Positions 1 through 64,000 of a DNA stretch of 64,000 nucleotides are shown here, one piece after another (the stretch's first letter is position 1; each line of letters starts with the position of its first letter). The position numbers and the translations under genes were made by a program. The notes below the pieces were generated by a model. That model saw only the letters and a program-made list of their open reading frames with translations, had not been told where the DNA came from and searched no databases. Source of the DNA: Patescibacteria group bacterium UBA3466 (GTDB lineage Bacteria > Patescibacteriota > Minisyncoccia > Phycocordibacterales > UBA918); assembly GCA_002378195.1 (NCBI GenBank), contig DFRJ01000001.1, forward strand, positions 161,722-225,721, written 5' to 3'.

Positions 1-526
1 CACGGTCGGTGATCTTGGTGGTTTCGGTCAGATTCTTCATCGATTGATAGCGGCCGGTAATACCAGCACGCACTTGATTTTTAGCGAAGTGTCCGTTATC
101 CATTAGGTTTTGATACACCTCAAGATTGACCGGTCTTGGTCCTACTATACTCAGATCACCTTTTAGCACATTAAAAAATTGTGGCAGCTCGTCCATATAA
201 ATTTGCTTCAAGACCCAGCCAACCACTGTGACACCTCCATTTTTCTCAAAATATTTGGTGTGAATAAATTCACCACGGGCCTTTGCTTCCAGGATCATGC
301 GGTGTTTAAAAATATTAAATTTATATAAAGTAAAAGGAACCCCGTGCGACATCCGAGTTTCTTTATAGAAGAGAGGGTGGAATAAACCTCCGTCAAGAAT
401 CTGGACAATTTTAATCAAGAAGAGGGCAGTAGCACTAAAGGGTAGAGTAATTATTAGAATGAAAGAAGACAAAACGATGTCTAGCAGACGTTTGGCAAAG
501 ATGATTTTAGGTCTTGTTTGTTTCAT
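1..526 (-). CDS. Bacterial sugar transferase (undecaprenyl-phosphate glycosyl-1-phosphate transferase family). Only the N-terminal TM helix and start of the catalytic domain lie in the window; the gene runs off the window start.
   Basis: Minus-strand translation from ATG at 524-526: MKQTRPKIIFAKRLLDIVLSSFILIITLPF...VLKGDLSIVGPRP. The N-terminal TM helix and the GDLS(I/L)VGPRP block are typical of the WbaP/WcaJ C-terminal sugar-transferase domain. Confidence 0.7.
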   Translation of the reverse strand, partial: MKQTRPKIIFAKRLLDIVLSSFILIITLPFSATALFLIKIVQILDGGLFHPLFYKETRMSHGVPFTLYKFNIFKHRMILEAKARGEFIHTKYFEKNGGVTVVGWVLKQIYMDELPQFFNVLKGDLSIVGPRPVNLEVYQNLMDNGHFAKNQVRAGITGRYQSMKNLTETTKITDR

Positions 527-588
527 GTGATGTAGCGGGCATTATAACAAAGGTTTAGTCGTTGGCTATCTCGGAAAGGTGCTTGTAG

Positions 589-1128
589 TTAGTCATTCAT
601 TATTTCACCGATTTTCCTTACCGTGTTGATGTTGCGAGCGGTGAGTTTTTTATAAATGTCAGTTTTGATCACTTCATTCATTTTACTTTTTGAGTAGTCA
701 GCCTTCTTCACGCGCCATATTATTGCTCCCTCAAAGTATTGGGTCTTATCGACAGCCGGGTTCTTCTCGATTAGTTTTAAAGTTTCTTTCGATCTATATT
801 CATCCCACAGAAACCACACGTCAGTTTTGTACTCGCTGTCGTTCTTCCATGTGTGTGGTACGTGCTCAATTAAATTATCAATTTCTATCTGGCTACGCAA
901 AACTACCGGAATATTTAAATTAAAATCTCGAACAATAGTTGCTTCGATCTTTTGAATGACGTCCTTCTTACTCTTTGCTGTAGTGTCAAATATTACGTTT
1001 CCAGAATTGATGTAGGTAGTTACTTCTTTAAAACCAAGCTGCTCAAAAGAAGTTTTTAGCTCCCGCATGTCGATTTTATTATTGCCACCGACATTTATTC
1101 CTCTTAACAGCGCAACGTATGTAGCCAT
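589..1128 (-). CDS. DUF1697 family protein
   Basis: MATYVALLRGINVGGNNKI... matches the DUF1697 N-terminal signature. Internal Met chosen as start; the ORF extends to 1173 as an alternative start. Confidence 0.6.
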   Translation of the reverse strand: MATYVALLRGINVGGNNKIDMRELKTSFEQLGFKEVTTYINSGNVIFDTTAKSKKDVIQKIEATIVRDFNLNIPVVLRSQIEIDNLIEHVPHTWKNDSEYKTDVWFLWDEYRSKETLKLIEKNPAVDKTQYFEGAIIWRVKKADYSKSKMNEVIKTDIYKKLTARNINTVRKIGEIMND

Positions 1129-1167
1129 ATTAAAAATTGTATCAGAAGGCGTTGGTATAATTATGTT

Positions 1168-1704
1168 ATGCAAAAACCATTTATAGTATTTATTGACGGA
1201 CCAATGGGTTCAGGTAAAACAACCACCACAAAGTTACTCAATTCTGAGCTTCCAGATACAGCAAGGATCGCTTTTCCTGACATTAAGAGACTGGTTCCAA
1301 ATTACAGAGAAAACGAAATAACAATTTCAGTTATAAAAGAAGTGATGGCGGTTATGATTGAAAAATATTTGGAACATGGAGTGAGCGTGGTTGTAGAACA
1401 GATTACGAAACAAGAGGGTATTCACTCACTCAAAGACATTGCAGACAAGCATGGCGCTAGATTTTTTGCATACAGAATGAGCGCGCCAAAGGATGTGCGA
1501 TGGGAACGAGTTAAGGAGAGAACAAGGTTAATGATGAAAGTAGAAACCTTGTCCGAATCTAAAGTTGAGGAACTCCGTGGATACTTTGAACCTAACAACA
1601 AATTCTATGAGGACAACCCCTCGGACGTAAGTGTGGAAATTGATTCACTTGAAAACAACCCTAAACAAGTTGTTGAAATGATTAAGGAGAATTTATATTT
1701 GTAA
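1168..1704 (+). CDS. P-loop NTPase / nucleotide kinase-like protein
   Basis: Walker A motif GPMGSGKTT near the N-terminus; ~180 aa, the size of small kinases (AAA_33 or zeta-toxin-like). Confidence 0.5.
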   Translation: MQKPFIVFIDGPMGSGKTTTTKLLNSELPDTARIAFPDIKRLVPNYRENEITISVIKEVMAVMIEKYLEHGVSVVVEQITKQEGIHSLKDIADKHGARFFAYRMSAPKDVRWERVKERTRLMMKVETLSESKVEELRGYFEPNNKFYEDNPSDVSVEIDSLENNPKQVVEMIKENLYL

Positions 1705-1719
1705 AAATACTATATACTT

Positions 1720-2712
1720 TTGGATATGGAACCCCAACAAACAATTGAAACTCAAGAAATTGAGAAAGAATCAAATCTAAATAAAGTCACGCCACTATCA
1801 AAATATTTAGCCCTGCTACTTTTTGTTCTTTTACCGTTTATCGGAGGCTATATCGGTTATATGTATGCTCCGGTTAAGGTGGTTGAGGTTGAAAGGGGGG
1901 TCATTAGAGAGGAGGTAAGTGAGGAATTGATTGGTGTGTCCGACAATTCAAGTGCTAATACTCAGGTAGGAATTGAGGAACCTGATTCTGTTTTTGTCAT
2001 AGATGATTTAAATTCTGAAATAGAAGCTGAATTGATTCAAAATACCCTACGGTGGAGAGAGTGGAACCCCAAGTCTGATCGATGGAATGACTGGCACTCT
2101 TTTGTGGTCTCTAATCCAGATGAGCTTAAATATCTTGGTCTAGGTTTATTTACTGACAAGATTGAAATCTATCGACTGGATACAGTTGAAGCAATCTTTA
2201 TCCCTGACTCTATTCAGCTTGATCCAGCACTTGCTATCACGGTTTTCACAGAACAAGGAGAGGCGTTTATTGAGAATGGAGAGAGACTGTTTGTAAGTGT
2301 TCCAGTTATCATGACCGGCTCTAGTTTGGCTGAGCTACCAGGCTTTAGGAGAGCCGATTTGTTAGTACTTGGCTACGGATACATTACTGACGGCACCAAG
2401 TTGTATTCACTCGATGGTATTAATCAAAATGATCAGATACCGGCACTAGAGGGTGTTGATCCAGATAATTTCGATTTTTATTTAGTAAACAATTCTGACC
2501 ATCCCTCTAATGTATTTATTGTTAGTAAAAATAGAGTTTACTACCGAGATCTTTTGCTGGATGGTATTGATTTTGAAAACGCAGAGTTTCTGAATGGAAA
2601 TACGATAGTTAAGGATACAGACACAGTATGGTTTGCTAGTGGCGATTGTCATTATAAAACCTATAGGACAGGTTCGCTTGAAGAGATTGAGGGATACATT
2701 CCACCTTGCTAA
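1720..2712 (+). CDS. Hypothetical membrane-anchored protein
   Basis: 330-aa ORF with one N-terminal TM helix (LALLLFVLLPFIGGYIGYMY); no recognisable domain. Confidence 0.5.
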   Translation: MDMEPQQTIETQEIEKESNLNKVTPLSKYLALLLFVLLPFIGGYIGYMYAPVKVVEVERGVIREEVSEELIGVSDNSSANTQVGIEEPDSVFVIDDLNSEIEAELIQNTLRWREWNPKSDRWNDWHSFVVSNPDELKYLGLGLFTDKIEIYRLDTVEAIFIPDSIQLDPALAITVFTEQGEAFIENGERLFVSVPVIMTGSSLAELPGFRRADLLVLGYGYITDGTKLYSLDGINQNDQIPALEGVDPDNFDFYLVNNSDHPSNVFIVSKNRVYYRDLLLDGIDFENAEFLNGNTIVKDTDTVWFASGDCHYKTYRTGSLEEIEGYIPPC

Positions 2713-2721
2713 AAAATCAGT

Positions 2722-2925
2722 GTGCGCGATGAGAGATTTGGTCACCTTCACATCAATATTTTGTTCGACATAAAGTCTCCAAAATATTGTGTTACGCGAC
2801 CCCGGCGCTCGAATCGTCCTCGCTCCGCTCCGGGCGATATACTCGCTTTCTTCAAGTCCCTCACCACTCTGCATAATTTGAGACACAAGAAAAGCCGGAC
2901 CGATGTCCGACTGTTCTTGTGCTAG
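2722..2925. mobile_element. ~200-nt tRNA-associated element downstream of tRNA-Val, bounded by a partial copy of the tRNA-Val 3' end; homologous to the element at 15938-16152
   Basis: gcgcgatgagagatttg at 2735-2751 duplicates the tRNA-Val 3' end (gcgcgatgagagacttg at 2927-2943). Shared blocks with the His-linked element: ggtcacc, tattttg(t/c)ttcg, ctc(c/a)caaaata, ccgctccgg, gaatcgtcct. Confidence 0.45.
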
Positions 2926-2998
2926 TGCGCGATGAGAGACTTGAACTCCCGACCTTTTCGGTGTAAACGAACTGCTCTACCAACTGAGCTAATCGCGC
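2926..2998 (-). tRNA. tRNA-Val (anticodon TAC)
   Basis: Reverse complement GCGCGATTAGCTCAGTTGGTAGAGCAGTTCGTTTACACCGAAAAGGTCGGGAGTTCAAGTCTCTCATCGCGCA folds as a cloverleaf. 7-bp acceptor stem, anticodon loop TTTACAC, T-loop GTTCAAGT. Confidence 0.85.
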
Positions 2999-3017
2999 TT
3001 ATAAATAGTATGTTTTG

Positions 3018-3110
3018 GCTTCCAACACAAATATAGCTTAAGATGTCAGTTCGTTTACAGGTGTAAACGGTTCGAAAGTCTCCCAGACTTTCTCACTTCC
3101 ACCAACTTCG
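3018..3110 (+). pseudogene. Degenerate inverted tRNA-Val-like fragment
   Basis: The plus strand carries CAGTTCGTTTACA, identical to the tRNA-Val anticodon arm. GGTTCGAAAGTCTCCC resembles the T-arm and TCGTCGCGC the acceptor end. No intact D-arm or acceptor pairing. Confidence 0.35.
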
Positions 3111-3443
3111 TCGCGCTTAAATATTTGGTTGTAGGGGATATCCTACCGAATTTTTCAAAAAAAACAATAGGCTACTTTTAAAATAGTTAGAGCTCGCAAC
3201 TTGTGCGAGCTCGTACCCCTTCACCGTTTTGCCATCTGAATCTGAAATGGCAGATTAAAATAACGGGGTGGTTGAAATTTGGGTAGGTGACGTTTCCGAT
3301 TTTTGTTCGGAGACGGCCGACTTTCTGGTTCACCACCACGGTTATAGGTCCGGTGCTTATTTGCCAAATGAACTTCTCCTTGTTAGTGTGCCTATTTACT
3401 TTATAGACCGGTGTAGGGTCTGACGCAAGTTAACAGGTGTGAA

Positions 3444-3803
3444 TCATACCGCCTCAATAATCCCCGCCACACCGGTTTCAGTATTAGTTTCTGCCGGTAT
3501 GGCCGGAGAGGTGGCATGAAGTTTGAAGAGTCGACCTGGTTTGTCAACGCATAGCGTCAACGTATCTTTGCAGTCAGTGAAGACAAATTCTCCATTTCGC
3601 ACAAAGCCGAGTGAGATCTCAGCTGTGGTGTGGAAACTGATAGGTGAGCTGCAGCCCGTGAGATTGTCGATACTTCGAATTAGATATTCGACCCGACCAT
3701 CCCCAGCTTTTTTGACGGTAACGCCAACATGGCAGGTGACATTATGCAGGCAAATTTTCTTACCAGGGGAGGCAGTGATGTTGATCGGTTCACTAACGTA
3801 CAT
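3444..3803 (-). CDS. MOSC-like beta-barrel domain protein (putative)
   Basis: 119 aa; the segment GEFVFTDCKDTLTLCVDKPGRLFKLH resembles the MOSC block GDIF..ALIQVSQPRSPCYKL. Confidence 0.35.
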   Translation of the reverse strand: MYVSEPINITASPGKKICLHNVTCHVGVTVKKAGDGRVEYLIRSIDNLTGCSSPISFHTTAEISLGFVRNGEFVFTDCKDTLTLCVDKPGRLFKLHATSPAIPAETNTETGVAGIIEAV

Positions 3804-3925
3804 ATATTACTTCCTTTTGTTGACCAGAGGGTTGTTGTAGAACTACTTCACCAGCAACAATATAATAATATTTATATATGTCAAATATGTTGGTTTAGTG
3901 TTGGGCACAAGGTATACTGTCACGC

Positions 3926-4198
3926 ATGATCGAAATGCTAGCAGTCGTGACTGGTAAAGTGCAGAAAGTAGCCTACCGAGCTTATACCCAAGAATCGGCG
4001 ACCGAGTTAGGGATAGTAGGTAGTGTGCAAAATATGTCCAATGGCACAGTACAAGTAGTGGCTCAGGCTGAGCCTGATGTCTTGAAAGAGTTTGTGGAAT
4101 ACTTAAATGAAGGGTCACTAATGTCAGAAGTGGAAGGGGTGTCGGTCGAATGGCGCAGTGTATCCAAAACTTACGACGAATTTTCTTTGTTGCATTAA
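3926..4198 (+). CDS. acyP: Acylphosphatase
   Basis: 90 aa; GKVQKVAYRAYTQ...GIVGSVQNMSNGTVQVVAQ matches the acylphosphatase signature VQGVxFR...GWVRNxxDGxVE. Confidence 0.75.
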   Translation: MIEMLAVVTGKVQKVAYRAYTQESATELGIVGSVQNMSNGTVQVVAQAEPDVLKEFVEYLNEGSLMSEVEGVSVEWRSVSKTYDEFSLLH

Positions 4199-4201
4199 AA
4201 T

Positions 4202-4882
4202 ATGAACAAAACTTCAATCCAGTGCCTTGGCTTTATTATGGACGGCAATCGCCGTTGGGCGAAAGAAAAAAACCTGCCTACTTTAGAGGGTCATCGTAAG
4301 GGGCACGAGGTGTTCCTTGACTGCGTTCGCTTTGTTAGAGATCAGCATATCCCGCACGCAGTTTTTTATGCCTTTTCTACTGAGAATTGGAATCGTTCAG
4401 AAGAAGAGGTGGCGTATCTCATGCAGTTGTTCGCTCAAGTCATTGAAAATATCAAGAAAGGAGTAGATGAAGAGAGGGTGCGAGTGCGGATAGTTGGTAA
4501 TCGGTCTGACTTTTCAGAAGAACTGCAAACCGCTATGACAGAGTTGGAAGAAGATAGTGCCAAATATACAGAGACTACCATCTGGTTGGCGCTATCATAT
4601 GGAGGCCGAGCCGAAATAATCACGGCCGTTAATCAGGCGGTCGAAAACGGCACTAAAGTGACAGAAACAGATTTTCAAAAATTATTATGGACAGCTGATA
4701 TGCCTGATCCCGACATGATCGTGCGTACCAGCGGCGAACAGAGACTGTCTAATTTTTTGCCCTGGAATTCAGTTTATAGTGAATTCTTGTTTTTAGACAA
4801 ACACTGGCCCGCTTTGACCAAAAGTGATTTCGACGGCATACTCAATGAATATGAATCCAGAGACAGGCGAAAAGGTAAGTAA
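4202..4882 (+). CDS. uppS: Undecaprenyl pyrophosphate synthase (isoprenyl transferase)
   Basis: HLGFIMDGNRRWA near the N-terminus plus the central ENW and C-terminal RTSGEQRLSNFLPW motifs of cis-prenyltransferases. Confidence 0.9.
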   Translation: MNKTSIQCLGFIMDGNRRWAKEKNLPTLEGHRKGHEVFLDCVRFVRDQHIPHAVFYAFSTENWNRSEEEVAYLMQLFAQVIENIKKGVDEERVRVRIVGNRSDFSEELQTAMTELEEDSAKYTETTIWLALSYGGRAEIITAVNQAVENGTKVTETDFQKLLWTADMPDPDMIVRTSGEQRLSNFLPWNSVYSEFLFLDKHWPALTKSDFDGILNEYESRDRRKGK

Positions 4883-5621
4883 TGAACCAGCAGTATTGTT
4901 TGAGAACGATGATGTTGTTTTCATCAACAAGCCATACGGCTGGTTAACTCATGCGGATGGACATAATCAAACTGCACCGGTAGTGGTGGATTGGTTGTGC
5001 GCCAAGTACCCTGAAGCTAAGGGGGTTGGAGAGCCTGGCTACGCCAAAGATGGCTCGGAACTCGATCGATCGGGTATTGTGCACCGGCTTGATCGAGAAA
5101 CGTCTGGAGTGTTGGTGTTGGCAAAGAATCAACCTGCATACGAATTTCTCAAGGAACAATTTAAGGAACGGTTGGTACGCAAAGAGTACCGAGCGTTTGT
5201 GTATGGCCGGATGAATGATCGGTGGGGCACTATCAACCGACCAATCGGCCGTAGTGCCAAAGACTCTCGTCGTCGATCAGCTGAGCGGGGAGCCAAGGGT
5301 GTGCGTCGGGAGGCGATTACCGACTTTGAGCGAGTCGGGATGGGTGAGTATGATGGCGAACCTTTTTCTTATGTTAGATTGATCCCTAAAACTGGCCGCA
5401 CTCACCAGCTTCGAGTGCATTTACGCGCCATCGATCGTCCAATTGTTGGTGATGGTCTATATGCTGAGCATAAAATCCAAAAATCCAATAACTTATCGCT
5501 TGATAGGCTGGCTCTTCATGCCTATATTCTTGAATTGGCCCTCCCGAGTGGTGAAACCCACCGCGCTATGGCACCAGTTCCCCAAGAGTTTGAAATAGCG
5601 GCCGAGCGCATTGCAGAGTAA
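4824..5621 (+). CDS. RluA-family pseudouridine synthase
   Basis: VHRLDRETSGVLVLAKN catalytic-Asp motif and KEYRAFVYG block of the RluA/RluD family. Overlaps the uppS 3' end, so the true start is probably 4845 or 4851. Confidence 0.8.
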   Translation: MISTAYSMNMNPETGEKVSNEPAVLFENDDVVFINKPYGWLTHADGHNQTAPVVVDWLCAKYPEAKGVGEPGYAKDGSELDRSGIVHRLDRETSGVLVLAKNQPAYEFLKEQFKERLVRKEYRAFVYGRMNDRWGTINRPIGRSAKDSRRRSAERGAKGVRREAITDFERVGMGEYDGEPFSYVRLIPKTGRTHQLRVHLRAIDRPIVGDGLYAEHKIQKSNNLSLDRLALHAYILELALPSGETHRAMAPVPQEFEIAAERIAE

Positions 5622-5718
5622 CTAGTATTGTGGTAGATTGTGGCACGTTTTAAGGACCTTTTTATAAGGTCTTCTTTATTAAGAAACGACGCATTCAGAT
5701 TTATTAATTGTATTTATT

Positions 5719-6369
5719 ATGAAAGTAGCAATGGAGGGGGTTGAAGTATCTCCCGTAAACATGGAAGAACGTAAGTCACTTGGTATCCGAGCTGGAGACA
5801 CAGTGCGAGTTCACCAAAAAATTCAAGATAAAGGTAAGACCAGAATTCAGATTTTTGAAGGTTTGGTTCTTGCTCGTAAGCATGGTAATGAACCAGGAGC
5901 GACCTTCACTGTACGAAAGGTGGCTAGTGGAGTAGGGGTGGAAAAGATTTTCCCACTGTATTCACCACTTATCGATAAGCTAGAAATCGTTAAGCGCGCT
6001 AAAGTGCGACAATCTAAGTTGTACTACATTCGTGAGAAGGTTAATCGAGAGATTAAGCGACAAATGCGTCGAATGCACCTAGTTGCTCTCGCAACCGAAT
6101 CTGAAGCTGAGGCAGAAGTTCGAAAGGCTGAGGAAGCTAAGAAAGCTGAAGAAGAAGCCGCTCGCGTAGCTGAAGAGGAAGCCAAGAAGGCAGAGGAGGC
6201 TGCAGCCAAAGAGGCGGAAGCAGCTCCAGCAGAAGCACCGGCTGAAGAGTCTGCTGATGAAAATACTGAAGAAGCTGCCGAAGAGGCGGCGCCAGTGGTA
6301 GAAGAAGCAGCTGAAGAAACTCCAGTAGAAGACAAGAAGGAAGAGACTGAAGAAGAAAAAAAGGATTAG
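5719..6369 (+). CDS. rplS: Ribosomal protein L19 with ~100-aa C-terminal E/A/K-rich low-complexity extension
   Basis: AGDTVRVHQKIQDKGKTRIQIFEGLVLARKHGNEPGATFTVRKVASGVGVEKIFPLYSP aligns with bacterial L19. The tail is EAEAEVRKAEEAKKAEEEAARVAEEEAKKAEE... Confidence 0.85.
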   Translation: MKVAMEGVEVSPVNMEERKSLGIRAGDTVRVHQKIQDKGKTRIQIFEGLVLARKHGNEPGATFTVRKVASGVGVEKIFPLYSPLIDKLEIVKRAKVRQSKLYYIREKVNREIKRQMRRMHLVALATESEAEAEVRKAEEAKKAEEEAARVAEEEAKKAEEAAAKEAEAAPAEAPAEESADENTEEAAEEAAPVVEEAAEETPVEDKKEETEEEKKD

Positions 6370-6375
6370 GTTAAA

Positions 6376-6410
6376 TAAAAAGCCGGCGCCCTACGGGCGC
6401 CGGCTTTTTA
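6376..6410 (+). terminator. Rho-independent terminator (GC-clamp family: aaaaagccggcgccc-tac-gggcgccggcttttt)
   Basis: Perfect 12-bp GC stem followed by a T-run, immediately after rplS. Confidence 0.8.
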
Positions 6411-6463
6411 TTTACTTGAACAATATAAGTGCTTCAGGCATAATGGCTCGCACCAATCGATAT

Positions 6464-6548
6464 GTCTACGTGGCGGAATTGGTAGACGCGCTACCTTGAG
6501 GGGGTAGTGAGCATTATGCTCGTGCTGGTTCAACTCCAGTCGTAGACA
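6464..6548 (+). tRNA. tRNA-Leu (anticodon GAG), class II with long variable arm
   Basis: GTCTACG-TG-GCGGAATTGGTAGACGCG-CTACC-TTGAGGG-GGTAG-TGAGCATTATGCTCG-TGCTGGTTCAACTCCAGT-CGTAGAC-A gives the expected acceptor, D, anticodon (TTGAGGG) and T arms plus a long variable arm. Confidence 0.85.
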
Positions 6549-6589
6549 CAAATTAAGACGCCTTCGGGCGTTTTTAATTTGTGTCTACG
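6541..6589 (+). terminator. Long hairpin/terminator after tRNA-Leu. A 16-bp outer stem includes the tRNA 3' acceptor strand, around an inner gacgcc-ttcg-ggcgtt stem plus T-run.
   Basis: cgtagacacaaattaa...ttaatttgtgtctacg inverted repeat enclosing acgccttcgggcgttttt. Confidence 0.6.
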
Positions 6590-6795
6590 AAGAAAGCAAA
6601 CTGCTTTGCTTTCGTCTGGAGTTAAAAGACGGAACGATGTGAGTGTGCGAACAAGTGAGTCGGGGTCGAAAGCACTTGGTAGATTTGTTGCGAAGCAATA
6701 AATATACTTAGTGACTTGTGGCCAACGTAGGGAGTAGACATACAAATTAAACGAGGCGATATCTCCGATATCGCCTCGTTTGCTATACTACCGAC

Positions 6796-7251
6796 ATGAA
6801 AGCAATCAAAGATACTTCATATGGGGTGATTCCGGTCAGACGAGCGGGAGATTCATTCGAAGTGTTTCTCATCCATCAATATAGTCGCATTGGAAATAAT
6901 ACTTACTGGGTTTTTCCCAAAGGACACCCTGAAGCCGGGGAAACTCCAGAAGAAACGGCTAGACGTGAACTCAAAGAAGAAACTGACATGTTGGCTGATA
7001 AATTAATAAGGGATCCAGTTTTTAAGCTGCAATATAGCTTTCACTACGACGGTAATCTAATTGATAAGACTGTAGTATTCTTCCTTGGCCTGGTTTCCCA
7101 AATTGAATACCAGCTAGACCCAGAAGAAGTGAAAGAAGCGGGCTGGTACTCCCTCGCAGATGCTAAAAAACGACTAGACTACAGTGATACAAAACAGATG
7201 TTCTCCGAAGTAACAAATTTTCTGGCAAGCCAATCCGCACTTGAAATATAA
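6796..7251 (+). CDS. NUDIX hydrolase
   Basis: Nudix box GHPEAGETPEETARRELKEETD (GX5EX7REUXEEXGU). Confidence 0.85.
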   Translation: MKAIKDTSYGVIPVRRAGDSFEVFLIHQYSRIGNNTYWVFPKGHPEAGETPEETARRELKEETDMLADKLIRDPVFKLQYSFHYDGNLIDKTVVFFLGLVSQIEYQLDPEEVKEAGWYSLADAKKRLDYSDTKQMFSEVTNFLASQSALEI

Positions 7252-7326
7252 GTAATAGCTTGTATAGTTTGTTTTGAATTAGGTTACTTTGGTCTTTCCG
7301 TTTTTAAACCAATAAGGAGACGCATA

Positions 7327-7872
7327 ATGCGCCTACTAATTATTGTGGTACTGCTGTCAATCGCTTTTTCCGCTAGCGCTCAAGAAGGACTAGATCAACG
7401 TTTTCGAGATCCGGAAAGTGTTTTGTTACCGGGTTGTGAAAAAGTCAGAGACTTGCGTCATGCGTTTCGGAACATGGATCGTGCTCAGGCTTTTCAAGAA
7501 GACTACGATTACAAATTCCTTGACGGCATCACTGGTTGCGACCGGGTGCGCATCCGTTCTCGTAGCACCTATCACCTGCATAGTTTTTTTGCTGGGGAAT
7601 TTGGACTGTTCTCAGTCTATGAGGTCCGGGGAGGGCGTGGCCACCGCGATAATGAAGTTGTCGGGTATGTGGTGGTTAGTGAATATGATAAACGGTCATG
7701 GGAGATCGCTGATAAGCGCTACTGTAGCATGTCTTCGTCGGTGGGTAACTGTTTGTTGCCTCGAGACTGCATGGTTTTCTCCGGTCGGATTCCGGCTGGC
7801 ACTTTTCACAAACTGCCAGTTGATGAGGTGGCAATTCCGCCATATTGCTTTGGTGTGGGCAGAAGTCATTAA
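7327..7872 (+). CDS. Secreted hypothetical protein, Cys-rich
   Basis: Signal peptide MRLLIIVVLLSIAFSASAQE; AAGGAG Shine-Dalgarno sequence 7 nt upstream. The overlapping alternate-frame ORF 7418-7999 is rejected. Confidence 0.55.
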   Translation: MRLLIIVVLLSIAFSASAQEGLDQRFRDPESVLLPGCEKVRDLRHAFRNMDRAQAFQEDYDYKFLDGITGCDRVRIRSRSTYHLHSFFAGEFGLFSVYEVRGGRGHRDNEVVGYVVVSEYDKRSWEIADKRYCSMSSSVGNCLLPRDCMVFSGRIPAGTFHKLPVDEVAIPPYCFGVGRSH

Positions 7873-7885
7873 CATTAAGGTAAAA

Positions 7886-7923
7886 CCAAGACGCTGGTGC
7901 GATAGCACCAGCGTCTTTTACTT
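7886..7923. terminator. Bidirectional terminator hairpin between convergent genes
   Basis: aagacgctggtgc-gata-gcaccagcgtctt with A-run and T-run flanks. Confidence 0.7.
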
Positions 7924-9312
7924 TTACACTTTGTTTAATTCTGATTCGGCTTTTCGTACAGCGTTTCTAACAATTTCTGGCAGGGCGGGGTGGATGTAGA
8001 TCATTTTTAGTAGGTCTGCGCAGGTGGCTTCCATGGTCATGGCCAGTATTAATTGGTGCACCATAGTAGCGGCTTCTTCACCAATAATATGCGCTCCCAG
8101 TAGTTTCTTACTCTCTTTATCGAACATTAGCTTGACGAGCCCTGTTTCTGGTAAGCGAGCCATACCCTGAGCACTGTGTTTGTATTCATGAGTCACCACC
8201 AGGTAATTAGCGCCGGTTTGGCGAAGTTGATCTTCGGTGGCACCAACGCCAGCAATCTCTGGGTAAGTGAAGACCGCGTGAGGCATTGGTGGGTAAGAAA
8301 TTTCTGCCTTCTCGGCATACTTGAATAGCTGCTCAAATAAATACTCACCTTCAAAGTTGACACTGTGTCGGAATAGAAAATTACCTACACAGTCGCCAAT
8401 AGCGTACACGCCAGACGCATTAGTTTCTAGATGACCGTTCACCTTTATGTAACCTCGTTCATCAGTTTGGATATTCGTATTCTCGATACCCAATTCATCT
8501 GTGTTTGGTGTCACTCCCGTGGCCAGGAATAGGGCATCTCCTGACACCCGTACTTCATTACCGGCGGGGTCTAGGCCAGTCAGGGTGAATTCGTCTGATT
8601 CATAAGAGACTGTCAGGTTTTGGGTGCCGTAAATTGTCTGGTGTTTTTTCTCAAAAATTTTCTGAAACTCTTCTCTGATAGTCTCGTCTTCATGGCTAAG
8701 GTAACAGTCCCGCACAAAGAATATTGTTTCAGTCCCGAGGGCGCTATAGACATGACCAAGCTCACTGGCGATGTAGCCGCCACCTATTACAAGTAATTTT
8801 TTCGGTTGCCGGTCTGGTTTGAGTACTTCGCGACTAGTCATATAAGGAGTACCGGCCAGTCCAGGAATTGGTGGCACATTCGGCCTTGAGCCGGTCGCAA
8901 TAACAATCAGCGGTGCAGTTATAGTTTCATCGCCAACTTTAATCACTTTATCTTCTACAAACAAAGCAGACCCTCGGTAATAGTCTAGGGTATCTATGGT
9001 GTCGTAGGTGGTAGCAATTGAAGCGCTTTCAGCCTCCACGGTTTTGTTTACACGGTCGAACAGTCTTTCAAAGTCAACCTTGCAGTCACCGTCTATTTCG
9101 ATGCTGTATTTATGCAGCTCCTTAGCGTGATTCAGAACATTGGCCGGGTGGATTAGCATTTTTGAGGGGATGCAACCTCGATTGAGACAAGTGCCACCTA
9201 AGTCTTCTTTCTCAATGATCGCTACTCGCTTGCCGAGCTTAGCTGCGGGGGTAGATAGTTTGGTGCCGCCACCAGCTCCTATGACAATTAGGTCGTATTC
9301 TTTCATGCTCAT
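7924..9312 (-). CDS. FAD-dependent pyridine nucleotide-disulfide oxidoreductase (dihydrolipoyl dehydrogenase / glutathione-reductase class I)
   Basis: DLIVIGAGGGT FAD-binding motif, redox-active disulfide GGTCLNRGCIPSK, second Rossmann fold LLVIGGGYIASE, C-terminal HPALPE interface motif. Confidence 0.8.
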   Translation of the reverse strand: MSMKEYDLIVIGAGGGTKLSTPAAKLGKRVAIIEKEDLGGTCLNRGCIPSKMLIHPANVLNHAKELHKYSIEIDGDCKVDFERLFDRVNKTVEAESASIATTYDTIDTLDYYRGSALFVEDKVIKVGDETITAPLIVIATGSRPNVPPIPGLAGTPYMTSREVLKPDRQPKKLLVIGGGYIASELGHVYSALGTETIFFVRDCYLSHEDETIREEFQKIFEKKHQTIYGTQNLTVSYESDEFTLTGLDPAGNEVRVSGDALFLATGVTPNTDELGIENTNIQTDERGYIKVNGHLETNASGVYAIGDCVGNFLFRHSVNFEGEYLFEQLFKYAEKAEISYPPMPHAVFTYPEIAGVGATEDQLRQTGANYLVVTHEYKHSAQGMARLPETGLVKLMFDKESKKLLGAHIIGEEAATMVHQLILAMTMEATCADLLKMIYIHPALPEIVRNAVRKAESELNKV

Positions 9313-9321
9313 TATTTTAAG

Positions 9322-10737
9322 TTAGTTCATCTGTTCTTTCTCTTGTAAAAAGACCTCCTTCGCTTTCTTGTAGGTTTCCATCGTGCGGTGGTAGCTCATC
9401 TTTTGGTCGACGAGTGGGGCAGGGTAATCAGGAGCGAGTGTGCTGAAGTTTTGAGTTTTGCCATCAGTGAGAAGTGAGGCGTCTACCTCTGACAGTTCAG
9501 GAATCCATTTCTTAATATACTCAGCATCTTTATCGTAGTTTACTGCCTGTGTGTACGGGTTAAAGATTCTTAGTGGACGCGGGTCAGCGCCCGTTGACGC
9601 GCTCCATTGCCAGCCACCATTATTTTGACAGGGATCATAATCAATTAATTTTTGGGCAAAATATTTTTCACCCCACTGCCAATTGATAAGGAGATTTTTG
9701 GTAAGGTAGGAGGCAACCACCATACGTGAACGATTATGCATCCAGCCGGTTTTATTTAGCTCGCGCATACCAGCGTCGACCATCGGCACACCGGTTTTGC
9801 CTTCACACCAAGCTTCAAACTGTTCCTCGTCATTAATCCACTCGAGGTGCTTGGCCCACGGCAGGAAAGAGTTTTTGAATACCTGAGGGAAGTGATAAGT
9901 GATATAGAAATAAAAGTCGCGCCAGTATAGTTCTGAAATAAAATGACAACCGATGCCCGAGTGTTCTTTAGCAGTATGGAAACTTTCGCGAATCGAAATT
10001 GTGCCAAATTTATGATGAGCGGATAGTTTCGAGGTGCCGTTGTCGGCCGGGAGGTTGCGTCGATCTTTGTAGTTATTAAGGTACTGGTTTTTATTGAGAA
10101 TCGCGAGACCTTCTTCGCGTCCACCCTGAATCACGTAGTCTTCATTTTTAGGAAGGAGATAGTCTTCCAGTGCCACTAGTTCGGTCTTAAGTGCACTACT
10201 AAAATAATTATCAAAATTATTTTTGCGTGGTTTAGGTACTTCATTTTGAATTGCGTTCTTCATGAACGGAGTGTAGACGGTGTAGACCTTGTCCTGACCG
10301 GTGCGAATAGTTTCGATTGGACTGAGCGCCACATCATCAAGCCTGAAAAGGGGTACTTCCACTGCTTTACACACATCATTAATTTCGCCATCACGTTTTC
10401 GAGAGAAGGGAGTGTAGTCCTTGTTTACATACACAGCCTCCACCTGGTCGTTTTCGATGAGTGATTTTACGACTAATTCAGGCTGACCATGAGCGACGTG
10501 TAATTGCGAGCCACGGTTTTTGAGTGCTTCATCAAGTTCGGCGAGGGAGTTAAGCATGAAGTAGAAAGCGGGGGAGCTAAAAAACTCATTCTCTTTCTTA
10601 TTAATTTGTCGGTCATCAAATATAAATAAAGGCACCACTTCTTCCGAGTTTTCCAAGGCAGCTAACAAGCCGAGGTTGTCTTCCAGTCGCAGATCTCGCC
10701 TGAAAATAAAAACCGATCTTTTATAGGTTTTATCCAT
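9322..10737 (-). CDS. phr: Deoxyribodipyrimidine (CPD) photolyase
   Basis: N-terminal RSVFIFRRDLRLEDN and C-terminal FAD-binding block (GWMHNRSRMVVASYL, DYDPCQNNGGWQW) typical of class I CPD photolyase/cryptochrome. Confidence 0.85.
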   Translation of the reverse strand: MDKTYKRSVFIFRRDLRLEDNLGLLAALENSEEVVPLFIFDDRQINKKENEFFSSPAFYFMLNSLAELDEALKNRGSQLHVAHGQPELVVKSLIENDQVEAVYVNKDYTPFSRKRDGEINDVCKAVEVPLFRLDDVALSPIETIRTGQDKVYTVYTPFMKNAIQNEVPKPRKNNFDNYFSSALKTELVALEDYLLPKNEDYVIQGGREEGLAILNKNQYLNNYKDRRNLPADNGTSKLSAHHKFGTISIRESFHTAKEHSGIGCHFISELYWRDFYFYITYHFPQVFKNSFLPWAKHLEWINDEEQFEAWCEGKTGVPMVDAGMRELNKTGWMHNRSRMVVASYLTKNLLINWQWGEKYFAQKLIDYDPCQNNGGWQWSASTGADPRPLRIFNPYTQAVNYDKDAEYIKKWIPELSEVDASLLTDGKTQNFSTLAPDYPAPLVDQKMSYHRTMETYKKAKEVFLQEKEQMN

Positions 10738-10770
10738 AAGTATTTAGTATAGTCAAAACCTGCTGTTTAG

Positions 10771-12015
10771 CTAGTTCATATCCAGAATCAACCCGGCCCA
10801 GGTGAAGCGGTCGGCGCCCATACCTTGGCCGGTTTCAGGATGGTAGTACTCACGCATGCCAGACTTTCGGATTAGTTCTTCAGTAGAGGTTTTTAGTTTA
10901 GCCGCTTCCTCGTTAAAACCGTATCGCTTTAATCCTTGGTAAACACACCAATTGACCACCATCCAGATTGGCCCGCGCCAATGCGGGTGCTGCCACGGTT
11001 GACCAAAGTCTGGTTCGGTGGGGGCGTAGGCTTCATCGCTCTGACTAACGGTCGGGATTGAAAATGGGGTAGAGAAGTGACGGGGAGAATTAAAATATTT
11101 ATCGATTAACTCAGACGCTTCTTCTGGTGAGTATAATCCAGCGAATAAGGGGGCAAAATGAGCCCAAGTATCTACTTCAATGAGTGGTTGGCTGGGTCCC
11201 ATAGCGCTCAAAAATACTCCGTCACTAAAACAGTAGCGCCGCAAATCCTCGGCAGTTTGATCGGCTTGCTGAAGCAGCTGATCAGATTTTGTCTGATCTC
11301 CCAAAATTTCAGCTATCCGACTTAAGGAGCGGACGCTCTCTAGGGTGAAAATATTGAATGGCACGTCTTCGACCCAGAAGTGTTCGTGTGTACCCTGATT
11401 AGCCTTAAACGCATTTTGCTTATGCACGTCAAATAAGGCAAACCGCTTTTTTTGATTTTCCTCTACATCGTGTATTGGTGGCAAGTCGAGCGCGATATCA
11501 AAACGCGGTGAGTTATCCTCGCCCGATTCGTCGGGGTTGATGATGCCGTAAATATTTCGGTTGGGAAGTTGGCGCTCACGCGCTAGGTATTCGTGCCACT
11601 TCACCAGTTTGGGGAAAATGCGCTGCAGCCAATCAGTATTACTGGTCTTTTCAAAAATTCTTAAAGCAGTGTATGCAATGACCGGCGGCTGGATGAGGGT
11701 GGTAGTGTTAGTGTCGACGCCCCAGTCAACCGGGTACACATCGTGGTCACGCTCCCAGTAGATCACGTGAGGTACCATGCCGTTTTCCCACTGTTTGGTT
11801 AGCAAGGTTTCGATTTCTTTTTCTGCCAGTTCTGGCTGGTAGTAGCTATATATGAGAGCATGCCAACAAGAGTCCCAGAGCCATTGGTAGGGGTAGGCGC
11901 GGTCGGAAGGCACGGTGTAGAAATGTCCGCCAGACTTACGCTGGTTGTTGGCCATGGTTGATTTGATAAGGGGCAAGAACTCACTTTCCATGGTCTCATT
12001 ATAGCGGTCAATCAT
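10771..12015 (-). CDS. GH63-like six-hairpin glycoside hydrolase (mannosylglycerate/glucosylglycerate hydrolase-like)
   Basis: YPYQWLWDSCWHA and HPHWRGPIWMVVNWCVYQGL blocks resemble the MGH1-like / GH63 alpha-alpha toroid glycosidases. Confidence 0.55.
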   Translation of the reverse strand: MIDRYNETMESEFLPLIKSTMANNQRKSGGHFYTVPSDRAYPYQWLWDSCWHALIYSYYQPELAEKEIETLLTKQWENGMVPHVIYWERDHDVYPVDWGVDTNTTTLIQPPVIAYTALRIFEKTSNTDWLQRIFPKLVKWHEYLARERQLPNRNIYGIINPDESGEDNSPRFDIALDLPPIHDVEENQKKRFALFDVHKQNAFKANQGTHEHFWVEDVPFNIFTLESVRSLSRIAEILGDQTKSDQLLQQADQTAEDLRRYCFSDGVFLSAMGPSQPLIEVDTWAHFAPLFAGLYSPEEASELIDKYFNSPRHFSTPFSIPTVSQSDEAYAPTEPDFGQPWQHPHWRGPIWMVVNWCVYQGLKRYGFNEEAAKLKTSTEELIRKSGMREYYHPETGQGMGADRFTWAGLILDMN

Positions 12016-12027
12016 CGCCGTCGCTTA

Positions 12028-13464
12028 TTAATCACTGGATAAATAATCTTTGGCCTGACTTAAATGCGTGCGCTTTTTTTCTTCAGTCATTTTTTCTAAT
12101 AACCTAGGCATCATCGAGAGCCGGTGATTTGATTTGAAAAAATCTAAATGTTCATTAATAAAATTCCAGTAGAGGGCCGTCCAGGTTTCCTCCCAGTCAC
12201 CCTTGGGGAAATCAGACATTTTCTTTAAGTAGTTGCTGCCGGAGATGTATGGTTTGGTGGCAAAGCTACCGCCATCAGCAAATTGGCTCATGCCGTAGAC
12301 ATTGGGCACCATCACCCAGTCGTAGGCATCAACATACATACCCATAAACCAGCGGTAGACTTCATCGGGATGTATTTGACTCAGGAGCATAAAATTTCCC
12401 ATGACCATAAGTCGTTCTATGTGGTGGGTATACCCAAATTTTAAAGCGGTATTTATCACCTGGTCGACTGGCATGATGCCGGTCTTGCCTGACCAGTGAC
12501 TATCCTGCAGTTTTCGTGTATGTGCAAAAAAGTTTTGGTTACGCATGACGTTACCATCAACTTCGTAGCTAGCTCGTATGAATTCTCGCCAACCTAAAAT
12601 CTGTCGAACAAAACCTTCTATTGAATTGAAGGGTATTTTGTTATCTTCAGCATAATTGATCGCTGTCTTTAAAACGGAGTCGGGTTCTAGCAGCCCCACA
12701 TTAATAAGAGGGGATAAGGCTGAGTGAAAAAGCCGAGTACCTTTGGTGGTCATAGCATCTTCGTAGGTGCCGAAGTGGTGGAAGCGGAGGCGGAAAAATT
12801 CCTGGAGGAATTTTTCCGCCTCCGACCTCGTATAAGGCAGCCAGCACCCCGCTTCACCATAAATTTCTCCTTCAATTTCAGCGCTCCACTCAATCGCCGC
12901 TTTTACCTCATTGTTAGATATAAACTCTATATCTGTTGGCCGGTCAATGTCCCGCGGCAGTTTTTTGCGATTATCATCATCAAAACTCCATTTGCCTCCC
13001 GCCGGTTCACCTCGATCGTCTATCAAAATATTTTTATCAATTCGCAGCTGTTTATAGAAACTAGCCATAAATTTACGACTCGACACAAACCGGTGCATTG
13101 CCTCGGCTTTTGTTAATACAAACAAGGGTGAGTCGTACCAGACGCGCTCAATATTTAGTTGGGCAATTTTTCTCTCGAGGTAGTTGTCTGTGGTGTCGAC
13201 GACATGAATTTGTTCTATCTGGTCGCGGTTCAGGATTTCTCCCAAGTCATTTCGGACAGACACTCTAGTTACTTGATAGCCAGCTTGCTCTAACTCAGCC
13301 TGATAAACATCCATAGTTAGTTTGTGGAAGATTAATTTCTGGCGGTGGATTGGATTGTGGGTAAGGATTAGTGGCTCTTCAACTAAATAAATTGGCCGCC
13401 CCAGCGAGACGGCCGGCGAAGTCTCAAATAATTGGTGAGGGTAGATGATAGTGGCTTCATTCAT
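12028..13464 (-). CDS. Cryptochrome/photolyase-family protein (COG3046, (6-4)-photolyase-related)
   Basis: MNEATIIYPHQLF... N-terminus and overall ~480-aa architecture of photolyase-related PhrB-like proteins. Few cysteines, so an Fe-S cluster is not evident. Confidence 0.65.
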   Translation of the reverse strand: MNEATIIYPHQLFETSPAVSLGRPIYLVEEPLILTHNPIHRQKLIFHKLTMDVYQAELEQAGYQVTRVSVRNDLGEILNRDQIEQIHVVDTTDNYLERKIAQLNIERVWYDSPLFVLTKAEAMHRFVSSRKFMASFYKQLRIDKNILIDDRGEPAGGKWSFDDDNRKKLPRDIDRPTDIEFISNNEVKAAIEWSAEIEGEIYGEAGCWLPYTRSEAEKFLQEFFRLRFHHFGTYEDAMTTKGTRLFHSALSPLINVGLLEPDSVLKTAINYAEDNKIPFNSIEGFVRQILGWREFIRASYEVDGNVMRNQNFFAHTRKLQDSHWSGKTGIMPVDQVINTALKFGYTHHIERLMVMGNFMLLSQIHPDEVYRWFMGMYVDAYDWVMVPNVYGMSQFADGGSFATKPYISGSNYLKKMSDFPKGDWEETWTALYWNFINEHLDFFKSNHRLSMMPRLLEKMTEEKKRTHLSQAKDYLSSD

Positions 13465-13513
13465 ATTATGTTTGTGTTAGACGATGTTACCACGATCTAA
13501 TTGCAGAGCGTGT

Positions 13514-14056
13514 CTAATCGCAAACTCCGGCTGCCCAGAGGCCGAGTTGATTAGATTTCGCATATTGTTCAGCGGCTTGGAAGTCAGCTTGGTACTGGTA
13601 TGGAGTTTTAAAAGTGTATTCATAGCCAAAACCATTTCTGATCATCTTCTCAGCAAAGTTTTCGCCTGAGGTTAAAAAGATGTAACCAAGCAACCGGTCG
13701 TATTGATCACGCTTGGCTTGACTTGGGTCATGAGTGAAAGTGACTGTCTGATTAGTTAAAATTCTTCTGGCTTCTTCGGTTGCCTCTTGGCCAAAACACT
13801 CTTCTTTTCGATACGGACTGTCAGTCTCGGGGGTGTTGAGGCCCACCAAGCGTACGCTTTCGATAGTGTCGTCTATGTTTAGCCGGATCGTGTCCCCATC
13901 TATGATGTCTACCACTTGGTATTGATTGTGAGGAGAGGAGGTCGCTGCCGGTTCCTCTCGATCGAGGTTTTTGTTGACCCCGGTTTCAGCCGGCACAAAC
14001 TCTGACCAAAGCATCAGGCCAGTTATGATCAAAATGAGAGGAAGGATTAATTTCAT
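13514..14056 (-). CDS. Secreted thermonuclease (SNase/micrococcal nuclease family)
   Basis: Signal peptide MKLILPLILIITG, then VVDIIDGDTIRL...VRLVGLNTPE...CFGQEATEEA catalytic blocks of staphylococcal-nuclease homologues. Confidence 0.8.
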   Translation of the reverse strand: MKLILPLILIITGLMLWSEFVPAETGVNKNLDREEPAATSSPHNQYQVVDIIDGDTIRLNIDDTIESVRLVGLNTPETDSPYRKEECFGQEATEEARRILTNQTVTFTHDPSQAKRDQYDRLLGYIFLTSGENFAEKMIRNGFGYEYTFKTPYQYQADFQAAEQYAKSNQLGLWAAGVCD

Positions 14057-14061
14057 TTTGA

Positions 14062-14478
14062 TTATTCTTTCGGACAAGCCAAATCTTCTTCACTAAATAC
14101 GCCGCTGGGGCAGACGTCGTAAATAGCAGTTGGTTTTAGTACCAGCAAACCCTTGGTCACCCGTTCGGGATTTTGAGTTTCGACCCAGGCTGCCGCCTCT
14201 TCAAACTCTGCTCCAGCACTAAGATAGGTAACCTCGGCTTTTATCTGGACACCGGTCATATCGGTCCAAGCGGCTAAAGCTACTTGCCCGTCAGCTGCCA
14301 GATTATTCTTGGTTTTATTCATGAAAAAATCGAAGAGCCAGATTGAATCTGAATTGACTCTAATCATTGAAACCGGCACCACGTTTATTCCTTCTGGCCC
14401 ATTGGTGGCCAAGGCTTTGGCGCTGGCATTTTCTAAGAGGGATTTGATTGTAGTTGAAAGTGACACGATAAAATACAC
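14062..14478 (-). CDS. Pyridoxamine 5'-phosphate oxidase-like FMN-binding split-barrel protein
   Basis: LATNGPEGINVVPVSMIRV pattern of the PNPOx-like family; 138 aa. Confidence 0.6.
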   Translation of the reverse strand: MYFIVSLSTTIKSLLENASAKALATNGPEGINVVPVSMIRVNSDSIWLFDFFMNKTKNNLAADGQVALAAWTDMTGVQIKAEVTYLSAGAEFEEAAAWVETQNPERVTKGLLVLKPTAIYDVCPSGVFSEEDLACPKE

Positions 14479-14519
14479 TTAGATTGGTATTCTTCCATTA
14501 TACTCCGCTTCATCTTTGT

Positions 14520-14549
14520 TACGTAGCATGTTACGTAACATGCTACGTA
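14520..14549. promoter_or_regulatory. Perfect 30-bp palindrome tacgtagcatgttacgtaacatgctacgta in the divergent promoter region
   Basis: The sequence equals its own reverse complement; between divergently transcribed genes ending at 14478 (-) and starting at 14675 (+). Confidence 0.6.
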
Positions 14550-14674
14550 GCAAGTACCTAAACTGAAACTATTGGAACATCAGAAACATCAATTGTTCCT
14601 TTATATAAAACATGAGGTATACCAGCATAAAGAAGTGGCTTTTTCTTTTCCGTTATAGACTATAATAACCAGTA

Positions 14675-15190
14675 ATGAATCAAGAAATATTTAACGGAAA
14701 GGTTGTTCGGTTGATGATTGAACCAAAAGAAGTTAATGGTAAAACTATAGATTTTGAAAAAGTTTATTTACCGGGTTCGGTGCATATTTTTCCGATAACA
14801 GATGAGGGTAAGATTCGTCTGGTTAGAGAGAGGAGACATGAGCAGGATGGGAAAGTGAAAGACAAAGTAACGGCTGGCATTATCGAGAAAGATGAAGATT
14901 CTCTGGTGGCTGCAAAGCGGGAGCTTAAAGAAGAGCTGGGGTTAATAGCCGAAGAGTGGAAAGAGGTTTATGTGGCGGAGCAGAAAGGAGCTGTTAACGA
15001 TAGTCGCGTATATTATTCAGCAAAAAATCTAATTCAAGTGGATTTAGAGCATGATGAAGGGGAAGATATACTGGGTTTTGTAGACTACACCTTGGAAGAA
15101 CTTTTTCAGAAAGTTGTAGATGGAGATTTTGGTTCGTCGCCAACTGCTGTTGTGATTGCTAGGTTGTGTCATCAAGGATTGGAGCTTTAG
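14675..15190 (+). CDS. NUDIX hydrolase (ADP-ribose pyrophosphatase-like)
   Basis: Nudix box AGIIEKDEDSLVAAKRELKEELGL. Confidence 0.8.
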   Translation: MNQEIFNGKVVRLMIEPKEVNGKTIDFEKVYLPGSVHIFPITDEGKIRLVRERRHEQDGKVKDKVTAGIIEKDEDSLVAAKRELKEELGLIAEEWKEVYVAEQKGAVNDSRVYYSAKNLIQVDLEHDEGEDILGFVDYTLEELFQKVVDGDFGSSPTAVVIARLCHQGLEL

Positions 15191-15202
15191 TCTGGTTTGT
15201 TT

Positions 15203-15280
15203 AAGTACAGTAGGCACTAAAAAAATACCCCAAAATAAGTTTTTAAATATCGCTTCTTGGAATGGGCACGTACTGTCCAT
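15203..15280. repeat. Repeat R1 (direct repeat of R2 at 15878-15960), includes a degenerate tRNA-His 3'-end-like segment aatgggc
   Basis: Shares acagtaggcactaaaaa (17/17) and aaatat(c/a)gcttctt(g/a)(g/a)aatgggc with R2. Confidence 0.6.
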
Positions 15281-15415
15281 GCGACGTAACTAGTTTGAGG
15301 AAATTTGTGCGGATTAGTTGGGGAAGGTGAGGAGACATTTACTGAATAATATTGGCATATAAATATATTTGTGGCATTATTCCTAATAGGATTCAACTGT
15401 ACATGGAGGTGGGCT

Positions 15416-15808
15416 ATGCCCAAGACATTTCAACTCATAGATCTGATGTCCGCTAACGGCGGCGACGGCGAAGTTCACGATAATTTCAAGGACGCTCTGC
15501 GCGATCTCTATGATCGCATAAATCATGTCATGGATAATGGAACGATGACGAGTCAGTGGCTTGAAACCAGTGTCTGGATTTCCGTTGAAGATATTGATCC
15601 TGATACTGATACTGATCTGCGTGGTCCGATTTACTTCTACGATGCGCGCGACATCGCAATCAAGTATGGCTTGGTCGACGGTGGCGCCAAGGTAGTAAAC
15701 GAAGGCGGGCATGAGCCTGATGGTGACATGTTGGTTGAGGTAGCACTGCTGTGTACTATCGACGGTGGCGCCGAACAATACATCAAAGGTCTTGATAGGG
15801 TAGCGTAG
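15416..15808 (+). CDS. Hypothetical acidic protein; cargo of the repeat-flanked insertion at tRNA-His
   Basis: 130-aa ORF between R1 and R2; no recognisable domain. Confidence 0.4.
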   Translation: MPKTFQLIDLMSANGGDGEVHDNFKDALRDLYDRINHVMDNGTMTSQWLETSVWISVEDIDPDTDTDLRGPIYFYDARDIAIKYGLVDGGAKVVNEGGHEPDGDMLVEVALLCTIDGGAEQYIKGLDRVA

Positions 15809-15877
15809 CACCCGCCAGCACTGAACGAATTGGCTCGCCAGTCGTAGTGTTGGCGGGTCTTTTCTTTTGATTCCACT

Positions 15878-15960
15878 ACTGACAGTAGGCACTAAAAACA
15901 CCATCTAAATATGTTGCTAAATATAGCTTCTTAAAATGGGCGGCTACCGGGAATCGTCCT
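15878..15960. repeat. Repeat R2 ending in a partial copy of the tRNA-His 3' end (ggcggctaccgggaatcg)
   Basis: Matches tRNA-His 3' segment ggcgactaccgggaatcg at 16153-16172 in 17/18 positions; the left part is homologous to R1. Confidence 0.6.
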
Positions 15961-16152
15961 GACGGTCACCAAGTTATTTTGCTTCGTTTCCTCACAAAAT
16001 AACTGGTGCCGCGGGACACACCTCGCTTGTTCGTCATCCTTCCTCACACCGCTCCGGCGTTCGATTCCTGACGCGAGCAAAGCAGTTTGCTCGCTGTATC
16101 CGCCGTCACCAAATCAAAACACTCCCAAAAGGGAGTGTTTTGATTTGCCGAT
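15938..16152. mobile_element. ~200-nt tRNA-associated element between a partial tRNA-His 3'-end copy and tRNA-His; homologous to the element downstream of tRNA-Val
   Basis: Same block order as 2722-2925 (ggtcacc, tattttgcttcg, ctcacaaaata, ccgctccgg); contains a terminator hairpin caaaacactccc-aaaa-gggagtgttttg at 16118-16146. Confidence 0.45.
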
Positions 16153-16226
16153 GGGCGACTACCGGGAATCGAACCCGAACTGCCGGTACCACAAACCGGT
16201 GCACTAACCGTTATACTATAGTCGCC
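16153..16226 (-). tRNA. tRNA-His (anticodon GTG) with encoded G-1
   Basis: Reverse complement G-GCGACTA-TA-GTAT-AACGGTTA-GTGC-A-CCGGT-TTGTGGT-ACCGG-CAGT-TCGGG-TTCGATT-CCCGG-TAGTCGC-C. G-1 and C73 are bacterial tRNA-His identity features. Confidence 0.8.
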
Positions 16227-16427
16227 ATGTTGTAGGGTGGGATTTTGCTGACGGCAGAGCCGGCAAAATTCCACCCGAGTGGCTACATTTATACCTATTT
16301 TTACTGTAAATGTCGAGAGCTTCATTCGAATTTAACGATACACTAATGTATATTTAGTTTATGGACAAAACATTTCTCATGGTGTCATTATTTTTCACCT
16401 TTATTATTGGTTTGAGTATCGGCTTTT

Positions 16428-17558
16428 ATGGGGCGAGTATCGTTCTGTAGGGCTCTGGTAATGCTGGTACTGTTGGTGCCAGTTTGGGTGTCCGCTCAAA
16501 ACCTGCACCAAGACGTGCAAGAACGCTTAGCGGCTGAAGTGATTGAAATTGTAGATGAGCGAGAGCGAGAGATCACCGGTACCGATGCTATTGCGACCGT
16601 ACAAGAAGTGCGGGCGGTACTGCATTCGGGGGACCGGGCAGGGGAAGTGGTGCGCTTTGAAAGTGAGGCGGTTAGCCTCGAAAAAGGTGACGATATTTTT
16701 CTTAATCGAGTCGTTACTATAAATGGTGACGAGTATATTACCTTTGCCGATTTTGAGCGCCGGCCAGTCATATATATGTTGGCCGGACTGTTTGTGATGT
16801 TGCTGGTCGGCCTGTCTGGGTGGGGTGGTCTCAGAGCGCTGGCTTCTTTGGCGGGTAGTATTGCTGCCATAGTCTTTCTACTTATCCCTGCGCTCTTGGC
16901 CGGATACAACCCAGCTCTTACCAGTGTCCTGATTGCGGCCGTGATCATGGTATTTGTCTTGTTTGGTACACATGGGGTGAATCCGCGCACTATTATTGCT
17001 TTTGTAGGGACATATAGCGCGATTGCTGTTACCGGATTGATCGCCTTTTTGTCAGTGGATATGATGCGGCTAACTGGTTTTGGGAACGATGCTTCAGTTT
17101 ATTTAAATTTTGCCACCAATGGTCAGCTTGATTTGTCTGGGCTACTACTCGGCAGTGTGATTATCGGTATTTTGGGAGTGTTAGATGACGTGTCGATCAC
17201 GCAAGCCTCGGTGGTACAAGAGCTAAAACGCGCCAACCGCAACTTTAAATTCAACGAATTATATAAAAGAGCAATCGTGGTCGGGAAGGATCATATTGGT
17301 TCTTTAGTGAATACGCTCGCCTTGGCTTATGTGGGGGTGTCACTGCCACTTATATTATTGTATGCCAAGACTGACTCTAGTTTGATTACTAATCTCAACC
17401 AAGAGGTGGTGGCGGCAGAGATTGTGCGGATTATCATCGGCAGTATCGGGCTTTTGTTGGCTGTACCCGCTACCACCGCAGCGGCGGCTTGGTGGTTTAA
17501 TGATCGAGAGGTTGACGGAGACGTTGAAGCGGGGCATTGTCACCATCACCACCACTAA
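16428..17558 (+). CDS. YibE/F-family integral membrane protein with native C-terminal His-rich tail (GHCHHHHH)
   Basis: Signal/TM helix at N-terminus, a ~70-aa soluble segment, then ~8 TM helices as in the YibE/F family; last residues HCHHHHH. Alternative start at 16461. Confidence 0.55.
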   Translation: MGRVSFCRALVMLVLLVPVWVSAQNLHQDVQERLAAEVIEIVDEREREITGTDAIATVQEVRAVLHSGDRAGEVVRFESEAVSLEKGDDIFLNRVVTINGDEYITFADFERRPVIYMLAGLFVMLLVGLSGWGGLRALASLAGSIAAIVFLLIPALLAGYNPALTSVLIAAVIMVFVLFGTHGVNPRTIIAFVGTYSAIAVTGLIAFLSVDMMRLTGFGNDASVYLNFATNGQLDLSGLLLGSVIIGILGVLDDVSITQASVVQELKRANRNFKFNELYKRAIVVGKDHIGSLVNTLALAYVGVSLPLILLYAKTDSSLITNLNQEVVAAEIVRIIIGSIGLLLAVPATTAAAAWWFNDREVDGDVEAGHCHHHHH

Positions 17559-17602
17559 TAAGCTATACTTTCAGTGAATTTATTATTTTATAGTTTTTAA
17601 GT

Positions 17603-17998
17603 ATGAAGTCATTTGTTGAAGAATTTAAGGCTTTTGCCATGAAAGGAAACGTTATCGATCTAGCGGTTGCGGTTGTGATCGGTGCGGCGTTTGGCAAGAT
17701 CGTGTCGGCTTTGGTAGACAACATCATCATGCCACTTATCGGTATATTGATGGGAGGAGTAAATTTCTCTGGTCTGACTGCCAATGTCGGGGAAGCAGTG
17801 ATTACCTACGGGGTATTTATTCAAGCGGTGATCGATTTCCTAATTGTAGCGCTAGTTATCTTTATGATTATTAAGGGAATCAATAAAGCGCAAGATGCAG
17901 TTGATGGAGATGATGAAGAAGAAGCACCCGCTGCTCCTCCAGAGCCGTCAGAAGAAGTGAAGTTACTGCGTGAAATCCGCGATGGGTTAAGAAGATAA
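17603..17998 (+). CDS. mscL: Large-conductance mechanosensitive channel
   Basis: [47 protein letters not shown] is the canonical MscL N-terminus and TM1. Confidence 0.9.
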
Positions 17999-18009
17999 GT
18001 TCTTCACAC

Positions 18010-18036
18010 AAAAAACACCCCGTCGGGGTGTTTTTT
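18010..18036 (+). terminator. Rho-independent terminator
   Basis: aaaaacaccccg-tc-ggggtgttttttg. Confidence 0.8.
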
Positions 18037-18232
18037 GTTGCGCTGTCAAGAAAAACACGTACAAGAATATAAAAATAAAACCTTGTATATATTGGCAAAA
18101 TCTAAAATTTGAATCGTAATTTCGCTACTCAGTAGTTATCCACAGGTTTGAGGGCACTAAGTACAGGATATCCTTATTTATAGAGCTGCACTCGATCACG
18201 CCTAATTCTGGAAAATGGTAGTATTTATTTAT

Positions 18233-18251
18233 CACACGAAGTAGTCGTGTG
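18233..18251. promoter_or_regulatory. Palindromic hairpin cacacga-agtag-tcgtgtg upstream of nrdB (candidate operator, NrdR-box-like spacing off by 1)
   Basis: ACAC-N9-GTGT palindrome ~200 nt upstream of the nrdB start. Confidence 0.25.
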
Positions 18252-18457
18252 TCGGGGGTATGACACACGCTCCTCTCTCTTCAGAAGAGCAGAGCATCAT
18301 TTTTTTAAATGGTGGTGTGTTTGTCGCGGCCTAGTTTGCGCCTAGACCTAATTGCACTAAAATAGTTTCACCAATCTAATTTAGTATCTTCCACCAATTA
18401 CGTCTGCACGCAAGCACCAAAGTCATTTACTCATAATCCAATTATTTAGAGACTTAC

Positions 18458-19771
18458 ATGGAAATCCAAAGCATCAGAAAGAGGGACGGTTCAATCCAAT
18501 CGTTCGATATCAGCAAGATCACCAACGCCGTTGCTAAGGCATTGGCCGAAACCGGGGAAGGAGATCGAGCTGCTGCTGAAGCTGTCGCGGAGCTAGCCCA
18601 TCAAAAAGTTGTCGCCATGTGTGTGCAGGCAGGTACTGCCACCGACGACGACCCAGTATCACAAAAATGTATTGACGGTAATCCAACCGTGGAAGAAATT
18701 CAGGACTTAGTAGAGCAGGCCCTGATGGAGAAGGATTATTACAATACAGCCAAGGAATACATTATTTATCGTAACGCTCGACGCAAACTGCGGGAACGAG
18801 ATATTTTCGCTAAGCGAACAGCCTTCAAGCCTTACGAATACCCAGAGCTATACGAGTACACAGACGCAGTGCGCCACTCATACTGGGTGCACACCGAGTT
18901 CAACTTCACTTCAGACGTACAAGACTTTCACATCAACGTAAACGACGTAGAGCGTTCGGCTATCAAAAACTCCATGCTTGCTATCGCTCAGATTGAGGTA
19001 GCGGTGAAAACTTTCTGGGGAGACATTTACAAGAAAATGCCAAAGGCAGAGATCGGAGCGGTCGGCGCTACTTTCGCGGAATCAGAAGTGCGGCATGCCG
19101 ACGCTTACGCACACTTGCTAGAAATCCTTGGACTCAATGAAGAATTTAATAAGATCAAAGATATTCCAGTGATTCAAAAGCGAATGGCATACCTGGAAGA
19201 AGTGATTGATCTGTCGCGGACGCAAGAAAATCGTGACTACTTCAAGTCAGTAATGCTTTTCTCATTGTTTGTTGAGCACGTGTCACTATTCTCACAATTC
19301 TTGGTGATGATGTCATTTAATAAGCACCGAAATCTATTCAAGGGAATTTCAAACGCAGTTGAGGCAACTTCAAAGGAAGAAAACTTACACGGCATGTTTG
19401 GTATTGATGTGATAAATATCATCAAGGAAGAACATCCAGAATGGTTTGATGCTGAATGTAGAGAGGGAATTATTCAGGCGTGTGAGGAAGCTTACGAAGC
19501 CGAAGCTGAGATCGTAGACTGGATCTTTGAAGCTGGAGAGTTAGACTTTTTGCCATCACAAAACGTTAAAGAATTCATCAAGCATCGCTTCAACAATTCT
19601 TTGGTTGCGATTGGTTTGACTCGACACTTTGAGGTGTCCGAAGCGCTCTTGGAAGAAACTGATTGGTTCGACAACGAAGTTATTGCCACTAAGCACGTAG
19701 ACTTCTTTAACAAGCGATCGATCAACTACAACAAGCGATCTTCTTCTGTAACTTCTGACGATCTCTTCTAA
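18458..19771 (+). CDS. nrdB: Ribonucleotide reductase class I beta subunit (R2) with N-terminal ATP-cone domain
   Basis: N-terminus IRKRDGSIQSFDISKITNAVAKAL is an ATP-cone. It is followed by a ferritin-like R2 fold with iron ligands (EVRHADAYAHLLE, FSLFVEHVSLFSQF, EENLHG) and a C-terminal tail. Confidence 0.85.
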   Translation: MEIQSIRKRDGSIQSFDISKITNAVAKALAETGEGDRAAAEAVAELAHQKVVAMCVQAGTATDDDPVSQKCIDGNPTVEEIQDLVEQALMEKDYYNTAKEYIIYRNARRKLRERDIFAKRTAFKPYEYPELYEYTDAVRHSYWVHTEFNFTSDVQDFHINVNDVERSAIKNSMLAIAQIEVAVKTFWGDIYKKMPKAEIGAVGATFAESEVRHADAYAHLLEILGLNEEFNKIKDIPVIQKRMAYLEEVIDLSRTQENRDYFKSVMLFSLFVEHVSLFSQFLVMMSFNKHRNLFKGISNAVEATSKEENLHGMFGIDVINIIKEEHPEWFDAECREGIIQACEEAYEAEAEIVDWIFEAGELDFLPSQNVKEFIKHRFNNSLVAIGLTRHFEVSEALLEETDWFDNEVIATKHVDFFNKRSINYNKRSSSVTSDDLF

Positions 19772-19872
19772 ACCACCATTTGCCTCGAACTGGGAGATTT
19801 TAAAGAGAAATCGCCCAAGTATTAAATTGGTGTATAATAGCGAAAATTATAAACGCATAATCACAGTAATCT

Positions 19873-21552
19873 ATGGAACCCTGGTACTGGCTGAACGAAA
19901 ATAGTCGCGCGTTTCTGGCCCGAGGATATCTTGGCGAAGAACAAACCGCCGAAGAACGTATTCGTGTCATCGCTGACACAGCAGAAAAATATCTAAAACG
20001 AGACGGCTTCTCAGACAAGTTTTATGAGTATATGTCCAAAGGTTGGATCTCACTGTCTTCACCGGTGTGGTCAAATTTTGGCATTAGCAAGGGCCTGCCA
20101 ATTAGCTGTTTCGGTTCTTACGCTGCCGACAATATGGCCAGCATCCTACACACCAACGGGGAAGTGGGGATGATGAGCAAGTTCGGTGGTGGTTGTTCAG
20201 GCTACTTTGGTGCACTCCGAGCTCGTGGAGCGTCTATCTCAGATAACAACGGCTATTCTTCTGGGTCGGTTCACTTTATGCAGCTGTTCGAAACCTTGGT
20301 GGATGTGGTCTCGCAAGGTTCAGTGCGACGCGGGCATTTCTCACCGTATCTACCGGCCGAACATGATGATGTCATGGAATTCCTCGACATCGGGACTGAA
20401 GGGAACCCGATCCAAAAGCTCACGCACGGGGTGACTGTTGGCGATGAATGGATGGAGTCAATGATCGAAGGCGACGAAGCCAAGCGAAAGATTTGGGCAC
20501 GCATCATTCAGCGGCGGGGAGAAATGGGTTATCCGTACATCATGTTTAATGATACAGCTAACAAAAACACCGTTGACGCCTACAAAGATAAAGACCTCAC
20601 TATTTATGCCAGTAACATGTGTAGTGAGATCATGCTGCCAAGTAAAGAAGACTGGTCATTTGTTTGCTGCTTGTCTTCAGTCAACTTGCTACACTACGAT
20701 GACTGGAAGGATACCGATCTAATCGAGACAATGACCGCTTTTCTAGATGCAGTGATGGAAGATTTCATCGTGAAGTTGGAAGAAATGCGAGATCACGAAG
20801 ATTCAGAAAAACAAGCAGCATTTCGATTTATGGAGCGAGCGTACAACTTCGCTAAAGCCAATAGAGCTCTCGGCTTGGGTGTCCTTGGATACCACTCTCT
20901 ACTACAGGCAAAGAATTTGCCTTTTGAAAGCGACGAAGCAGCTGCTCTCAACACCGAAGTATTCAAATTAATGAAAGAAAAAGCTTATGCTGAGTCGGAA
21001 GTATTGGCTAAGGAGCTTGGTGAACCTGAAGTGCTAGAAGGTTATGGGCGTCGAAACACAACGCTACTGGCTATTGCTCCAACCACTTCATCAGCCTTTA
21101 TTTTGGGGCAAGTGTCTCAAGGGATTGAGCCGATTTGGTCAAACTGCTACATCAAAGATGTGGCTAAGATGAAGGTGACCATTAAGAACCCGACCCTCAA
21201 GAAGCTTTTGGAAGAGAAGGGAGAGGACACAAAAACTACGTGGGACAGCATCCGCGATAATGACGGGTCAGTACAGCACCTAGATTGTTTGTCAGACGAA
21301 GAAAAGGCTATCTTCCGGACTTTTGCTGAAATCGATCAAGCTACTCTCATTGAACAAGCTGGAGAACGACAGAAGTATATCGATCAGGGTCAGTCACTTA
21401 ATGTGATGGTGGCGCCTGATACTCCGGTAAAGGAAATCAATCAGCTATACATCAAAGCTTGGAAGGAAGGAGTGAAATCTCTCTATTACCAACACAGTAT
21501 GAACGCCGCACAGCAATTGGTAAGAAAGAAGCTGACAGAAGGAGGTAAGTAG
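19873..21552 (+). CDS. nrdA: Ribonucleotide reductase class I alpha subunit (R1), short form lacking ATP-cone and C-terminal redox cysteines
   Basis: Active-site blocks ISCFGSY, NMCSEIMLPSK (Cys/Glu), FVCCLSSVNL and the radical-path tyrosines SLYYQHS. 559 aa, ending ...LTEGGK with no Cys. Confidence 0.85.
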   Translation: MEPWYWLNENSRAFLARGYLGEEQTAEERIRVIADTAEKYLKRDGFSDKFYEYMSKGWISLSSPVWSNFGISKGLPISCFGSYAADNMASILHTNGEVGMMSKFGGGCSGYFGALRARGASISDNNGYSSGSVHFMQLFETLVDVVSQGSVRRGHFSPYLPAEHDDVMEFLDIGTEGNPIQKLTHGVTVGDEWMESMIEGDEAKRKIWARIIQRRGEMGYPYIMFNDTANKNTVDAYKDKDLTIYASNMCSEIMLPSKEDWSFVCCLSSVNLLHYDDWKDTDLIETMTAFLDAVMEDFIVKLEEMRDHEDSEKQAAFRFMERAYNFAKANRALGLGVLGYHSLLQAKNLPFESDEAAALNTEVFKLMKEKAYAESEVLAKELGEPEVLEGYGRRNTTLLAIAPTTSSAFILGQVSQGIEPIWSNCYIKDVAKMKVTIKNPTLKKLLEEKGEDTKTTWDSIRDNDGSVQHLDCLSDEEKAIFRTFAEIDQATLIEQAGERQKYIDQGQSLNVMVAPDTPVKEINQLYIKAWKEGVKSLYYQHSMNAAQQLVRKKLTEGGK

Positions 21553-21571
21553 ATTAATTGAAGTGGATTTA

Positions 21572-21604
21572 GAAAGACGGCGCCCTGCGGGCGCCGTCTT
21601 TCTA
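21572..21604 (+). terminator. Rho-independent terminator (GC-clamp family variant: gaaagacggcgccc-tgc-gggcgccgtctttc)
   Basis: Perfect GC-rich stem after nrdA. Confidence 0.75.
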
Positions 21605-21705
21605 ACTGTGTAAATCTGCCACTTGCAGACCTAGAAGTAGGGTATAGTTAAGATACGTGAGAGCTTCAGCTCTTGCGGACATATTTTTATATGAGGTTCG
21701 CCTCT

Positions 21706-21768
21706 ACAAACGGCGCCCTGCCAGGGACTACGTATCGCGACTACGCAGTCCCCGCTGGGCGCCGTTTG
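21706..21768 (+). other. Long compound hairpin: 13-bp outer stem (acaaacggcgccc/gggcgccgtttgt) enclosing ~37 nt with internal ctacg repeats
   Basis: Outer arms are perfectly complementary; the inner segment is tgccagggactacgtatcgcgactacgcagtccccgct. Confidence 0.5.
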
Positions 21769-21803
21769 TGTTGTTGGCTCTGGTATGATATTCCATATAT
21801 TCT

Positions 21804-22748
21804 ATGAAGAGTTTATTGCTGAGCTTATTAATACTATCTTCAGTGGCCAGTACCACGTATTGGTATCAGTCCACCGCGCAAGAGTGTCCAACCCCTTTAT
21901 ATTATCGATTGGGAGAATTGGATGCGTCTTTTGACCTGTCTCCCGAAGCTGCAAAGCAATACGTGGCTGAAGCCGAAGCGTATTGGGAGAATATCACCCG
22001 TCGTGATTTGTTCGTTTATGATGATACGGCAGATTTTACCGTCAATTTTATTTTTGATGATCGGCAAGAGTTTGCCAATGAAGAAGAAAATTTGCAGGCT
22101 AAGTTAGATGACCAGCGTACAGAGAGTGAACAGATCAAGGAAGTGATTGAAGGTCTTCAAGAAGACTATGATGAGCTAGCCGCTGCCTATGAGACCAGGG
22201 TGTCTAATTATGAATCTAGACTAAGTGCATACAATGCTGAGGTAAATAAATATAACGACCGTGGGGGTGCCCCCGCTGAAGTGTTTTCCCAGCTAGAAGA
22301 TGAGCGGACGGAGCTAAATCAAATAGCAGAGTCATTGAGTAATACGGCCACCGAATTAAATGATTTTGCAGCGCGTATTAATGAACTGGGGGAGCGAGGT
22401 AATCGTATTGTTGAAGATTTCAATCATAATGTAGATCTGTATAACGATCGATTTGTGACTGAAGAAGAATTCACTCAGGGTGACTATACTGGCAGCGCGA
22501 TCAATATTTATAAATTCTCCAATGATAACGAACTGATGACCGTGCTCGGTCACGAACTGGGACATGCTCTCGGAATTGGTCACGTTGATGAGCCAGGATC
22601 AGTCATGTACTATTTATTAGGTGACACCAGTCGCCGCACCCCATTGTCAGAGTCTGATATCGAAGCGTACTACAGCGTGTGTGGTCAGACGGAAAGTTTG
22701 GAACAGCGAGCTCGAGCCTATATTAGAAGCCTCTTAAAATTATTTTAA
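21804..22748 (+). CDS. Secreted zinc metalloprotease-like protein (zincin HExxHxxGxxH) with coiled-coil insert
   Basis: Signal peptide MKSLLLSLLILSSVAS; HELGHALGIGH metzincin-type motif near the C-terminus; a ~130-aa E/Q/A-rich heptad-like segment in the middle. Confidence 0.55.
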   Translation: MKSLLLSLLILSSVASTTYWYQSTAQECPTPLYYRLGELDASFDLSPEAAKQYVAEAEAYWENITRRDLFVYDDTADFTVNFIFDDRQEFANEEENLQAKLDDQRTESEQIKEVIEGLQEDYDELAAAYETRVSNYESRLSAYNAEVNKYNDRGGAPAEVFSQLEDERTELNQIAESLSNTATELNDFAARINELGERGNRIVEDFNHNVDLYNDRFVTEEEFTQGDYTGSAINIYKFSNDNELMTVLGHELGHALGIGHVDEPGSVMYYLLGDTSRRTPLSESDIEAYYSVCGQTESLEQRARAYIRSLLKLF

Positions 22749-22752
22749 ATTT

Positions 22753-23547
22753 ATGGAATCAGGATTATTTAGTAACCAATTAAACAAAACTCTCGGGGCA
22801 GCCATGCTGGGCAGCGCCACTCTAGCATTATTGGCATTTGCTTTTGTGACGGTGCAGCAGAGCGACTTAGTTAATGATGCTTTTCCCACCACCATTTCTG
22901 TTAACGGAGAAGGTGAGGTATTAGCGGTACCAGATATTGGGCAATTCTCCTTTTCGGTGAATGCCGAAGGTAAAGATGCGGCGATGGCACAAGAAGAATC
23001 AGGTACAAAAATTAATGACATCATCGCATACCTTAAAGAGCAGGGTATAGATGAAAAGGATATTAAGACACAAAACTACAACCTGTATCCAAAATGGACT
23101 TATCAGCAGCCCGAAACTTGCCCTATTGGTTCGTATTGTCCAGGCGAACGAGTGCAAGACGGTTTTGAAGTCACTCAATCTGTTTCAGTTAAGGTGCGGG
23201 ACACTGATAAAGCTGGAGCTATTATCGCCGGAGTGGGTGAGCGTGGCGCGACCAACATTAGTAGCTTGAATTTCACGATCGATGATGTCGACGCTCTGCG
23301 TGAGGAAGCACGAGAGTTGGCGATCGAAGATGCTAAAGACAAGGCGAAGATATTAGCTGATCAGCTGGGAGTAGATATTGTCCGATTGTCTGGCTTTTAT
23401 GAAGGGGGAGACTTCTATGACCCGTTTTTCTACGAAGCGCGGGCTATGTCTATGGACATGGAAGAGTCGGGATTTGGAGGAGCGGACCTGCCAATGGGAG
23501 AAGAGAGTACGACAGTTTCGGTTGAACTCATCTACGAAGTTAAGTAA
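22753..23547 (+). CDS. SIMPL-domain (DUF541) periplasmic/membrane-anchored protein
   Basis: TM anchor followed by ISVNGEGEVLAVPDIGQFSFSV..., typical of the SIMPL/YggE family. Confidence 0.7.
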   Translation: MESGLFSNQLNKTLGAAMLGSATLALLAFAFVTVQQSDLVNDAFPTTISVNGEGEVLAVPDIGQFSFSVNAEGKDAAMAQEESGTKINDIIAYLKEQGIDEKDIKTQNYNLYPKWTYQQPETCPIGSYCPGERVQDGFEVTQSVSVKVRDTDKAGAIIAGVGERGATNISSLNFTIDDVDALREEARELAIEDAKDKAKILADQLGVDIVRLSGFYEGGDFYDPFFYEARAMSMDMEESGFGGADLPMGEESTTVSVELIYEVK

Positions 23548-23556
23548 ATTCATTCT

Positions 23557-23590
23557 AAAAAGCCGGCGCCCGAAGGGCGCCGGCTCTTTA
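23557..23590 (+). terminator. Rho-independent terminator (GC-clamp family: aaaaagccggcgccc-gaa-gggcgccggctcttt)
   Basis: Same stem sequence as the terminators at 6376, 24526 and 25436. Confidence 0.8.
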
Positions 23591-23658
23591 CTTTCTCAAA
23601 ATTAGGAGTACTATAGAGCGTAATCAAAGCCCGGAGGGCTTTTTTAATTGCAAACATC

Positions 23659-23847
23659 ATGGACAAATTTTCAAAATATATCACCGATACCATGGCCGAG
23701 CTTAAGCAAGTGTCATGGCCGTCACAACACCAGGCGCTAATGTATACCGCTTTAGTAATCGCTATTTCCGTAATCGTGGCACTTTTCTTAGGTGCTTTCG
23801 ACTTCGTGTTTGGTGAATTTATCAAGTCAATCGTAAATAGCTACTAA
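23659..23847 (+). CDS. secE: Preprotein translocase subunit SecE
   Basis: 62 aa, single TM helix, KYITDTMAELKQVSWPS matches SecE; directly upstream of nusG as in the conserved secE-nusG-rplK arrangement. Confidence 0.85.
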   Translation: MDKFSKYITDTMAELKQVSWPSQHQALMYTALVIAISVIVALFLGAFDFVFGEFIKSIVNSY

Positions 23848-23849
23848 TT

Positions 23850-24395
23850 ATGGCTAAGCAACAAGGAACTGGTGAACGACACTGGTACGCAATTCATACC
23901 TATTCTGGATATGAGAATGCCGTGACACGTAACCTAAAGCAACGAATCGACTCGCTCAACATGAACGACAAAATTTTTGACGTGGTTGTTCCAACTGAAA
24001 AGAAGATTCGAGTGAAGGGAGGTAAGCGAGTAACGGAAGAAGAGAGAATCTATCCAGGGTACGTTTTGGTGGACATGATTGTAGACGATGAGTCTTGGTT
24101 TGTGGTGCGAAATACTCCACGAGTAACTGGTTTTGTCGGTAGCGGTACTCAGCCAGTACCTCTGTCTGAGGCAGAATACAATTCACTGATGAAGCAAATG
24201 TCTTCAGAAACTGTGAAGCACAAAGTTGATTTCAGTACTGGTGACATGGTCATCATTGCCGACGGTCCATTTAAAGATCTGGAAGGAAAGATCGGGGAAG
24301 TGGATGAGGCTAGTGGAAAGATCAAGGTGATGGTGAGTATGTTTGGTCGAGAGACTCCAGTAGAACTCGATTTCCTACAAGTTAAGAAGATTTAA
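23850..24395 (+). CDS. nusG: Transcription termination/antitermination factor NusG
   Basis: N-terminal NGN domain (HWYAIHTYSGYENAV) and C-terminal KOW domain (GDMVIIADGPFKDLEGKIGEVD). Confidence 0.9.
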   Translation: MAKQQGTGERHWYAIHTYSGYENAVTRNLKQRIDSLNMNDKIFDVVVPTEKKIRVKGGKRVTEEERIYPGYVLVDMIVDDESWFVVRNTPRVTGFVGSGTQPVPLSEAEYNSLMKQMSSETVKHKVDFSTGDMVIIADGPFKDLEGKIGEVDEASGKIKVMVSMFGRETPVELDFLQVKKI

Positions 24396-24433
24396 GGAGC
24401 GGGAGCGACTATAAATTTCTTATGCAGGCGCTT

Positions 24434-24472
24434 GGCCACGATTCAGGACCAGACCTAGTCCTGAATCTGGCC
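24434..24472 (+). other. Long hairpin ggcca-c-gattcaggac...gtcctgaatc-tggcc in the nusG-rplK intergenic region
   Basis: 15 bp of pairing with a single bulge. Confidence 0.5.
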
Positions 24473-24525
24473 GCAGCGAGCTGCTAAAAAGGTCTAAATT
24501 GGCGAATAACTTTGTCGCTACGATA

Positions 24526-24556
24526 AAAAGCCGGCGCCCTTCGGGCGCCGGCTTTG
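24526..24556 (+). terminator. Rho-independent terminator (GC-clamp family: aaaaagccggcgccc-ttc-gggcgccggctttg)
   Basis: Identical stem to the 25436 terminator. Confidence 0.75.
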
Positions 24557-24564
24557 CTATTATT

Positions 24565-24882
24565 ATGAATATGAAAAATTCAGACAAAGTGACAAAGAAA
24601 ATAACCGCGGCCGTAACCGAAACAGTTGTAGAGGTAGATAAGGTGGTCGACCAGGCAGAAGCAGATCTTGATAAGGCAATTGATCCGGTGCGAAAAAAGG
24701 CGATCAAAAGATTTCCTACACTTTTTCTCTTGGTGGTCACTTTTGGAGCCACTGCAGTGATTACCGGCTTTGAGCAACTTTTGTTTAAGTACGATGTTTT
24801 ATTAGAACGCCCTTGGATAATACTTGCCATCGGGATCATCACTTTAGTCCTAACTGGAAAACTGTACAAAAAGCTCGATTAA
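24565..24882 (+). CDS. Small two-TM membrane protein inserted between nusG and rplK
   Basis: 105-aa ORF starting MNMKNSDK just after the terminator; two predicted TM helices. Confidence 0.45.
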   Translation: MNMKNSDKVTKKITAAVTETVVEVDKVVDQAEADLDKAIDPVRKKAIKRFPTLFLLVVTFGATAVITGFEQLLFKYDVLLERPWIILAIGIITLVLTGKLYKKLD

Positions 24883-24993
24883 CCAGGTATTAGCGCTTGC
24901 CTTTTAGTTATATTTCTTGTACATTATCGAGGCTTCTAACGGTGCTGGTGGCTATGGAACGCCCCACCTAAACAGTTTTTAACTTAAATTAAG

Positions 24994-25419
24994 ATGGCAA
25001 AAGAATTAATCAATCAAGTAAAAGTACAAGCGATCGGTGGTAAAGCTACGCCAGCTCCACCACTTGGTCCGGTACTAGGACAAGCTGGAATCAACATCGG
25101 TGAATTCGTAAACCAATTCAACGAACAAACCCGTGAACGAATGGGGGAGGTGGTACCAGTGGTGATCAATGTTTACGATGACCGAAGTTTCGACTTTATC
25201 GTAAAGGTGTCACCAATGTCACGCTTGATTCTAAAAAAGATCAACAAGCCTAAAGGATCAGGTAAGAATCTTGTATCAAAAGCTGGAACTATCACTAAGG
25301 CTCAGGTACGAGAAGTAGCAGAAGAAAAGATGCCAGATCTGAACGCAGCTTCAATCGAAGCAGCGATGAAGATCGTAGAAGGATCTTGCTACTCAATGGG
25401 TATTGAGGTAACTGATTAG
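24994..25419 (+). CDS. rplK: Ribosomal protein L11
   Basis: MAKELINQVKVQAIGGKATPAPPLGPVLGQAGINIGEFV is canonical L11. Confidence 0.95.
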   Translation: MAKELINQVKVQAIGGKATPAPPLGPVLGQAGINIGEFVNQFNEQTRERMGEVVPVVINVYDDRSFDFIVKVSPMSRLILKKINKPKGSGKNLVSKAGTITKAQVREVAEEKMPDLNAASIEAAMKIVEGSCYSMGIEVTD

Positions 25420-25435
25420 GTACCAATATTGATGA

Positions 25436-25468
25436 AAAAGCCGGCGCCCTTCGGGCGCCGGCTTTTTG
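25436..25468 (+). terminator. Rho-independent terminator (GC-clamp family: gaaaaagccggcgccc-ttc-gggcgccggctttttg)
   Basis: Follows rplK directly; no rplA follows. Confidence 0.8.
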
Positions 25469-25496
25469 TATGCAAGATTAATATTTTTACCTTCCT

Positions 25497-25560
25497 CAAG
25501 ACTCACTCCAGCAGCTGCGGAGGTTAGGTCTGTATAAACCCAATCAGCCCATATCCTTCG
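25497..25560. repeat. Copy A: short remnant of the 3'-end segment of the 26476-28584 gene, upstream of the first MENNK gene
   Basis: gcggaggtt...ctgtataaacccaatcagcc resembles 26768-26790 and 26085-26125. Confidence 0.5.
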
Positions 25561-25575
25561 TTGTAGAATATAAAT

Positions 25576-25923
25576 ATGGAAAACAACAAAATTTACAACA
25601 ATAAAAAAGTATTAGTTATCTCTTGCATCCCAGCATTAGCAATGTCTAGTGTGTTGTACAAATTTTTTGTGTTCCCTTTTGTATGGGGATTGTCTTATAG
25701 TGTTTATTGGGTGTCTGAGCTATATATGTTTTTGCTCTTACCGCTATTGCCAATATTTTTTGTATTTTTAATAGCTAAATCAAAATGGTTTAGAGTCTTT
25801 TCTAATAATGATCATTCAGGTCATAAAGTGATCTCATTAGTAACTCTGCCGACCGTCAGTAGTATCCTGTCTTTCTTAGTAATGATGTTGGGAGTTTATA
25901 TAATTGATGTGGTTTTTTCCTAA
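25576..25923 (+). CDS. Small multi-TM membrane protein (MENNK-start family, copy A)
   Basis: 115 aa, begins MENNK, 3-4 TM helices; paralogous context to 26148-26516. Confidence 0.5.
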   Translation: MENNKIYNNKKVLVISCIPALAMSSVLYKFFVFPFVWGLSYSVYWVSELYMFLLLPLLPIFFVFLIAKSKWFRVFSNNDHSGHKVISLVTLPTVSSILSFLVMMLGVYIIDVVFS

Positions 25924-25951
25924 CCACCGCTGTATTCTGAACGCTCTTCTT

Positions 25952-26135
25952 ATAAGCTCATTTTAATTTCTGCAATTAGGTCACGGCTGGTTTTGTATCC
26001 TCTGGGGAGATTTGATCTCTACGCTCCAGTCTTTTTATTATTGTCTTTAATGACCGCTTTTAGTTCAGCGAATAATTCTTCTGTAGTCGGCGGTTCCGCT
26101 ACTGTATAAACTCAATCAGGCAGCATCATTTGTTT
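25952..26135. repeat. Copy B: partial duplicate (with ~130-nt internal deletion) of the last ~300 nt of the 26476-28584 gene
   Basis: ataagctcattttaatttctgcaattaggtcacggctggtttt-tatcctctggggagatttgatctctacg is near-identical to 26512-26582; a second block matches 26715-26790. Confidence 0.7.
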
Positions 26136-26147
26136 TAGAATAGAAAC

Positions 26148-26516
26148 ATGGAAAATAACAAACTATCAATTATTTACACTAGAAAATTTTGGCTGAGTCT
26201 AATCGTAATTCAAGCATTAACAAATTTAATATTATTGAACATCTTGTATAACACCTCAGATACAGTTTTTGAATACTTATATGCAACTTTGCTGATTTTG
26301 GGGGCTGCTACACCGGCACTAGTTATTTATCCAATATTAGGTGATGGGATAGTTATAGATCTTATAAATTCTCTGGTTTTCGTAGTATTTGCTTTCTACG
26401 TATTTCGAAATGTCGTGAGACCGCGAGGAAAGATTAAAATTCTAATACCGCTTTCATTCGTTACTGTTTCACTAATCAGTTTAATTTTTGGTGCTGTGGT
26501 GATAAGCTCATTTTAA
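26148..26516 (+). CDS. Small multi-TM membrane protein (MENNK-start family, copy B)
   Basis: 122 aa, begins MENNK; its 3' end overlaps convergently with the stop of the 26476-28584 gene. Confidence 0.5.
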   Translation: MENNKLSIIYTRKFWLSLIVIQALTNLILLNILYNTSDTVFEYLYATLLILGAATPALVIYPILGDGIVIDLINSLVFVVFAFYVFRNVVRPRGKIKILIPLSFVTVSLISLIFGAVVISSF

Positions 26517-28584
26517 TTTCTGCAATTAAGTCACGGCTGGTTTGCGCATCCTCTGGGGAGATTTGATCTCTACGTTCTAATCTTTCGATCATCCTATCTA
26601 TTCGTCGTAGTAAAAATTTTGCTGTCCGGTCGGAGATTCGGGTATTCTTTAGTGACATTTTTTCAGCCAACTTGATCCTTAGCAGCAAGCGCTTTTCGTT
26701 GTGGCGGCTTAAGTCGCTGTCTTTTATTGCAGCTTTTAGTGCAGCAAACAATTCTTCCGTGGTCGGAGGTTCTTCTGCGGTATAAAGTCCTAGTCCGTAG
26801 CGAGAGAAGGTGGTGTTGGTAAAGGTGACGGTGCTTTCTGCTACGTTTACATTACTGTCTAATTTTGGTTCCCAGGTTGCTGTCTCAGGATTAAAGTAGA
26901 AAACAATCAGTTCTTCCGCATTACCTCCTAGTTCTGTTATCAGTTCTGGTTCATAAGCAAAGGTTACATCGACTGAGAAAGTGTCATTTTCGAGCGATGA
27001 TTCCAGATCCCAGAAGATAGGTAGCATTTTGGTACCGTCTGGTATCAGACCTTCAGTGACGGGTTCTTGATAGGGAGTGATGTTGAAGGTGGTGCCAGCT
27101 GGTAGAGGAGAGGTAAATTGCATCTCAATGTCAGACTTGGGGAAGGAGATGTAATCAGTTTCTTCCGTTAGTTCTAATTGCGAAATGGTATCGATCCCGG
27201 CCCAGGCCACAGGATTTAAGAAACGAGTTGTGCCACCGACGTTGAGGAAGCCAGGTCCTCGAGGTCCATCACCACCCGGTGTGAGCGTTAAATCAGATCC
27301 CCACTTACCGCTAAAATTTAAAAAGATTTGATCGATGCTAGATAGTTTATTTAAACTATCTAGAGTTACACCAGAATTAGAAGTTATATCTGTGCCAACA
27401 CCAGTATTAATACTTTTTACATAAGGATAATTCGCGTGTGATCCTAATGACACATAGCTCACTAGCCGTTCAGCATCTTTAGTTACTTCTTCGCTATCCC
27501 AAGCCCTTCTCACAGAGTCGTAGGTTTTGGGATCAAAGTCTTCCGCATCCCCATTATTATGATGAGCTGAATAAGCCACATATTCAGGCTCCTCAGTTTC
27601 GGCGTCCAAGAAAATAAAGACTGATTCAAAATCACCTTCGTGGTTGTTAAAGCCTCCTTGTTCAGCCCAATTATTCATCGCGTAAAACTGCCAGTATTGC
27701 AGGACGATATAGTCTTTGTCGGCCGTGGAGTCAGTCATGCGGTGGGCGTAGACGGTCACATTTTCAGGGTCGGGGGTGCCGTACTTGGTGCGGGCCGCAT
27801 CGAGATCGATTGAAGCTGGGTTGTTCGGGTCGCTGTAGGCGAGGTAGTAATCTTCAGTATTATTTTGCTCTACTATCTGTGCAAAGGTGGCTGGAGTCAG
27901 ACTTTCTTCATTGAGGACAATTTCATCTACCAACTCTCCATCCCAGAGAGCGCTATCAGTAATAAACTCTTCCATGCTCATCGGGAAGTAGTCTTCATCA
28001 GGGTGCATTCGCAATATCGGTGCGTACTCTAAAAGTAGTGGGTCAATTTCTTCCTCGTCAGAGGGCGCTACCACCGTGAAGGTAGTCACGTAAGTGTAGG
28101 TAGGGGGAAATTCTTGAGCGTGAGCAGTCGGGATTAAAAATTCTAGCCATTGGTTGCGTTTTGCTTCCGAAAGGACCATTAGGAATTCATCCATGGTCAC
28201 AAGAGTGTAGGTGCCATAACCGTCGAGAGCTAGTCTAAAATTATTACTACTGTCACGGTAGTCATCTCCGTCGTGCTTATAAATAAAAGAAGAAGCACTG
28301 GTGTTTCTCGGATCACCTACCTCTTCCAAGATAGCCGAGTCTGGATCTTCTACTTCTATCACATCACCGTCATTAATGATGGTGCCGTTAATTTCCAATT
28401 TGATAGCTGGTTCTATATCAGATTTGCCAAAAGGATCCTCACAGTCTTCGATGGGATGTATTTCCTCAAAAAAGTCGATAATGTTGCCGCAGGGTAGATC
28501 GGCGCTGGCTTGATTGGTAAAAGTGAATAGTAATGAAAGGGCGAGCAGGAAAGATAACGCTCTAGCTTTGATTGTGATGGTCAT
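26476..28584 (-). CDS. Secreted protein with Vps62/DUF946-like domain and helical basic C-terminal tail
   Basis: Signal peptide MTITIKARALSFLLALSLLFTFTNQASA; central YVLQYWQFYAMNNW...GGFNNHEGDFESVFIFLD resembles the Vps62 (PF06101) HxGDWE core. The C-terminal 100 aa are K/R-rich helical. Confidence 0.5.
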   Translation of the reverse strand: MTITIKARALSFLLALSLLFTFTNQASADLPCGNIIDFFEEIHPIEDCEDPFGKSDIEPAIKLEINGTIINDGDVIEVEDPDSAILEEVGDPRNTSASSFIYKHDGDDYRDSSNNFRLALDGYGTYTLVTMDEFLMVLSEAKRNQWLEFLIPTAHAQEFPPTYTYVTTFTVVAPSDEEEIDPLLLEYAPILRMHPDEDYFPMSMEEFITDSALWDGELVDEIVLNEESLTPATFAQIVEQNNTEDYYLAYSDPNNPASIDLDAARTKYGTPDPENVTVYAHRMTDSTADKDYIVLQYWQFYAMNNWAEQGGFNNHEGDFESVFIFLDAETEEPEYVAYSAHHNNGDAEDFDPKTYDSVRRAWDSEEVTKDAERLVSYVSLGSHANYPYVKSINTGVGTDITSNSGVTLDSLNKLSSIDQIFLNFSGKWGSDLTLTPGGDGPRGPGFLNVGGTTRFLNPVAWAGIDTISQLELTEETDYISFPKSDIEMQFTSPLPAGTTFNITPYQEPVTEGLIPDGTKMLPIFWDLESSLENDTFSVDVTFAYEPELITELGGNAEELIVFYFNPETATWEPKLDSNVNVAESTVTFTNTTFSRYGLGLYTAEEPPTTEELFAALKAAIKDSDLSRHNEKRLLLRIKLAEKMSLKNTRISDRTAKFLLRRIDRMIERLERRDQISPEDAQTSRDLIAEIKMSLSPQHQKLN

Positions 28585-28624
28585 TACTTCTAAAATACCA
28601 CATTAATTTGTAGCAAAATCGGTT

Positions 28625-29137
28625 CTAAGATCCTTTTCTTTCGTAATCAATCCATTGGAATTTTATGCCGTTGTGCTCTTGGGGTGCGTGTTCTTTGGTG
28701 ACGGCAAAGTCGGCTGAGAAATCAGGGAAGAAAGTATCTGCTTCTGGTTCGTCTTCGACTAGAGTGAGGTGTAGTCGGTCCACTAAAGGCAGGGCTTCAC
28801 GGTAGAGCATGGCACCGCCGCCGATATGTATTTCGGTGGGGTTTTCTTCTTTCGCGATATTTATTCCATCTTCTAAAGAATGAGCCACCTTGGCACCTGG
28901 CGTAACTTCTTCACCAACTCGAGAGAGAACAATATTGGTCCGCCCCGGCAAAGGCTTGCCCAAAATTTTAATGATAGATTCGTAGGTATTTCGACCCATT
29001 ATGATGGGGTACCCGAGGGTTAATTCTTTGAAATGCTTAAGGTCTTCCGGCAAGTGCCAAAGCAGTTGGTTTTTAAAACCGATCGCGCGGCGCTCTTTAC
29101 TCATGGCCGCAACAATGACTAGTGGTGGTTTATTCAT
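28625..29137 (-). CDS. folA: Dihydrofolate reductase
   Basis: VIVAAMSKERRAIGFKNQLLWHLPEDLKHFKELTLGYPIIMGRNTYESI is canonical DHFR. Confidence 0.9.
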   Translation of the reverse strand: MNKPPLVIVAAMSKERRAIGFKNQLLWHLPEDLKHFKELTLGYPIIMGRNTYESIIKILGKPLPGRTNIVLSRVGEEVTPGAKVAHSLEDGINIAKEENPTEIHIGGGAMLYREALPLVDRLHLTLVEDEPEADTFFPDFSADFAVTKEHAPQEHNGIKFQWIDYERKGS

Positions 29138-29201
29138 AGAGGCAATTATGCCATAGGCTGTATAAGTTGAAATGGCGACAGGCTAAAAACGAGCCGGTAT
29201 A

Positions 29202-29903
29202 ATGATCAGACTTAATCTGTATCTGCTTATGTCTCAATTTGAAATCGAAATAAAATCTTTACTCGGCGAAAAAACTAATGCTGAAAATTTAAAAGCTCGC
29301 ATGGCCGAATTGGATCCCGGGCATAAGCAGGTGTCTGAAAATAAGCAGCTCAACCACTACTTCGAAGGGGGTGACGTTCATAAACTATATGACTTAGTTG
29401 AACATCTATACACCGGAGTAGAGCACGACAAATTTAAAATGCTGGCAGAGAAGGGGACTAATTGTTCAGTGCGAACACGGCAGCGTGATGATGAGGTTTT
29501 GCTCGTAGTTAAAGCTTCCATCGACGAGGGTACCAGCGAAAACACGGTGAAGCGAATGGAGTTTGAAGAACCAGTGAGCATTACTCTCGAAGAACTTGAT
29601 GATTTGGTGCAGCAGGCCGGATATAAATATCAGGCCAAGTGGTCGCGGGATCGGGAAGAGTATGAATACAAGGGCGTTAATGTCTGCATTGACCGCAACG
29701 CTGGTTACGGATATCTGGCCGAGTTTGAGAAGATCGTTGAGGATGAAGCCGAAACCGATGTGGTAAAAAATCAGTTATTGGAATTGATGCAAGAACTGCA
29801 GGTTGAAGAATTGCCGCAAGAAAGATTGGCGCGGATGTTTGAGCACTACAACGCTAATTGGCCAGACTACTATGGCACCGATAAGGTGTTCAGTATTGAG
29901 TAG
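29202..29903 (+). CDS. CYTH-domain protein (class IV adenylyl cyclase / triphosphatase-like)
   Basis: Starts with the EIEIK strand-1 motif of the CYTH fold and has acidic clusters consistent with a triphosphate tunnel. The true start is likely MSQFEIEIK at 29229. Confidence 0.5.
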   Translation: MIRLNLYLLMSQFEIEIKSLLGEKTNAENLKARMAELDPGHKQVSENKQLNHYFEGGDVHKLYDLVEHLYTGVEHDKFKMLAEKGTNCSVRTRQRDDEVLLVVKASIDEGTSENTVKRMEFEEPVSITLEELDDLVQQAGYKYQAKWSRDREEYEYKGVNVCIDRNAGYGYLAEFEKIVEDEAETDVVKNQLLELMQELQVEELPQERLARMFEHYNANWPDYYGTDKVFSIE

Positions 29904-29953
29904 ATTATTAATCGGTTTTGCGCCCACAGTGAGACCTCTCTATAATAGGAATT

Positions 29954-30502
29954 ATGTTTTTGTCTGACATTGATATTAAAAAAGCGGTGGATGCGGGAGA
30001 GATTACTCTCGAGCCTTTTAATGAGGAGAAATTGCAGCCCGCTAGTTACGACATACTGCTAGGTAATAAGTTTGTAGTGAATGATGAACATCAAACTCCA
30101 CTGGTTGATCCTGCCAAAAATATTTTCGCCAAGACCCGGGAGATCGAGGTCGCCGATGGCGAAGAGTTTATTCTGCATCCGGGTGTGTCGGTGCTGGGGA
30201 TCTCCAAAGAATACTTCGGGTCCAATAAATATTTGGTTCAGGTTGGTGGTAAGTCATCGCTCGCTCGCGTGGGACTGATGATTCACAATACGGCCGGACT
30301 TATTAATCCGGGGCACTTCCTCCACATTACTTTTGAGCTTTGCAATCTCAACAACGTACCGATTATTCTCCGGCCAGGCATGGAGATTGCCCAGCTTACA
30401 TTTTCGATTCTCTCTAGCCCACCCAGCACGGCATATGATAATGAAGAACGAGGGAAGGACAATTGGGAGAGCAATTTTAAGGGTCGCGATTTGATTAAAT
30501 AA
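29954..30502 (+). CDS. dcd: dCTP deaminase (dUTPase superfamily)
   Basis: MFLSDIDIKKAVDAGEITLEPF...QPASYDILLGN is the canonical Dcd N-terminus. Confidence 0.85.
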   Translation: MFLSDIDIKKAVDAGEITLEPFNEEKLQPASYDILLGNKFVVNDEHQTPLVDPAKNIFAKTREIEVADGEEFILHPGVSVLGISKEYFGSNKYLVQVGGKSSLARVGLMIHNTAGLINPGHFLHITFELCNLNNVPIILRPGMEIAQLTFSILSSPPSTAYDNEERGKDNWESNFKGRDLIK

Positions 30503-30512
30503 AAAAGCAATT

Positions 30513-31529
30513 ATGTCAGAGAAAAAACATCCAGAATATCAATATTTAGACTTATGTCAGGACATTCTTGATAATGGCGCTGATAAAGAATTGTTTTTCA
30601 ATGATGTTGTACTTGAGGAGTACAAGAAAAAAGGGGAAGAGCCGCCGTTTATTCGCTCAGTCTTCGGTCGGCAAATTCGCTTTGATTTATCGGAAGGATT
30701 TCCGCTTCTCACCACCAAAAAAACATTTTGGCGAGGAATTACCACCGAACTTTTATGGTTTCTTTCTGGTGATTCAAATTTGAAACCGCTCGTTGATCAG
30801 AATAATCATATTTGGGACGAGTGGGCGTGGAAGATGTATCACATGTGGGCGGTTGAAAATGCTCCAGATGAAGACATGACTCAGGAAGAGTTTATTACAA
30901 AAATTGCCGAGTCTGATGCGGATGATGAATTCGTCCAAAAATGGGGAGACCTGATCACTATCTATGGTCGAATGTGGCGCCGGTGGCCAGCCAAAGATGG
31001 CCGCGAGATCGATCAGTTGCAGTGGGTTATTGATGGACTAAAGAAGAAACCAGATCGTAAGAGTTATGTGGTAAATGCGTGGAATCCAGACTTTATTTAC
31101 GAAATGGCTTCTGAAGGTCAGCAGTCACAAGTGCCACCGTTTTGCCATACGATGTTTCAGTTTCAGGTGGCAAACGGTAAGTTGAATCTCGGTCTTTACC
31201 AACGATCGGCTGATGTTTTCTTGGGCGTACCATTCAATATTGCAAGTTACGCATTGTTGTTGAAGATGGTAGCGCAGGTGGTCGATATTCCAGCCGGGGA
31301 ATTTGTACATACTTTTGGTGACGCTCATATTTATTCTAATCACTTTGATCAAGTGAACGAGCAAATGTCTCGTGAGCCAATGTCTTTCCCGGAAGTGAAG
31401 CTGAACCCGGAGATTAAAAATATCGACGACTTTAAGCTTGAAGACATCGAGTTGGTCGACTATCAATCTCATCCGTCATTACGTGGAGAGATTGCTAATA
31501 TTGGTGGATTCGAGAAGAAAAATAAATAG
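30513..31529 (+). CDS. thyA: Thymidylate synthase (ThyA) with N-terminal extension and ~35-aa insertion
   Basis: FIRSVFGRQIRFDLSEGFPLLTTKK, ELLWFLSGDSN, catalytic PPFCHTMFQF and SADVFLGVPFNIASYALL blocks; 338 aa versus ~264 typical. Confidence 0.9.
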   Translation: MSEKKHPEYQYLDLCQDILDNGADKELFFNDVVLEEYKKKGEEPPFIRSVFGRQIRFDLSEGFPLLTTKKTFWRGITTELLWFLSGDSNLKPLVDQNNHIWDEWAWKMYHMWAVENAPDEDMTQEEFITKIAESDADDEFVQKWGDLITIYGRMWRRWPAKDGREIDQLQWVIDGLKKKPDRKSYVVNAWNPDFIYEMASEGQQSQVPPFCHTMFQFQVANGKLNLGLYQRSADVFLGVPFNIASYALLLKMVAQVVDIPAGEFVHTFGDAHIYSNHFDQVNEQMSREPMSFPEVKLNPEIKNIDDFKLEDIELVDYQSHPSLRGEIANIGGFEKKNK

Positions 31530-31759
31530 TCGGATGAAGGGATTGTTACAATTTTTTTTCCATGTCTACTTATTTCCTAGAGTAGATTAAAGTATTCGAC
31601 CATCGGCGCCGCTCAGTCATCTGCTGAAGTGACCAAAGAGGCTTTGTCATTGGTATCTTAAATCGTGCTATAATTTTGCCAATAATTTTCGTTTTATGAT
31701 CTAACTCATTCGCCACCACTTAGTAGAGCAAGTTAACAGTTACGGTAATTTATTTAAGT

Positions 31760-33031
31760 ATGAGCGAATATAAATACATCAAAGATCAAGACGAAGAAAT
31801 CTATCAAACACTAGTAGGAGAAGAGGAGCGCGAACGAGTCGGGATTGAATTAATTCCGAGTGAAAACTACGCCTCATTGGCGGTGCGGGAAGCTTGTGGT
31901 TCGGTATTTACCAACAAATACTCAGAAGGCTATCCAGGGAGGAGGTACTATGGTGGACAGGAGTTTACTGACCAAATGGAAACTATTGCCATCGAGCGGG
32001 CTAAAAAATTATTTAAAGCTGAGTACGCTAACGTTCAACCGCTCGGGGGAGCGGCCGCCAATGTTGCAATGTATTTTGCGCTCATGGAACCAGGCGACAC
32101 GGTGCTTGGTATGGATCTTTCACACGGCGGACATCTTACTCACGGTCATCCGACTACTGCTATCAATAAAGTCTTCAATTTTGTTCGCTACAAAATGAAA
32201 GATGTCGACACGGGGGAGATCGACTATGAACATTTGCGAGAGATGGCTATTGAGCACAAACCAAAGATAATCTTGGCTGGCTTTTCTGCTTACAGTCGGG
32301 AGCTTGATTACGCTAAGTTTAAAGAAATAGCCGATGAGGTGGGGGCGTATACCGTAGCGGACATTGCCCACATTACTGGACTAATTGCTGGTGGGGTAGC
32401 CAAAAATCCATTCGATTATGGTTTTGATGTAATGACTATGACTACTCATAAGTCACTTCGCGGTCCACGGGGAGGAATGATTGTGATCCGCGAAGACGAA
32501 GAAATCGCTAAGAAAATAAATAAGGCTGTCTTCCCGGGTATGCAAGGTGGTCCGCACATGCATATTATTGCTGCCAAGGCGGTGGCGTTTGGTGAAGCCC
32601 TGCATCCAAACTTCAAGCTTTATGCTGAGCAGATTGTTAAAAATGCCAAAGCTATGGAGGTTGTATTTAAAGATCACGAAGTGCGACTACTATGTGGTGG
32701 CACTGATAATCATCTACTACTGGCTGACGTGTACGGCTCACTAGGGGTGACCGGACAAGAGGCCGAGACCGTGCTCGATGAAGTGGGTATCACTCTCAAT
32801 AAAAACATGATCGCCGATGAGCCGCGCTCAGCTCTTGACCCATCTGGTATACGCTTCGGTACTCCGGCCATGACCACCCGCGGTATGAAAGAAGAAGAAG
32901 CTACCAGCTTAGCTGAGTTGATGATCCGAACCCTGAAAAATAAAGACAACGAAGCAGAGAAAGAAAAGATCAGACAGGCAGTGGTCGCTCTTTGTGAAAA
33001 ATTTCCGGTACCTGAAACTTTTGTCGACTAA
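31760..33031 (+). CDS. glyA: Serine hydroxymethyltransferase
   Basis: GIELIPSENYASLAVREACGSVFTNKYSEGYPGRRYYGG and the PLP-lysine region TTHKSLRGPRGG. Confidence 0.95.
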   Translation: MSEYKYIKDQDEEIYQTLVGEEERERVGIELIPSENYASLAVREACGSVFTNKYSEGYPGRRYYGGQEFTDQMETIAIERAKKLFKAEYANVQPLGGAAANVAMYFALMEPGDTVLGMDLSHGGHLTHGHPTTAINKVFNFVRYKMKDVDTGEIDYEHLREMAIEHKPKIILAGFSAYSRELDYAKFKEIADEVGAYTVADIAHITGLIAGGVAKNPFDYGFDVMTMTTHKSLRGPRGGMIVIREDEEIAKKINKAVFPGMQGGPHMHIIAAKAVAFGEALHPNFKLYAEQIVKNAKAMEVVFKDHEVRLLCGGTDNHLLLADVYGSLGVTGQEAETVLDEVGITLNKNMIADEPRSALDPSGIRFGTPAMTTRGMKEEEATSLAELMIRTLKNKDNEAEKEKIRQAVVALCEKFPVPETFVD

Positions 33032-33084
33032 GACAAGCTATAATCCGCAGGTAGTGCTAGACGGTAGTTTGGTATGATGAGTTT

Positions 33085-34173
33085 ATGCTGAATTTTATAA
33101 AACACTTCAGTCACTTGGTGCGAGTCCATTGGTTAACCTTTGGTTTTATTCTCGGTTTTATTACCGACTTAATTTTGCTGAACCGAATTGATGACTTGGT
33201 AGACAATCTGATCTTGTTGTTTTATGTGCTATTGGCCACTACCGCGATGCTGTTTCTTTATATGGGAGTGGCTGAGCGTGGTCCACAGTTTGCTTCTTTG
33301 TGGATGAAAAAGTATTCACCACTTTTAATGCAGTACGCTTTTGGTGGTTTGTTGTCTGGGATGCTTATTTTTTACGGGCGGAGCGGAGATTGGTTGGCCA
33401 GCGCCCCTTTTTTGCTTTTAATATTGGGAGTCATCCTGGGTAACGAGTTTGTTGGCAAGCGGTCTGATCGCTTGGTGTATAATCTCGCACTATATTTTAT
33501 TGGTCTGTTCTCATATATCGTACTCGTGATTCCAGTGATTTCTGGCATGATGGGGGATTGGATATTTATCGGCAGCGGCTTGATTGCGCTTATGATTGTT
33601 ACGTTTGTCGTGCGCTTACTTCACAAGATCGTGCCGAATTTCATGGAGGCGAATGTGAAGCGAGTCATTACTACTATCGGTTTTATTTATATTGGCTTCA
33701 ATACTTTGTACTTCACCAGTGTGATTCCTCCTATTCCTTTGTCGCTGACCGAATTAGAAATCGTGCAGCGATCGGTCAAGTTGGAAAGTGGTGGCTACCG
33801 GGTGGAGAGTGAAGTGCAGCCTTGGTTTCGCAAGCTGCCGTTTATGAAGCCGGTGCTTCATCCTAAATATAATTCGGTCAGTTGTTTTGCTCGAGTATTT
33901 GCGCCGACTCGTTTGTCGACTGATATTTATCACCGCTGGGAATATAAAGATGAAGAGGGACATTGGCATGAGCATTTTCGATTTGGTTACGAAATATCGG
34001 GTGCTAACAAAGGTGGGTATGGCGGCTACACCGTCAACGAGAATTTCTTCGATGGTGTTTGGCGTTGTAGTGTGGAGACTGAGAGGGGGCAGGTGTTGGG
34101 CCGATATTCGGTGGTAATAGATACCGCAGGTGAATTGAAGAGTACTGACAAAAACGAAGTACAGATTCGGTAA
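33085..34173 (+). CDS. Hypothetical polytopic membrane protein with C-terminal soluble beta-rich domain
   Basis: ~7 TM helices followed by a 140-aa C-terminal domain; no confident family. Confidence 0.4.
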   Translation: MLNFIKHFSHLVRVHWLTFGFILGFITDLILLNRIDDLVDNLILLFYVLLATTAMLFLYMGVAERGPQFASLWMKKYSPLLMQYAFGGLLSGMLIFYGRSGDWLASAPFLLLILGVILGNEFVGKRSDRLVYNLALYFIGLFSYIVLVIPVISGMMGDWIFIGSGLIALMIVTFVVRLLHKIVPNFMEANVKRVITTIGFIYIGFNTLYFTSVIPPIPLSLTELEIVQRSVKLESGGYRVESEVQPWFRKLPFMKPVLHPKYNSVSCFARVFAPTRLSTDIYHRWEYKDEEGHWHEHFRFGYEISGANKGGYGGYTVNENFFDGVWRCSVETERGQVLGRYSVVIDTAGELKSTDKNEVQIR

Positions 34174-34185
34174 GGAAATTAAAAT

Positions 34186-34225
34186 AAAGGCCGGAGAAGC
34201 TTTGCTTCTCCGGCCTTTATTTTTA
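34186..34225 (+). terminator. Rho-independent terminator
   Basis: aaaggccggagaagc-tttg-cttctccggccttt plus T-run. Confidence 0.8.
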
Positions 34226-34294
34226 CCTCACACATGGTACGATCAATTTGTGGTCTGATACACCACCTATCTAAGTCAAATTAGTGACTTAGTT

Positions 34295-37200
34295 ATGTCT
34301 GATATACATAAACAATCTAATATGAATAACAAGAATGATGGTCGCGTAAGCGACAAGGTAAAAGTGGTTGACGCTAAGCCTGCTTCTGAAGTGGCCAGGC
34401 GAGAAGAGGACATGCAAGCCTTTTGGGTTGAGCATGACATTTTTAATAAAACCTTAGAGACTCCAGCTGGCAATGAGCCAGACGGGGATTTTGTTTTTTA
34501 TGACGGTCCACCATTTGCCACCGGAGCACCTCACTACGGACACCTACTACAAAGCGCTCTCAAAGATGCCATTCCACGCTTTTGGACCATGAACGGCAAG
34601 CGGGTGCGTCGCCAGTGGGGGTGGGATTGTCACGGATTGCCGGTTGAGAATTTGATTGAAAAGAAATTGGGACTAGCCACCAAGAAGGATATTGAAGATT
34701 TTGGAGTAAAAAACTTTAACGAAGAAGCGCGTAATACCGTCATGGAGTACGCTGATGATTGGCGACAAATCGTGCCGCGCATGGGTCGGTTTGTTGATAT
34801 GGAAAATGACTACAAGACCATGGACAGTACCTACACCGAAAGTGTGTGGTGGGTGTTTAAGTCACTACATGAAAAAGGTTTGGTGTATGAAGGTTTTAAG
34901 ACTATGCATCTTTGTCCACGCTGTGGTACGACCTTGTCCAACTTCGAGGTGAATCAGGGTTATAAGGACATCAAGGATTTATCGGTGTTTGTTGAGTTGC
35001 CACTAATAGATGAAGCGGCTTCGCTGATAGTCTGGACGACTACTCCGTGGACTCTGCCGGGCAACATCGCCGCTGCAGTACATAAAGACATTGAGTATGC
35101 TCGAGTTAAGCTGACCGAAGATGATGGGGAAAAGACCGTGATCTTAGCCAAGGATCGGATTGAAGCTGTGCTTGGACAAAAGACTTTTGAAATCATCGGC
35201 ACTTACCAAGGGTCTGAACTGATCGGCAAGCAGTATCAGCCACCTTTTGATTATCATCAAAAGGAAGAGTTTGACGGAAAAGAAAATTGCTGGACGATTT
35301 ACCACGCCGATTATGTTGAGGTCGGTGAAGAAGGTAGTGGTATTGTGCACATTGCAGCTGCGTATGGAGAAGATGACATGAATTTGGCCAAAGAGAATGG
35401 GGTGCCAATCCGGCACCATGTCAATGAATCCGGCCATTTTATGGATTTTGTTACTGACTTTGCAGGTCTGCTGGTAAAGCCAAAAGATGACAAGACAGCC
35501 GATATCAATCATATGGACACCGATATCGAGATCATTCGCGCTTTGGCACAAAAAGGTGTGTTATTTGGTAAGGAAAAAATTACTCACAGCTATCCGCATT
35601 GTTGGCGTTGTGAGACACCGCTTCTGAATTACGCCACCACCTCTTGGTTTGTTGAAGTGACCAAGTTACGCAGTGAGTTATTGGCTGCAAACGCCGAGGT
35701 AGATTGGGTGCCAGAACATGTAGGGAAGAATCGCTTTGGAAAGTGGCTTGAGGGTGCGCGCGACTGGGCAGTGTCACGACAGCGTTATTGGGGAGCACCT
35801 TTACCGATCTGGAAAAATCCGGACACAAACGAGGTGCATGTCATTGGTGGGCTCGAAGAGCTAAAGAAATTAGTGAAAACTAGTGGCAATCAGTATGTAC
35901 TAATGCGCCACGGTGAGAGTGAAAGTAATATCAAAGGTATCATTAGCTGCAACAAAGCAAATGTTGACGGACTGACTGATAAAGGTAAAGAGCAGGCGAC
36001 AACGTCAGCTGCAAAGCTAGAAGATATCGATGTGATTATTCATTCAGGCTTCCAGCGCACCAAAGAGACGGCTGAAATTGTGGCCGCCCGTTTTCCTGGC
36101 GTCGAACTAATTGAAGATGATCGGATTCGTGAACTTGACCTGAGTGATGATTTTGAAGGTCAGACTTGGAAAGAGTACAACGCCAGCTTTGGTACTTGGG
36201 AAGAAAAGTTTAAAAAAGAATTGGTTGGTTCCGAAAACCGCCTAGACGTACAAAAGCGTATGGGAGAGTTCTTGTACGATCTGGATAAGCGCTATGCCGA
36301 CAAGAAGATTTTGATTGTCAGTCACGCCGGCCCATTGTTTGCTCTTGAGTGTGCAATTGACGGCTTGAATATCGAACAGTCAAAAAGCTACTTCGCTGAC
36401 GGAGCGGCCTACTTCAACAACGCTGAAGTGCGCACGCCAGATTTTTGTCCACTACCGCATAATGATAATTATGAACTTGATTTCCATCGTCCATACATAG
36501 ATGAGGTGGAATTATATGATGGGGGAGTGCGACTTTTGCGCGTACCGGATGTGTTTGATTGTTGGTTTGAATCTGGCTCAATGCCGTACGCTCAAAATCA
36601 CTATCCATTCTCGTGTGATCAAGAGGTGTTCCTGCAGCAACGATTCCCAGCGCAGTTTATTGGCGAAGGTTTAGATCAGACTCGTGGTTGGTTCTATTCA
36701 ATGATTGTGCTGGGAGTGGCTTTGTTCGGTAAGTCACCGTATGAAAACGTCGTAACAAATGGCTTGGTGCTGGCTGAAGATGGCCGGAAGATGAGTAAAT
36801 CATTACAGAATTATCCTGATCCAGTCGAGCTGATCAGTCAGGTGGGTGCCGATACCATTCGCTTTTATCTCCTGTCATCGTCATTGATAAGAGGGGAAGA
36901 TGTAAACTTTTCTGAGAAGGAGGTGCAAGAATTACAAAGAAAGAATATTGGTCGACTACACAATGTGCTGGTGATGTACCAGATGTTTGCGGATGGCACT
37001 GAGGCGGCCGACAATTCAGACCATGTGCTAGACCGATGGGTGGTAGCTCGCCTGAATCAATTGGTTGCTGAAGTGACAGCAGGTTATGAAAATTATGAGC
37101 TCGATAAAGCCACTCGACCAATTACTGATTTTATTGATGACCTGTCAGTATGGTACTTGCGTCGTAGTCGCGATCGTCTTAAAAGTGATGATGAGAAAGA

Positions 37201-37834
37201 CAAGGCTTTGGCACTTAGCACCTTGCGCTATGTGCTACAAAATCTTGCTTTAGTGATGGCTCCAGTGATGCCGTTTTACGCAGAATTTCTGTGGCAAGCG
37301 GTTAAAGAAGAAACTGAGGCTGAAAGCGTGCACTTAGGTCGGTGGCCAAAAACGACGAAGATTGATGAGTCGGTGGTGGTTGATATGTTGGCGACCAGAA
37401 CTATCGTAACCGAGGCGCTAGAGGCGCGGACTACGGCTGGGATTAAGGTGCGTCAACCAATTCAGGCTGTTTTCGGCCCGAAACTAGCAGCTGAGCTGTC
37501 AGCTATAGTGGTTGAAGAACTTAATGCCAAAGAGTACCAAGAGGCCGAGACTGTAAAGATTGATACTGAGCTGACCGCGGAGCTTTTGTCTGAAGGAGCG
37601 GTGCGAGAACTCATGCGAGCGGTGCAGGGAAATAGAAAGCAGGCCGGGCTGCAGCCAGACGACGAAATTACCCTCACTATCCAAGCAGATGAAGCTAGCA
37701 AACAGGCGGTGGAGACCCACGAGGAGCTTTTGGTAAGAACAGTAGGAGCAAGCGAGCTAGCATTTGCTGAGGTTACTGGGGAAGAGGTGCAAGCTGGAGA
37801 TTATAAGTTTGTCTTTACCATTAAGACTGCCTAG
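34295..37834 (+). CDS. ileS: Isoleucyl-tRNA synthetase carrying an inserted histidine-phosphatase (phosphoglycerate-mutase-like) domain
   Basis: HIGH (PFATGAPHYGHLL), editing-domain TTPWTLPGN and KMSKS motifs are all present. Between IWKNPDTNEVHVIGG and DFHRPYIDEV lies a ~200-aa block with the histidine-phosphatase motifs LMRHGESESN and ILIVSHAGP. Confidence 0.85.
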   Translation: MSDIHKQSNMNNKNDGRVSDKVKVVDAKPASEVARREEDMQAFWVEHDIFNKTLETPAGNEPDGDFVFYDGPPFATGAPHYGHLLQSALKDAIPRFWTMNGKRVRRQWGWDCHGLPVENLIEKKLGLATKKDIEDFGVKNFNEEARNTVMEYADDWRQIVPRMGRFVDMENDYKTMDSTYTESVWWVFKSLHEKGLVYEGFKTMHLCPRCGTTLSNFEVNQGYKDIKDLSVFVELPLIDEAASLIVWTTTPWTLPGNIAAAVHKDIEYARVKLTEDDGEKTVILAKDRIEAVLGQKTFEIIGTYQGSELIGKQYQPPFDYHQKEEFDGKENCWTIYHADYVEVGEEGSGIVHIAAAYGEDDMNLAKENGVPIRHHVNESGHFMDFVTDFAGLLVKPKDDKTADINHMDTDIEIIRALAQKGVLFGKEKITHSYPHCWRCETPLLNYATTSWFVEVTKLRSELLAANAEVDWVPEHVGKNRFGKWLEGARDWAVSRQRYWGAPLPIWKNPDTNEVHVIGGLEELKKLVKTSGNQYVLMRHGESESNIKGIISCNKANVDGLTDKGKEQATTSAAKLEDIDVIIHSGFQRTKETAEIVAARFPGVELIEDDRIRELDLSDDFEGQTWKEYNASFGTWEEKFKKELVGSENRLDVQKRMGEFLYDLDKRYADKKILIVSHAGPLFALECAIDGLNIEQSKSYFADGAAYFNNAEVRTPDFCPLPHNDNYELDFHRPYIDEVELYDGGVRLLRVPDVFDCWFESGSMPYAQNHYPFSCDQEVFLQQRFPAQFIGEGLDQTRGWFYSMIVLGVALFGKSPYENVVTNGLVLAEDGRKMSKSLQNYPDPVELISQVGADTIRFYLLSSSLIRGEDVNFSEKEVQELQRKNIGRLHNVLVMYQMFADGTEAADNSDHVLDRWVVARLNQLVAEVTAGYENYELDKATRPITDFIDDLSVWYLRRSRDRLKSDDEKDKALALSTLRYVLQNLALVMAPVMPFYAEFLWQAVKEETEAESVHLGRWPKTTKIDESVVVDMLATRTIVTEALEARTTAGIKVRQPIQAVFGPKLAAELSAIVVEELNAKEYQEAETVKIDTELTAELLSEGAVRELMRAVQGNRKQAGLQPDDEITLTIQADEASKQAVETHEELLVRTVGASELAFAEVTGEEVQAGDYKFVFTIKTA

Positions 37835-38410
37835 ATGGCCTATACTACGTACACCACAGAGGCGTTAGTGTGCGGAACTTTTGTTAGAAACACCGCCGAT
37901 GCTTCTTACTTATTGTTTACTAGAGAAGCGGGGATGTTGTACGCTGACGCGCGAAGCGTTCGTGAAGAACGCTCGCGTCAGCGCTACGCATTACAAGATT
38001 TTTCCTTACTCAGGGTGTCTTTGGTAAAAGGAAAAGGTGGTTGGAAAATCGGCAGTATTGAATCAATCAGAAATTATTATCAGCAAGCAAACAGCAAGTC
38101 AGCACGCGGTAGCGTAGTGTCGGTAGTACGCCTTTTGCGTCGCTTTCTGAAAGGGGAGGAGGTGATGACTGGTCTATTTGATTTGGCTAAAGATGGACTT
38201 GAAACATTACTCAAAGAAACAACAGAGCGCGCCTTCATTGAAGAGGTGGTTAAGCTCCGCATGCTGGCACTGCTTGGTTATGTAGATCGTAATAAAATAC
38301 CCGCCGAACTGACGGGTGAATGTAGCAATATTGCGGCTCACTATGATGACAAGTTAGAAAAAGCTATTAGCCAACTTTATGCCCACGCTGTGGATGTCAG
38401 CCATCTGTAG
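37835..38410 (+). CDS. recO: DNA repair protein RecO (short form)
   Basis: N-terminal OB-fold pattern TEALVCGTFVRNTADASYLLFTREAGMLYADARSVRE and the later LRMLALLGY helix resemble RecO; start overlaps the ileS stop. Confidence 0.55.
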   Translation: MAYTTYTTEALVCGTFVRNTADASYLLFTREAGMLYADARSVREERSRQRYALQDFSLLRVSLVKGKGGWKIGSIESIRNYYQQANSKSARGSVVSVVRLLRRFLKGEEVMTGLFDLAKDGLETLLKETTERAFIEEVVKLRMLALLGYVDRNKIPAELTGECSNIAAHYDDKLEKAISQLYAHAVDVSHL

Positions 38411-38437
38411 CTACAGTGGTATAATTATGGCCAAGAT

Positions 38438-40357
38438 ATGAAGCCGTTGAAAACCCAAAAGGAAATCGATGAGATGCGCCGCCGTCTATACGACCGCGGC
38501 CCGGCTTTGCGTGAGAGTGAGCGTCATAGGCTTACCGATATAAAAGTAGATGTATCAAAAGACTGGGAGAATAAACCTACTGCAGAACCAGCCCCTACCG
38601 AACCGGAAGAGCCTGAAGTCGTGGATGAGGCTGATGTCTTAGATCAAGACACATCAGAACCTGCCAGAAAATATCGCACAATTGTTTTAGTGGCGAGTAT
38701 TTTCTTATTTATTTGTGTGGCCACATTTTCCATTGTGACCTTGTTCCAAGGCAACAATCAAATTTCAAGTGAAAACATTAATTTGAATATTGAAGCACCG
38801 TCATTTATTGGTGGAGGAGAGATGTTGTCTATGCAAATTGAAGTCGATAACCAAAACGCAGTGGCGATTGAGTCAGCGACCTTGATAGTGAAATATCCTC
38901 CTGGTACCAGATCAGTCGAAGACAACCCGCGCAATTTATTTGAGGAGCGTATACCGATTAGTGACCTCTCTCCTGGTGAGACGGTGAATGTGCCAGTTAG
39001 CGTGACTATTTTTGGCGATGAGAATGATGAGAAAAAGATAGAAGCTACGTTGGAGTATCGAGTGGAAGGTTCTAATAGTATGTTTTACAAAGAATCTGCA
39101 CCACTGGCACTTAGGATTAGTTCGTCACCGTTGGTGCTACGGATTGATAATGTAGAGAAGGTGGCGTCTGGGCAATTGGTGCAGGTTAAGGTCACAGCGG
39201 TATCAAATGCTTCTGAGCCGCTTTCAGACATTTTGATTGCTGCATCTTATCCGAATGGTTTTGATTTTGAGACAGCAGACCCGGAGCCAGTTTTTGCACA
39301 AAATGTCTGGCGCATTGAAGAAATTTTGCCTGACGAAGAATTTTCTATTGAAATCGAAGGTGTTATTAGCGGATTGACTGAGGAAGAGCTAAGTCTTAAT
39401 TTCGTGGCCGGTCCGCCAGATACTGACAATCAGTTCATCGTTGGGGCCAGCTTGGCCGAAGGCGCATCCGACTTTTTGATTGAGCGACCTTTTATTAATT
39501 TAGATATTGCGATTAATGATGATAAAAGTCGATCAGTAGTCTTAAGTCAGGGCGAAGAGGCAAAAGTGGTGGTGGATATAACCAATACCTTAGATGAGAC
39601 AGTTTATGATTTGGTGGTGGAAGTAGAGCCAGGAGGGAATGCATTAAATGAAGATTCAATTATTAGCGGCCAGGGATTTTATGATTCCAACCGCGGAGTG
39701 GTGCGTTGGGAGGTTTCTAATAATGAGGACTTTGAGCGCATCTTCCCAGGTGATACCCGTCAAATTAATTTTGATATAAAACCAAACAATAACCCAAGTA
39801 CCGCCTCGTTCGATATTGTGATCAATGTCTACGCTAGGCGAGTGGCCGAAGAAAGTGCCCAAGAAACTTTGATCGGGACAACTCGAGCAGAAGCCAAGTA
39901 TTCAGCTACCGTTGGTCTTGGAAATCAGGCTAGTTTGATTAGTGGGCCAGTGCCGCCAAGGGTGGGAGAAATGACTAGCTACAATATAACTTTGGTGGCT
40001 GAGGCGGGCGCCAATGATCTGACCGACACTATTGTTGAGTCGAGCTTGCCGGTCTATGTTGAATGGGCCAATTCTTTTGAAGCTGATGGAGCAGTGACTT
40101 TCAATTCAGTATCGAAAAAACTAGAGTGGTTGGCCGGTAATATCGATGCCGGGGAAAGAAAGACTATGAATGTTCAACTTGACATTGTGCCGAGCCGCTC
40201 TCAAGAGGGTGATCGACCGGTCTTGATAAATTCACAAACAGTGCGAGCCAACGACCGCTTCACTGGGGCGCTGTTGCAAGATAGGGCAGAAGCTGTTACA
40301 ACTGAACTCTCAAGAGAAATGGGCTATGACGAAGGAAACGGAACAGTAGCAGACTAA
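38438..40357 (+). CDS. Membrane-anchored large surface protein with tandem beta-sandwich (DUF11/CARDB-like) repeats
   Basis: Basic N-terminus, single TM helix (IVLVASIFLFICVATFSIV), then repetitive V/T/E-rich segments typical of conserved-repeat-domain proteins. Confidence 0.45.
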   Translation: MKPLKTQKEIDEMRRRLYDRGPALRESERHRLTDIKVDVSKDWENKPTAEPAPTEPEEPEVVDEADVLDQDTSEPARKYRTIVLVASIFLFICVATFSIVTLFQGNNQISSENINLNIEAPSFIGGGEMLSMQIEVDNQNAVAIESATLIVKYPPGTRSVEDNPRNLFEERIPISDLSPGETVNVPVSVTIFGDENDEKKIEATLEYRVEGSNSMFYKESAPLALRISSSPLVLRIDNVEKVASGQLVQVKVTAVSNASEPLSDILIAASYPNGFDFETADPEPVFAQNVWRIEEILPDEEFSIEIEGVISGLTEEELSLNFVAGPPDTDNQFIVGASLAEGASDFLIERPFINLDIAINDDKSRSVVLSQGEEAKVVVDITNTLDETVYDLVVEVEPGGNALNEDSIISGQGFYDSNRGVVRWEVSNNEDFERIFPGDTRQINFDIKPNNNPSTASFDIVINVYARRVAEESAQETLIGTTRAEAKYSATVGLGNQASLISGPVPPRVGEMTSYNITLVAEAGANDLTDTIVESSLPVYVEWANSFEADGAVTFNSVSKKLEWLAGNIDAGERKTMNVQLDIVPSRSQEGDRPVLINSQTVRANDRFTGALLQDRAEAVTTELSREMGYDEGNGTVAD

Positions 40358-40373
40358 TATTTTAATCAGGATA

Positions 40374-41759
40374 ATGAACGAAAAAGAAAACAACAAAATG
40401 GACAAAATTGTCAGTCTCTGTAAGCGACGGGGTTTTGTATTTCAAGGTAGTGAAATTTACGGTGGACTACGAGGAACTTGGGACTTGGGCCCATTGGGGG
40501 TAGCTCTCAATAACAATCTCAAGCGCGAGTGGTGGAAGATGTTTGTCGATGGGCGAGAGGATATGTATGGTCTTGATGCGTCTATTTTGATGAATGGAAA
40601 AGTTTGGGATGCTTCTGGTCACACTGGCGCCGGCTTTTGTGATCCTTTGGTAGAAGATACTGAAACCGGAGAACGTTATCGAGCAGACCACTTACTTAAA
40701 GACGCTGGACATGAAGCCGACGGCTTAAGTCTCGAAGAGATAGATGCAATTATTGTTGATAATAAAATTGTAAGTCCCAATGGTAATCCACTTTCTCCTG
40801 CCAGACAGTTTAATTTAATGTTTGAGAGTCGTATTGGAGCCACTGCCGGAGACGAAGGACGGGTCTACCTACGGCCAGAAACAGCCCAAGGTATTTTTGT
40901 TAATTTCAAGAATGTTGTCGATACGATGTCACCAAAAATGCCTTTTGGTATTGCTCAGATCGGTAAAGCTTTTCGCAATGAAATTGCTCCTCGGGAATTT
41001 TTGTTTCGGGTGCGTGAGTTTGAACAGATGGAGATTGAGTATTTTATTAAGGAGGCAGCCTGGAAAGATGAGTTTGAAAAACTGAGAGGAGACATCAAAA
41101 AGTGGCACACTCATTTAGGTTTGTCTGAAGATAATATTCGTGAATACGAGGTGCCTGATAACGATCTTGCACATTACTCAAAACGGACAATTGATTTTGA
41201 ATACAATTACCCAGGTAAAGGCTTTGATGAGCTTTGTGGTTTTGCTTACAGAACTGACCATGATCTTAAAAATCATATGGAAGCCAGTGGAGTATCAATG
41301 GAATACATTGAACCCGATGGCAGTCGTTATGTGCCACACGTACTCGAACCATCATTTGGAATTGGCCGTGCTATCACTGCTGTACTTTGTGAAGCCTACA
41401 CTGAAGACGAAATGAATGGAGATGTTCGTACTTATCTTAAGCTGCCTAAGCACTTGGCGCCAAACCGGGTAGCGGTATCACCACTCTTGAAGAACAAGCC
41501 AGAATTAGTCGAAAAAGCGCGAGAAGTATTTACCATGCTTAAGACTGAGTTTGGAAACGTGGCCTGGGACGATAATGGAAACGTCGGTAAGCGCTACCGT
41601 CGGCAGGATGAAATTGGTACTCCGCACTGCATCGTAATCGATTTTGATACGCTAGGACAAGAAGCGCCGGAGCACACAGATACGGTGACAGTCCGTGATC
41701 GTGATACTGGTGAACAAGAGCGTGTGGCCATTTCTGACTTGATTCAAAAACTAAAATAA
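40374..41759 (+). CDS. glyQS: Glycyl-tRNA synthetase (alpha2 dimeric type)
   Basis: RRGFVFQGSEIYGGLRGTWDLGPLG N-terminus, class II motifs 2 and 3, and a C-terminal anticodon-binding domain. Confidence 0.9.
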   Translation: MNEKENNKMDKIVSLCKRRGFVFQGSEIYGGLRGTWDLGPLGVALNNNLKREWWKMFVDGREDMYGLDASILMNGKVWDASGHTGAGFCDPLVEDTETGERYRADHLLKDAGHEADGLSLEEIDAIIVDNKIVSPNGNPLSPARQFNLMFESRIGATAGDEGRVYLRPETAQGIFVNFKNVVDTMSPKMPFGIAQIGKAFRNEIAPREFLFRVREFEQMEIEYFIKEAAWKDEFEKLRGDIKKWHTHLGLSEDNIREYEVPDNDLAHYSKRTIDFEYNYPGKGFDELCGFAYRTDHDLKNHMEASGVSMEYIEPDGSRYVPHVLEPSFGIGRAITAVLCEAYTEDEMNGDVRTYLKLPKHLAPNRVAVSPLLKNKPELVEKAREVFTMLKTEFGNVAWDDNGNVGKRYRRQDEIGTPHCIVIDFDTLGQEAPEHTDTVTVRDRDTGEQERVAISDLIQKLK

Positions 41760-41793
41760 CTTTACTCTTTTTGATCTAGGGGTTATAAGAGGG

Positions 41794-42000
41794 TTGGCCG
41801 GAGGAGGGGATTACATGAAGGTGACCTTAATTGAGAGAACTGATGACGTCAGGTTTCACTACTGCTACTTTTGTCGCCAGGCTGTGAAAGGCTATCGTCA
41901 TGTTCACTACAATACTCTGGAAAGTTTTTTGGATCATACAGAGCGTGAACGCCGGCTTAGGCGCGAGGCGGCTAGACAAGAGGGGGAGTGGTCTTCATGA
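41794..42000 (+). CDS. Small hypothetical protein with C-x2-C / H-x-H spacing (possible zinc ribbon)
   Basis: 68-aa ORF (alternative start MKVTL at 41815 preceded by ggaggagggg) with HYCYFC...HVH. Confidence 0.3.
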   Translation: MAGGGDYMKVTLIERTDDVRFHYCYFCRQAVKGYRHVHYNTLESFLDHTERERRLRREAARQEGEWSS

Positions 42001-42041
42001 CCCCTTTATTTTTATATATACACCATGGTAAGGTAATCTTC

Positions 42042-43481
42042 ATGGAAGAAAAAACACCAAAATATATCACTACTACTTTACCGTATGTAAATGCGTCACC
42101 GCATATGGGTCATGCCCTTGAGTTTGTGCAGGCGGATACCTTAGCACGATACTATCGACTGATGGGACACGAGGTGTTTTTTAATACCGGAGCTGATGAG
42201 CATGGGCAAAAAGTCGCCAAGAAAGCCGATGAAGCTGGTGTTGATAGGCAGTCATATACCGATAAGTACGCTGCTGAGTTTGATAATTTGCAGACCGCTT
42301 TTAATTTGTCCTGGACTAATTTCATTCGTACAACCAATCCTGAGCATAAGGCGGCAGCTCAGCATATCTGGAAACTATGCGAAGAGAACGGAGATATTTA
42401 TAAGAAAAAGTACCAAGGTTTGTATTGCGTGGGGTGTGAATCATTTAAAGTAGATTCTGACCTGGTGGATGGAAAGTGTCCTGAACATGGAACAGAGCCA
42501 GAAGCAATTGAAGAAGAAAACTACTTTTTCAAACTATCAAATTACCAAGATTACCTTTTGGAATATTTAAGCAATGAAGGTGTGGTGGTACCTGAATTTA
42601 GACGACAAGAAGCTCTGCGGTTTGTGGAGGGAGGTCTTGAAGATTTGAGTATTTCGCGAGAAAAATCAAGAATGGATTGGGGTGTGCCGGTGCCTGGTGA
42701 TGACGAGCATGTTATGTATGTTTGGTTTGATGCGCTGACTAACTACATCTCAACCCTCGGGTGGCCAGAAGATAAGGCCGGTCAGTTTAAGAAATTTTGG
42801 GACGATGGCAGCACGTTGCAGCTAGCCGGTAAGGACCAAATCCGCTTCCAATCGGTTATCTGGCAGGCGATGTTAAAGAGTGCCGGTATTCAGGCGACCG
42901 ATAGAGTTTTTTATCACGGTTTTATAAATAGCGACGGCCAAAAGATGAGTAAATCGATCGGGAATGTGATCGATCCGTATGAGATAGTCGATAAGTATGG
43001 TACTGATGCGGCAAGATATATTATGCTACGTCACGTCCACCCAACTGACGATTCAGATATTACTTGGGAGAAAATGGATGAGTGGTATACCGCAAACTTA
43101 GTTAATGGACTTGGTAATCTTACCGCTAGAATTATGAAAATGGCTGAGACTCATCTTGATGCACCGATTGAACGACCTGAAGCGCAAGGTTTTGCGCCAG
43201 AGTATATTGATGCTCTAGACTGCTACAATTTCCAAGGAGCGATGGATTTTGTCTGGGGCAAGGTGCAAGCACTAGATGAAAAAATCACCGAGACCGAACC
43301 TTTTAAATTGGTAAAGGAGGACAAAGAAGCGGCGGTAGCGATTATTAAAGAGCTACTCCATGAGCTATATATTATTGGTCGAATGTTGAACCCAGTCCTT
43401 CCTGAGGCGAATGTAATTCTAAAACAGGCGATACTAGAAAACAAAAAGCCAGACAATCTCTTTAATCGCCTAGAGTCTTAA
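42042..43481 (+). CDS. metG: Methionyl-tRNA synthetase
   Basis: PYVNASPHMGHA (HIGH-type) and KMSKSIGN motifs; start set at MEEKTPKY. The listed ORF begins at 41988. Confidence 0.9.
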   Translation: MEEKTPKYITTTLPYVNASPHMGHALEFVQADTLARYYRLMGHEVFFNTGADEHGQKVAKKADEAGVDRQSYTDKYAAEFDNLQTAFNLSWTNFIRTTNPEHKAAAQHIWKLCEENGDIYKKKYQGLYCVGCESFKVDSDLVDGKCPEHGTEPEAIEEENYFFKLSNYQDYLLEYLSNEGVVVPEFRRQEALRFVEGGLEDLSISREKSRMDWGVPVPGDDEHVMYVWFDALTNYISTLGWPEDKAGQFKKFWDDGSTLQLAGKDQIRFQSVIWQAMLKSAGIQATDRVFYHGFINSDGQKMSKSIGNVIDPYEIVDKYGTDAARYIMLRHVHPTDDSDITWEKMDEWYTANLVNGLGNLTARIMKMAETHLDAPIERPEAQGFAPEYIDALDCYNFQGAMDFVWGKVQALDEKITETEPFKLVKEDKEAAVAIIKELLHELYIIGRMLNPVLPEANVILKQAILENKKPDNLFNRLES

Positions 43482-43503
43482 ACAAATAACCCCAAGCAAG
43501 GGG

Positions 43504-43908
43504 TTATTTTTTGAGTAATTTCCAACGATCTGGTCCAGCGTAGCGGGGTAGTCCTATGTGAATCACATCGACCAAAGTATTAACAAAATCTACATAATCT
43601 GCCTTGTTTTTCTTTAGTCCAGATAAAACGGGTCTATAGCTACCAAAATTATAAGTCTCCCTAAGACGAGCAACGGTAGAGCTGCTTACACGCAAGGTTT
43701 TGCTGATAGCATAATCGGTATGACCTTCATCAATGAGGACGATGATGGCTAAGCGCTTGGCGAGCATAATTTGCTCAGTTGGAGTTAGGATACTCTCTAA
43801 AAATGGATCAGCCTTCGAGGCGCTTAAGCGACCGATCGTCTCTCCTAGCTGGTTCCAGATTTCTTTAGCCACCAACTTATCTAATTTTTGATTTGAAACT
43901 CTTGTCAT
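43504..43908 (-). CDS. TrpR/YerC/YecD-family helix-turn-helix protein
   Basis: LTPTEQIMLAKRLAIIVLIDEGHTDYAISKTLRVSSSTVARL matches the Trp-repressor-like YerC/YecD family. Confidence 0.7.
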   Translation of the reverse strand: MTRVSNQKLDKLVAKEIWNQLGETIGRLSASKADPFLESILTPTEQIMLAKRLAIIVLIDEGHTDYAISKTLRVSSSTVARLRETYNFGSYRPVLSGLKKNKADYVDFVNTLVDVIHIGLPRYAGPDRWKLLKK

Positions 43909-43954
43909 AACCTATCTATTAATCGTTATAATTATACCGATTAATCGATAGGTT
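43909..43954. promoter_or_regulatory. Imperfect inverted repeat (17-bp arms, 16/17 match, 12-nt AT-rich spacer) directly upstream of the TrpR-like gene; candidate autoregulatory operator
   Basis: aacctatctattaatcg-ttataattatac-cgattaatcgataggtt. Confidence 0.55.
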
Positions 43955-44001
43955 ACAAGGGGTTGTGTGGAGGATTGGGGGAGTGGTAGGATAGGAGAAC
44001 T

Positions 44002-44514
44002 ATGACGAAATCACCTAAAAAAATTCTAATTCAAGGTGTAAGTGCATCGGGAAAGACTACTTTTGGTGAAAAGCTCGCGCATAAACTTCAAAGACCGGTA
44101 ATTATGGTTGATGAAATTATGTGGAAACCAAACTGGGTTTATGTTGGTGATGAAGAGACTGCTAAAAAATTAAAAAAAGTAACTAGTAAAGAAGCTTGGA
44201 TTATCGAGGGGTATATTGTTGGATTGGTTCGGCAAGATGTTTTTGATCAAGCAGATTTAATATTGTACTTGGACTACTCGGGGTGGTTTTCTGCCTATCG
44301 ATATATGCTTAGGTTTATTAAGCACCGTAATGATCCGCGACCAGAAATTCTGGGTTGCCCAGAAAAGTTTAGCCTCGAGTTTTTATGGCGGGTATTTAAG
44401 AAAAAAGAAGTTTACAAAGTTGAAAAGTTAATTAGGGAGAATAATTATGAAAGTAAGGTGGTGCGATTTAAAAAACCGTCAGAAGCTAAGAAGTATTTAG
44501 ATAATCTAGTATGA
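44002..44514 (+). CDS. P-loop kinase-like protein (adenylate-kinase/topology-modulation FlaR-like)
   Basis: Walker A motif GVSASGKTT; 170 aa. Confidence 0.5.
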   Translation: MTKSPKKILIQGVSASGKTTFGEKLAHKLQRPVIMVDEIMWKPNWVYVGDEETAKKLKKVTSKEAWIIEGYIVGLVRQDVFDQADLILYLDYSGWFSAYRYMLRFIKHRNDPRPEILGCPEKFSLEFLWRVFKKKEVYKVEKLIRENNYESKVVRFKKPSEAKKYLDNLV

Positions 44515-45041
44515 AAAAGTTATTGGTCTTGCCAGGGAATAGTTTACGAAACAAAGAGTGGGGAGAGGGGTGTGCCTTGGCCTACGTTGATTTATTTGAT
44601 GAGGTGGTGATGCAATACTATGACCACTGGGATAATGAAGAGAATTTTATTAGCCTTGATAAAGAATTGGAAAAAATTAAGAGGACTATCGGAAATAGCG
44701 AAGATGATACCTGGCACGTCTTTGCCAAATCAATTGGCTCTTTAGTAACTTTAAAAGCTGTCCATGATGGTATTGTTACCCCCAAGCAGACTGTCTTTTT
44801 TGGTATGCCGTTAGATTTTGCGGAGGAATTTTACGCTGGTGATTGGGATCCTCTGAGTGACTATAAAGTTAGAACTTTAGCGTTTCATAATGATAGTGAT
44901 CCAACCGCTAATTATGAATTTACTAAAGATAAGCTTGAGATCTTGGCACCTTCAATTGAATTATTTACCCTAAGAGGAGATAATCATGACTACTTAGATT
45001 TCTCTGACTATAAAGAGAAAATTAAAGAATTTTTATCATGA
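44511..45041 (+). CDS. Alpha/beta-hydrolase-fold serine hydrolase (putative esterase)
   Basis: GxSxG nucleophile elbow AKSIGS; later conserved Asp/His candidates; 176 aa. Confidence 0.5.
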   Translation: MKKLLVLPGNSLRNKEWGEGCALAYVDLFDEVVMQYYDHWDNEENFISLDKELEKIKRTIGNSEDDTWHVFAKSIGSLVTLKAVHDGIVTPKQTVFFGMPLDFAEEFYAGDWDPLSDYKVRTLAFHNDSDPTANYEFTKDKLEILAPSIELFTLRGDNHDYLDFSDYKEKIKEFLS

Positions 45042-45886
45042 ATACGAAATACATCGATACGCATGCTCACCTAAACTTATCTGCTTTTAAGGAGGATGTT
45101 GAGGCTGTATCGCAGGCTTGTGCGGAGGCTTCGGTATCGGTAATTAATGTGGGCACCAAAGAGAGTACCAGTAAGCGGGGGGTGGAACTCTCGGAGCAAT
45201 ATGATTCTCAGTACGCCATTGTGGGTTTGCACCCGATCCAAACTGTACCGGGGATGCATGATGAGGAAGAGTTGGGTGGCGGCGAACCTTTTAAGAGTAA
45301 GGGTGAAGAATTTAACAAAGACTTTTACCGCGAACTGGCTAAGTCTAAAAAAGTGATCGGTATTGGTGAGTGTGGGTTTGATTATTATCACACACCAGAA
45401 GACAGCTACGCTATCCAAGAGAAAGCGTTTATTGAGCAAATTGCACTAGCGAATGAATTAGAGTTGCCGCTGATGATTCATACACGCGGGCCAAAGCCGG
45501 GGAATGAGAGTCCGACTGGACGCAGTGTTTACACCGATGTCTACGAGACTTTAAAGCAGTACACCAAAGTGCCTTTTAACGTGCATTTTTATGCGGGTAC
45601 TATCGCTGAAGCTGAAAAATTCTTCGAGCTAGGGGGCACTATTTCCTTCACTGGAGTGATTACTTTTGCGAAAGACTACGAAGAAGTGGTGAAGTGGGCA
45701 CCGCTCGATAGCATCCACGCGGAAACCGACTCTCCTTATGTGTCGCCAGTGCCACATCGCGGCAAGCGTTGTGAGCCACACTACGTGATTGAGGTATACA
45801 AAAAAATAGCCGAATTGAAGGGGGTGGATGAGGAAGAGGTTAGAACACAGCTGATAAAAAACGCTCAGAGTTTTTACAGTTTGTAA
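45038..45886 (+). CDS. tatD: TatD-family metal-dependent hydrolase/DNase
   Basis: YIDTHAHLN N-terminal motif, IGECGFDYYH and LPLMIHTR blocks. Confidence 0.85.
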   Translation: MNTKYIDTHAHLNLSAFKEDVEAVSQACAEASVSVINVGTKESTSKRGVELSEQYDSQYAIVGLHPIQTVPGMHDEEELGGGEPFKSKGEEFNKDFYRELAKSKKVIGIGECGFDYYHTPEDSYAIQEKAFIEQIALANELELPLMIHTRGPKPGNESPTGRSVYTDVYETLKQYTKVPFNVHFYAGTIAEAEKFFELGGTISFTGVITFAKDYEEVVKWAPLDSIHAETDSPYVSPVPHRGKRCEPHYVIEVYKKIAELKGVDEEEVRTQLIKNAQSFYSL

Positions 45887-46971
45887 TAACCAATCCCGCC
45901 ACCCTGGGAGACGTTAACAATTGGGTTTTCTGAAAATCGCATCAGAGTATGACCTGAACCAATCACCTCTCCTGATTTAATGAAGAAATGTGGGCAAAGA
46001 TCATAGTATAGAACTTTATCAATAACGGTTCCTTCATCGTATAAGCTAACTTTCATCTGGGGGATATGAGCTAACTCTTGGACGATGTAATTTGTATTAG
46101 AAAGCTTGCTAATCAGTTTTGACCATTCTACTTGGTTAAGCTTATGGCCAAAGTAAATATTAAAGCCTTCGCAACCATCAATTGGTTTAAGTACAAGGTC
46201 ATCTTTGTGCTGGTTACAATAGTCAATGATATCAGTGGTGACTTTCGTAGTTTTAAGAACGTATGGATGGTCTATTTCCTGCAATAGATCCTTGTAACCG
46301 AGGGTTCTTAATGCCATTGTATTTATTGGCTTCAGTCGTTTGGTTCTAAAATGATCAAACATATCTGAAGTCATTTTGGAGGTTTCAAGGCAGCGTCGTA
46401 CAACAGACCCCTCGGTTGCCTCACTCAGGTCAGTTATTCTTTTGCCGTTATTTCCGAGAGATTTGAGATTTTGTGATTCAACTGCATACGCATCCAGAAA
46501 GAAAGCGTCGTCACTATGTAGAACTACAGTTTCTTCGTCCCCGAACAGTTTGTTTAGGTTAAATTTATGTTCGTTTGTTGAGCGATCAGCTAAAGCCGAG
46601 TAAGTTTTGTCATGCAGCAGTAGACCGTCAGGATAGTCGCAGTTAATCTCTAAAATAGATACTCTTGAAGTATTTGGGTTCCAAAGACAATCAAATCTAA
46701 CAACCCCCGTGTAATCGTCATTAATGAGAGGGATAAGATCATTATCTCCCGCGTCTTCTGCACGTTTGTTAGCAGTTGCTTTTATTTCATCATTTTGTAG
46801 AAGTTGATCTAGGACAACTCTAAGTTGATCCTGCAATTCTTTATGATCAAGGTCTGGGATTTCAATAAGATCCCTAGCGATTGGTAACCGGATATCTCCA
46901 TTTGAAATCGGGTAAGCATGCTTAAGGTTATTCCAAAAATTTTGATAAGCAATTTCTTTATCAGTTTTCAT
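45874..46971 (-). CDS. ATP-grasp family ligase (RimK/glutathionylspermidine-synthase-like)
   Basis: SILEINCDYPDG and C-terminal NVSQGGG blocks typical of ATP-grasp enzymes. Confidence 0.4.
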   Translation of the reverse strand: MKTDKEIAYQNFWNNLKHAYPISNGDIRLPIARDLIEIPDLDHKELQDQLRVVLDQLLQNDEIKATANKRAEDAGDNDLIPLINDDYTGVVRFDCLWNPNTSRVSILEINCDYPDGLLLHDKTYSALADRSTNEHKFNLNKLFGDEETVVLHSDDAFFLDAYAVESQNLKSLGNNGKRITDLSEATEGSVVRRCLETSKMTSDMFDHFRTKRLKPINTMALRTLGYKDLLQEIDHPYVLKTTKVTTDIIDYCNQHKDDLVLKPIDGCEGFNIYFGHKLNQVEWSKLISKLSNTNYIVQELAHIPQMKVSLYDEGTVIDKVLYYDLCPHFFIKSGEVIGSGHTLMRFSENPIVNVSQGGGIGYYKL

Positions 46972-47891
46972 TAGTCAAAGAAATTAAGTCGGTAGCTATC
47001 AATTTCGCGTTGTTCCATGGTGTAGAAGGTGTCGCTCGAGCGGTGAATGTGTCGAGCTAGGTCGGTGCCTACAAAGCGCCAGTGCCATGGCTCGTAAATA
47101 TAAAATTCATTGTCAGGGGGGTAGGAGAGTATGAAGCCGTACTTGTAGGCGTTGCCTTCGAGCCATTTGAATTCTTCAGTTTGGTCGAAAGGTTGTTCCA
47201 GCTGGTAGCCGATGGCGGCTGTAGAAAAGTCGACGGCAGTACCGAGCTGGTGTTCAGAATAACCTTGGTCGGCTGAGAAGGCGTTGGCTCCGGTACCATA
47301 AATTTGCGTGAAATTACCTTTGATCTCACCTTGTTCATCGAAAGAGCGATAGGCGGATACAATCGAGAGAGCTACTCCATCATCTTCTGCTTCGTCCATC
47401 AGATCGTCTAGATGTTTGTAGGCGCGGTAGTGAAAATACTCGTCACCGCGGTCGGGAGCAACCCAGTCCTCTTTGAGTTGGCGTAGTCGCTCTGGCGTGT
47501 AGTTTTCGTTAAGGAAAGATACCTTTGAATACTTCATGAGAAGCTCTTCGTCGATGCTGGCTAGTTTGTCTAGATCACCGAGGGTGCCAGACAGGGCTCT
47601 GATTTGGTCTTCGAAGTCTTCATTGCGATTGCGCTCGTCTTGGTAGTTGTCAGCTAGCTCTTCTAAACTTTCCTTAAGGTCTTCGAGTTCGGATTTAAGG
47701 GTGTTGTTTTCGTTGGTGAGAGTGGTGGTGGTTTTGTTAAGTTCAGTGGTGAGAGATGAATTCTTTTGTTCCAAGCTAGAGATATTCGCGCTTTTCTCTT
47801 GACCTTCCACATACAGGTAGCTAGCGCTAGCGATACCAATGACGGCTAGGCCTCCGATGACATATAAAGTAGTGTCGTGCGGCAATTTCAT
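46971..47891 (-). CDS. Membrane-anchored D-alanyl-D-alanine carboxypeptidase (peptidase M15B/VanY-like) with coiled-coil linker
   Basis: N-terminal TM, S/T/N/E-rich heptad linker, then SEHQLGTAVDF...YGFILSYP...EPWHWRFVG zinc-binding M15 motifs. Confidence 0.75.
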   Translation of the reverse strand: MKLPHDTTLYVIGGLAVIGIASASYLYVEGQEKSANISSLEQKNSSLTTELNKTTTTLTNENNTLKSELEDLKESLEELADNYQDERNRNEDFEDQIRALSGTLGDLDKLASIDEELLMKYSKVSFLNENYTPERLRQLKEDWVAPDRGDEYFHYRAYKHLDDLMDEAEDDGVALSIVSAYRSFDEQGEIKGNFTQIYGTGANAFSADQGYSEHQLGTAVDFSTAAIGYQLEQPFDQTEEFKWLEGNAYKYGFILSYPPDNEFYIYEPWHWRFVGTDLARHIHRSSDTFYTMEQREIDSYRLNFFD

Positions 47892-47974
47892 GTGCCTATT
47901 CTAACACGCGCTTTAGCCTTGAAGCTAAGGAGTATGTATGGTACTGTTCTGCCGTTATTAATTAAGACACACAC

Positions 47975-48481
47975 ATGTCTGATAAAGAAATGCCAGCAGT
48001 CGAAGCCGGTTCATACGAACTAGCTTTCCACGTACTTCCAACGATTGCTGAAGGGGAAGTGGCTCAAGTAGCACAAGATCTTAAAGATCTAATTACTAAG
48101 CATGGAGGTGAAATTACTTCTGAAGAAGCGCCAGCACGATTCGATCTCGCATACGAAATCGAAAAGTATCTAGAAGGACGAAATCGAAAGTTCTCTAGCG
48201 CGTACTTTGGATGGGTAAGATTTAGCATTGCACCGACTGAAGTCGATGAAATCAACGCTACAGTTGAAGCCAATGCTTCAGTATTGCGACACCTACTTAT
48301 CAAGTTGACTAAGGTAGAAGAAGCGAATCCTTTCTTCTTCCACGAAGCACTTGAAACTGATAGTAAGAGTGAAACAGTAGAGATTGGTGAAGAGACTGCA
48401 GTTGAAGCTAAAGAAGAAGATGCTAAGGAGGATGAAACTGAAGAAAAAGAAGAGGTAGCAGCTGAAGAAACTAAGGAATAA
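47975..48481 (+). CDS. rpsF: Ribosomal protein S6 with acidic C-terminal tail
   Basis: YELAFHVLP...RFDLAYEI pattern of S6; last ~45 aa E/K/A-rich. Confidence 0.8.
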   Translation: MSDKEMPAVEAGSYELAFHVLPTIAEGEVAQVAQDLKDLITKHGGEITSEEAPARFDLAYEIEKYLEGRNRKFSSAYFGWVRFSIAPTEVDEINATVEANASVLRHLLIKLTKVEEANPFFFHEALETDSKSETVEIGEETAVEAKEEDAKEDETEEKEEVAAEETKE

Positions 48482-48488
48482 TTGTCGT

Positions 48489-48686
48489 ATGGAAAAAGAA
48501 ACAGTAAATCCACCAGCTAACCACATCGACTACAAGGATATCAATCGATTGCGGAGTAACGTAAACCCGCACTCACGTATGATGAGTCGACGTCGAACTG
48601 GTATGACTGCCAAGGGACAGCGAAATTTTGCGCGAGCTACTAAGCGAGCACGGTTCCTCGCTCTACTCCCATACATCCAGCATTAA
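48489..48686 (+). CDS. rpsR: Ribosomal protein S18
   Basis: IDYKDINRLRSNVNPHSRMMSRRRTGMTAKGQRNFARATKRARFLALLPY is canonical S18. Confidence 0.9.
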   Translation: MEKETVNPPANHIDYKDINRLRSNVNPHSRMMSRRRTGMTAKGQRNFARATKRARFLALLPYIQH

Positions 48687-48716
48687 TTTCTACAAAAATA
48701 AAGTATCTGCACCAGC

Positions 48717-48795
48717 TTCCTGATTTTATCTCAGTCGCTGTATATAAAAATACAGCTTCCTCATAAAATCAGTCCAGCTGGCACACCTACAGTTA
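48717..48795 (+). other. Long imperfect stem-loop in the rpsR-ssb intergenic region
   Basis: ccagcttcctgattttat...ataaaatcagtccagctgg inverted repeat with an inner ctgtatataaaaatacag hairpin. Confidence 0.4.
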
Positions 48796-48931
48796 TTTTT
48801 GAGAGAAATTAACAACTCACTCAAACTTGAGTAATGAAACCACCCCTTCCAGGGTGGTTTTGTGTAATGTGGCGGGGTATTAGCAGACAGGTTATAATAG
48901 CTCCATATTCAAATAAAGAGGAATCTATTAT

Positions 48932-49375
48932 ATGTATCTAAACAAAGCAATGATCTACGGAAACCTAACTAGGGATCCAGAACTGAAAGCTCTGCCAAGC
49001 GGAATGAACGTTTGCTCAATGTCTATTGCAACCAATCGCGTATATAAAGACCGGGATGGTAACAGACAAGAAAATGTTGATTATCACAACATTGTTGTGT
49101 TCGGTAATCAGGCGGAAAATAGCGCCAAGTATCTCTCGAAAGGTAACGGAGTGTACGTAGAAGGGAGACTCCAGACTCGAAGTTGGGAAAAGGATGGGCA
49201 AAAGCAGTACCGAACCGAGATCGTGGCCGATCGTGTACAATTTGGTCCAAAGGGCGGAAGTGGGAGCTCAGCTCCAGCCAGCGGGGGAGACTCAGCTCCG
49301 AAGGATGATGGTAAGGCGCCAGCGGTACCAGACTACCCAGAAGAGGAAATCAATCCAGAAGACATCCCATTTTAG
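48932..49375 (+). CDS. ssb: Single-stranded DNA-binding protein
   Basis: OB-fold N-terminus MYLNKAMIYGNLTRDPELK, Gly-rich linker and C-terminal acidic tip EDIPF. Confidence 0.9.
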   Translation: MYLNKAMIYGNLTRDPELKALPSGMNVCSMSIATNRVYKDRDGNRQENVDYHNIVVFGNQAENSAKYLSKGNGVYVEGRLQTRSWEKDGQKQYRTEIVADRVQFGPKGGSGSSAPASGGDSAPKDDGKAPAVPDYPEEEINPEDIPF

Positions 49376-49496
49376 TCAAAAGATATAATTCATCTACTTT
49401 GTCGCAACTTCGTTTTTATCAGTCACGGTAGCAGCCTACCGTTTCCTCTAGAAACTTGTTGCTCCTCGTATCTGGATCATCCTTTTGGCTAAAAAT

Positions 49497-49526
49497 AAAA
49501 GCCGGAAGCTTTGCTTCCGGCTTTTT
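49497..49526. terminator. Bidirectional terminator between ssb and efp
   Basis: aaaagccggaagc-tttg-cttccggcttttt. Confidence 0.8.
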
Positions 49527-49527
49527 C

Positions 49528-50103
49528 TTAGGCTTTATCTACTCTCGCAGTGTATTCACCACTATCAGTATTTACTGCCACCACATCACCCTCGTTGATG
49601 AATTGGGGAACTTGCAGTGAGAAGCCGGTTTCGAGAATGGCTTCTTTGGTTGCTCCGCTTGAGGTATTACCTTTGACCGCATCAGGAGCCTCTTTTACTT
49701 TAAGCTCTACCTTAATCGGAATATTCACACTCATTATCTCCTCATCAAATACAATCGCTTCTACTTCAGAGTTTTCTGTCACAAAGCTTTTAAGTTCTCC
49801 AACTACTTCTGCGCTTAGGTTAAATCTATCCTTTGGATTATCTGGGGCGCAGAACCAATATTCACCACGGTTCTCGTATAGGTACTTGACTTGTTGCTTT
49901 GAGATATCCGCTTCTTGCAGGACATCAGATTGATGGAATGTTTTCTCGATAACATTTCCAGTCCGAAGATTTTTCATCCGAACGTTGTTGCTGGCCTTTT
50001 GCCGGTCTTTCTTTGAGATGTTTGAAGAAAGTATCAAGTATGGATCATTATCCATGGTGACGGTTCGCTTCGGTAAGATTTGATTGTATTCTACTTTTGC
50101 CAT
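49528..50103 (-). CDS. efp: Elongation factor P
   Basis: MAKVEYNQILPKRTV...KTFHQSDVLQEADI matches EF-P; start set at the internal Met. The listed ORF extends to 50166. Confidence 0.85.
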   Translation of the reverse strand: MAKVEYNQILPKRTVTMDNDPYLILSSNISKKDRQKASNNVRMKNLRTGNVIEKTFHQSDVLQEADISKQQVKYLYENRGEYWFCAPDNPKDRFNLSAEVVGELKSFVTENSEVEAIVFDEEIMSVNIPIKVELKVKEAPDAVKGNTSSGATKEAILETGFSLQVPQFINEGDVVAVNTDSGEYTARVDKA

Positions 50104-50195
50104 ATTTCTATTTAAATTTTGTGCACATTTTATAGCAGGAAAGGGAGATTGCGCAACTTCTCTCAAGTTTTTGTAGTGATACTATGTGAAGACAT

Positions 50196-50786
50196 ATGTT
50201 GGGTTTCAATGAGCAACCAGATGAAGAATTGGAAGACGAAGTGGTCCTCCGTCGCTCGCAATCATCACCGTGGATGTTTGCTATTTTGGTGGGTCGTTAC
50301 GAAGAACCTTTCTTACGTAAGGCCAAGACAATTGTTCGTAACCCACTCGATGCTGAAGAGGTAGTGCAGGATGCTTTCACTAAGATCTATGTTAATGCTG
50401 ATAAATACTCCCCGCAAGACGGCGCTAAGTTTTCGTCTTGGGCGTATCGTATTCTCATGAATACAGCCTTTACGCGCTATCAAAAGCTCGTGAAGAATAG
50501 CGAGCGGTTTGCCGCAATGGATCCAGAATACGAACAACATTACGGCGAGTGGGCGTTGCATTCCGGCTTTAACCACAAGCAAGACGCGATTGAGCGAGTG
50601 CTAGAGAAACTCCCAGGACATTTTGCTGTGGTACTACGTTGGCATTACCTTGAACGCTGGTCCCACCAAGATATTGCGAATGAAACAGGGGAGAATGTCG
50701 GCACTATCAAAGCTCGTATCCACCGCGCTAAAGCCGCCTTTCGTAAAAAGGCAGATGGAAAGGAGTCAGAGTTATTGGCTGATTAG
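50196..50786 (+). CDS. ECF-type RNA polymerase sigma factor
   Basis: Region 2 (VQDAFTKIYVNADKYSP...FSSWAYRILMN) and region 4 HTH (LRWHYLERWSHQDIANETGENVGTIKARIHRAKAAF). Confidence 0.8.
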   Translation: MLGFNEQPDEELEDEVVLRRSQSSPWMFAILVGRYEEPFLRKAKTIVRNPLDAEEVVQDAFTKIYVNADKYSPQDGAKFSSWAYRILMNTAFTRYQKLVKNSERFAAMDPEYEQHYGEWALHSGFNHKQDAIERVLEKLPGHFAVVLRWHYLERWSHQDIANETGENVGTIKARIHRAKAAFRKKADGKESELLAD

Positions 50787-50845
50787 GTTGACATATCTTA
50801 TTTACAACGTATAGTAATTTTGAATCAGTTTCTTTTGGAGGTCAC

Positions 50846-51310
50846 ATGTTCGGTGGTTTTTCTTGGCAAGTACAAGCATTATTTGGAATGTGTGTAATGG
50901 CAACGTACTCGTTGTTTGTTCCATTCATGTTTAAAAACTTCGGGATTAAACCCGCTGAGACAGCGTCGCTCTGGCTTATTGGTACCACTATTGGCGTCAC
51001 GAGTATATCGTTCCTGTCTTCTGGGGGGATTAAGTTTGGTGGAAGCTACAGCATTGCACTGGTTGTAGTGTTGATCGGTCTAGTGTTTGGGGCATTAATG
51101 AATGTTGCGATTGCTCAGTCATTTACCAAAGCTCCAAACCCGGCATATACCAACATGATCATCAATATGGTTACTGTAACGGTGTTTGCCTTAGGTTTTG
51201 CCATGTTTAAGTTGTTTCCATCTTACTTTCCGGAGGTTCATATTAACTGGCGGGGGATTTTGGCTATTCTGCTTGGTTTTGCGAGTGTTTATCTTGCTTC
51301 GACCAGTTAA
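50846..51310 (+). CDS. Hypothetical 4-TM membrane protein
   Basis: 154 aa, four hydrophobic helices; downstream of the ECF sigma gene (position of an anti-sigma factor, unproven). Confidence 0.4.
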   Translation: MFGGFSWQVQALFGMCVMATYSLFVPFMFKNFGIKPAETASLWLIGTTIGVTSISFLSSGGIKFGGSYSIALVVVLIGLVFGALMNVAIAQSFTKAPNPAYTNMIINMVTVTVFALGFAMFKLFPSYFPEVHINWRGILAILLGFASVYLASTS

Positions 51311-51386
51311 TAATTGGCATTTCAGGCCCGCAATAGTAATGTTGTGGGCCTGTAACTTTTTTGTTACTAGTTAGTTATATAAGAGT

Positions 51387-51728
51387 ATGGAATCACAAAG
51401 TTTACAATCAGCCATTATGCGACGAGTGTATTATAGCTACGCGATCAGCTTGTTCACTCACGCTATGTTTTGGCAAGGTTTATTTTTGAGTGTCGCGACT
51501 CTCATGTTGGCTAAGTGGCTCCATGTTGCGAGCATAGTAAATAACTTTTTATCTGTACCGGTTGGTCAAACGCCACAATATGTCTACAACTCCTTTGTGG
51601 AAGCGATCAACCACGGGGAAATTATCACCGCCCTGACGTTAGTGCTAGCGAGCGGCGTAGCTGTCCAAGCTGGCTACCAGCTCATGCAATTCATGGCTTC
51701 ACGGTCAACAGTGTTGTCGCGAGTTTAA
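51387..51728 (+). CDS. Hypothetical 3-TM membrane protein
   Basis: 113 aa, three hydrophobic helices. Confidence 0.4.
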   Translation: MESQSLQSAIMRRVYYSYAISLFTHAMFWQGLFLSVATLMLAKWLHVASIVNNFLSVPVGQTPQYVYNSFVEAINHGEIITALTLVLASGVAVQAGYQLMQFMASRSTVLSRV

Positions 51729-51736
51729 TAGTAAAT

Positions 51737-51774
51737 AAAAAAGGCCGGCGCCGAAGGCGCCGGCCTTTTGTTTA
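51737..51774 (+). terminator. Rho-independent terminator (GC-clamp family variant: aaaaaaggccggcgcc-gaa-ggcgccggccttttg)
   Basis: Perfect GC stem plus T-run. Confidence 0.8.
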
Positions 51775-51809
51775 TGATTCGTGCCATCTCTACGGACGAG
51801 GATGGCTAG

Positions 51810-51840
51810 CGGATCGGCTCCAAGAATATATTGGCTTTGC
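51810..51840. repeat. 31-bp direct repeat copy 1 (cggatcggctccaagaatatattggctttgc)
   Basis: Identical to 51939-51969; ~130 nt apart, immediately downstream of the recA stop. Confidence 0.8.
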
Positions 51841-51938
51841 TTAGTACCAGCTGATTTTGCGTATTGAATTTCAGTAGTACGTTAAGTGATTGGACAGACT
51901 CGGTGATCCTAGTCCTTTCTAGGAAAGGAAAGGACTGA

Positions 51939-51969
51939 CGGATCGGCTCCAAGAATATATTGGCTTTGC
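51939..51969. repeat. 31-bp direct repeat copy 2
   Basis: Identical to 51810-51840; ends 3 nt before the recA stop codon. Confidence 0.8.
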
Positions 51970-51972
51970 CAA

Positions 51973-53049
51973 TTATTCTTGGGCCTCCTCTTTCATCGCT
52001 TTTCTAATATTCTTCAAAAGTTCGTTCTTGAGTTTCTTTTCAGACTTAAGGGTCTTTCTAGCTGCGTCGTAACCACGACCAAGTTTCACAATAGTGGATT
52101 CGTCGCCTCCTGGGGGAGTGTATGAATACGAGGCGCCAGACTTAGCGACCATTTTGTATTTTTCTCCCAAGGCTAGTAGTTCGCCCTCACTGGAGATCCC
52201 TTCGCCGTATATCAGGTCGAACTCGGTGGTTCTAAATGGCGCTGCGACCTTGTTTTTAACCACTTTCACGCGGTGTCGACCACCAACTACTTCGTCACCC
52301 TTTTTAATTTGAGCGATACGGCGAATATCCAGTCGGACAGAAGTATAGAATTTTAGTGCTTTACCACCCGGGGTAGTTTCTGGATTACCAAACATCACCC
52401 CGACTTGCATGCGGATTTGGTTGATAAAAATAACCACAGTCTTACTCTTGGCCACAATACCAGTGAGTTTCCGCAGTGCCTGACTCATCAAACGAGCCTG
52501 CTTGCCGACGTGGTGCGCGCCCATTTCGCCTTCAATCTCATCACGGGGGGTGAGGGCAGCGACCGAGTCAACTACAATCACATCTAGCTTACCTGAGCGT
52601 ACTAGAGACTCAACAATTTCTAAGGCTTGCTCACCGTTGTCGGGCTGCGACACCAACAGTTCGTCTAGTTTGACGCCCAAGTTCTTCGCGTACTCAGGGT
52701 CCATGGCATGCTCAGCGTCAATAAAGGCACAGATGCCGCCCATTTTTTGCGCTTCAGCTACAGCGTGAAGGGAAAGGGTGGTCTTACCAGAAGATTCTGG
52801 TCCGTAGATTTCAATGATTCGCCCGCGGGGAAGACCGCCGATTCCAAGTGCGTCATCAAGACCGATTGATCCAGTTGGGATAGATTCGATATCAACCTTC
52901 TTGGTTTCGTCCAGGGTCATTATCGCTTCGTCACCAAACTTGGTTTTGATGCTACGCAGAGTTTCGGTAATTTGACTCGCGTCACCAGTAGTTTCTTCAG
53001 CCGCCGCTTCTTTTTTAGTTTTAGTTGTCTTCTTTGCTTTTCCCGCCAT
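51973..53049 (-). CDS. recA: Recombinase RecA
   Basis: [20 protein letters not shown] Walker A and the canonical RecA core; K/E-rich C-terminus. Confidence 0.95.
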
Positions 53050-53110
53050 ATATAATGTGTGTTTTTTATTAATTTATGTAATTTTAACATTTTCTAGCTT
53101 CAAACAGTCT

Positions 53111-53479
53111 TTACTGAATGAAAGAAGAGGGGTTATACATATATTGTCTAGTTACTAATGTTTTGCGTCCGTAGCGGTCCTCGGCCTTCAGGGCTACAGT
53201 GGTGTAGCCATTTTCTAGAATTAGTGTTTCATGAAATCGCCCTTGAGCATCGGTAAATATCTGTCGATCGTTGACCCAAAGACGAGAGATGTTGTAGGCG
53301 TCTCCAGATAAAACGATGGCGCGGCTATTTTGACGCAAGGATGGCTCGTCCACCAATCTGATTTGCGGCCCGATGATAAAGTAGCGTGATTGGAATACTA
53401 TATAGGTAACCATTAACATAAAGCCAATGGAAATTAGGGACATCTTTACAACAGTTCTGAACGGAATTGATGTCTCCAT
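53111..53479 (-). CDS. Hypothetical membrane-anchored small protein
   Basis: 122 aa with one TM helix (ISIGFMLMVTYIVF); located between recA and ftsK. Confidence 0.4.
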   Translation of the reverse strand: METSIPFRTVVKMSLISIGFMLMVTYIVFQSRYFIIGPQIRLVDEPSLRQNSRAIVLSGDAYNISRLWVNDRQIFTDAQGRFHETLILENGYTTVALKAEDRYGRKTLVTRQYMYNPSSFIQ

Positions 53480-53482
53480 AGG

Positions 53483-55714
53483 CTAGTATTCTTGCTGCTC
53501 GCTAGCTCCTTCGTCTTCATCATCCTCATCTTCATCCTCTGAGACGGCTTCTTCTGCTTGTCCAGTCATGAGGATTTCACGAGCCTTAGATCCGTCGGCT
53601 GGTCCGATTACACCGTTTTCTTCCAACAGGTCCATCAAACGAGCTGCTCTCGAGTAGCCAACTCTTAGTTTTCTTTGGATGTATGAGGTTGAAGCTTTAT
53701 TGGCCTCGATCACAGCCATTTTGGCGTCTTCGTATAAGTCATCGTCAGCATCATCGCCGCCAACCATGGCATTGAACACCGCGTCATTACTGCCACCCTG
53801 TTCTTCGAAGTTGATGGTGTCGAGCTCTTGAGCGTCTTGATTCTTTAGGTAATCAACCACTTTCTTAATTTCTTCTTCAGATACATACGCTGATTGCAGT
53901 CGGACCGGCTTGGGGCTATCAGACGATAGGTACAGCATGTCACCTTGTCCCAACAGTTTTTCTGCTCCTGGCGAATCGATAATGGTGCGAGAGTCAATTT
54001 GAGACGCTACCATGAGAGCAACTCGGGTAGGGATGTTGGCTTTAATAGTACCGGTAATTACGTTTACTGATGGTCGCTGGGTCGCCAAAATGAGGTGAAT
54101 TCCCACCGCTCGACTCATTTGGGCCAATCGGACGATCATGGCTTCAAGTTCGCGCGGGTAGGCCTGCATCAAGTCGTTTAGCTCATCGAGGATGATGACA
54201 ATATAAGGAAGGGATTCTGGCAGATTGACCCGGTCTTCTTCATTTGAACCATTTGCTTCCCATTCTTCTTTAGCTGGGTTGTATACATTGTTGTGGTATG
54301 AAGAAATATTTTGAACTTTTTCGGCCTCGAGAATGTCGTAGCGTCGCTCCATTTCTTTTACTGCCCATGAGAGTGCCTGAATAGCCTTCTTAGCCTGAGT
54401 GATCACAGGGGTCAGCAGGTGAGGGATTTTGTTGTAGAGAGTGAGCTCAACTCGTTTCGGGTCAACTAGAATGAAACGTAGCTGGTCTGGGGAATTACGG
54501 TAGAGAAGAGAGATGATGACGTTGTGAATAGCTACCGACTTACCAGCCCCGGTGGTACCGGCAATCAGGCCGTGGGGCATACGGGCCACATTTGAAAAGT
54601 GGACGTTACCGGTCACGTCTTTACCGAGAGCGGCGATTAGTGGATGCGGAGAGTCTGTATACTCTGGGGTCGATAGAAGGGTAGATAAGCCAACAGTCGC
54701 GCGTTTTTCGTTTGGTACTTCAATACCGACCAATGATTTACCAGGGATTGGAGCTTCAATACGGATAGAGCTGGCCTTGAGGGCGAGTTGTAGTTCTTGT
54801 TGCAAGCCAGCAATCTTAGCAATTCGAACACCTTGCGCTGGCTTCAAGGCATAGCGGGTGATAGTCGGTCCACTTTCAACTGCGTCCATTTCAACACTAA
54901 TACCAAATTCTCGCAGCGTCCGCTTGATGGTTTTGGCGTTTTCTTTTACGTCGCCAATTTGTGCCTTACCTTTTTCTTTGTTGAGTAAAGAGAGAGAGGG
55001 GGCTACGTAGGTGCCGCTAAAGTTTTTGATAACAATTTCATTATTCTTTGATTTGCCAAACTTAGACATTTTCTTCGAGACCGCCGATAGGGCTGACCCT
55101 TTTTCTTCCTCGTCTTCCTCCGATTCTTCGTCGCCGTCTGTTGGTTCGGCCTCTTCTTCTAGTTCTTCCTCGGGCAGTCCCAAGTCGTCAAAATCTTCGT
55201 CTGCAAATTCGTCCTCCTCTTTCTTACTTAAGAATGGAATCTTTAAGCCGGTATTAAATAGAAGGAAGAGAGAGATGAGTACTAAACCGAAGATGAGTAC
55301 ACCAGACACAACCGACCCAAGTAGGGCCGCTAGAGGCCAGGCGAGGGCGAGTCCAGTAAAACCACCCAAGCCTTCTCCGTACAATTCGAGACCTCCGAGC
55401 AGTGAAAGGAACAAAAGTATAGTACCGGTGATTTTGGCGCCGCTTACTTCGCTACCTTCTTCTTTGGGATTCAACAATACAAATATATAGACCACACAGG
55501 CAAAAGGGGCGAGCCAAGCACCTGTACCAAATAGAGCTTTGAGGGCGACGTCTGTTAGCTCGCCCGCCGGTCCAGCATACTCGAGTAGCGAGAACAGAAA
55601 AAAGACGGCAATGATGCCCATTAGGACGGCGCCGATGGCTTGCTTGGCTTGGGGTGAAAGATCATCAAACCACGGTTCACTTTCTACTTTCTTTCTTTTC
55701 TTTTTACGTGCCAT
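53483..55714 (-). CDS. ftsK: DNA translocase FtsK/SpoIIIE with acidic C-terminal tail
   Basis: N-terminal TM helices, acidic linker, motor domain with Walker A GLIAGTTGAGKSV, gamma winged-helix domain, then EDEDEDDEDEGASEQQEY tail. Start set at MARKKKRKK. Confidence 0.9.
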   Translation of the reverse strand: MARKKKRKKVESEPWFDDLSPQAKQAIGAVLMGIIAVFFLFSLLEYAGPAGELTDVALKALFGTGAWLAPFACVVYIFVLLNPKEEGSEVSGAKITGTILLFLSLLGGLELYGEGLGGFTGLALAWPLAALLGSVVSGVLIFGLVLISLFLLFNTGLKIPFLSKKEEDEFADEDFDDLGLPEEELEEEAEPTDGDEESEEDEEEKGSALSAVSKKMSKFGKSKNNEIVIKNFSGTYVAPSLSLLNKEKGKAQIGDVKENAKTIKRTLREFGISVEMDAVESGPTITRYALKPAQGVRIAKIAGLQQELQLALKASSIRIEAPIPGKSLVGIEVPNEKRATVGLSTLLSTPEYTDSPHPLIAALGKDVTGNVHFSNVARMPHGLIAGTTGAGKSVAIHNVIISLLYRNSPDQLRFILVDPKRVELTLYNKIPHLLTPVITQAKKAIQALSWAVKEMERRYDILEAEKVQNISSYHNNVYNPAKEEWEANGSNEEDRVNLPESLPYIVIILDELNDLMQAYPRELEAMIVRLAQMSRAVGIHLILATQRPSVNVITGTIKANIPTRVALMVASQIDSRTIIDSPGAEKLLGQGDMLYLSSDSPKPVRLQSAYVSEEEIKKVVDYLKNQDAQELDTINFEEQGGSNDAVFNAMVGGDDADDDLYEDAKMAVIEANKASTSYIQRKLRVGYSRAARLMDLLEENGVIGPADGSKAREILMTGQAEEAVSEDEDEDDEDEGASEQQEY

Positions 55715-55904
55715 ATAGGGTCTATTGCAATGCTGGATAACTTTTAAATAATGCCTCCATAATATCACGTATCGCTTGTATGCCGCATCAAAACTAGAGC
55801 TTAAAAAGACAGTTTAGGGTAGCTTGCATTAATTAAAAATGTCCTTATAGTGGTAAATACGAAAGGGGACTTTAGTCTTTAAAAGTTTAAACGACAAGGA
55901 CAGT

Positions 55905-56645
55905 ATGCAGATAGAAAAGGACAGTAAGATAAAAATTAAAAGACTTTCAAGTGACGAAAACTACTATAATAATGTCTTTAAAAAGGCAGAAAAGATCGTG
56001 TCCGTTATATTTTATGTTGTCTCTGAGACTAGTATAAACAATAAGACAGAAAGTCATCTAAATAAACTAAAAGACATAGCTTTTAAAACTCACGAACTGT
56101 CTCTTAACACCTTGTCTCTTCAAAGTCATGAACAATTTCAAGGACTGTACGCTTTTCAAAATTCACTCGTCTCGCTAGCGAGCTACTTGAAGATTGCCAA
56201 CACGGCTCAGGTGGTAACTAGTGAGATTCACAACCTACTAGCTGATCAACTAGATATCGTGCAGCGCTATCTAAATAACCATTACTTAAGTAATGACGGT
56301 ATTGCCATAGACTCATTGGTAGACAAGTTGGACTTAGCGAGCAAGGCTCCAAAGACAAAGGGTGTCAATTCGGCTACAGGCGGGACGCGACAACGGCGGG
56401 TGAATATCCCGGCGGGAGACATTAGTACCGATGCTTATATGGTACATAGCCAGATGACCGATAGAGGAGAGAGAATAAAGACAGTCCTTGAAGCAAAGCC
56501 GCAAGCAACCATTAAAGACATTGCAGAAGTGATTACGGACGTAAGCGAAAAGACAATTCAAAGAGAGTTGAATAGTCTTATAGAAAAAGGACAAGTGTTC
56601 AGGGAAGGAGAAAGGCGTTGGTCTAGATACTCGGTTTCTAAATAG
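55905..56645 (+). CDS. Hypothetical protein with C-terminal winged-helix DNA-binding domain
   Basis: C-terminal ATIKDIAEVITDVSEKTIQRELNSLIEKGQV resembles DeoR/MarR-type wHTH. Confidence 0.4.
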   Translation: MQIEKDSKIKIKRLSSDENYYNNVFKKAEKIVSVIFYVVSETSINNKTESHLNKLKDIAFKTHELSLNTLSLQSHEQFQGLYAFQNSLVSLASYLKIANTAQVVTSEIHNLLADQLDIVQRYLNNHYLSNDGIAIDSLVDKLDLASKAPKTKGVNSATGGTRQRRVNIPAGDISTDAYMVHSQMTDRGERIKTVLEAKPQATIKDIAEVITDVSEKTIQRELNSLIEKGQVFREGERRWSRYSVSK

Positions 56646-56681
56646 CTTGTACTTTATATCAATAAAGTCCTATTTAAGTTT

Positions 56682-56712
56682 TGTCCGTTTGACCTATAAG
56701 GTCAAACGGACA
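56682..56712. promoter_or_regulatory. Perfect 13-bp inverted repeat tgtccgtttgacc-tataa-ggtcaaacggaca
   Basis: Arms are perfectly complementary; no T-run follows, so it may be a protein-binding palindrome rather than a terminator. Confidence 0.5.
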
Positions 56713-57158
56713 GATGTGTAGGAAGAGAAAGCTTCGTTAAAGAATTAGAAAGTCCAAGATGTCTATTAATGTACGTCTGAGTCTTTTTTGCTTGCAAAAT
56801 AAGCCATTTTGTTATGTAATGCTGAACTGGTGTAAGAAGACCCTAGGTCAGGCGTCTTATTAACCAGACCAGAGAGAACGGCATTTCGGTTAGAAATTCA
56901 CTAATTTTTATACATGAAGCATGTTTTATAACACCATGTATCCACAGTCTGTGAACTCCTATACCAGTATAAAGATGCTATTATCTCTGTACGCGCAAGA
57001 GCGCTTTTTTTCTAAGCCTCTGCGTTGTGAACGCACTTTGACAATGAAGCTATCTATGGCTTCTAAATAATAAATCAAAGTCTTAACACACTAATACCGC
57101 GTGACCTTTTTCCGTTTTAGACCGCCTGGCAGATACGCAGACCTGATTCGCAGCTAAC

Positions 57159-57216
57159 CTTTGCAGGCAGCACACCGTCTCTCTATCGAGAGGGGAATGG
57201 TGTGCTGACTGCAAAG
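57159..57216 (+). other. Long hairpin (18-bp arms, 17/18 paired) within the ~630-nt leader of the surface-protein gene
   Basis: ctttgcaggcagcacacc...ggtgtgctgactgcaaag with an inner ctctc-tatc-gagag stem. Confidence 0.5.
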
Positions 57217-57346
57217 TTAGTGATATTACGTAAGTGATGTGATAAACCACTTACTAATATGAATTAATTCATATTATTAGATATATCAATTAACGTCTCT
57301 TCGGAGACATGCGTAGTAATTACGCAAACAAATTACAGATAATTAT

Positions 57347-59413
57347 ATGACTATCGCACGAGAATTTGTTGCAAAGCTAGCAGTAGCTTTTGTAGCAGTT
57401 GCTATGGTTCTTTCTGCTTTTGCACCAGCTGCACAAGCTCAAACAACAGAAGAACTACAAGCAATGATTAATGACCTTCTTGCTCAAGTAGCAGCTCTAC
57501 AAGCTGGTGCTGGACAAGACGCTGGAGTTTCTTCAGACGTATGTCCTTACACTTGGACACGAGACCTTTCAACAGGTTCAACTGGAGCTGATGTAATGAA
57601 GCTTCAACAATTCCTAAACGCTGACCCAGACACACGAGTGGCTGTATCAGGCGTAGGATCAGCAGGAATGGAAACTGAATACTACGGTCCAGCGACCGCA
57701 GCTGCAGTTTCAAAGATGCAAGTTAAGTACCGAGCTGACATCCTTTCACCAGCAAACTTGGTGAACCCAACAGGATTCTTCGGTCCTTCATCACGAACAA
57801 AGGCTAACTCTCTATGTGTTGCTGCTCCAGTAATGGACGATGACATGGGAGACGATGACATGATGGATGATGACGAAGATGAAGACGATTCAGATAACAC
57901 ACTATCTGGTGAAGCTTCTCTAAACTCAGTATCTGTTAACTCAGAAGAATCTGAAGTTGAAGAAGGTGAAGAAGATGTTGCAGTTATGGAACTCGGAGTA
58001 GAGTTCGAAAACGGTGACGCTGAAATCGCTCGACTTGACGTTGAACTTACAGCTGACGGTGGTAACGCTGAAGATGAACCATGGGAAGTATTTGAAACTG
58101 TTTCTCTATGGATCGACGGCGACATGATCGCTGAAGCTGATGCTGACGACGAAGATGAATACCTAGACGAAGACGACGGTTCAATCCGATTCTCTGGTCT
58201 TGATATCTTCGCTGAAGAAGATGAAGAAGTAGAAATCATCGTTGCTGTATCAATGCAGAACAACCTTGAAAGCATGCCAGAAACTTGGAACGTTACTGTT
58301 GAATCAATGCGATTCTTCGACGCTGATGGTGTAGCCGAAACTGTAACAGACGGTGACACTGACGCTGACGAACTAGGTGATCTAGTTGAATTCGATGTTG
58401 AAGCTGAAGGTTCAAACGAAGATCTAGATGTTTCTCTATCTTCAAACAACCCAGACTCAACTGACATTGTTGTTGACACTGACTCAGACACTAACGATGT
58501 AACAATCCTAGTAGCTGATCTAGAAGCTGAAGACAACGATCTAGAAGTTGATACATTCATCGTTCGAGTTAACACAACTGGTGCTTCTACTACTGACGTA
58601 GTTGATGACATTCGAGTTGTTATTGGCGGTCAAAGCTTTGATGCTGAGAACGTTTCAAACTCAAACAAGGGAACAATCAGCGGATCTGATTCACGATACG
58701 TAGACAACGACGTAACTGATGACGCTGTGTGGTACGTATTCGACATTGACGGAGACGTAACTCTTGAAGAAGATGAAGAAGTAGATCTAGAAGTAGTAGT
58801 TGATCTTAAGGACACCAACGATGGTGCTCGGTACTCAAACGGTACTCAAATTGAAGCAACTATCACTTCAGTAGAACTAGCAGCATGGGACGTAGAAGGA
58901 GCTGACGATGTTACTCCTAGCGGATCTGCAGCTGGTGATACTCACACACTAGTAGCTGAAGGTATCCTTGTACCAGTTGACGGTGTTGAAACAACAACTG
59001 ATACTTCAGGTGACAACGATACTCTTGGTGAATTCGAAATCGAATTCGAAGTTACTGCAGTAGAAGGTGACTTCTACATCCGAGAACTTGCTACTGAAGG
59101 TACATCTGCTACAACTGGTGTTGAATTCACAGTTGACGGAACTTCAGCAACAACTTCAGGAACTCTATCTTCAACAGCTGACGAAGACACTGCAGGTGTA
59201 TTCACAGTTCGAGAAGGAGAAACTGAAACATTTACTCTACGAGTAACTGTTAACCCAGATGCCTCAGGTGACTTCCGAGTTAACCTAACAGGTGTTAACT
59301 ACGCAGAAAACTCAAACGGATTCTACGTAACAGCTGGTACAGACGGTGACCTATACGTACCGACTCCAGCACAAGACTTCCGAACATCTTACGAAACTAT
59401 CCAAGGTTCATAA
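57347..59413 (+). CDS. Secreted, highly acidic surface protein with N-terminal peptidoglycan-binding (PG_binding_1-like) domain
   Basis: Signal peptide ending AQAQ; CPYTWTRDLSTGSTGADVMKLQQFLN...YGPATAAAVSKMQVKY resembles PGRP-type PG-binding domains. The remaining ~550 aa are D/E/T/V-rich. Codon usage (gct/gaa/gac/gtt/cga) resembles that of the ribosomal-protein genes here. Confidence 0.6.
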   Translation: MTIAREFVAKLAVAFVAVAMVLSAFAPAAQAQTTEELQAMINDLLAQVAALQAGAGQDAGVSSDVCPYTWTRDLSTGSTGADVMKLQQFLNADPDTRVAVSGVGSAGMETEYYGPATAAAVSKMQVKYRADILSPANLVNPTGFFGPSSRTKANSLCVAAPVMDDDMGDDDMMDDDEDEDDSDNTLSGEASLNSVSVNSEESEVEEGEEDVAVMELGVEFENGDAEIARLDVELTADGGNAEDEPWEVFETVSLWIDGDMIAEADADDEDEYLDEDDGSIRFSGLDIFAEEDEEVEIIVAVSMQNNLESMPETWNVTVESMRFFDADGVAETVTDGDTDADELGDLVEFDVEAEGSNEDLDVSLSSNNPDSTDIVVDTDSDTNDVTILVADLEAEDNDLEVDTFIVRVNTTGASTTDVVDDIRVVIGGQSFDAENVSNSNKGTISGSDSRYVDNDVTDDAVWYVFDIDGDVTLEEDEEVDLEVVVDLKDTNDGARYSNGTQIEATITSVELAAWDVEGADDVTPSGSAAGDTHTLVAEGILVPVDGVETTTDTSGDNDTLGEFEIEFEVTAVEGDFYIRELATEGTSATTGVEFTVDGTSATTSGTLSSTADEDTAGVFTVREGETETFTLRVTVNPDASGDFRVNLTGVNYAENSNGFYVTAGTDGDLYVPTPAQDFRTSYETIQGS

Positions 59414-59462
59414 TCCATTTAGGATTATCCTAGGATGAGTAACGTATGGTTACGGATTCTTC

Positions 59463-59490
59463 AAAAAAGCCCCTTCGGGGGCTTTTTTGT
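59463..59490 (+). terminator. Rho-independent terminator
   Basis: aaaaaagcccc-ttcg-ggggcttttttg. Confidence 0.85.
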
Positions 59491-59555
59491 TGTTTGGAAA
59501 GGAGTCTGCGGGCGTATATTTGTTGCTTTATTTATTTCACGGTAAAATATCAAAT

Positions 59556-60059
59556 ATGAATAAAACTATAGTCACACTCAGCTTTTTGTTAATAGCCTTT
59601 GCGTTTTCGGCTGGCGATGCCGAGGCCTACCGGTCACTAGGAAATGTCACAACTAAAATAAATGACACGACCTATTTATTAGCGCATGCCTACACCTTAG
59701 GTTTTTTGAATGCCGATATGAACACGCCAATTTTGGCTGGGCTAGAAGAAACTTCTCAGTTTGATACAGCACAAACCGTTTTTAGTGTAGAAGGAGAAGG
59801 GGAGCTGACCGTAAGCTCTATAGTGTTAAGTGGGCAAGACATCACGTCTGGTGGGTACGAGATCGCCGCTGGCGACCGTCCGGCCTTTATGCTGATTGCT
59901 ATCGTAGAAGGGGTGCTAGCAGGTCAAGGTGCGCCTGTAATGACGCTAGAGAAAATCCCGTTCACCTATATCAAGAATGGCGAATCTACGACAGAAGAGG
60001 GGGCTTACACGTTTTTTGATCAAGGCGCCGCTGAGTCTGATATACTAGTAGCACCATGA
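59556..60059 (+). CDS. Secreted hypothetical protein
   Basis: Signal peptide MNKTIVTLSFLLIAFAFSAGDAEA; ~167 aa. Confidence 0.45.
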   Translation: MNKTIVTLSFLLIAFAFSAGDAEAYRSLGNVTTKINDTTYLLAHAYTLGFLNADMNTPILAGLEETSQFDTAQTVFSVEGEGELTVSSIVLSGQDITSGGYEIAAGDRPAFMLIAIVEGVLAGQGAPVMTLEKIPFTYIKNGESTTEEGAYTFFDQGAAESDILVAP

Positions 60060-60195
60060 TGAATGAACCAAGAGGTAAGTTGAGTCGGCTAGCCAATAAA
60101 ACATTCTTTCGTTTTGTCTTTAGTTTTGTGGGTGTAATAGCAGCGGCACTCTTGGTAATTTTGGCTATTGGGATAGGAGGCGACGCTAATTAGTT
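60058..60195 (+). CDS. Possible small single-TM protein (45 aa)
   Basis: ATGA start/stop overlap with the upstream gene; hydrophobic segment FVFSFVGVIAAALLVILAIGIGG. Confidence 0.25.
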
Positions 60196-60198
60196 CTT

Positions 60199-60678
60199 AT
60201 GTTACGTATTACTGATCAATATTTTTGGAATTTTGTTTTCTCAGTCTTTTTCATCATTTTGGTGGTGATGGGAGCGATTATTCTAGAGACCGAATCAAGA
60301 ATTTTGTTAGCTGATTTGGAGTTGGTTGATTATGCATTAATCACACTAGCGTCTTGGCGTCTGGTGAGATTATTTGTATACGATGCCATTACCAAATTTA
60401 TTCGTGAGCAGTTCTGGGATGTTAAGAAGGTCGGAAGAAAGTACCAGTTAGAAAAACCCAAGACCGGACCAAGACGTACTATGGCAGATTTGTTCGATTG
60501 CCCTTGGTGTTTGTCGGTATGGACTACTGCCCTTGTGATGTTTGTTTACCTGCTGACACCTTACGCTGTGTTCCCGGTAGTATTTTTGGCGTTATCTAGT
60601 GTAGCTACTTTCTTGCAGCTTATGTCTAGCGCGGTGGGACACAAGGCAGAGCAGCTCAAGCGAGAAAATGAGGGTTAG
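60199..60678 (+). CDS. DUF1360-family membrane protein
   Basis: CPWCLSVW motif and flanking TM helices as in DUF1360. Confidence 0.55.
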   Translation: MLRITDQYFWNFVFSVFFIILVVMGAIILETESRILLADLELVDYALITLASWRLVRLFVYDAITKFIREQFWDVKKVGRKYQLEKPKTGPRRTMADLFDCPWCLSVWTTALVMFVYLLTPYAVFPVVFLALSSVATFLQLMSSAVGHKAEQLKRENEG

Positions 60679-60679
60679 T

Positions 60680-60896
60680 AGGGTCCCTGCATTTACATTT
60701 AAGTATTATCTGCTATATTAGTTGCCAACAGGCTCATGACAGCTGGTTTTCGAAAGAAAGTAATGAAGCATACGCTTCGCCGGCCGAGGTCCAAACTAAG
60801 CTAATTTAGTATGGAAGGTCGAGCCCGTCAGGGTATTTTTTATTTTAAAAATGCCTCCGGGCCTGTGTAAATTACAAAACGTAATCCATATTCTAA
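60680..60896 (+). promoter_or_regulatory. Candidate rplJ (L10) leader region
   Basis: 217-nt structured, comparatively GC-rich untranslated region (gccggccgaggtcc...ggtcgagcccgtc) immediately upstream of rplJ. Classed as a leader by position only. Confidence 0.3.
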
Positions 60897-61382
60897 ATGG
60901 CAATTACAAAAGAAAAAAAGCAGGAAATTCTCGCTAAGCTAGATGGAGTAAAGACTGATTCTGAATCTATCGTATTCGTTAAATTCAATGGTATGAACGT
61001 AGCAAATACCACAGCGATGCGAACTGACTTGCGTGGTGAAGGTGTAGGCTTCTTCGTTGCGAAGAAGACTCTGATGAAGCGATCGTTTGACGGTGCTTTC
61101 GAGGGTGATATGCCAGAACTAGAAGGGGAGATCGCGGTTGCATACAGCGCCGATGCGATTGCTCCAGCCCAAAAAATCAAAGAATTTGCGGGTAAGTACA
61201 AGGACAATATTGCGATTGCTGGAGGAGTGTTCCAAGGTGTCTACAAGGATGCTGCAGAAATGACTGAGATTGCCTCAATCCCAGCTCTACCAGTTCTACG
61301 TGGTATGTTCGTTAACGTTATTAACTCACCAATCCAAGGTTTGGTACTCGGCCTTAACGCTATCGCTGAGAAGAAAGCGTAA
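60897..61382 (+). CDS. rplJ: Ribosomal protein L10
   Basis: MAITKEKKQEILAKLDGVKTDSESIVFVKFNGMNVANTTAMR matches L10. Confidence 0.9.
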   Translation: MAITKEKKQEILAKLDGVKTDSESIVFVKFNGMNVANTTAMRTDLRGEGVGFFVAKKTLMKRSFDGAFEGDMPELEGEIAVAYSADAIAPAQKIKEFAGKYKDNIAIAGGVFQGVYKDAAEMTEIASIPALPVLRGMFVNVINSPIQGLVLGLNAIAEKKA

Positions 61383-61499
61383 TTTTACTTCATCTGCGTC
61401 GTTATTCTCCAAAAAATATTATTCACCGTACAACTCGTACGGCTCACAGTATTTTTTTCGAAGGCCTCGCATCTAAAGCAAATAACACTTTCAAACAAA

Positions 61500-62033
61500 T
61501 TGGATTTAACTAATAAAATTATGTCAGACGAGAAAGACACAGCAGTAGTAGAAGAAACTACTGAAGAGACTGCAGCTCCTGAAGCGGCAGCAGAAGAAAC
61601 TAAGGAAGAAGCTCCAGCTGAAGAAGCGGCTTCAGAATCAGATGTTGATGAATCAGTTGAAGTGCCAGCAGAATTCGCTGCTCTAGTGGAGCAAGTAGAA
61701 AAGATGTCAGTGCTTGAACTACATGAACTAGTTAAGGTTCTAGAAAAGCGCTTTGGCGTTTCAGCTTCTGCAGTAGCAGTAGCAGGACCAGCAGCTGGCG
61801 GTGACGCTGGAGGCGAAGAACAATCAGAATTTACTGTTGAACTAGCTGACGCTGGAGCACAAAAGATTGCTGTTATTAAGGCAGTGAAGGAAGCTTGTGG
61901 TCTTGGTCTTAAGGAGGCTAAGGAAATGGTAGATGGAGCACCAGCAGAAGTTAAGGCTGGTCTGAAGAAGGAAGATGCTGAAGCTCTAAAGGCGAAATTG
62001 GAGGAAGCTGGAGCGACTGTAAATCTTAAATAG
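61500..62033 (+). CDS. rplL: Ribosomal protein L7/L12 with ~50-aa acidic N-terminal extension (or internal GTG start)
   Basis: Canonical L12 begins at [24 protein letters not shown]...; C-terminal domain [27 protein letters not shown]. The upstream 50 aa are E/T/A-rich. A GTG start at the Val of VPAEF would give a canonical-length L12. Confidence 0.85.
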
Positions 62034-62201
62034 TTTTAAGATTTAAGTCACTGCTCCAGGGGCGGAGACATGTCGCGCGGAACGTAAGTGAGCACGACGG
62101 TCGAGCCGGGGTCGCGAGCCCAGAAAATAACATCGTATATTTTCTGAGGACTTGTGACGGAGCTACAGTAAACCTTAAGTAATCACTTACTTAGGTAGCA
62201 T

Positions 62202-62239
62202 AAAAAAGCAGCGCCCACGTACGTGGGCGCTGCTTTTTT
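62202..62239 (+). terminator. Rho-independent terminator
   Basis: aaaaaagcagcgccc-acgtacgt-gggcgctgctttttt. Confidence 0.85.
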
Positions 62240-62302
62240 ACAACATTGACCCCAAAAACTGTCTACCGACTTGATGTGATATAGTAGTCTCACAATTTCA
62301 GT

Positions 62303-62938
62303 ATGGCAGACCCACTTTCAATTCTGTTTGGTAGCACCGCCCGAGTAAAACTCCTAAGATTTTTTCTATTTAACCCGTCAAAAGAATTTACCTTCGATGA
62401 TATCTCTCGGAGGGCAAAGTTAGTGCGCCGCACAGCGCGCACTGAGATCAGTTCACTCGAGAAAGCCGGAGTTATTAAACAAAAAACTGTTTACATTGAA
62501 GTAGAAGGGAAGAAGAATAAAATGAAGGCAATCGGCTATACTCTGAATAAAGACTTTCAGGAGCTGCAGGCTTTGCAAACATTTTTATTCGAAACAGCAC
62601 CAATTGACGGTAAGAATCTACTAAAACACTTGCGCCAAGCAGGGACACTTGATTTTGTGGGTATTTCAGGGGTGTTTGTACGTGATTTTGAGCAAAGGCT
62701 CGATGTGTTGTTGTCGATGAAAAAGTTTAATCAGTCTAAGGTTGAAAAAGCAATTCGGTCACTGGAAGCCGAGGTGGGAATTGAGATCAGATTCGCCGCT
62801 ATGTCGTCTGAAGACTTGATGTACCGCGTCGGATTGTATGACAAACTGACTCGTGATTTCTTCGACTATAACCACCAAGTTTTGGTTGATAAAATCGGGG
62901 TAAAAGATGAAGTGACCTCAAACAGCTACCGGATGTAG
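62303..62938 (+). CDS. Hypothetical protein with N-terminal winged-helix domain
   Basis: STARVKLLRFFLFNPSKEFTFDDISRRAKLVRRTARTEISSLEKAGVI resembles a wHTH; 211 aa. Confidence 0.4.
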   Translation: MADPLSILFGSTARVKLLRFFLFNPSKEFTFDDISRRAKLVRRTARTEISSLEKAGVIKQKTVYIEVEGKKNKMKAIGYTLNKDFQELQALQTFLFETAPIDGKNLLKHLRQAGTLDFVGISGVFVRDFEQRLDVLLSMKKFNQSKVEKAIRSLEAEVGIEIRFAAMSSEDLMYRVGLYDKLTRDFFDYNHQVLVDKIGVKDEVTSNSYRM

Positions 62939-62972
62939 CATCAAAAATCCGCCAAGGCGGATTTTTGATGCT
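62937..62972 (+). terminator. Rho-independent terminator
   Basis: gcatcaaaaatccgcc-aa-ggcggatttttgatgc. Confidence 0.8.
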
Positions 62973-63005
62973 ACAATTTAGTTATTAAACACATAATTTT
63001 ACTTT

Positions 63006-63686
63006 ATGGGATACAGCGTGCTGACTTCAATTGAACAATCTATGGTAGCGCTTTGGATTGATGTGATGAGATTTTTGCCACAATTACTATTGGCTATTTT
63101 GGTGCTGGTTGCTGGTTGGATTATCGGTCGGATTTTGGGCGGGATTGTCTGTAAGATGTTTGTGGTACTTAAGTTGGATCATGCGTTAGATAAGGCAGGA
63201 GTTGATACCCTGTCAGAGCGAGCTGGCTATCAATTTAAGCCAGGACATTTTGTCGGTGGTTTGGTGAAATGGTTTGTGATGATTGCTTTTGCTGTGGCGG
63301 CTCTTGATATTCTTCGACTTGATGTGGTGAACGTATTTATGAGGGATGTAGTGCTAGGTTATTTGCCTAATGTGTTTGCGGCGGTGTTGATTATTTTTGC
63401 AGCTGCACTGATTGCGAAGGTGGCCGACAAGTCGGTGGTGGCAGCAGTGAAAACTGGCGGGGGACACAACCCGATTCTCTTTGGAAAACTGACATATTAT
63501 ATGATCACTTCGTTTGGTGCTTTGGCGGCGCTTAGTCAATTGCAAATTGCAGAGGAGCTAGTACAAACATTCTTCACTGGTGTGATGTTGGCAGTATCGA
63601 TTGCAGTTGGTTTGGCGTTTGGTTTGGGGGGTAAGAATGCGGCGGCTAAGTTTATTGAAGGTCATATTGAGAACATGCATAAGTAG
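63006..63686 (+). CDS. Membrane protein with conserved-TM-helix repeats (MscS-N-terminal-like)
   Basis: Several amphipathic/hydrophobic helices with a repeated small-residue pattern; 226 aa. Confidence 0.35.
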   Translation: MGYSVLTSIEQSMVALWIDVMRFLPQLLLAILVLVAGWIIGRILGGIVCKMFVVLKLDHALDKAGVDTLSERAGYQFKPGHFVGGLVKWFVMIAFAVAALDILRLDVVNVFMRDVVLGYLPNVFAAVLIIFAAALIAKVADKSVVAAVKTGGGHNPILFGKLTYYMITSFGALAALSQLQIAEELVQTFFTGVMLAVSIAVGLAFGLGGKNAAAKFIEGHIENMHK

Positions 63687-63692
63687 GGGAGA

Positions 63693-63730
63693 AAAAGGCG
63701 GGTTTCCCTTCGGGAAACCCGCCTTTTTCT
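63693..63730 (+). terminator. Rho-independent terminator
   Basis: aaaaaggcgggtttccc-ttcg-ggaaacccgcctttttc. Confidence 0.85.
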
Positions 63731-64000
63731 ATAGCTATTTAGCTTGTGTATAGCCTGTTGATAAAGTGGTGAAAAAGTCGAGGTATTTTTCCAGATAGAA
63801 CGCTTGACTTTATTTTTATTTCCTATAAGATAGCGGGCACGTATTTATGAGTTTGAGTGAAAAAGCAACGTCGTAGTAAGCGAAGTCAGTCACTGATTTT
63901 ACTTGCCGCGACTGTCGCGGTTTTTTCTTTCTCAAATTCAAGGGGGTGCGCGATTCTTTGAAAATTGCATATTCAAGAGAGACAGATTGATAAGGTCTGT

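Follow-up and report, generated by a model that had tools for sequence, protein, structure and literature searches.

A probable decayed two-module array of a secreted protein and its convergent membrane partner in a marine ultra-small bacterium

In the CDI, Rhs and MafB systems, the full gene for a secreted protein has behind it the 3' remainder of a second, truncated copy together with a small gene of its own. The relic is a variable toxin tip behind a conserved linker, and the immunity gene directly follows its toxin gene on the same strand and is co-transcribed with it. Pore-forming colicins end in a helical pore domain of ~200 amino acids with a hydrophobic hairpin, and their operons reportedly carry the immunity genes on the opposite strand. 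Orphan modules of this kind, each with a C-terminal toxin and its immunity gene, are reported downstream of genes for CdiA, Rhs and MafB (for example Poole et al. 2011, PMC3150448; Koskiniemi et al. 2014, PMC3967940). The immunity genes esaG and tipC of type VII secretion systems (T7SS), as described in a further study (Garrett et al. 2022, PMC9484751), form tandem arrays of non-identical copies with homologous recombination between conserved blocks. According to the same study, the variable parts of tipC lie between highly similar blocks at its two ends, 5' and 3', and block recombination explains the loss and expansion of esaG and tipC copies between close strains.

The locus considered here lies in a 64-kb stretch of DNA (the window) from a marine ultra-small (CPR-type) bacterium of the Patescibacteria. 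We regard it as moderately probable that it represents a decayed two-module array of a large secreted protein, BIG, and its membrane partner, that is, a polymorphic locus for an effector and its partner, joined by an orphan cassette, which resembles toxin/immunity arrays and has a putative function of that kind.

BIG (26476–28584, minus strand) has 702 residues. A signal peptide can be read from its sequence, and its domains are an N-terminal one of β type, a Vps62/NLP-like core, a β sandwich of GAIN/ZU5 type and a C-terminal four-helix bundle. Homologues number 87, and those with an organism name are Patescibacteria; the closest, at locus L017, is 49% identical. A sequence-only reading of the window had called the product Vps62-like. 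Against the Pfam family (PF06101), BIG reaches 18.3 bits (E 8.4e-4, over 39 residues only), below the gathering score of 22.1, yet several homologues bear a precomputed match to it; the label survives at this sub-threshold level, and family-level kinship with Vps62 appears likely from these profile similarities. The AF2 model (pLDDT 81), compared with the PDB by Foldseek, gave as its top match the NLP structure 3st1 (E 1.9e-4, TM 0.49 on the target, rmsd 8.2 Å), followed by GAIN/ZU5 folds. The same 3st1 chain came top in a sequence-profile search, weakly (E 0.27), at the HEGDWE motif, for which the family consensus is NNHEGDWE and the window's own BIG has NNHEGDFE. Neither a secretion system nor a toxin domain was identified.

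Convergent to BIG and overlapping it, as the sequence-only reading had stated, lies MENNK-B (26148–26516, plus strand), an ORF for a multi-TM protein of 122 residues; the overlap measures 41 nt. Genes of ~120 codons for multi-TM proteins lie convergent to BIG homologues elsewhere, and we treat these as a partner family, its profile being built with the tested locus left out. Among the 34 distinct Patescibacteria loci with at least 400 nt downstream of the BIG homologue, 30 have such a partner in the same position and orientation as MENNK-B, with stop-to-stop distances from BIG of −57 to +93 nt. The leave-one-locus-out HMM recovers every syntenic partner (8–97 bits), the real score being reached by none of 300 shuffles; MENNK-B itself scores 46.7 bits (E 1.7e-16, again 0 of 300) and is 38% identical to the partner reconstructed beside the closest BIG homologue. 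It has both attributes by which we recognize the module, namely a convergent position within ~100 nt of BIG or overlapping it, and a profile match with its own locus left out. Judged by profile and synteny, MENNK-B is the conserved partner of BIG and a member of a CPR module.

The tandem, cassette-like structure first noticed downstream of BIG is borne out by a self-comparison of the region, in which four collinear direct-repeat blocks were found. They pair 25943–25993 with 26493–26543 (90% identity), 25997–26041 with 26548–26592 (87%), 26042–26113 with 26718–26789 (79%) and, as repeat D2, 25530–25590 with 26102–26162 (82%). Searched with blastn against the full 64-kb window, the region gave E values of 6.5e-28, 1.3e-11 and 4.4e-11 and no further repeat copies. 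The repeat was confirmed as two units, at 25530–26113 (unit 1) and 26102–26789 (unit 2), in place of the three segment copies originally claimed. Each is composed of a 10–12-nt repeat (R), a 34-nt promoter-like stretch (U), the ORF for a small membrane protein and the 3' tail (T) of the large minus-strand gene, and the proposed derivation of the conserved flanks, from the 3' end of the secreted gene and the small gene's own 5' region, stands.

R1 (25530–25541, plus strand, CTGTATAAACCC) is the left edge of unit 1 and part of D2. R2 (26102–26113, plus strand, CTGTATAAACTC) lies at the junction of the relic tail T' with U2 and, by its membership of both D1 and D2, is homologous to 25530–25541 and also to 26778–26789. 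The latter interval is R3 (plus strand, CGGTATAAAGTC), which lies inside BIG at codons ~599–602 (GLYT), at the end of D1, where the homology of T' to BIG stops. The variable segments of the two units measure 352 and 330 nt. A partial tandem duplication of a simple kind would also produce this R-S-R-S-R layout. A remnant of a third copy had been placed at 25497–25560; the repeated sequence there is really the left end of unit 1 (25530–25590), consisting of R, the upstream region and the first five codons of cassette A. The stretch to its left, 25468–25529, resembles T or T' no more than shuffles do, and local alignment of 25468–25545 with 26030–26118 recovered only CTGTATAAAC.CAATC (2 of 2000 shuffles equalled the score).

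U1 (25542–25575, plus strand), upstream of MENNK-A, is 82% identical within D2 to U2 (26114–26147, plus strand), upstream of MENNK-B. Both carry TAGAAT 6 nt before the ATG (25564–25569 and 26136–26141), no Shine-Dalgarno sequence is present in U1, and the same TAnnnT-to-ATG geometry is found in 20 of 27 partner genes at other loci; we infer that U is the promoter of a leaderless mRNA. The called neighbors of the locus are rplK, folA, CYTH, dcd and thyA, and absent among them are an integrase with attC, a reverse transcriptase with template repeat and a recombinase with inverted repeats. The inverted repeats of the region consist of a terminator hairpin and chance-size matches only, and Rfam gave no matches there. 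Integron cassettes, DGR and invertible shufflons were considered and rejected, as neither the enzyme genes nor fitting repeats lie nearby.

The distal slot of the array is occupied by MENNK-A (25576–25923, plus strand), an orphan ORF for a hydrophobic protein of 115 residues. The two MENNK proteins had been said to share their first five residues alone, and BLASTP indeed finds that start (codons 1–5) and nothing else. Beyond it the bodies are at chance similarity, with z scores of −0.4 to −1.2 for DNA, at or below the shuffle mean, and 1445 of 2000 protein shuffles scoring at least as high as the real pair; because the bodies do not align, dN/dS between A and B is not computable. Homology along their length is not seen by more sensitive means either: hhalign gives MENNK-A a probability of 0.2% against the partner family, and the family HMM scores it at −5.0 bits (a value equalled or exceeded by 292 of 300 shuffles) against the 46.7 bits of MENNK-B. 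Neither the N-terminal motif P(W/F)Y(K/R)xR(K/R)FW nor a match to the partner profile was found in MENNK-A, and the profile matched no reading frame of unit 1, nor of the stretch 25430–26160 that includes it. What MENNK-A shares with the family is position, promoter, the first five codons and gross hydrophobic layout only, and of all the cassette occupants seen at any locus it alone does not match the family profile. On this sequence evidence it could be of different origin or a decaying gene.

A further step would be to regard MENNK-A as non-functional, with unit 1 a decaying leftover and the open frame a remnant or a T-rich accident. This would sit well with the absence of homologues in 5.8 G clusters and 1.84 G representatives, which makes MENNK-A an ORFan, with the lack of any family or structure match, with the clearly pseudogenic state of the neighboring T', and with the identity of the retrieved contigs, which leave no variation for a selection test. 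The frame is intact, however, over 115 codons from the conserved ATG, a length over which none of 5000 dinucleotide shuffles is free of stops, and the other five frames contain 6–13 stops each. The T content of second codon positions is 0.50, equal to that of MENNK-B and typical of membrane-protein composition; the promoter-like box and its spacing are kept; and the succession of basic N terminus, hydrophobic block, basic loop and last TM parallels that of MENNK-B in charge and hydrophobicity. A non-functional MENNK-A therefore seems to us very unlikely.

Next to MENNK-A lies T' (25943–26113, minus strand), a pseudogene that represents the last ~100 codons of what was once a second copy of the large gene; the ancestral TAA stop is kept. 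The template of the repeat is T (26493–26789, minus strand), the functional tail of BIG (residues ~600–702, the helical bundle), to which T' is 79–90% identical; in amino acids the two tails are 84% identical. T' has suffered a 125-nt internal deletion (counterpart 26593–26717) and two frame changes, and reads in three frames as VYTVAEPPTTEELFAELKAVIKD.., KRLERRDQISPED.. and TSRDLIAEIKMSL, the last ending in the stop. A deletion of ~130 nt had been reported correctly, and the uniform identity above 85% given with it proved too high: once aligned, the flanks are ~84% identical overall (142/168 nt) and 79–90% block by block, well above the ~70% that had been set as the limit for the proposal to hold.

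The differences between T and T' are of a telling kind. Among 26 mismatches, a small basis for such a comparison, 15 are synonymous and 11 non-synonymous (58% synonymous against 21% expected from random change, p = 6e-5), and the synonymous share rises to 68% without four changes that lie beyond the ancestral stop. The mismatches being mostly synonymous, T' would descend from a once-functional second copy. The flanks had been described as non-coding and their conservation as the reverse of neutral divergence; T' is former coding sequence and U, with its conserved −10-like box, is promoter-like. With T' formerly constrained as coding sequence and U the putative promoter together with the start region, the flanks had at no time been neutral, and the paradox was overstated.

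These figures also bear on an alternative in which the second tail never belonged to a working gene. A partial tandem duplication through the ~10-nt R, comprising U, the partner and the last 100 codons of BIG, would have been dead at birth, and one body would afterward have been replaced by unrelated DNA through flank recombination, which is the cassette exchange of the earlier reading. Three copies of R around two units are a classic signature of repeat-mediated duplication, the T'–U2 junction has its homologue on the left side of U1, and both the similar lengths of the variable segments and the chance similarity of the A and B bodies would follow. Yet a fragment that had never been coding would, by our own arithmetic, show ~32% synonymous mismatches, well short of the share observed; the R layout would arise equally if a deletion through R had occurred within a complete second module; and a donor of the A body was found nowhere in the cluster and representative sets. 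We consider this origin unlikely.

The decayed two-module array, by comparison, is consistent with what is found in other lineages. No close relative of the window's genome is present in the searched collections, the next BIG homologue being the one at 49%, and the history of the window's array is therefore read from distant lineages. These contain arrays of 2–4 partners (four each at L025 and L116), with sharply bounded conserved 5' blocks and sometimes tail relics, as at 6685–6918 of L107. At L109, where relic tails lie between the copies, a 150-nt tail core of 93–100% identity (97%) has knife-edge boundaries and gives way to ~560 nt at ~50%, followed by partner 5' ends at 87–100%. Codons 1–30 at L038 are 93–96% identical in nucleotides, synonymous sites included, before amino acid identity falls to 27%. 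The strains of L126 and L116 are 99.6% identical and carry one and four copies, respectively, with the junction inside the conserved 5' block. Between L116 and L119, with flanks 98% and 94% identical, BIG falls from ~100% to ~55% identity right at the FYAMNNW/NNHEGDWE motif, and the proximal cassette of the former is 95.6% identical to the distal cassette of the latter. Near-identical strains thus differ in copy number, cassette order and the C-terminal ~40% of BIG, and in three strains the C-terminal type of BIG co-segregates with the proximal partner type. A single MAG contains two full modules, L034 and L035, in which both BIG and the partners are mosaic.

Recombination at conserved blocks, proposed earlier for the window, is directly visible in these relatives; of ongoing switching, the window's own population gave no sign. 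Exact copies of the A or B protein led to sixteen stretches of public contigs, built with several assemblers and including a few contigs twice, and no cassette exchange was seen among them: they are 100% identical wherever they overlap 25200–27000, and the arrangement is therefore not an assembly artefact. In one MAG an N-gap falls at the repeat. On clustering at 90%, A, B and BIG are each the only member of their cluster.

The sharp boundaries in relatives raise another possibility, that A and B are ancient paralogues and that only U and T/T' were homogenized by gene conversion, with the functional BIG tail as donor. The tail core at L109, abutting sequence of ~50% identity, argues for such a process, as do the 5' blocks of L038 and L025, which are 87–96% identical even at synonymous positions next to bodies at ~27% in amino acids; exact runs of 27 nt common to T and T' would suffice for RecA-type exchange. 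The flanks in the window are, however, moderately and fairly evenly similar (79–90%), with no near-identical tract, and the deletion, frameshifts and many synonymous differences of T' mean that no recent conversion is visible. The failure of MENNK-A to match a profile that all other array members match would also be left unexplained. We hold this account to be distinctly improbable.

Pure diversifying selection on duplicated partners, acting without recombination, is hardly credible as the force that separated A from B, as had also been suggested. The partner does evolve faster than BIG, with 38% against 49% identity between the window and L017 and 55% against 78% between L034 and L035. Orthologous partners nevertheless retain 38% identity at a BIG identity of 49%, whereas the body DNA of A and B is at or below the shuffle mean beside tails that are only ~16% different. 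In relatives, identity at synonymous sites breaks down where the block ends, which selection on the protein cannot bring about, and the changes in copy number and order between strains 98–99.6% identical are recombinational.

Under the reading we favor, the decayed two-module array, the gene pair would consist of a Sec-secreted multidomain BIG and a convergent multi-TM partner of ~120 residues with its own promoter and probably a leaderless mRNA, and T' with MENNK-A would be the remains of a second, diverged module. The second BIG copy would have been functional for a long time and then have lost all but its last ~100 codons, probably because a deletion ran from one short repeat R to another; what was left would afterward have acquired the 125-nt deletion and the frameshifts, with the partner gene surviving as an orphan. 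The cassette bodies would have a history separate from that of the flanks. As relatives show, polymorphism resides in the central region of the partner and in ~40% of BIG at its C-terminal end. Homologous recombination in these relatives has the conserved blocks as its substrates, namely the core of the BIG tail and the 5' end of the partner, promoter included, and it expands, contracts and reshuffles the arrays and moves cassettes between strains. BIG, with its NLP-like core, may be an exoprotein directed at membranes; the proximal partner may protect the membrane against it or dock it there as its cognate protein, and the distal partners may be orphan specificities kept after loss of the effector copy. 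The immunity- or receptor-like behavior suggested earlier for the small membrane proteins is likewise a putative role.

Each of the known systems matches this locus in part. As in pore-forming colicins, a gene for a small protein of 3–4 TM helices with its own promoter lies directly downstream of, and convergent to, that of a large exported protein, but BIG has no 10-helix pore domain, its tail being a charged four-helix bundle of ~90 residues, and no colicin-type sequence or profile similarity or Pfam colicin match was found in it. The locus is also chromosomal, with no lysis gene, and lineages with a different, β-type tail retain the partner. The Nep1-like (NLP) cytolysins provide the top fold match, and NNHEGDWE aligns to their GHRHDWE region, at E 0.27 only; unlike them, BIG and its homologues are multidomain proteins of 700–1500 residues, BIG has no Pfam NPP1 (PF05630) match at E ≤ 1, and cytolysis could be proposed by analogy only.

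With CDI, Rhs and MafB loci, the array shares a truncated 3' fragment and small gene after the main pair (T' with MENNK-A, and likewise at L109 and L107). Relatives add a conserved N-terminal and a divergent C-terminal part with a sharp break at a conserved motif (L116 against L119), and a resident partner of one strain that is the distal orphan of another. The relic here is the conserved extreme tail rather than a variable toxin tip, the variable C termini are diverged alleles of the same domains (~55%) rather than unrelated toxin domains, and the predicted export is by a Sec signal peptide, with no T5SS, T6SS or T7SS context seen. The partner gene adjoins BIG but lies on the other strand behind a promoter-like box of its own, in contrast to the co-transcribed, same-strand immunity gene of those systems. 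Convergent partners are likewise a departure from classical toxin/immunity pairs, which are co-transcribed.

Compared with esaG and tipC, the protein families are unrelated and uncharacterized, with a toxin/immunity role here putative; the partners are multi-TM, convergent to the large gene and served by separate promoters; a T7SS is absent; the tail of the large gene itself has left a relic that makes up part of the repeat; and the second cassette in the window is not even a family member. The window has the blocks, in contigs that are all identical, whereas the relatives show both block sharing and copy-number change. The likeness lies in strings of non-identical small paralogues that adjoin a polymorphic secreted protein, with the 5' blocks and tail relics as counterparts of the esaG/tipC blocks and, in relatives, one against four copies with the junction in a block. 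These relatives shuffle and swap BIG/partner cassettes between strains, as toxin-immunity loci do.

Direct-repeat detection resolved the repeat into four collinear blocks, pairing 25530-25590 with 26102-26162 (82%), 25943-25993 with 26493-26543 (90%), 25997-26041 with 26548-26592 (87%), and 26042-26113 with 26718-26789 (79%). Searched against the full window by blastn, the region gave E = 6.5e-28, 1.3e-11, and 4.4e-11 and no additional copies in the 64 kb, so that the blocks describe two tandem units. Each consists, in order, of a 10-12-nt repeat (R), a 34-nt upstream region (U), a small ORF, and the minus-strand tail of the gene for a 702-aa secreted protein, here called BIG (26476-28584). 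The ORFs, MENNK-A (25576-25923, plus strand, 115 aa) and MENNK-B (26148-26516, plus strand, 122 aa), lie where the sequence-only reading placed them, and the convergent overlap of MENNK-B with BIG that it described amounts to 41 nt. The tails are T' (25943-26113) in unit 1 and T (26493-26789) in unit 2; unit 1 lacks 125 nt, equivalent to 26593-26717 of unit 2, plus one base. Copies of R are found left of the first U (25530-25541), at the junction of T' with the second U (26102-26113), and at BIG codons ~599-602 (26778-26789). The duplication that had been claimed thus exists, but as two units and not three copies: the supposed third tail, a remnant at 25497-25560, dissolves, because 25468-25529, including the candidate stretch 25497-25529, resembles T or T' no more than shuffled sequence does, and 25530-25590 belongs to unit 1 as its left end.

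Exact copies of the MENNK-A and MENNK-B proteins led to 16 public contig stretches (a few being one contig fetched twice), and all 16 match the window at 100% identity over whatever part of 25200-27000 they cover. The repeat arrangement is therefore real, and an assembly artefact is ruled out. In one MAG of the window's own locus, GCA_002320355.1 (L014, 412-720), a run of N, a scaffold gap, falls exactly at the tandem repeat, which evidently breaks short-read scaffolding. The locus is invariant in all contigs retrieved for the window's population, and the 90% clusters of MENNK-A, MENNK-B, and BIG have one member each; there is thus no evidence of present-day cassette switching among these contigs.

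The surroundings of the locus have features of their own. The module formed by BIG and its small convergent partner gene lies between rplK (24994-25419), which is not followed by rplA, and folA (28625-29137). A homologous module in a related locus (L018, 8798-9674) adjoins rplJ-rplL, and the two positions together suggest an ancient association with the ribosomal-protein cluster. A GC-rich palindromic hairpin, AAAAAGCCGGCGCCCTTCGGGCGCCGGCTTTTT, occurs in five nearly identical copies (6377-6409, 21573-21601, 23557-23589, 24525-24555, and 25435-25467). The last lies 16 nt past the rplK stop, where several public contigs begin, and the copy at 24525-24555 is scored as an intrinsic terminator; the element looks like a shared bidirectional terminator or a REP-like element.

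On the minus strand, T' reads as pieces in three different frames (VYTVAEPPTTEELFAELKAVIKD..., KRLERRDQISPED..., and TSRDLIAEIKMSL with its stop) and represents a pseudo-copy of BIG's final ~100 codons that has suffered frameshifts and an internal deletion. Within the BIG frame, 15 of the 26 mismatches between T and T' are synonymous, against a random expectation of 21% (p = 6e-5), and hand arithmetic from the mismatch counts gives a dS of ~0.5-0.6 and a dN of ~0.09. This excess points to descent from a BIG copy that probably kept its protein-coding constraint through most of the divergence, its truncation being recent. Had the tail instead been dead from birth, through an R-mediated partial duplication followed by replacement of the ORF body, a synonymous share of ~32% would be expected (again by rough hand arithmetic); although R stands at the unit boundaries, we consider such an origin rather unlikely. 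T' also retains an earlier stop (...IKMSL-TAA), where BIG has TCA and continues for eight codons (SPQHQKLN; 26476-26516), and it is this extension that produces the overlap with MENNK-B. As plus-strand structured RNA, terminator, or 3' UTR, T and T' show no excess stability (z = +1.4 and -0.4); terminator-like matches there are weak, and no Rfam family was found in the repeat region.

The window flanks were, in short, never neutral, and much of the paradox seen in the sequence-only reading, namely conserved flanks around unrelated genes as the reverse of neutral divergence, is removed by coding constraint on T'. Part of it remains. Comparison of the window with a related locus, L017, gives 49% identity for BIG and no more than 9-40% for the tails, yet the partners still reach 38%. 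A partner that had co-diverged beside tails with 84% amino-acid identity, as T and T' have, should therefore align easily. MENNK-A and MENNK-B share the MENNK start alone, their bodies being at chance in both DNA and protein, and the search for homology along their length yielded no alignment beyond those residues. The history of the bodies thus differs from that of the flanks. With nothing to align, dN/dS is impossible. Diversifying selection alone on the membrane proteins, one of the two causes that had been offered, is very unlikely. Gene conversion holding alike the flanks of two old paralogues would also leave similar flanks about dissimilar bodies; set beside the synonymous divergence of T from T', we judge it unlikely.

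The two ORFs differ in their relationship to genes elsewhere. In loci drawn from species-representative genomes and metagenomes, ORFs of ~106-150 aa encoding multi-TM proteins are near-universal tail-to-tail with BIG homologues, being present in 30 of the 34 distinct loci with enough downstream sequence, at stop-to-stop spacings of -57 to +93 nt. Leave-one-locus-out profiles recovered every member (8-97 bits), and none of 300 shuffles reached the real score. MENNK-B matches the partner profile at 46.7 bits (E 1.7e-16) and is the conserved partner of BIG. Detection of the family relied on synteny and a purpose-built HMM: a word-index search with MENNK-B returned only itself, and is therefore blind to the family, which has no relatives in Pfam, NCBIfam, PADLOC, or the PDB. 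Searches of NCBIfam and PADLOC gave nothing meaningful, and the sole PDB match to the profile, ORM1 (E 0.12), was not used. In L017 (4127-4382) the contig end is folded back as an inverted duplication that leaves the partner in two pieces, a 47-aa ORF and the N-terminal half, inverted; once reconstructed, the partner is 38% identical to MENNK-B.

MENNK-A lies outside this family, scoring -5.0 bits against the profile, no better than its own shuffles, with an hhalign probability of 0.2%. Nor is it a frameshifted or antisense partner gene, as the profile matches unit 1 in no frame and tblastn and blastn against the window found no such match. Word-index and full phmmer searches detected no homologues in 5.8 billion clusters or 1.84 billion representatives; Pfam matches to holin Dp-1 (E 0.43) and DUF6542 (E 0.08) are insignificant. 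Composition is uninformative on a foreign origin, both ORFs having ~32% GC and similar codon adaptation. A non-functional MENNK-A would sit easily with this want of relatives, but it is distinctly unlikely, because the ORF is coding-like: its frame remains open in none of 5000 dinucleotide shuffles, the other five frames carry 6-13 stops, and T at second codon positions is 0.50, as in MENNK-B. Its layout also parallels that of MENNK-B, with a basic N terminus, a hydrophobic block, a basic loop, and a last hydrophobic segment.

Relatives reveal how such loci change. Arrays of two to four partner genes occur in L025, L038/L119, L107, L108, L109, L116, and L031, so that cassette number does vary among relatives, whereas the contigs retrieved for the window's population are uniform. 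In the L038 array, codons 1-30 are 93-96% identical in nucleotides, synonymous sites included, and the remainder ~27% in amino acids; in L025, identity breaks at codon ~17-22. L109 repeats the window's design, with a 150-nt BIG-tail core (93-100% identical) between partner copies, followed by ~560 nt at ~50% and then the partner 5' end and upstream region at 87-100%; one of its tail relics is frameshifted and one still open. L107 has a tail relic at 6685-6918. L126 and L116 are 99.6% identical but have one and four partner copies, respectively, the junction falling within the conserved 5' block. Between L116 and L119, flanks are 98% and 94% identical, BIG is ~100% identical in amino acids until the FYAMNNW/NNHEGDWE motif, precisely where identity drops to ~55%, and the proximal cassette of the former is 95.6% identical to the distal cassette of the latter. 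Finally, one MAG carries two complete modules, L034 and L035, in which BIG is a mosaic (53-100% identity by region) and the partners are 87-100% identical at the N terminus and 20-40% in the middle. Recombination at conserved blocks, as the sequence-only reading proposed, is thus visible in copy number and cassette order: the family is recombinationally dynamic, with conserved blocks as crossover sites, its polymorphic parts being BIG's C-terminal portion and the partner's middle.

Several further features of these loci deserve mention. A ~300-aa BIG paralogue in L106/L107 (1768-3026) comprises the signal peptide and N-terminal domain only; nucleotide identity is 66%, with synonymous differences in excess, and a convergent partner of its own lies beside it, immediately upstream of the main module. 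In L107, seven occurrences of the motif AACTACACTAGTCAGACT, with the palindrome ACTAGT inside it, lie upstream of partners and BIG (1706-1831, 3087-3202, 3924-3948, and 6534-6649); the motif may be an operator-like repeat. An open frame upstream of the distal partner in L038 (2259-2312) and L116 (6840-6921) reads STIEIDPLLLYMY; it resembles the BIG family motif EIDPLLLQY, but on the partner's strand; an inverted BIG fragment may have left it as a relic, unless the likeness is coincidental. In L031 (1163-1954), which comes from a Gracilibacteria MAG, the BIG homologue is 1483 aa long, and two partner-family genes are found on its upstream side in divergent orientation, not downstream and convergent.

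The window contains one intact module, BIG with MENNK-B, and the remnant of a second, T' with MENNK-A; the locus itself is a relic. The earlier observation was therefore largely right, and its cassette reading right in part. The second BIG copy would have been deleted between the short R repeats, with its partner retained as an orphan. Both cassettes carry TAGAAT six bases before the ATG and no Shine-Dalgarno sequence, and a TAnnnT box stands 6-9 nt ahead of the ATG in 20 of 27 partner genes from other loci. To judge from these sequences, partner mRNAs are probably leaderless, each with its own promoter, in which case U plus the first codons would be a functional unit.

BIG begins with a signal peptide, as read from the sequence. 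The label "Vps62-like" reflects a Pfam match that falls below threshold, and we found no literature linking Vps62 or Vps62-like proteins with Patescibacteria. Among 87 homologues, the closest 49% identical, all organism-named ones are Patescibacteria. In an AlphaFold model (27 homologues, pLDDT 81), the N-terminal and core domains are β-rich, residues ~465-600 form a β sandwich, and a C-terminal four-helix bundle (609-699) coincides exactly with T. The model's top PDB fold match is the Nep1-like cytolysin 3st1 (E 1.9e-4), followed by GAIN and ZU5 domains; 3st1 is also the top sequence-profile match, at NNHEGDWE, at a non-significant E of 0.27. Just ahead of the last strand of the β sandwich, the family has HFSRY, with Ser invariant and His-Phe near-invariant; the window (26797-26811, residues 592-596) and the closest homologue have TFSRY. 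HF|S cleavage is of the GAIN/ZU5/Nup98 type, and the fold matches of the HFSRY-bearing sandwich, to GAIN and ZU5 domains, suggest by analogy a self-cleavage site through which the helical tail might be set free or kept attached.

Little is understood, to our knowledge, of the means by which ultra-small CPR/Patescibacteria attack their hosts, attach to them, or tap them, and the BIG/partner pair is conserved across many CPR classes. Strain polymorphism, orphan cassettes, and recombination blocks are genomic hallmarks of conflict systems, and they make the module a concrete candidate for a membrane effector that is aimed at hosts or competitors and comes with cognate protection. In function the pair probably resembles a polymorphic effector and its cognate membrane protector or docking protein, surplus cassettes being orphan specificities. 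We regard as possible, if less than probable, a CPR-wide polymorphic effector system not described before. A Sec-secreted effector with an NLP-like (cytolysin-type) core and possible GAIN/ZU5-type self-cleavage site (HFSRY) would swap its C-terminal half from strain to strain, its convergent, leaderless, multi-TM cognate protector genes travelling along; orphan protector cassettes would pile up in arrays, and the whole would serve epibiotic ultra-small bacteria as a weapon or host-membrane-opening device with self-protection. For annotation, hundreds of "hypothetical" ~120-aa membrane ORFs beside BIG-type genes become one family, 3' tail fragments between partner ORFs are relics and not genes, and cassette slots can give rise to ORFans such as MENNK-A. 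The interest of the locus lies in the conserved, polymorphic, undescribed two-gene module behind the relic.

Known systems offer likenesses of architecture, and we claim membership in none of their classes. CDI, Rhs, and MafB loci have orphan C-terminal/immunity modules and come close to the window locus, and the immunity genes of pore-forming colicins, on the opposite strand and encoding proteins of 3-4 TM segments, are a topological analogue of the partner. The protein families of BIG and its partner are unrelated to those of CDI/Rhs/MafB, colicins, or T7SS arrays, neither a toxin domain nor a dedicated secretion system turned up, and the partner is convergent to BIG, unlike the arrangement in T7SS arrays and CDI/Rhs/MafB. 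The closest behaviour described is that of T7SS immunity genes, whose tandem arrays recombine (PMC9484751).

Follow-up and report, generated by a model that had tools for sequence, protein, structure and literature searches.

What is a complete histidine phosphatase domain doing inside an isoleucyl-tRNA synthetase, and how did it come to be there? The ileS locus of Patescibacteria group bacterium UBA3466 raises this question. It is located in a contiguous stretch of 64,000 nucleotides (termed the window; all coordinates are on its + strand). The organism is a marine, ultra-small bacterium (Patescibacteria/CPR). Aminoacyl-tRNA synthetases rank among the most conserved enzymes, and domains added to them have repeatedly proved to be signs of new functions, e.g. 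editing, signalling and resistance.

The gene, here called ileS::HP, is at positions 34295..37834. It encodes a type-2 isoleucyl-tRNA synthetase (IleRS) with a nested histidine phosphatase, according to the ORF list, Pfam, NCBIfam and the public gene call. The longest open reading frame is a single, uninterrupted frame of 1179 amino acids, as the original prediction had it; an identical protein in public data (P0001) was called from M10 (nt 34322), which gives a chain length of 1170 aa.

An insert of this kind could come from a chimeric assembly, a frameshifted gene pair, an intein or a mobile intervening sequence. Nothing was found in favor of these, though a relative (P0254) has an in-frame transposase domain. 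The reading frame is continuous, and the GC content (0.44–0.50) shows no break at either insert junction. No intein or Hint family was matched in the protein by Pfam at E ≤ 0.01, and the translated junctions, ...LKKL/VKTSGN... and ...NYEL/DFHRPY..., lack splicing residues. The suggested search for the same insertion in other genomes found the same junction in 120/120 best protein matches and in all 80 loci that were fetched (of 459 candidates), and the junction motifs are conserved among homologues. In addition, an independent 8.8-kb JGI contig displays 100% identity to window positions 31322–38176. The identical contig and the recurrence are far above chance expectation, and the insert is not an assembly artefact. 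Misassembly, frameshift and intein were ruled out on these grounds, and the early claim that excluded an intein and a frame artefact agrees with the recurrence of the block in independent assemblies. The probability left to any such explanation is close to nil.

The synthetase portion displays both class I signatures, which are invariant or at least 90% conserved among homologues. The HIGH signature of the class I catalytic site reads HYGH (aa 80–83, 34532..34543) and is invariant in 118 homologues; KMSKS is at aa 832–836 (36788..36802). The CP1 editing domain has the Thr-rich motif WTTTPWTLP (aa 247–255, 35033..35059) and a second editing motif, GSGIVHIAAAYGEDD (aa 347–361, 35333–35377), which is of the GxGxVHxAPxxGxDD type; both were located by translation and homologue alignment. 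The HIGH, editing-domain and KMSKS motifs that had first been read from the sequence are all present. Pfam shows tRNA-synt_1 in two pieces (E = 3.9e-138), together with Anticodon_1 and DUF5915. The anticodon-binding domain (aa 913–1058) and the C-terminal DUF5915 (aa 1082–1177) are encoded within 37031..37825. The whole protein scores 871.6 bits with the NCBIfam ileS model TIGR00392 (cut-off 621.4). Its C-terminus is of the type-2 kind (DUF5915) and not the bacterial zinc-binding kind, and the top structural matches are IleRS2 and the yeast and Thermus enzymes. The zinc-knuckle cysteines of CP3 are absent, and are present in distant relatives. Scores with the mupirocin-resistant MupA/MupB models (NF000257/8) are 644 and 674, below the cut-off of 1900. 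Judged by these motifs and domains, the IleRS is predicted to be a complete type-2 enzyme with intact aminoacylation and editing sites.

Alignment of the flanks with solved structures of canonical IleRS, a check proposed at the outset, places the inserted block at aa 527–728 (35873..36478), where it replaces a CP3 loop of 5–9 residues. It stands for residues 479–487 of T. thermophilus IleRS (1ILE) and 492–498 of yeast IleRS, and unfused IleRS have just a 5–8-aa loop at the matching CP3 spot. The limits first given, 35860–36480, are essentially the same. On the N-terminal side are the CP2–CP3 linker and the first half of CP3 (WAVSRQRYWGAPLPIW ... LEELKKL) at aa 491–526 (35765..35872). On the C-terminal side, the junction and the second CP3 half (PLPHNDNYELDFHRPYIDE) are at aa 719–737 (36449..36505); the PLPHNDNYELDFHRPYIDE segment is conserved among nested members and is aligned with DPHRPYVD of T. 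thermophilus IleRS. The second Rossmann half opens with the VFDCWFESGSMPY motif at 36551..36589. The insert was originally described as lying between the halves of the catalytic fold. It is indeed embedded there, but by alignment it occupies the distal loop of CP3, at the tip of this subdomain, and not the Rossmann core; it is attached through short conserved linkers. CP3 of yeast IleRS encompasses residues 459–526, and the CP2–3 linker at its base lines the pocket that receives the CCA end of the tRNA (PMC7955072).

The phosphatase domain (branch 1, PhoE/PspA-like) is at aa 528–712 (35876..36430). The Pfam search proposed for the insert gave a strong match to His_Phos_1 (PF00300) at aa 535–698, with an E-value of 4.2e-30 and 105.3 bits against a gathering cut-off of 21.7. 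The domain has the alpha/beta fold of the histidine phosphatase superfamily, with a pLDDT of 94–98 in the full-length AF2 model. The two superfamily motifs reported within the block of about 200 aa are found in the translation: LMRHGESESN at aa 536–545 (35900–35929) and ILIVSHAGP at aa 672–680 (36308–36334). The first contains R538-H539 of the RHG signature (35906..35911), which does not vary among the 118 close or the 26 distant homologues, with H539 the predicted phospho-accepting nucleophile. The second contains the predicted second catalytic histidine, H677 (VSHAGP, 36323..36325). Homologue alignments point to R588 (SGFQRTKETA, 36056..36058) as second phosphate-binding arginine, and the predicted proton donor is E613 (IRELD, 36131..36133), invariant in the close set and at least 90% conserved in the distant set. 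R538, H539, N545, R588, E613 and H677 are invariant in the 118 homologues. The catalytic residues are also retained in the 26 members at 33–48% identity and in each copy of multi-copy variants.

By the proposed mechanism H539 would attack a phosphomonoester whose phosphate is held by R538, R588 and H677; E613 would protonate the leaving group and the phospho-histidine would be hydrolysed afterwards. On the strength of its residues the domain is probably an active phosphatase. That it is instead a structural, regulatory or binding pseudo-phosphatase, e.g. a sensor of a phosphorylated metabolite that tunes IleRS, is highly improbable, as all catalytic residues are invariant over hundreds of sequences and every extra copy. 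The phosphatase diverges somewhat faster than the IleRS core (identity 0.51 vs 0.72). Synonymous sites (pS) are saturated and only pN, not dN/dS, can be compared; pN is 0.22–0.29 in the phosphatase and 0.18–0.23 in the core. The domain is under purifying selection.

With respect to family, the term "PGAM-like" used originally is valid at the superfamily level (PF00300) only, because the dPGM equivalog cut-offs are missed (dPGM_arch, NF038349, 80 bits vs 225; pgm_1, TIGR01258, 22 vs 81.7). Scores with PspA (NF045917) are 65–69 bits against 350, and with CobC (TIGR03162) 68–72 against 162.9. As specific identities dPGM, PspA, CobC and SixA were all rejected, every score being under the curated NCBIfam cut-off. 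The nearest structural relatives of the domain are ordinary metabolite phosphatases, in a fold group with a capped active site that is typical for small substrates.

The fusion is not peculiar to the UBA3466 genome. PF00300 is carried by all 120 best protein matches; among species-level genomes 459 candidate loci match, and the best 80 of the 459 are all from Patescibacteria. The fused ileS is the usual form in a large part of Paceibacteria, and the nested design is common to hundreds of related species. Public databases already hold the fused sequences under generic names, e.g. "class I tRNA ligase family protein".

Phosphatase domains are also found at three or more other insertion sites, and in tandem. 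Some IleRS have the phosphatase plus a C-terminal HD domain, and one ValRS holds four phosphatase copies. Just after the VFDCWFESGSMPY motif (site B), other species carry an inserted GNAT domain or second phosphatase. P0254 has, besides its phosphatase, a GNAT domain that follows the WFESG motif. Class Ia synthetases in Patescibacteria relatives also house unrelated nested domains: tyrosine transposase, GNAT and serine hydrolase.

The closest relatives found outside synthetases are standalone histidine phosphatases from Patescibacteria, about 190 aa long (e.g. P0229, P0315, P0344), with approximately 38%–44% identity to the insert and annotated merely as "histidine phosphatase family protein" or "PhoE". 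Their catalytic motifs and genomic neighborhood are like those of the insert; however, each is a polypeptide in its own right and stops just short of the PxPHN..LDxHRPYID segment of IleRS. A profile built from nine standalone phosphatases gave 1673 matches (E ≤ 1e-10). The best 120 of these are 167–232 aa in length with His_Phos_1 alone, and those with names are from Patescibacteria.

In 8 of 9 contexts a standalone phosphatase gene adjoins the unfused ileS, usually upstream and often within a few bases of it or overlapping it, the recorded spacings being 1 or 7 nt, or an overlap of 4 nt. The usual gene order in these unfused species is argS-HP-ileS-recO. Downstream of ileS::HP (37835..41759) are a recO-like gene (37835–38410), a DUF11 surface protein gene (38438–40357) and a class II aaRS gene (40374–41759), and this order is common to the window and unfused ileS loci. 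The 64-kb window contains no second phosphatase gene, and an extra standalone phosphatase within 6 kb was found at only 1 of 80 nested loci. Neighbor-joining trees of phosphatase domains and of IleRS cores show nested and unfused members interleaved; the trees are star-like, without support values, and are used solely to suggest that more than one transition between the two states is likely. The occurrence of both states within one divergent IleRS subtype likewise implies repeated transitions. The nested domain thus appears, from these comparisons, to have been derived from a gene that elsewhere is located just upstream of ileS. The architecture and this origin, taken jointly, carry high confidence.

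The explanation that best fits the locus is one polypeptide with two enzymes, a type-2 IleRS and a PhoE/PspA-type histidine phosphatase. The fused gene would represent a two-gene module that has become fixed: in Paceibacteria the neighboring phosphatase would have moved into ileS. The IleRS chemistry would be unaltered and the phosphatase would be held beside the synthetase at a fixed stoichiometry. Its target may be a small phosphorylated compound, the preferred candidate being a phosphate ester of the nucleotide type that arises at class Ia synthetases or hinders them. The roles first suggested, on a nucleotide or a tRNA end or as a moonlighting activity, are likewise possible. This reading of a hard-wired partnership with a small phosphorylated substrate is given a probability of roughly 0.55. 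Faster evolution of the phosphatase, its ordinary metabolite-phosphatase relatives and the lack of a conserved basic surface were counted against it. As to its parts, we infer a real functional coupling of phosphatase and synthetase at about even odds, and any particular substrate is doubtful. The argS-HP-ileS-recO arrangement could be mere conserved housekeeping gene order, and permissiveness to insertion, rather than selection for coupling, could be behind much of the pattern.

These last points lead to a different account, in which the insert is a common metabolic phosphomonoesterase (of the phosphoserine, sugar-phosphate or cofactor-phosphate type) that was a chance neighbor of ileS and has no mechanistic link to aminoacylation. 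A local rearrangement would have carried its gene into a permissive loop, and it would be retained there since the cell requires both activities and its removal would disrupt an essential gene. The unrelated domains nested in class Ia synthetases of these bacteria suggest a general tolerance of insertions, and the ileS neighborhood is a generic housekeeping cluster. Charge analysis of the phosphatase domain also showed no conserved basic surface; its pI ranges from 4.5 to 10 and tracks proteome composition. However, the same family is nested at four or more sites, which is hard to account for without selection for proximity, as are the tandem and quadruple copies that keep all catalytic residues and the occurrence in ValRS. 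In several unfused species the genes overlap or lie 1–7 nt apart, which suggests stoichiometric co-expression, and the repeated transitions within one IleRS subtype also argue against a chance neighbor. This account is possible, with clearly less weight than the hard-wired partnership.

The HD domain of the E. coli CCA-adding enzyme has activities of the type that open a cyclic phosphate and remove a monoester. The IleRS that pair the phosphatase with an HD phosphohydrolase could do likewise in sequence, and bring up a third account: the phosphatase would act on tRNA ends left blocked by RNases or toxSAS-type toxins and take off either the 3′- or 2′-phosphate on A76 or, where the CCA end is pyrophosphorylated, its terminal phosphate, so that the tRNA is chargeable again on the same enzyme. 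CP3 arises from the linker that lines the CCA pocket (PMC7955072), and toxSAS toxins are known to add pyrophosphate to CCA ends and may be specific for particular tRNAs (PMC11559606; bioRxiv 10.1101/2021.04.30.441581). A macromolecular substrate would also suit multiple phosphatase copies. Against this are the capped active site, the absence of a conserved positive surface, and the PADLOC defence-system models, which matched neither the phosphatase nor the HD domain in any meaningful way; nor is a reason given why chiefly IleRS would need healing. Such healing is unlikely. In its broader form, Patescibacteria IleRS, ValRS and LeuRS may act as scaffolds with integrated enzymes for the repair or surveillance of tRNA acceptor ends, with the nested phosphatase, sometimes with an HD phosphohydrolase, clearing the A76 3′-(pyro)phosphate or 2′/3′-phosphate left by RNases or toxSAS-like toxins; this is improbable to much the same degree. 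If true, a synthetase would both heal and charge its own tRNA, and tRNA repair or antitoxin activity of a new kind would be embedded in it.

Under the partnership reading, the locus shows a full second active site (predicted) built into the connective-peptide region by the CCA pocket of an essential enzyme, in hundreds of uncultivated species. The fused-versus-neighbor ("Rosetta stone") signal predicts that a phosphatase and class Ia synthetases are functional partners, a link that has not been described, and the case illustrates a neighboring gene turning into a nested domain. CPR class Ia synthetases also appear to be unusually tolerant insertion hosts (phosphatase, HD, GNAT, serine hydrolase, tyrosine transposase), which bears on protein engineering and genome annotation. 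The original statement that no such fusion was described holds for the literature on IleRS or aaRS with histidine phosphatase, PGAM, His_Phos_1, GNAT, CPR or Patescibacteria, where no description was found; the AARS Online paper does not mention such a nested phosphatase. The phosphatase nested in IleRS is an undescribed design, although the sequences themselves are already public.

Among known systems, the type-2, eukaryote/archaeal-like IleRS of Priestia megaterium (IleRS2, 8C8V), T. thermophilus (1ILE) and yeast (8WND) are the top Foldseek matches (E-values 1e-65 to 1e-49), with 28%–33% identity to the ileS::HP protein. All share HIGH, KMSKS, CP1 editing, CP2/CP3, the anticodon domain and the DUF5915 C-terminus; however, canonical IleRS has a 5–9-residue loop where ileS::HP has the 200-aa phosphatase. 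A curated precedent for an IleRS with an added catalytic domain is NF040702 (ileS_w_GNAT). There the addition is GNAT, whereas here it is a phosphatase; the window protein has no GNAT and scores 314 bits against a cut-off of 1999. PspA (H. thermophilus, 4IJ5), PhoE (B. stearothermophilus, 1H2E), CobC and GpgP are free-standing metabolic enzymes, and unlike these the ileS::HP phosphatase is nested in a synthetase and is under every NCBIfam equivalog cut-off. The RNase H/acid phosphatase proteins (NF005567, M. tuberculosis Rv2228c type; 62–66 bits, below the cut-off of 326) have a different partner and are end-to-end fusions. The same is the case for the MutT1-type Nudix plus histidine phosphatase proteins (3FJY, 9CXX), whereas in ileS::HP the phosphatase is nested within its host.

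The ileS open reading frame (34295..37834, + strand) encodes a predicted 1179 amino acid isoleucyl-tRNA synthetase (IleRS) in a single frame with no interruption. The identical protein in public gene calls, P0001, starts at M10 and has a chain length of 1170 aa. The window protein scores 871.6 bits with the NCBIfam ileS equivalog TIGR00392 (cut-off 621.4). Pfam analysis shows the tRNA-synt_1 domain in two pieces (E = 3.9e-138) with a His_Phos_1 domain (PF00300) between them at aa positions 535–698 (E = 4.2e-30, 105 bits vs a gathering threshold of 21.7). Anticodon_1 and then DUF5915, the type-2 C-terminal domain, are C-terminal of the split catalytic domain. The translation displays the synthetase motifs HYGH (aa 80–83), WTTTPWTLP (247–255) and KMSKS (832–836) and the phosphatase motifs LMRHGESESN (536–545) and ILIVSHAGP (672–680), and no intein or Hint family is among the Pfam matches. 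The original prediction of an uninterrupted 1179 aa frame, with these motifs and an insert that scores as a histidine phosphatase and is not an intein, is thus confirmed. The chain holds two complete enzymes, with the synthetase motifs intact. GC content is smooth across both insert junctions, and window positions 31322–38176 are matched at 100% identity by an 8.8 kb marine contig from JGI; an artefact is scarcely credible. A 135-aa open reading frame antisense within ileS (35144–35551, − strand) matches 25 related loci by BLAST; conservation of the sense strand is almost certainly the sole cause, and this frame is probably not a gene.

In alignment with solved IleRS sequences, the window protein follows Thermus thermophilus IleRS (1ILE) to position 478 at its aa 526–527 and resumes at aa 728–729 with 1ILE position 488. 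The break is at 492/498 in yeast IleRS and at 491/498 in human IleRS. The extra block is therefore at aa positions 527–728 (nt 35873–36478, + strand), between the two catalytic-domain pieces as foreseen, and stands in place of a loop of only 5–9 residues in the solved structures compared. When placed on yeast IleRS the replaced loop is in the middle of the CP3 subdomain, which encompasses residues 459–526 (PMC7955072; IleRS domain names are also given in PMC11685878). The tRNA CCA-end pocket, which is the reveromycin A site, is formed in part by the CP2-CP3 linker on which CP3 sits (PMC7955072). A CP3 zinc knuckle, CxxC ... CxC(GG), brackets the insert in more distant nested homologues, and its cysteines (CxxC ... 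CxC) are kept in distant Patescibacterial IleRS, both nested and unfused. All four are replaced in the window protein (regions 35765–35872 and 36479–36550) and in the seven closest relatives with the CP3 region printed. The structural role of the zinc site may have been taken over by the nested phosphatase.

A full-length AlphaFold2 model (118 homologues) has a mean pLDDT of 81.6 and a pTM of 0.70, and its backbone matches the type-2 IleRS structures of P. megaterium (IleRS2), yeast and Thermus. The phosphatase is the most confident part, with pLDDT 94–98 over aa 530–700. A model of the domain by itself (pLDDT 87.5) matches small branch-1 histidine phosphatases: PspA (4IJ5, 21.2), PhoE (1H2E, 20.6), GpgP (6S2Q, 20.4) and a riboflavin-pathway phosphatase (9MMH, 19.7). 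The phosphatase is folded independently and is held at the CP3 tip by short conserved linkers. The insert reaches none of the NCBIfam equivalog thresholds, scoring 80 with dPGM_arch (cut-off 225), about 70 with CobC (163) and about 67 with PspA (350), and these identities were rejected. It belongs to the superfamily, yet is outside every characterised enzyme family.

Residues R538, H539, N545, R588, E613 and H677 are invariant in a 118-sequence alignment, as are T561, G564, S584, E647, R655 and G690. A set of 26 members with only 33–48% identity shows no variation at the Arg-His pair, the second Arg, the GE(S/N) Glu or the second His, and at least 90% of them have the proton-donor Glu. Mean identity is 0.51 in the phosphatase vs 0.72 in the synthetase core, i.e. 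the phosphatase evolves somewhat faster. Non-synonymous divergence from four relatives is 0.22–0.29 in the phosphatase and 0.18–0.23 in the core, and synonymous sites are saturated in the same comparisons (pS ≥0.77); purifying selection is therefore indicated. Judged by its sequence the nested phosphatase looks active, and a non-catalytic role is very improbable. By analogy with the established superfamily mechanism, H539 would attack the phosphomonoester, R538, R588 and H677 would hold the phosphate, E613 would protonate the leaving group, and the phospho-histidine would be hydrolysed last.

PF00300 is found in all 120 best database homologues (61–100% identity, about 1165–1220 aa); the few that are named belong to Candidatus Kaiserbacteria or Nomurabacteria and are labelled 'class I tRNA ligase family protein'. 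With each GTDB species represented by one genome, a scan gave at least 459 loci with a relative of the insert. The same insertion, for which a search in other genomes had been suggested, is present in the best 80 of these, each of which covers the insert and continues through the IleRS junction motif. Almost all 80 are Patescibacteria (Kaiserbacteria, Nomurabacteria, Paceibacteria, Wolfebacteria, Parcubacteria); the rest are some generically labelled bins and one bin (L064) labelled Spirochaetia. P0001 occurs in the Tara and JGI collections. Elsewhere in the window, genes for a DNA photolyase and a photolyase-related protein (DPRP) flank one for an MGH1-like glycoside hydrolase (9322–10737, 10771–12015, 12028–13464), and this cluster and the Tara/JGI occurrence fit a sunlit surface-ocean organism. 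A ribonucleotide reductase gene pair (18458–19771 and 19873–21552) includes a small subunit with an N-terminal ATP-cone (PF03477 + PF00268); the adjacent large subunit has no ATP-cone match at E ≤1e-5. At E ≤1e-5, Pfam recognises nothing in two large open reading frames, 26476–28584 (−, 702 aa) and 57347–59413 (+, 688 aa).

Used as query against 1.84 billion cluster representatives, the insert retrieved IleRS proteins, IleRS fragments and, in addition, proteins of about 180–200 aa that start with Met and end immediately before the IleRS junction motif. A profile from nine such standalone proteins has 1673 relatives at E ≤1e-10. The best 120 of these are all 167–232 aa with His_Phos_1 only, and the named few are Patescibacteria (Staskawiczbacteria, Portnoybacteria) annotated 'histidine phosphatase family protein' or 'PhoE'. 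The phosphatase gene adjoins an unfused type-2 ileS (818–986 aa) in eight of nine contexts, sometimes with one small gene between. Seven of these eight phosphatase genes lie upstream of ileS and share its strand; at locus L088 the two are adjacent and convergent. The phosphatase-ileS gap is 1 nt at L081 and 7 nt at L090, where argS and the phosphatase gene overlap by 14 nt, and at L087 there is an overlap of 4 nt. The usual order is argS - phosphatase - ileS - (0–3 small genes) - recO, and at several loci genes for a DUF11/CLIPPER surface protein and for a class II aminoacyl-tRNA synthetase come next. The window order 3′ of ileS, i.e. recO-like (37835–38410), DUF11 (38438–40357) and class II synthetase (40374–41759), is exactly the downstream part of this arrangement. 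Unfused IleRS proteins are 35–50% identical to the query core and have a 5–8-residue loop (e.g. SSVKVT) at the phosphatase site. An extra standalone phosphatase lies within 6 kb at one of 80 nested loci (L035), and none was found elsewhere in the 64-kb window. The nested phosphatase derives from an ileS-adjacent gene; the simplest reading is that this neighbour, often a few bases from ileS, was turned into a nested domain.

In neighbor-joining trees without support values, built from the domains and from the IleRS cores, nested and unfused forms interleave. A divergent IleRS subtype ('VGNPWLDAGIV') holds both states, nested in P0267 and unfused at L086, L089 and L090, and therefore more than one transition is likely. 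Five genes upstream of ileS, the window encodes a CYTH (triphosphate-tunnel) protein (29202–29900), the local gene order being CYTH-dcd-thyA-glyA-DUF2914-ileS. Two further species have the CYTH gene directly between the standalone phosphatase gene and ileS (L083, 8570–9160; L084, 3939–4529), and it may be a third recurrent partner.

Mapping of unusual long matches onto the query, and direct reading of the sequences, revealed variant architectures. P0211 has a tandem pair of phosphatases at the CP3 site, P0157 has one at CP3 and another after WFESG, and P0238 has, in addition to its CP3 copy, one that separates the KMSKS/stem-contact region from the anticodon domain. In P0227 and P0257 the CP3 site has no phosphatase; one copy directly follows 'WFESGSMPYAS' and another precedes the anticodon domain. 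P0183 (metagenomic, 1161 aa, incomplete at the contig end) is a ValRS and not an IleRS (valS 411 bits vs ileS 199; motif DWCISRQIWWGHRIPVWY) with four phosphatase domains, one of them inserted behind a 'WF.MV' motif and two or more behind RQxWWG. RHG is present in all four and the second catalytic His in the three complete ones, the fourth being cut by the contig end. Catalytic residues are likewise kept in every copy of the other multi-copy variants.

Two C-terminally extended IleRS proteins have chain lengths of 1355 aa (L054, 4438–8505) and 1376 aa (L068, 4405–8535). A domain scan of L054 shows, besides the CP3 phosphatase, an HDIG-like HD phosphohydrolase domain located C-terminally (aa 1157–1269); L068 maps onto the query in the same way. 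This HD partner, the CP3 location and the existence of tRNA-specific CCA-pyrophosphorylating toxins would suit healing of tRNA 3′ ends by the phosphatase, which is nonetheless unlikely.

P0254 (IleRS, 1066 aa, incomplete) carries an in-frame REP-associated tyrosine transposase domain in the editing-domain region (aa 326–472; NF047646, 81.3 bits), together with a phosphatase at CP3 and, following WFESGSMPYAQLHFPF, an inserted GNAT acetyltransferase. A LeuRS-like protein of 1011 aa (L091, 6550–9585) has a nested serine-hydrolase/alpha-beta-hydrolase at aa 383–566, just past the editing domain, and a standalone phosphatase of the same family is encoded two genes upstream. The synthetases of these bacteria evidently tolerate such unrelated nested domains, and the nearest structural neighbours of the insert are metabolite phosphatases; a hitch-hiking metabolic phosphatase is accordingly possible, though less likely. 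The evolutionary pattern suggests, with a probability of about 0.5, that the phosphatase partners class Ia synthetases and is no random passenger, because it lies close to ileS, nests repeatedly at several sites, occurs in multiple copies and also in ValRS, and is found together with HD. The capped PhoE/PspA-like fold favours a small substrate, as does the fact that no basic surface is conserved. A phosphate ester of nucleotide type, one that arises at the synthetase or interferes with it, is at most a tentative candidate.

The host is a type-2 IleRS and the insert a branch 1 histidine phosphatase, each with all its testable defining features. Thresholds or defining features of dPGM, PspA, CobC, inteins, ileS_w_GNAT and MupA/B are not reached. 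Sequences with the nested phosphatase have been public for years with automatic domain matches, and a literature search found no paper on a phosphatase embedded in IleRS or acting as its partner, in agreement with the earlier statement that no description was known. The architecture, its breadth and its origin from a neighbouring gene are well founded and would be unexpected to specialists in synthetases. The nearest precedents are the GNAT-containing IleRS of NCBIfam, in which GNAT is the added domain, and proteins in which a histidine phosphatase is fused end-to-end to an RNase H or Nudix domain. The window protein is a variant within the known class of synthetases with accessory catalytic domains.

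What the first reader, a model, noticed from the sequence alone, without database searches (positions are those of the whole stretch)
56646..57346. 700-nt structured leader ahead of a highly expressed acidic peptidoglycan-binding surface protein
No ORF of 60 aa or more spans this region. It contains a perfect 13-bp IR (56682-56712) next to a wHTH gene, a gcgc-aaga-gcgc plus T-run terminator-like element (~56990-57012), an 18-bp-arm hairpin (57159-57216) and palindromes (atgaattaattcat; gtctc-ttcg-gagac) before the start at 57347. The downstream gene uses the same biased codons as the ribosomal genes (gct/gaa/gac/gtt/cga). It encodes a signal peptide, a PG-binding domain and ~550 acidic residues: a plausible abundant cell-envelope or S-layer-like component of a CPR cell. 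The long leader suggests riboregulation or a small RNA.
Basis: partly seen in the sequence, partly recalled or inferred. Interest (0 to 1): 0.55.

Follow-up and report, generated by a model that had tools for sequence, protein, structure and literature searches.

The report
rRNA-style structured leader of surface-protein gene
The 700-base gap is a deeply conserved expression cassette (stacked promoters, then a roughly 355-base folded mRNA leader that reuses signals from the organism's own ribosomal-RNA leader) in front of the most codon-optimised, cell-wall-anchored surface protein of a group of tiny uncultured bacteria; no such leader is in the RNA family library.

Summary
It is not junk and not a small gene. 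The arrangement wHTH gene, 630-1400 nt ORF-free gap, PG-binding acidic protein recurs in about 70 Paceibacteria genomes. Parts of the gap are 80-92% identical in DNA where the proteins are only 35-70% identical.

The upstream half (56792-56990) looks like promoter DNA: P1 (TTGCAA-17-TGTAAT), fixed-spacing boxes without covariation, and an extended -10 promoter P3 (TGCTATTAT). The downstream half (about 56991-57346) is a transcribed 5' UTR:
- a 5' GCGC hairpin followed by U7;
- a boxA-like element matching the boxA of this genome's own 23S rRNA leader;
- C-rich blocks;
- five helices, of which four covary strongly (94% of cells paired against 33-41% in slid controls; 33 of 42 pairs with double changes; many G-U pairs on the + strand);
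- an invariant 20-nt hairpin found only here.

A covariance model hits once per locus, always abutting the start codon. Rfam has no match. The codon adaptation index is 0.78, at the level of the ribosomal proteins.

Best reading: a cis-acting high-expression and regulatory leader with rRNA-type antitermination. The terminator-like hairpin is weak and is probably a 5' stabiliser. No transcript data were available.

The parts
55905..56645 (+). 246-aa gene: N-terminal four-helix bundle, disordered basic linker, C-terminal winged HTH. It is the conserved upstream partner of the cassette.
   Evidence: Weak Pfam HTH hits only (TrmB, HTH_11, DeoR; E about 1e-3). A homologue lies upstream on the same strand, 630-1400 nt before the surface gene, in almost all related loci; it is missing only from the short-gap paralogue loci. 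The model has pLDDT 72, and its N-domain resembles Avd / 'S23' four-helix bundles with only weak E-values of about 0.01.
56682..56712 (+). Perfect 14-bp inverted repeat with a 3-nt loop; probably the 3' hairpin or terminator of the wHTH gene, not part of the leader.
   Evidence: The sequence is not conserved, but strong hairpins of different sequence follow the homologous gene in many loci.
56792..56820 (+). Promoter P1: -35 TTGCAA (56792-97), 17-nt spacer, -10 TGTAAT (56815-20); predicted start about 56827.
   Evidence: Conserved hexamers with a non-conserved spacer of 16-17 nt, about 10 nt before the GTAAGA box. A regex finds it in 40 of 62 loci, with spacer 17 in 27 and 16 in 13. Inferred from sequence only.
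56832..56869 (+). Fixed-spacing boxes GTAAGA (56832-37), CGTCTT (56853-58) and CCAGAC (56864-69).
   Evidence: GTAAG to CGTC is exactly 21 nt in 51 of 52 loci, with a variable sequence between and no covariation. GTAAGn-N15-CGTC is present in 62 of 67 loci. The role is unknown; the boxes may be protein-binding sites or the initial transcribed sequence of P1.
56939..56946 (+). Near-invariant box TATCCACA.
   Evidence: Conservation profile and alignments. Role unknown.
56976..56984 (+). Promoter P3: extended -10 TGCTATTAT; predicted transcription start about 56991.
   Evidence: It is the only + strand TGnTAnnnT match in the gap. The same motif sits 8-10 nt before the hairpin in 45 of the 49 loci where that hairpin was detected, and the hexamers vary only as TAnnnT (TATACT, TATAAT, TACTAT and others). 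The motif is enriched about 5-fold upstream of genes in this window, with 6-7 nt to the ATG in 5 leaderless genes.
56993..57011 (+). GCGC-AAGA-GCGC hairpin (56993-57004) and U7 (57005-11): a 5'-terminal stem-loop of the P3 transcript and at most a weak terminator for P1 transcripts.
   Evidence: The hairpin and T run are conserved. There is a compensatory variant GUGC/GCAC. The stem is too short for the terminator scan. Similar GC hairpins followed by T6-7 lie inside the 23S leaders of 3 of 4 genomes examined.
57022..57045 (+). Small hairpin GCGTT-GTG-AACGC overlapping a boxA-like element GCACTTTGACAAT (57033-45).
   Evidence: The family consensus is TGTTCTTTGAcAAnTnaATA. It is present with at most 2 mismatches in 58 of 67 loci at a syntenic position. 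It matches the published boxA consensus GYTCTTTAANA at 10 of 11 positions, and exactly in L008 and L041 (PMC5725501). The same motif occurs in the 23S rRNA leaders of this genome and four other genomes.
57095..57159 (+). Conserved C-rich, apparently unpaired blocks TACCGCGTGACCTTTTTCCG and GACCGCC..CAGATACGCAGACC..TCGCAGCTAACC.
   Evidence: No complementary partner was found and RNAalifold predicts no consensus pairing. Role unknown; they may be a Rho-loading-like segment or a factor-binding site.
57153..57221 (+). Helix H0: conserved base (GCUAAC/GUUAGU) with a variable-length covarying extension.
   Evidence: 14 pairs, 12 with double changes, 95.9% of cells paired. Total length varies from about 30 to 110 nt between loci.
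57230..57254 (+). Helix H1 with the conserved loop UGAUAA (57240-45).
   Evidence: 9 pairs, all with double changes. The same loop sequence UUGAUAAG caps the covarying hairpin just after boxA in the rRNA leaders.
57256..57275 (+). Helix H2: near-invariant palindromic hairpin AAUAUGAAUUAAUUCAUAUU.
   Evidence: The 18-nt core is exact in 59 independent genome loci, once each. Of 80 metagenome stretches holding the 22-mer, 74 have the family gene starting 47-98 nt downstream, one is ambiguous in orientation, and the other 5 are cut too short to tell. It is absent from 2.9 M viral contigs. The only variants are one symmetric swap and four A-to-G changes that give G-U on the + strand.
57284..57288 (+). 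UAUCA, complementary to the H1 loop; a possible pseudoknot enclosing H2.
   Evidence: 91.6% complementary, but invariant, so there is no statistical support. Divergent loci carry different matching pairs: L063 UUAACGU/ACGUUAA and L057 GAACU/AGUUC. RNAalifold picks this helix. Inconclusive.
57295..57308 (+). Helix H3: GUCUC-UUCG-GAGAC, a covarying stem often capped by a tetraloop.
   Evidence: 6 pairs, all with double changes. Loops include UUCG, GCAA, GAAA and CUAA.
57311..57325 (+). Helix H4: GCGUA-GUAAU-UACGC, a covarying stem with a UAAU-containing loop.
   Evidence: 5 pairs, all with double changes.
57326..57346 (+). A/U-rich unstructured stretch up to the start codon, with no Shine-Dalgarno sequence.
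   Evidence: Only 9 of 58 genes in the window have an SD-like sequence, so the lack of SD is normal for this genome.
57347..59413 (+). 688-aa surface protein: signal/TM helix, helix, PG-binding domain, acidic linker and four Ig-like beta-sandwich domains.
   Evidence: CAI 0.781. A strong canonical terminator follows at 59462-59489.

Best explanation
The gap holds a conserved, two-part expression cassette for the main peptidoglycan-anchored surface protein of Paceibacteria.

Part 1 (about 56792-56990) is promoter and regulatory DNA. It contains tandem sigma-70-type promoters: P1; a P2 that about 20-25 related genomes have and this one lacks; and an extended -10 promoter P3. These are interspersed with fixed-spacing boxes.

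Part 2 (about 56991-57346) is the 5' untranslated leader of the mRNA. It starts with a short GC hairpin two bases from the predicted 5' end. It then carries a boxA element of the same type as the organism's own 23S rRNA leader, followed by conserved C-rich single-stranded blocks. It ends in a ~200-nt folded domain (helices H0-H4, a possible pseudoknot and an invariant 20-nt hairpin) that abuts an A/U-rich start region.

Proposed working:
- Several promoters give high transcription.
- The boxA recruits Nus factors, so that RNA polymerase crosses the long untranslated, C-rich leader without Rho-dependent or hairpin-dependent termination, as in rRNA operons.
- The 5' hairpin and the compact folded domain protect the mRNA from 5'-end-dependent decay.
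- The invariant hairpin and junction nucleotides are a sequence-specific docking site for a factor that tunes translation start or stability. The co-conserved neighbouring wHTH protein is the obvious but unproven candidate.

Shown: conservation, strand, helices, exclusivity to this gene, the motif match to the rRNA leader, and codon adaptation. Inferred: the transcription starts, Nus and Rho involvement, the stabilising role, and the binding partner.
For: Synteny and conservation:
- The wHTH gene, a long ORF-free gap and the surface gene recur in about 70 genomes.
- Blocks of the gap are 80-92% identical in DNA where the proteins are only 35-70% identical.

RNA structure on the + strand:
- Every one of 48 sequences independently folds hairpins at the homologous places.
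- Covariance model R1 gives exactly one hit per locus in 68 of 79 sources (853 kb, both strands). All hits are on the + strand and nearly all end at the start codon.
- 94.4% of cells are paired, against 33-41% when partners are slid. 33 of 42 pairs show double changes, and there are 507 double-change cells against 56-99 in slid controls. G-U pairs are abundant.
- The palindrome's one-sided variants are all A-to-G, giving G-U.

Promoters:
-.

boxA:
- The family consensus is TGTTCTTTGAcAA, against the published consensus GYTCTTTAANA (PMC5725501).
- This genome's 23S leader reads GATTCTTTGAAAATTGCATATTC followed by a hairpin with loop UUGAUAAG. Four further genomes show the same boxA motif in their rRNA leaders, and three of them the hairpin as well.
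- L072's surface leader reads GTTATTTGACAACTGCATATTTCAAG.
- A NusG gene is in the window.

Other support:
- High expression is indicated by a CAI of 0.781, rank 3 of 64.
- There is no conserved ORF in the gap and no Rfam family matches.
- An analogous design is documented for Lactobacillus S-layer genes: a long stabilising 5' UTR, two promoters and biased codons (PMC3666127).
Against: - There are no transcript data, so all starts and ends are inferred.
- The window's own boxA copy deviates from the family consensus at 2 of 12 positions.
- A profile search of the short motif gives only weak E-values (1-9) for the rRNA leaders.
- boxA contains TTGACA and could be mistaken for a -35 box, although no -10 follows at the right spacing.
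- P1 lies upstream of a hairpin and U7, so P1 could instead make a separate short RNA.
- The C-rich blocks and the boxes after P1 have no assigned role.
- The pseudoknot has no statistical covariation.
- The link to the wHTH protein rests on synteny alone, and its N-domain fold match is weak.
- The surface location and abundance of the protein are inferred.
Confidence: 0.55

Rival explanations
1. The folded domain (H0-H4 with conserved junctions, loop and hairpin) is a sensor: a riboswitch or a protein- or tRNA-binding aptamer that switches translation of the surface protein on or off in response to a signal. The rest of the leader would be accessory.
For: The architecture is typical of aptamers: covarying stems of variable length around invariant junction and loop nucleotides, a possible pseudoknot, and a position directly before the start codon. 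It is exclusive to one gene family.
Against: No alternative mutually exclusive pairing (expression platform) was found. The start region is A/U-rich and unpaired in all loci. No Rfam riboswitch matches. A fully invariant 9-bp stem (H2) is unusual for a small-molecule aptamer.
Confidence: 0.2
2. The upstream half is an independent small RNA gene: P1 (56792-56820) drives a ~185-nt RNA (about 56827-57011) ending at the GCGC hairpin and U7. This RNA acts in trans, and the mRNA has its own promoter downstream.
For: A promoter-like P1 and a hairpin with a U run bracket a segment that contains near-invariant boxes: GTAAGA, CGTCNT, CAGAC and AUCCACA.
Against: No consensus secondary structure or covariation exists in this segment apart from the hairpin. 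The spacer sequences are free but their lengths are fixed, which is more typical of DNA sites. About 20-25 related loci carry a full second promoter inside the segment. The hairpin has only 4 bp, and a similar GC hairpin followed by a T run is read through in the rRNA leader. The segment never occurs away from this gene.
Confidence: 0.2
3. The invariant palindrome (57256-57275) works as double-stranded DNA. It would be an operator bound by a dimer of the neighbouring wHTH protein, which blocks or roadblocks transcription of the surface gene.
For: It is a perfect 18-20 bp palindrome, invariant where all other stems vary. Its one double change is symmetric, as expected for a dimer site. A wHTH gene is conserved next door.
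Against: All four one-sided variants are A-to-G on the + strand, which keep an RNA pair (G-U) but break DNA symmetry. The site lies about 265 nt downstream of the predicted start and overlaps no recognisable promoter. It is embedded between RNA helices that covary. This rival is compatible with the main explanation, because the site could be read both as DNA and as RNA.
Confidence: 0.25
4. The gap encodes a missed housekeeping RNA (6S, RNase P, SRP, tmRNA) or a small protein.
For: The gap is large and conserved in a compact genome.
Against: No Rfam hit appears at the gathering score or up to E = 10 in the window or in 12 related loci. ARAGORN finds no tmRNA. The only 'conserved peptide' is the translation of the palindrome, without a start codon and with non-conserved flanks. 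The reading frame shifts between loci in block A.
Confidence: 0.03

Closest known systems
rRNA operon leader antitermination signal (boxA bound by NusB/NusE, with NusA, NusG and SuhB), and boxA elements upstream of protein genes (Baniulyte et al. 2017, PMC5725501)
   Same: A boxA-type sequence lies in a long untranslated leader downstream of strong promoters. The motif matches the same genome's 23S leader boxA, including the adjacent TG(C/A)ATAT box. A GC hairpin followed by a U run precedes boxA in both leaders. A hairpin loop UGAUAA(G) is shared by both.
   Different: Here it precedes a surface-protein gene, at 270-560 nt from the start codon. The described protein-gene cases lie within 50 nt of the start codon and are mostly repressive. 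Factor binding is untested. The window's own copy is diverged.
Expression signals of S-layer protein genes in Lactobacillus (slpA): a long 5' UTR forming a stabilising structure, two promoters and biased codons (review PMC3666127)
   Same: Tandem promoters, a long structured 5' UTR with a hairpin at the predicted 5' end, extreme codon adaptation and a wall-anchored abundant surface protein.
   Different: There is no sequence or structural homology. This leader is much longer and far more conserved across a whole class. It contains boxA and an invariant hairpin. It has not been shown that the protein forms an S-layer.
5'-terminal stem-loop mRNA stabilisers (E. coli ompA 5' UTR; Bacillus 5' stabilisers). 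Stated from my own knowledge, not checked in a paper here.
   Same: A stable hairpin is predicted 2 nt from the 5' end of the P3 transcript, in front of an envelope-protein gene.
   Different: The 5' end is inferred only. The hairpin is followed by a U run and looks like a weak terminator.
Processive antitermination RNAs of envelope or polysaccharide operons (the EAR element of Bacillus eps operons; put RNAs). Stated from my own knowledge.
   Same: A structured, conserved leader RNA is associated with envelope biogenesis and read-through of termination signals.
   Different: The Rfam scans returned no antiterminator RNA family. The likely antitermination determinant here is a boxA rather than the fold itself.
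Candidate cis-regulatory structured RNA motifs found by comparative genomics (Weinberg et al. 2010 and 2017: PMC2864571, PMC5737381)
   Same: The same kind of evidence applies: a conserved intergenic motif, covarying stems and a fixed genetic context.
   Different: It is not in Rfam 15. It is confined to Paceibacteria/Parcubacteria. It is unusually long and is combined with promoter and boxA modules.

Membership tests
boxA / Nus-factor antitermination site | Sequence matching the boxA consensus (GYTCTTTAANA in gamma-proteobacteria) | tested here: met
   The family consensus GTTCTTTGAYAA matches 10 of 11 positions. L008 (GTTCTTTAACAA) and L041 match exactly. The window copy GCACTTTGACAA matches 9 of 11.
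boxA / Nus-factor antitermination site | The same motif is present in the organism's own rRNA leaders | tested here: met
   This genome's 23S leader has GATTCTTTGAAAATTGCATATTC at window 63952-63974. L025, L040, L071 and L051 have the equivalent. The profile E-values are weak because the motif is short.
boxA / Nus-factor antitermination site | Located in transcribed RNA downstream of a promoter | tested here: inconclusive
   It lies 42 nt downstream of the predicted P3 start and about 205 nt downstream of the predicted P1 start. Both starts are inferred from promoter motifs only.
boxA / Nus-factor antitermination site | Bound by NusB/NusE, and makes RNA polymerase termination-resistant | not testable with these tools
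   Only a NusG gene was seen in the window. NusB, NusE and Rho were not looked for.
Intrinsic (Rho-independent) terminator | A G+C-rich stem of about 5 bp or more followed by a U run | tested here: not met
   The stem has 4 bp (GCGC/GCGC), so the scan requiring 5 pairs does not report it, whereas the gene's own terminator at 59462-89 has 12 pairs. The U7 run is present. A similar hairpin and U run with a 6-bp stem lies inside the rRNA leader.
Sigma-70 extended -10 promoter (P3) | A TGnTAnnnT motif, conserved, with variation confined to the non-critical hexamer positions | tested here: met
   45 of 49 loci have it 8-10 nt before the hairpin, and all hexamers are TAnnnT. The motif is enriched before genes in this window. 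Promoter activity was not tested.
Known Rfam RNA families (riboswitches, leaders, sRNAs, housekeeping RNAs) | Covariance-model score at or above the gathering threshold | tested here: not met
   No hit was found in the gap of the window or of 12 related loci. The best sub-threshold hit is S4-Flavobacteria at 20.2 bits against a threshold of 35.2, E = 1, on the palindrome only.
Structured cis-regulatory RNA (generic) | Helices supported by compensatory changes, strand-specific, in a fixed position relative to one gene | tested here: met
   33 of 42 pairs show double changes, 94.4% of cells are paired, there is one + strand hit per locus, and nearly all hits end at the ATG.
Trans-acting small RNA gene | Own promoter and terminator, conserved structure or seed, and occurrence independent of one neighbouring gene | tested here: inconclusive
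   P1 and the hairpin with U7 exist. There is no conserved structure, and the segment is never separated from the surface gene.
S-layer protein | Forms a 2-D lattice covering the cell, usually with SLH or another wall-anchor domain, and is among the most abundant proteins | not testable with these tools
   A PG-binding anchor and four Ig-like domains are modelled, and CAI is high. There is no SLH domain and no structural match to solved S-layer proteins among the top 50 PDB hits.

The most novel reading that the evidence does not exclude
Paceibacteria have copied the control modules of their rRNA leader (hairpin and U run, boxA with its adjacent box, and the UGAUAA-loop hairpin) onto the gene for their main envelope protein. 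They then added a new ~200-nt pseudoknotted RNA domain with an invariant hairpin that is read by a dedicated factor, possibly the adjacent Avd-like/wHTH protein acting on RNA. Under this reading, envelope-protein output is hard-wired to the ribosome-synthesis machinery and separately gated by a new class of riboregulator. This would be one of the few elaborate regulatory devices in these minimal, largely leaderless-mRNA genomes.
Probability: 0.25. Interest if true: 0.78.

Novelty: new variant of a known kind. Interest (0 to 1): 0.62.

Why it matters
CPR/Patescibacteria have tiny genomes with few recognisable regulators. In this window most mRNAs appear to be leaderless or short-leadered. A leader of about 355 nt that is more conserved than the protein it precedes is therefore exceptional.

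It marks this protein family as a central, probably very abundant envelope component of a whole class of uncultured episymbiont-like bacteria. It also supplies a ready-made, class-wide RNA motif (model R1) for annotation.

If the boxA reading holds, it extends rRNA-type Nus antitermination to a structural protein gene in a deep bacterial lineage. It would also give a testable hypothesis for how growth rate and envelope synthesis are coupled in organisms that cannot yet be grown alone.

Tried and rejected
- Rfam at the gathering score on the whole window and on 12 related loci, and at E up to 10 on the gap, found nothing relevant. tRNA/tmRNA scan: none in the gap.
- RNAalifold on plain MAFFT alignments of the leader returned only the palindrome or nothing, because the hairpin lengths differ. 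This was solved with a curated 17-sequence seed and a covariance model.
- Small-ORF hypothesis: stop-to-stop peptides of 65 gaps were clustered, and only the translated palindrome recurs.
- The boxes after P1 were tested for pairing: none.
- The boxA TTGACA was tested as the -35 box of a fourth promoter: no conserved -10 lies at 16-18 nt (inspection).
- The pseudoknot was tested with explicit brackets: complementary but invariant, so unsupported statistically.
- A search for transcript-like contig ends among 19 contigs with the identical gene and 80 metagenome loci found only metagenome assemblies with scattered ends and no clustering.
- Palindrome search in viral contigs: no match.
- PDB sequence search for the wHTH protein: no hit. 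The fold search gave only weak four-helix-bundle matches.
- blastn of the rRNA leaders against the surface leaders found no long shared segments beyond the short motifs.
Full report
OBSERVATION

The window comes from a marine (TARA Oceans) member of the Paceibacteria/Parcubacteria, part of the CPR. Identical copies of the gene lie on metagenome contigs of up to 1.3 Mb, and homologues carry names such as Candidatus Paceibacterota, Kaiserbacteria and Nomurabacteria.

Between the 246-aa gene (55905-56645) and the 688-aa gene (57347-59413) there is no ORF of 60 aa or more. At 701 nt this is the longest intergenic gap in the window, where the median is 62.5 nt.

The one correction is that the GCGC-AAGA-GCGC stem has only four pairs, so a standard terminator scan does not report it. 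The region folds much better than shuffled controls on both strands.

The codon claim is correct. The gene's CAI against the ribosomal and translation-factor genes of the window is 0.781. That ranks third of 64 and is higher than L11 and L19, which were not in the reference set.

CONSERVATION

A search of one genome per species found 79 loci with a relative of the surface protein. In almost all of them a homologue of the 246-aa protein lies upstream on the same strand, followed by an ORF-free gap of 630-1400 nt. The exceptions are second, paralogous copies with short gaps.

Parts of the window's gap align at 80-92% DNA identity to genomes whose proteins are only 35-70% identical. A position-by-position profile shows conservation beginning at about 56792 and continuing in blocks to the start codon. 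The stretch 56646-56790 is not conserved.

No Rfam family matches the gap in the window or in twelve related loci. No tRNA or tmRNA lies there. The only recurrent 'peptide' is the translation of an invariant palindrome, without a start codon. The region is therefore functional non-coding sequence of an undescribed kind.

THE DOWNSTREAM HALF IS A STRUCTURED RNA ON THE + STRAND

Folding each of 48 homologous sequences separately gives hairpins at the same places but with different sequences. I built a covariance model (R1) from a 17-sequence seed with five helices.

Across 853 kb of loci and both strands, R1 finds exactly one hit in 68 of 79 sources. Every hit is on the + strand and nearly all end at the start codon of the surface gene. 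On the resulting alignment:
- 94.4% of cells form standard pairs, against 33-41% when the 3' partners are slid by 1-3 columns.
- 33 of 42 pairs have compensatory double changes.
- There are 507 double-change cells, against 56-99 in the slid controls.
- No shuffle reaches the observed values.

That alignment is fitted to the model, which inflates pairing somewhat. The independent per-sequence folds give the same picture. Frequent G-U pairs (for example 62 of 67 at the first pair of H0) would be A-C on the other strand, so the constraint acts on the + strand RNA.

In window coordinates the helices are:
- H0, 57153-57221: conserved base with a variable-length extension.
- H1, 57230-57254: loop UGAUAA.
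- H2, 57256-57275: the palindrome.
- H3, 57295-57308: UUCG loop.
- H4, 57311-57325.
An A/U-rich stretch then runs to the AUG.

H2 is almost invariant. The 18-nt core is exact, once per locus, in 59 independent genomes. Of 80 metagenome stretches that contain the 22-mer, 74 have a family gene starting 47-98 nt downstream and one more is ambiguous in orientation. The other five are truncated before the gene could start. The 22-mer is absent from 2.9 million viral contigs.

The only variants of H2 are a symmetric T/A swap and four one-sided A-to-G changes, each of which keeps an RNA pair as G-U. H2 is therefore an RNA hairpin whose sequence as well as its pairing is constrained, which suggests a specific binding site.

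The H1 loop is complementary to UAUCA after H2 (57284-88), suggesting a pseudoknot around H2. In the aligned set this helix never varies, so it has no statistical support. A few divergent loci do have different but matching sequences. I leave the pseudoknot as possible.

THE UPSTREAM HALF LOOKS LIKE PROMOTER DNA

Three promoter-like elements are conserved:
- P1 is TTGCAA-17 nt-TGTAAT (56792-56820). In relatives the two hexamers are conserved and the 16-17-nt spacer is not.
- P2 is a textbook TTGAC(G/T)-17-TAnnnT promoter in about 20-25 related loci. It is missing in this genome.
- P3 is TGCTATTAT (56976-84), an extended -10 box. The motif lies 8-10 nt before the GC hairpin in 45 of the 49 loci where that hairpin was detected, and the hexamer varies only within TAnnnT.

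The same motif type is enriched about five-fold before genes of this window. In five genes it sits 6-7 nt before the ATG, so leaderless mRNAs from extended -10 promoters are this organism's normal style. By that spacing P3 would start transcription at about 56991, two bases before the hairpin.

Between P1 and P3 lie near-invariant boxes: GTAAGA, CGTCNT, CAGAC and TATCCACA. They sit at fixed distances (GTAAG to CGTC is exactly 21 nt in 51 of 52 loci) with free sequence between them and no covariation. RNAalifold finds no consensus structure there apart from the hairpin. I therefore read this half as regulatory DNA, while not excluding that P1 also makes RNA.

THE LINK TO THE rRNA LEADER

After the hairpin and U7, the leader carries a conserved element with the family consensus TGTTCTTTGAcAA, often followed by nTGaATAT. 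It is present within two mismatches in 58 of 67 loci. This matches the published boxA consensus GYTCTTTAANA at 10 of 11 positions (PMC5725501).

The decisive comparison is internal. The same genome's 23S rRNA gene begins about 450 nt beyond the end of the window. The start of its leader lies inside the window. It contains:
- a TTGACT-16-TAAGAT promoter at about 63804-63831;
- a GC hairpin followed by T6 at 63906-63926;
- GATTCTTTGAAAATTGCATATTC at 63952-63974;
- a hairpin with loop UUGAUAAG.

Four other genomes have the same boxA and TGCATAT box in their 23S leaders. In three of them a covarying hairpin with loop UU(G/A)AUAAG follows, and two of these also have the GC hairpin and T run.

The surface-gene leader thus shares three modules with the rRNA leader: the hairpin and U run, boxA with its adjacent box, and the UGAUAA loop (in H1). 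This has two consequences. First, the hairpin and U run is unlikely to be an efficient terminator, since a similar GC hairpin followed by a T run is transcribed through in the rRNA leader. The gene's real terminator, with 12 pairs at 59462-89, is much stronger. Second, the leader probably recruits the rRNA-type antitermination machinery. A NusG gene is in the window.

A profile search with the short motif gives only weak E-values for the rRNA leaders. The window's own copy (GCACTTTGACAAT, 57033-45) is diverged. I therefore rate boxA as likely, not proven.

Conserved C-rich, apparently unpaired blocks (57095-57159) follow boxA. A Rho-loading-like segment that boxA would neutralise is one possibility, but their role is open.

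THE FLANKING PROTEINS

The 688-aa protein models well (pLDDT 82). It has an N-terminal hydrophobic helix, a second helix, a PG-binding domain, an acidic linker and four Ig-like beta-sandwich domains. The closest solved folds are integrin leg domains and Gram-positive surface adhesins such as PrgB, SspB and SpaP. It is a wall-anchored surface protein; whether it forms an S-layer cannot be said.

The 246-aa neighbour has a four-helix-bundle N-domain with weak resemblance to Avd / 'S23' bundles, a disordered basic linker and a C-terminal winged helix. It has no PDB sequence relative and belongs to a family of more than 1,500 members, which some sources annotate as ArsR-type regulators. Its conserved adjacency makes it the natural candidate to bind the invariant hairpin or palindrome, but nothing beyond synteny supports this.

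The 14-bp inverted repeat at 56682-56712 follows its stop codon. Equivalent hairpins of unrelated sequence follow the homologous gene in many loci, so I assign it to that gene's 3' end.

MECHANISM

I read the gap as a high-expression and regulatory cassette, with confidence 0.55 for the whole. The steps are:
- Tandem promoters drive transcription.
- A 5'-terminal hairpin and a compact folded domain stabilise the mRNA.
- boxA makes RNA polymerase resistant to termination across the ~355-nt untranslated leader.
- The invariant hairpin and junctions dock a factor that tunes translation start or stability.

This parallels what is documented for Lactobacillus S-layer genes: a long stabilising 5' UTR, two promoters and biased codons (PMC3666127). 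The addition here is rRNA-type antitermination.

The rivals are a ligand- or protein-sensing riboswitch-like domain (0.2), an independent small RNA from P1 (0.2), and the palindrome acting as a DNA operator (0.25, and compatible with the main reading). A missed housekeeping RNA or small protein is nearly excluded.

NOVELTY AND LIMITS

The kinds of element involved are known: a structured 5' UTR, boxA and tandem promoters. The specific RNA domain is not in Rfam. The reuse of rRNA-leader modules in front of a structural protein gene, across a whole CPR class, appears to be new, so I rate it a new variant of a known kind.

Everything about transcription starts, read-through, factor binding and protein abundance is inferred from sequence. 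No transcriptome or proteome data could be consulted. The contigs retrieved are metagenomic, and their ends show no clustering.

Noticed in passing
window 63804-64000 (continues beyond the window; L001 16458-20905): The promoter and the start of the leader of this genome's 23S-5S rRNA operon lie at the very end of the window. They comprise TTGACT-16-TAAGAT, a GC hairpin followed by T6 (63906-26), boxA GATTCTTTGAAAAT (63952-65), TGCATATTC, and a hairpin with loop UUGAUAAG. The 23S gene starts about 450 nt past the window end, with no 16S gene seen between the MS-channel gene and the 23S gene.
   Followed up: yes
whole window, e.g. 1153-1161, 6781-6789, 33070-33078, 47898-47906 (- strand): Only about 9 of 58 genes have a Shine-Dalgarno-like sequence. 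An extended -10 motif TGnTAnnnT sits 6-7 nt before the ATG of five genes, implying that leaderless mRNAs are common in this genome.
   Followed up: partly
L016, L023, L037, L067, L068 (about 130-170 nt upstream of position 5001 or the equivalent): Second, paralogous copies of the surface-protein gene in some genomes have a short gap and a different conserved leader. It has a long-range inverted repeat (TTAAGACAC...GTGTCTTAA) around an inner hairpin (CTCACA...TGTGAG). Model R1 does not hit them.
   Followed up: no
L071 about 4620-4690 and L040 about 11190-11245: A large insertion in the surface-gene leader of L071 shares a 24-nt exact match (ATAGCGTGAGCCCGTAACAAGCAA) and a second 16-nt near-match with the 23S rRNA leader region of another genome (L040). 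It may be a small mobile or shared structured element.
   Followed up: no
window 34295-37834: The isoleucyl-type class I tRNA synthetase (1179 aa) carries an inserted histidine-phosphatase (His_Phos_1) domain at residues 535-698, between the halves of its catalytic domain.
   Followed up: no
window 17999-18457: The second-longest gap of the window (459 nt) lies upstream of the ribonucleotide reductase genes (ATP-cone small-chain fusion, then the large chain). There is no Rfam hit at the gathering score.
   Followed up: no
window 55905-56645: The N-terminal four-helix bundle of the wHTH protein resembles the Avd accessory protein of diversity-generating retroelements and the '23S rRNA intervening-sequence protein' bundle (target TM-score 0.77-0.80, but E only about 0.01). 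The two domains are joined by a disordered arginine-rich linker (RQRRVNIP).
   Followed up: partly
downstream of the wHTH homologue in many loci (e.g. L012, L029, L036, L051, L053, L077): Long perfect hairpins (14-20 bp) without a T run follow this gene in many genomes, often built on GTCC/GGAC or GTCT/AGAC cores. They may be a lineage-typical terminator or 3' stabiliser style.
   Followed up: partly
window 59462-59489: A strong canonical intrinsic terminator (12-bp stem, A and T tracts on both sides, so possibly bidirectional) lies directly after the surface-protein gene, which therefore looks monocistronic.
   Followed up: no
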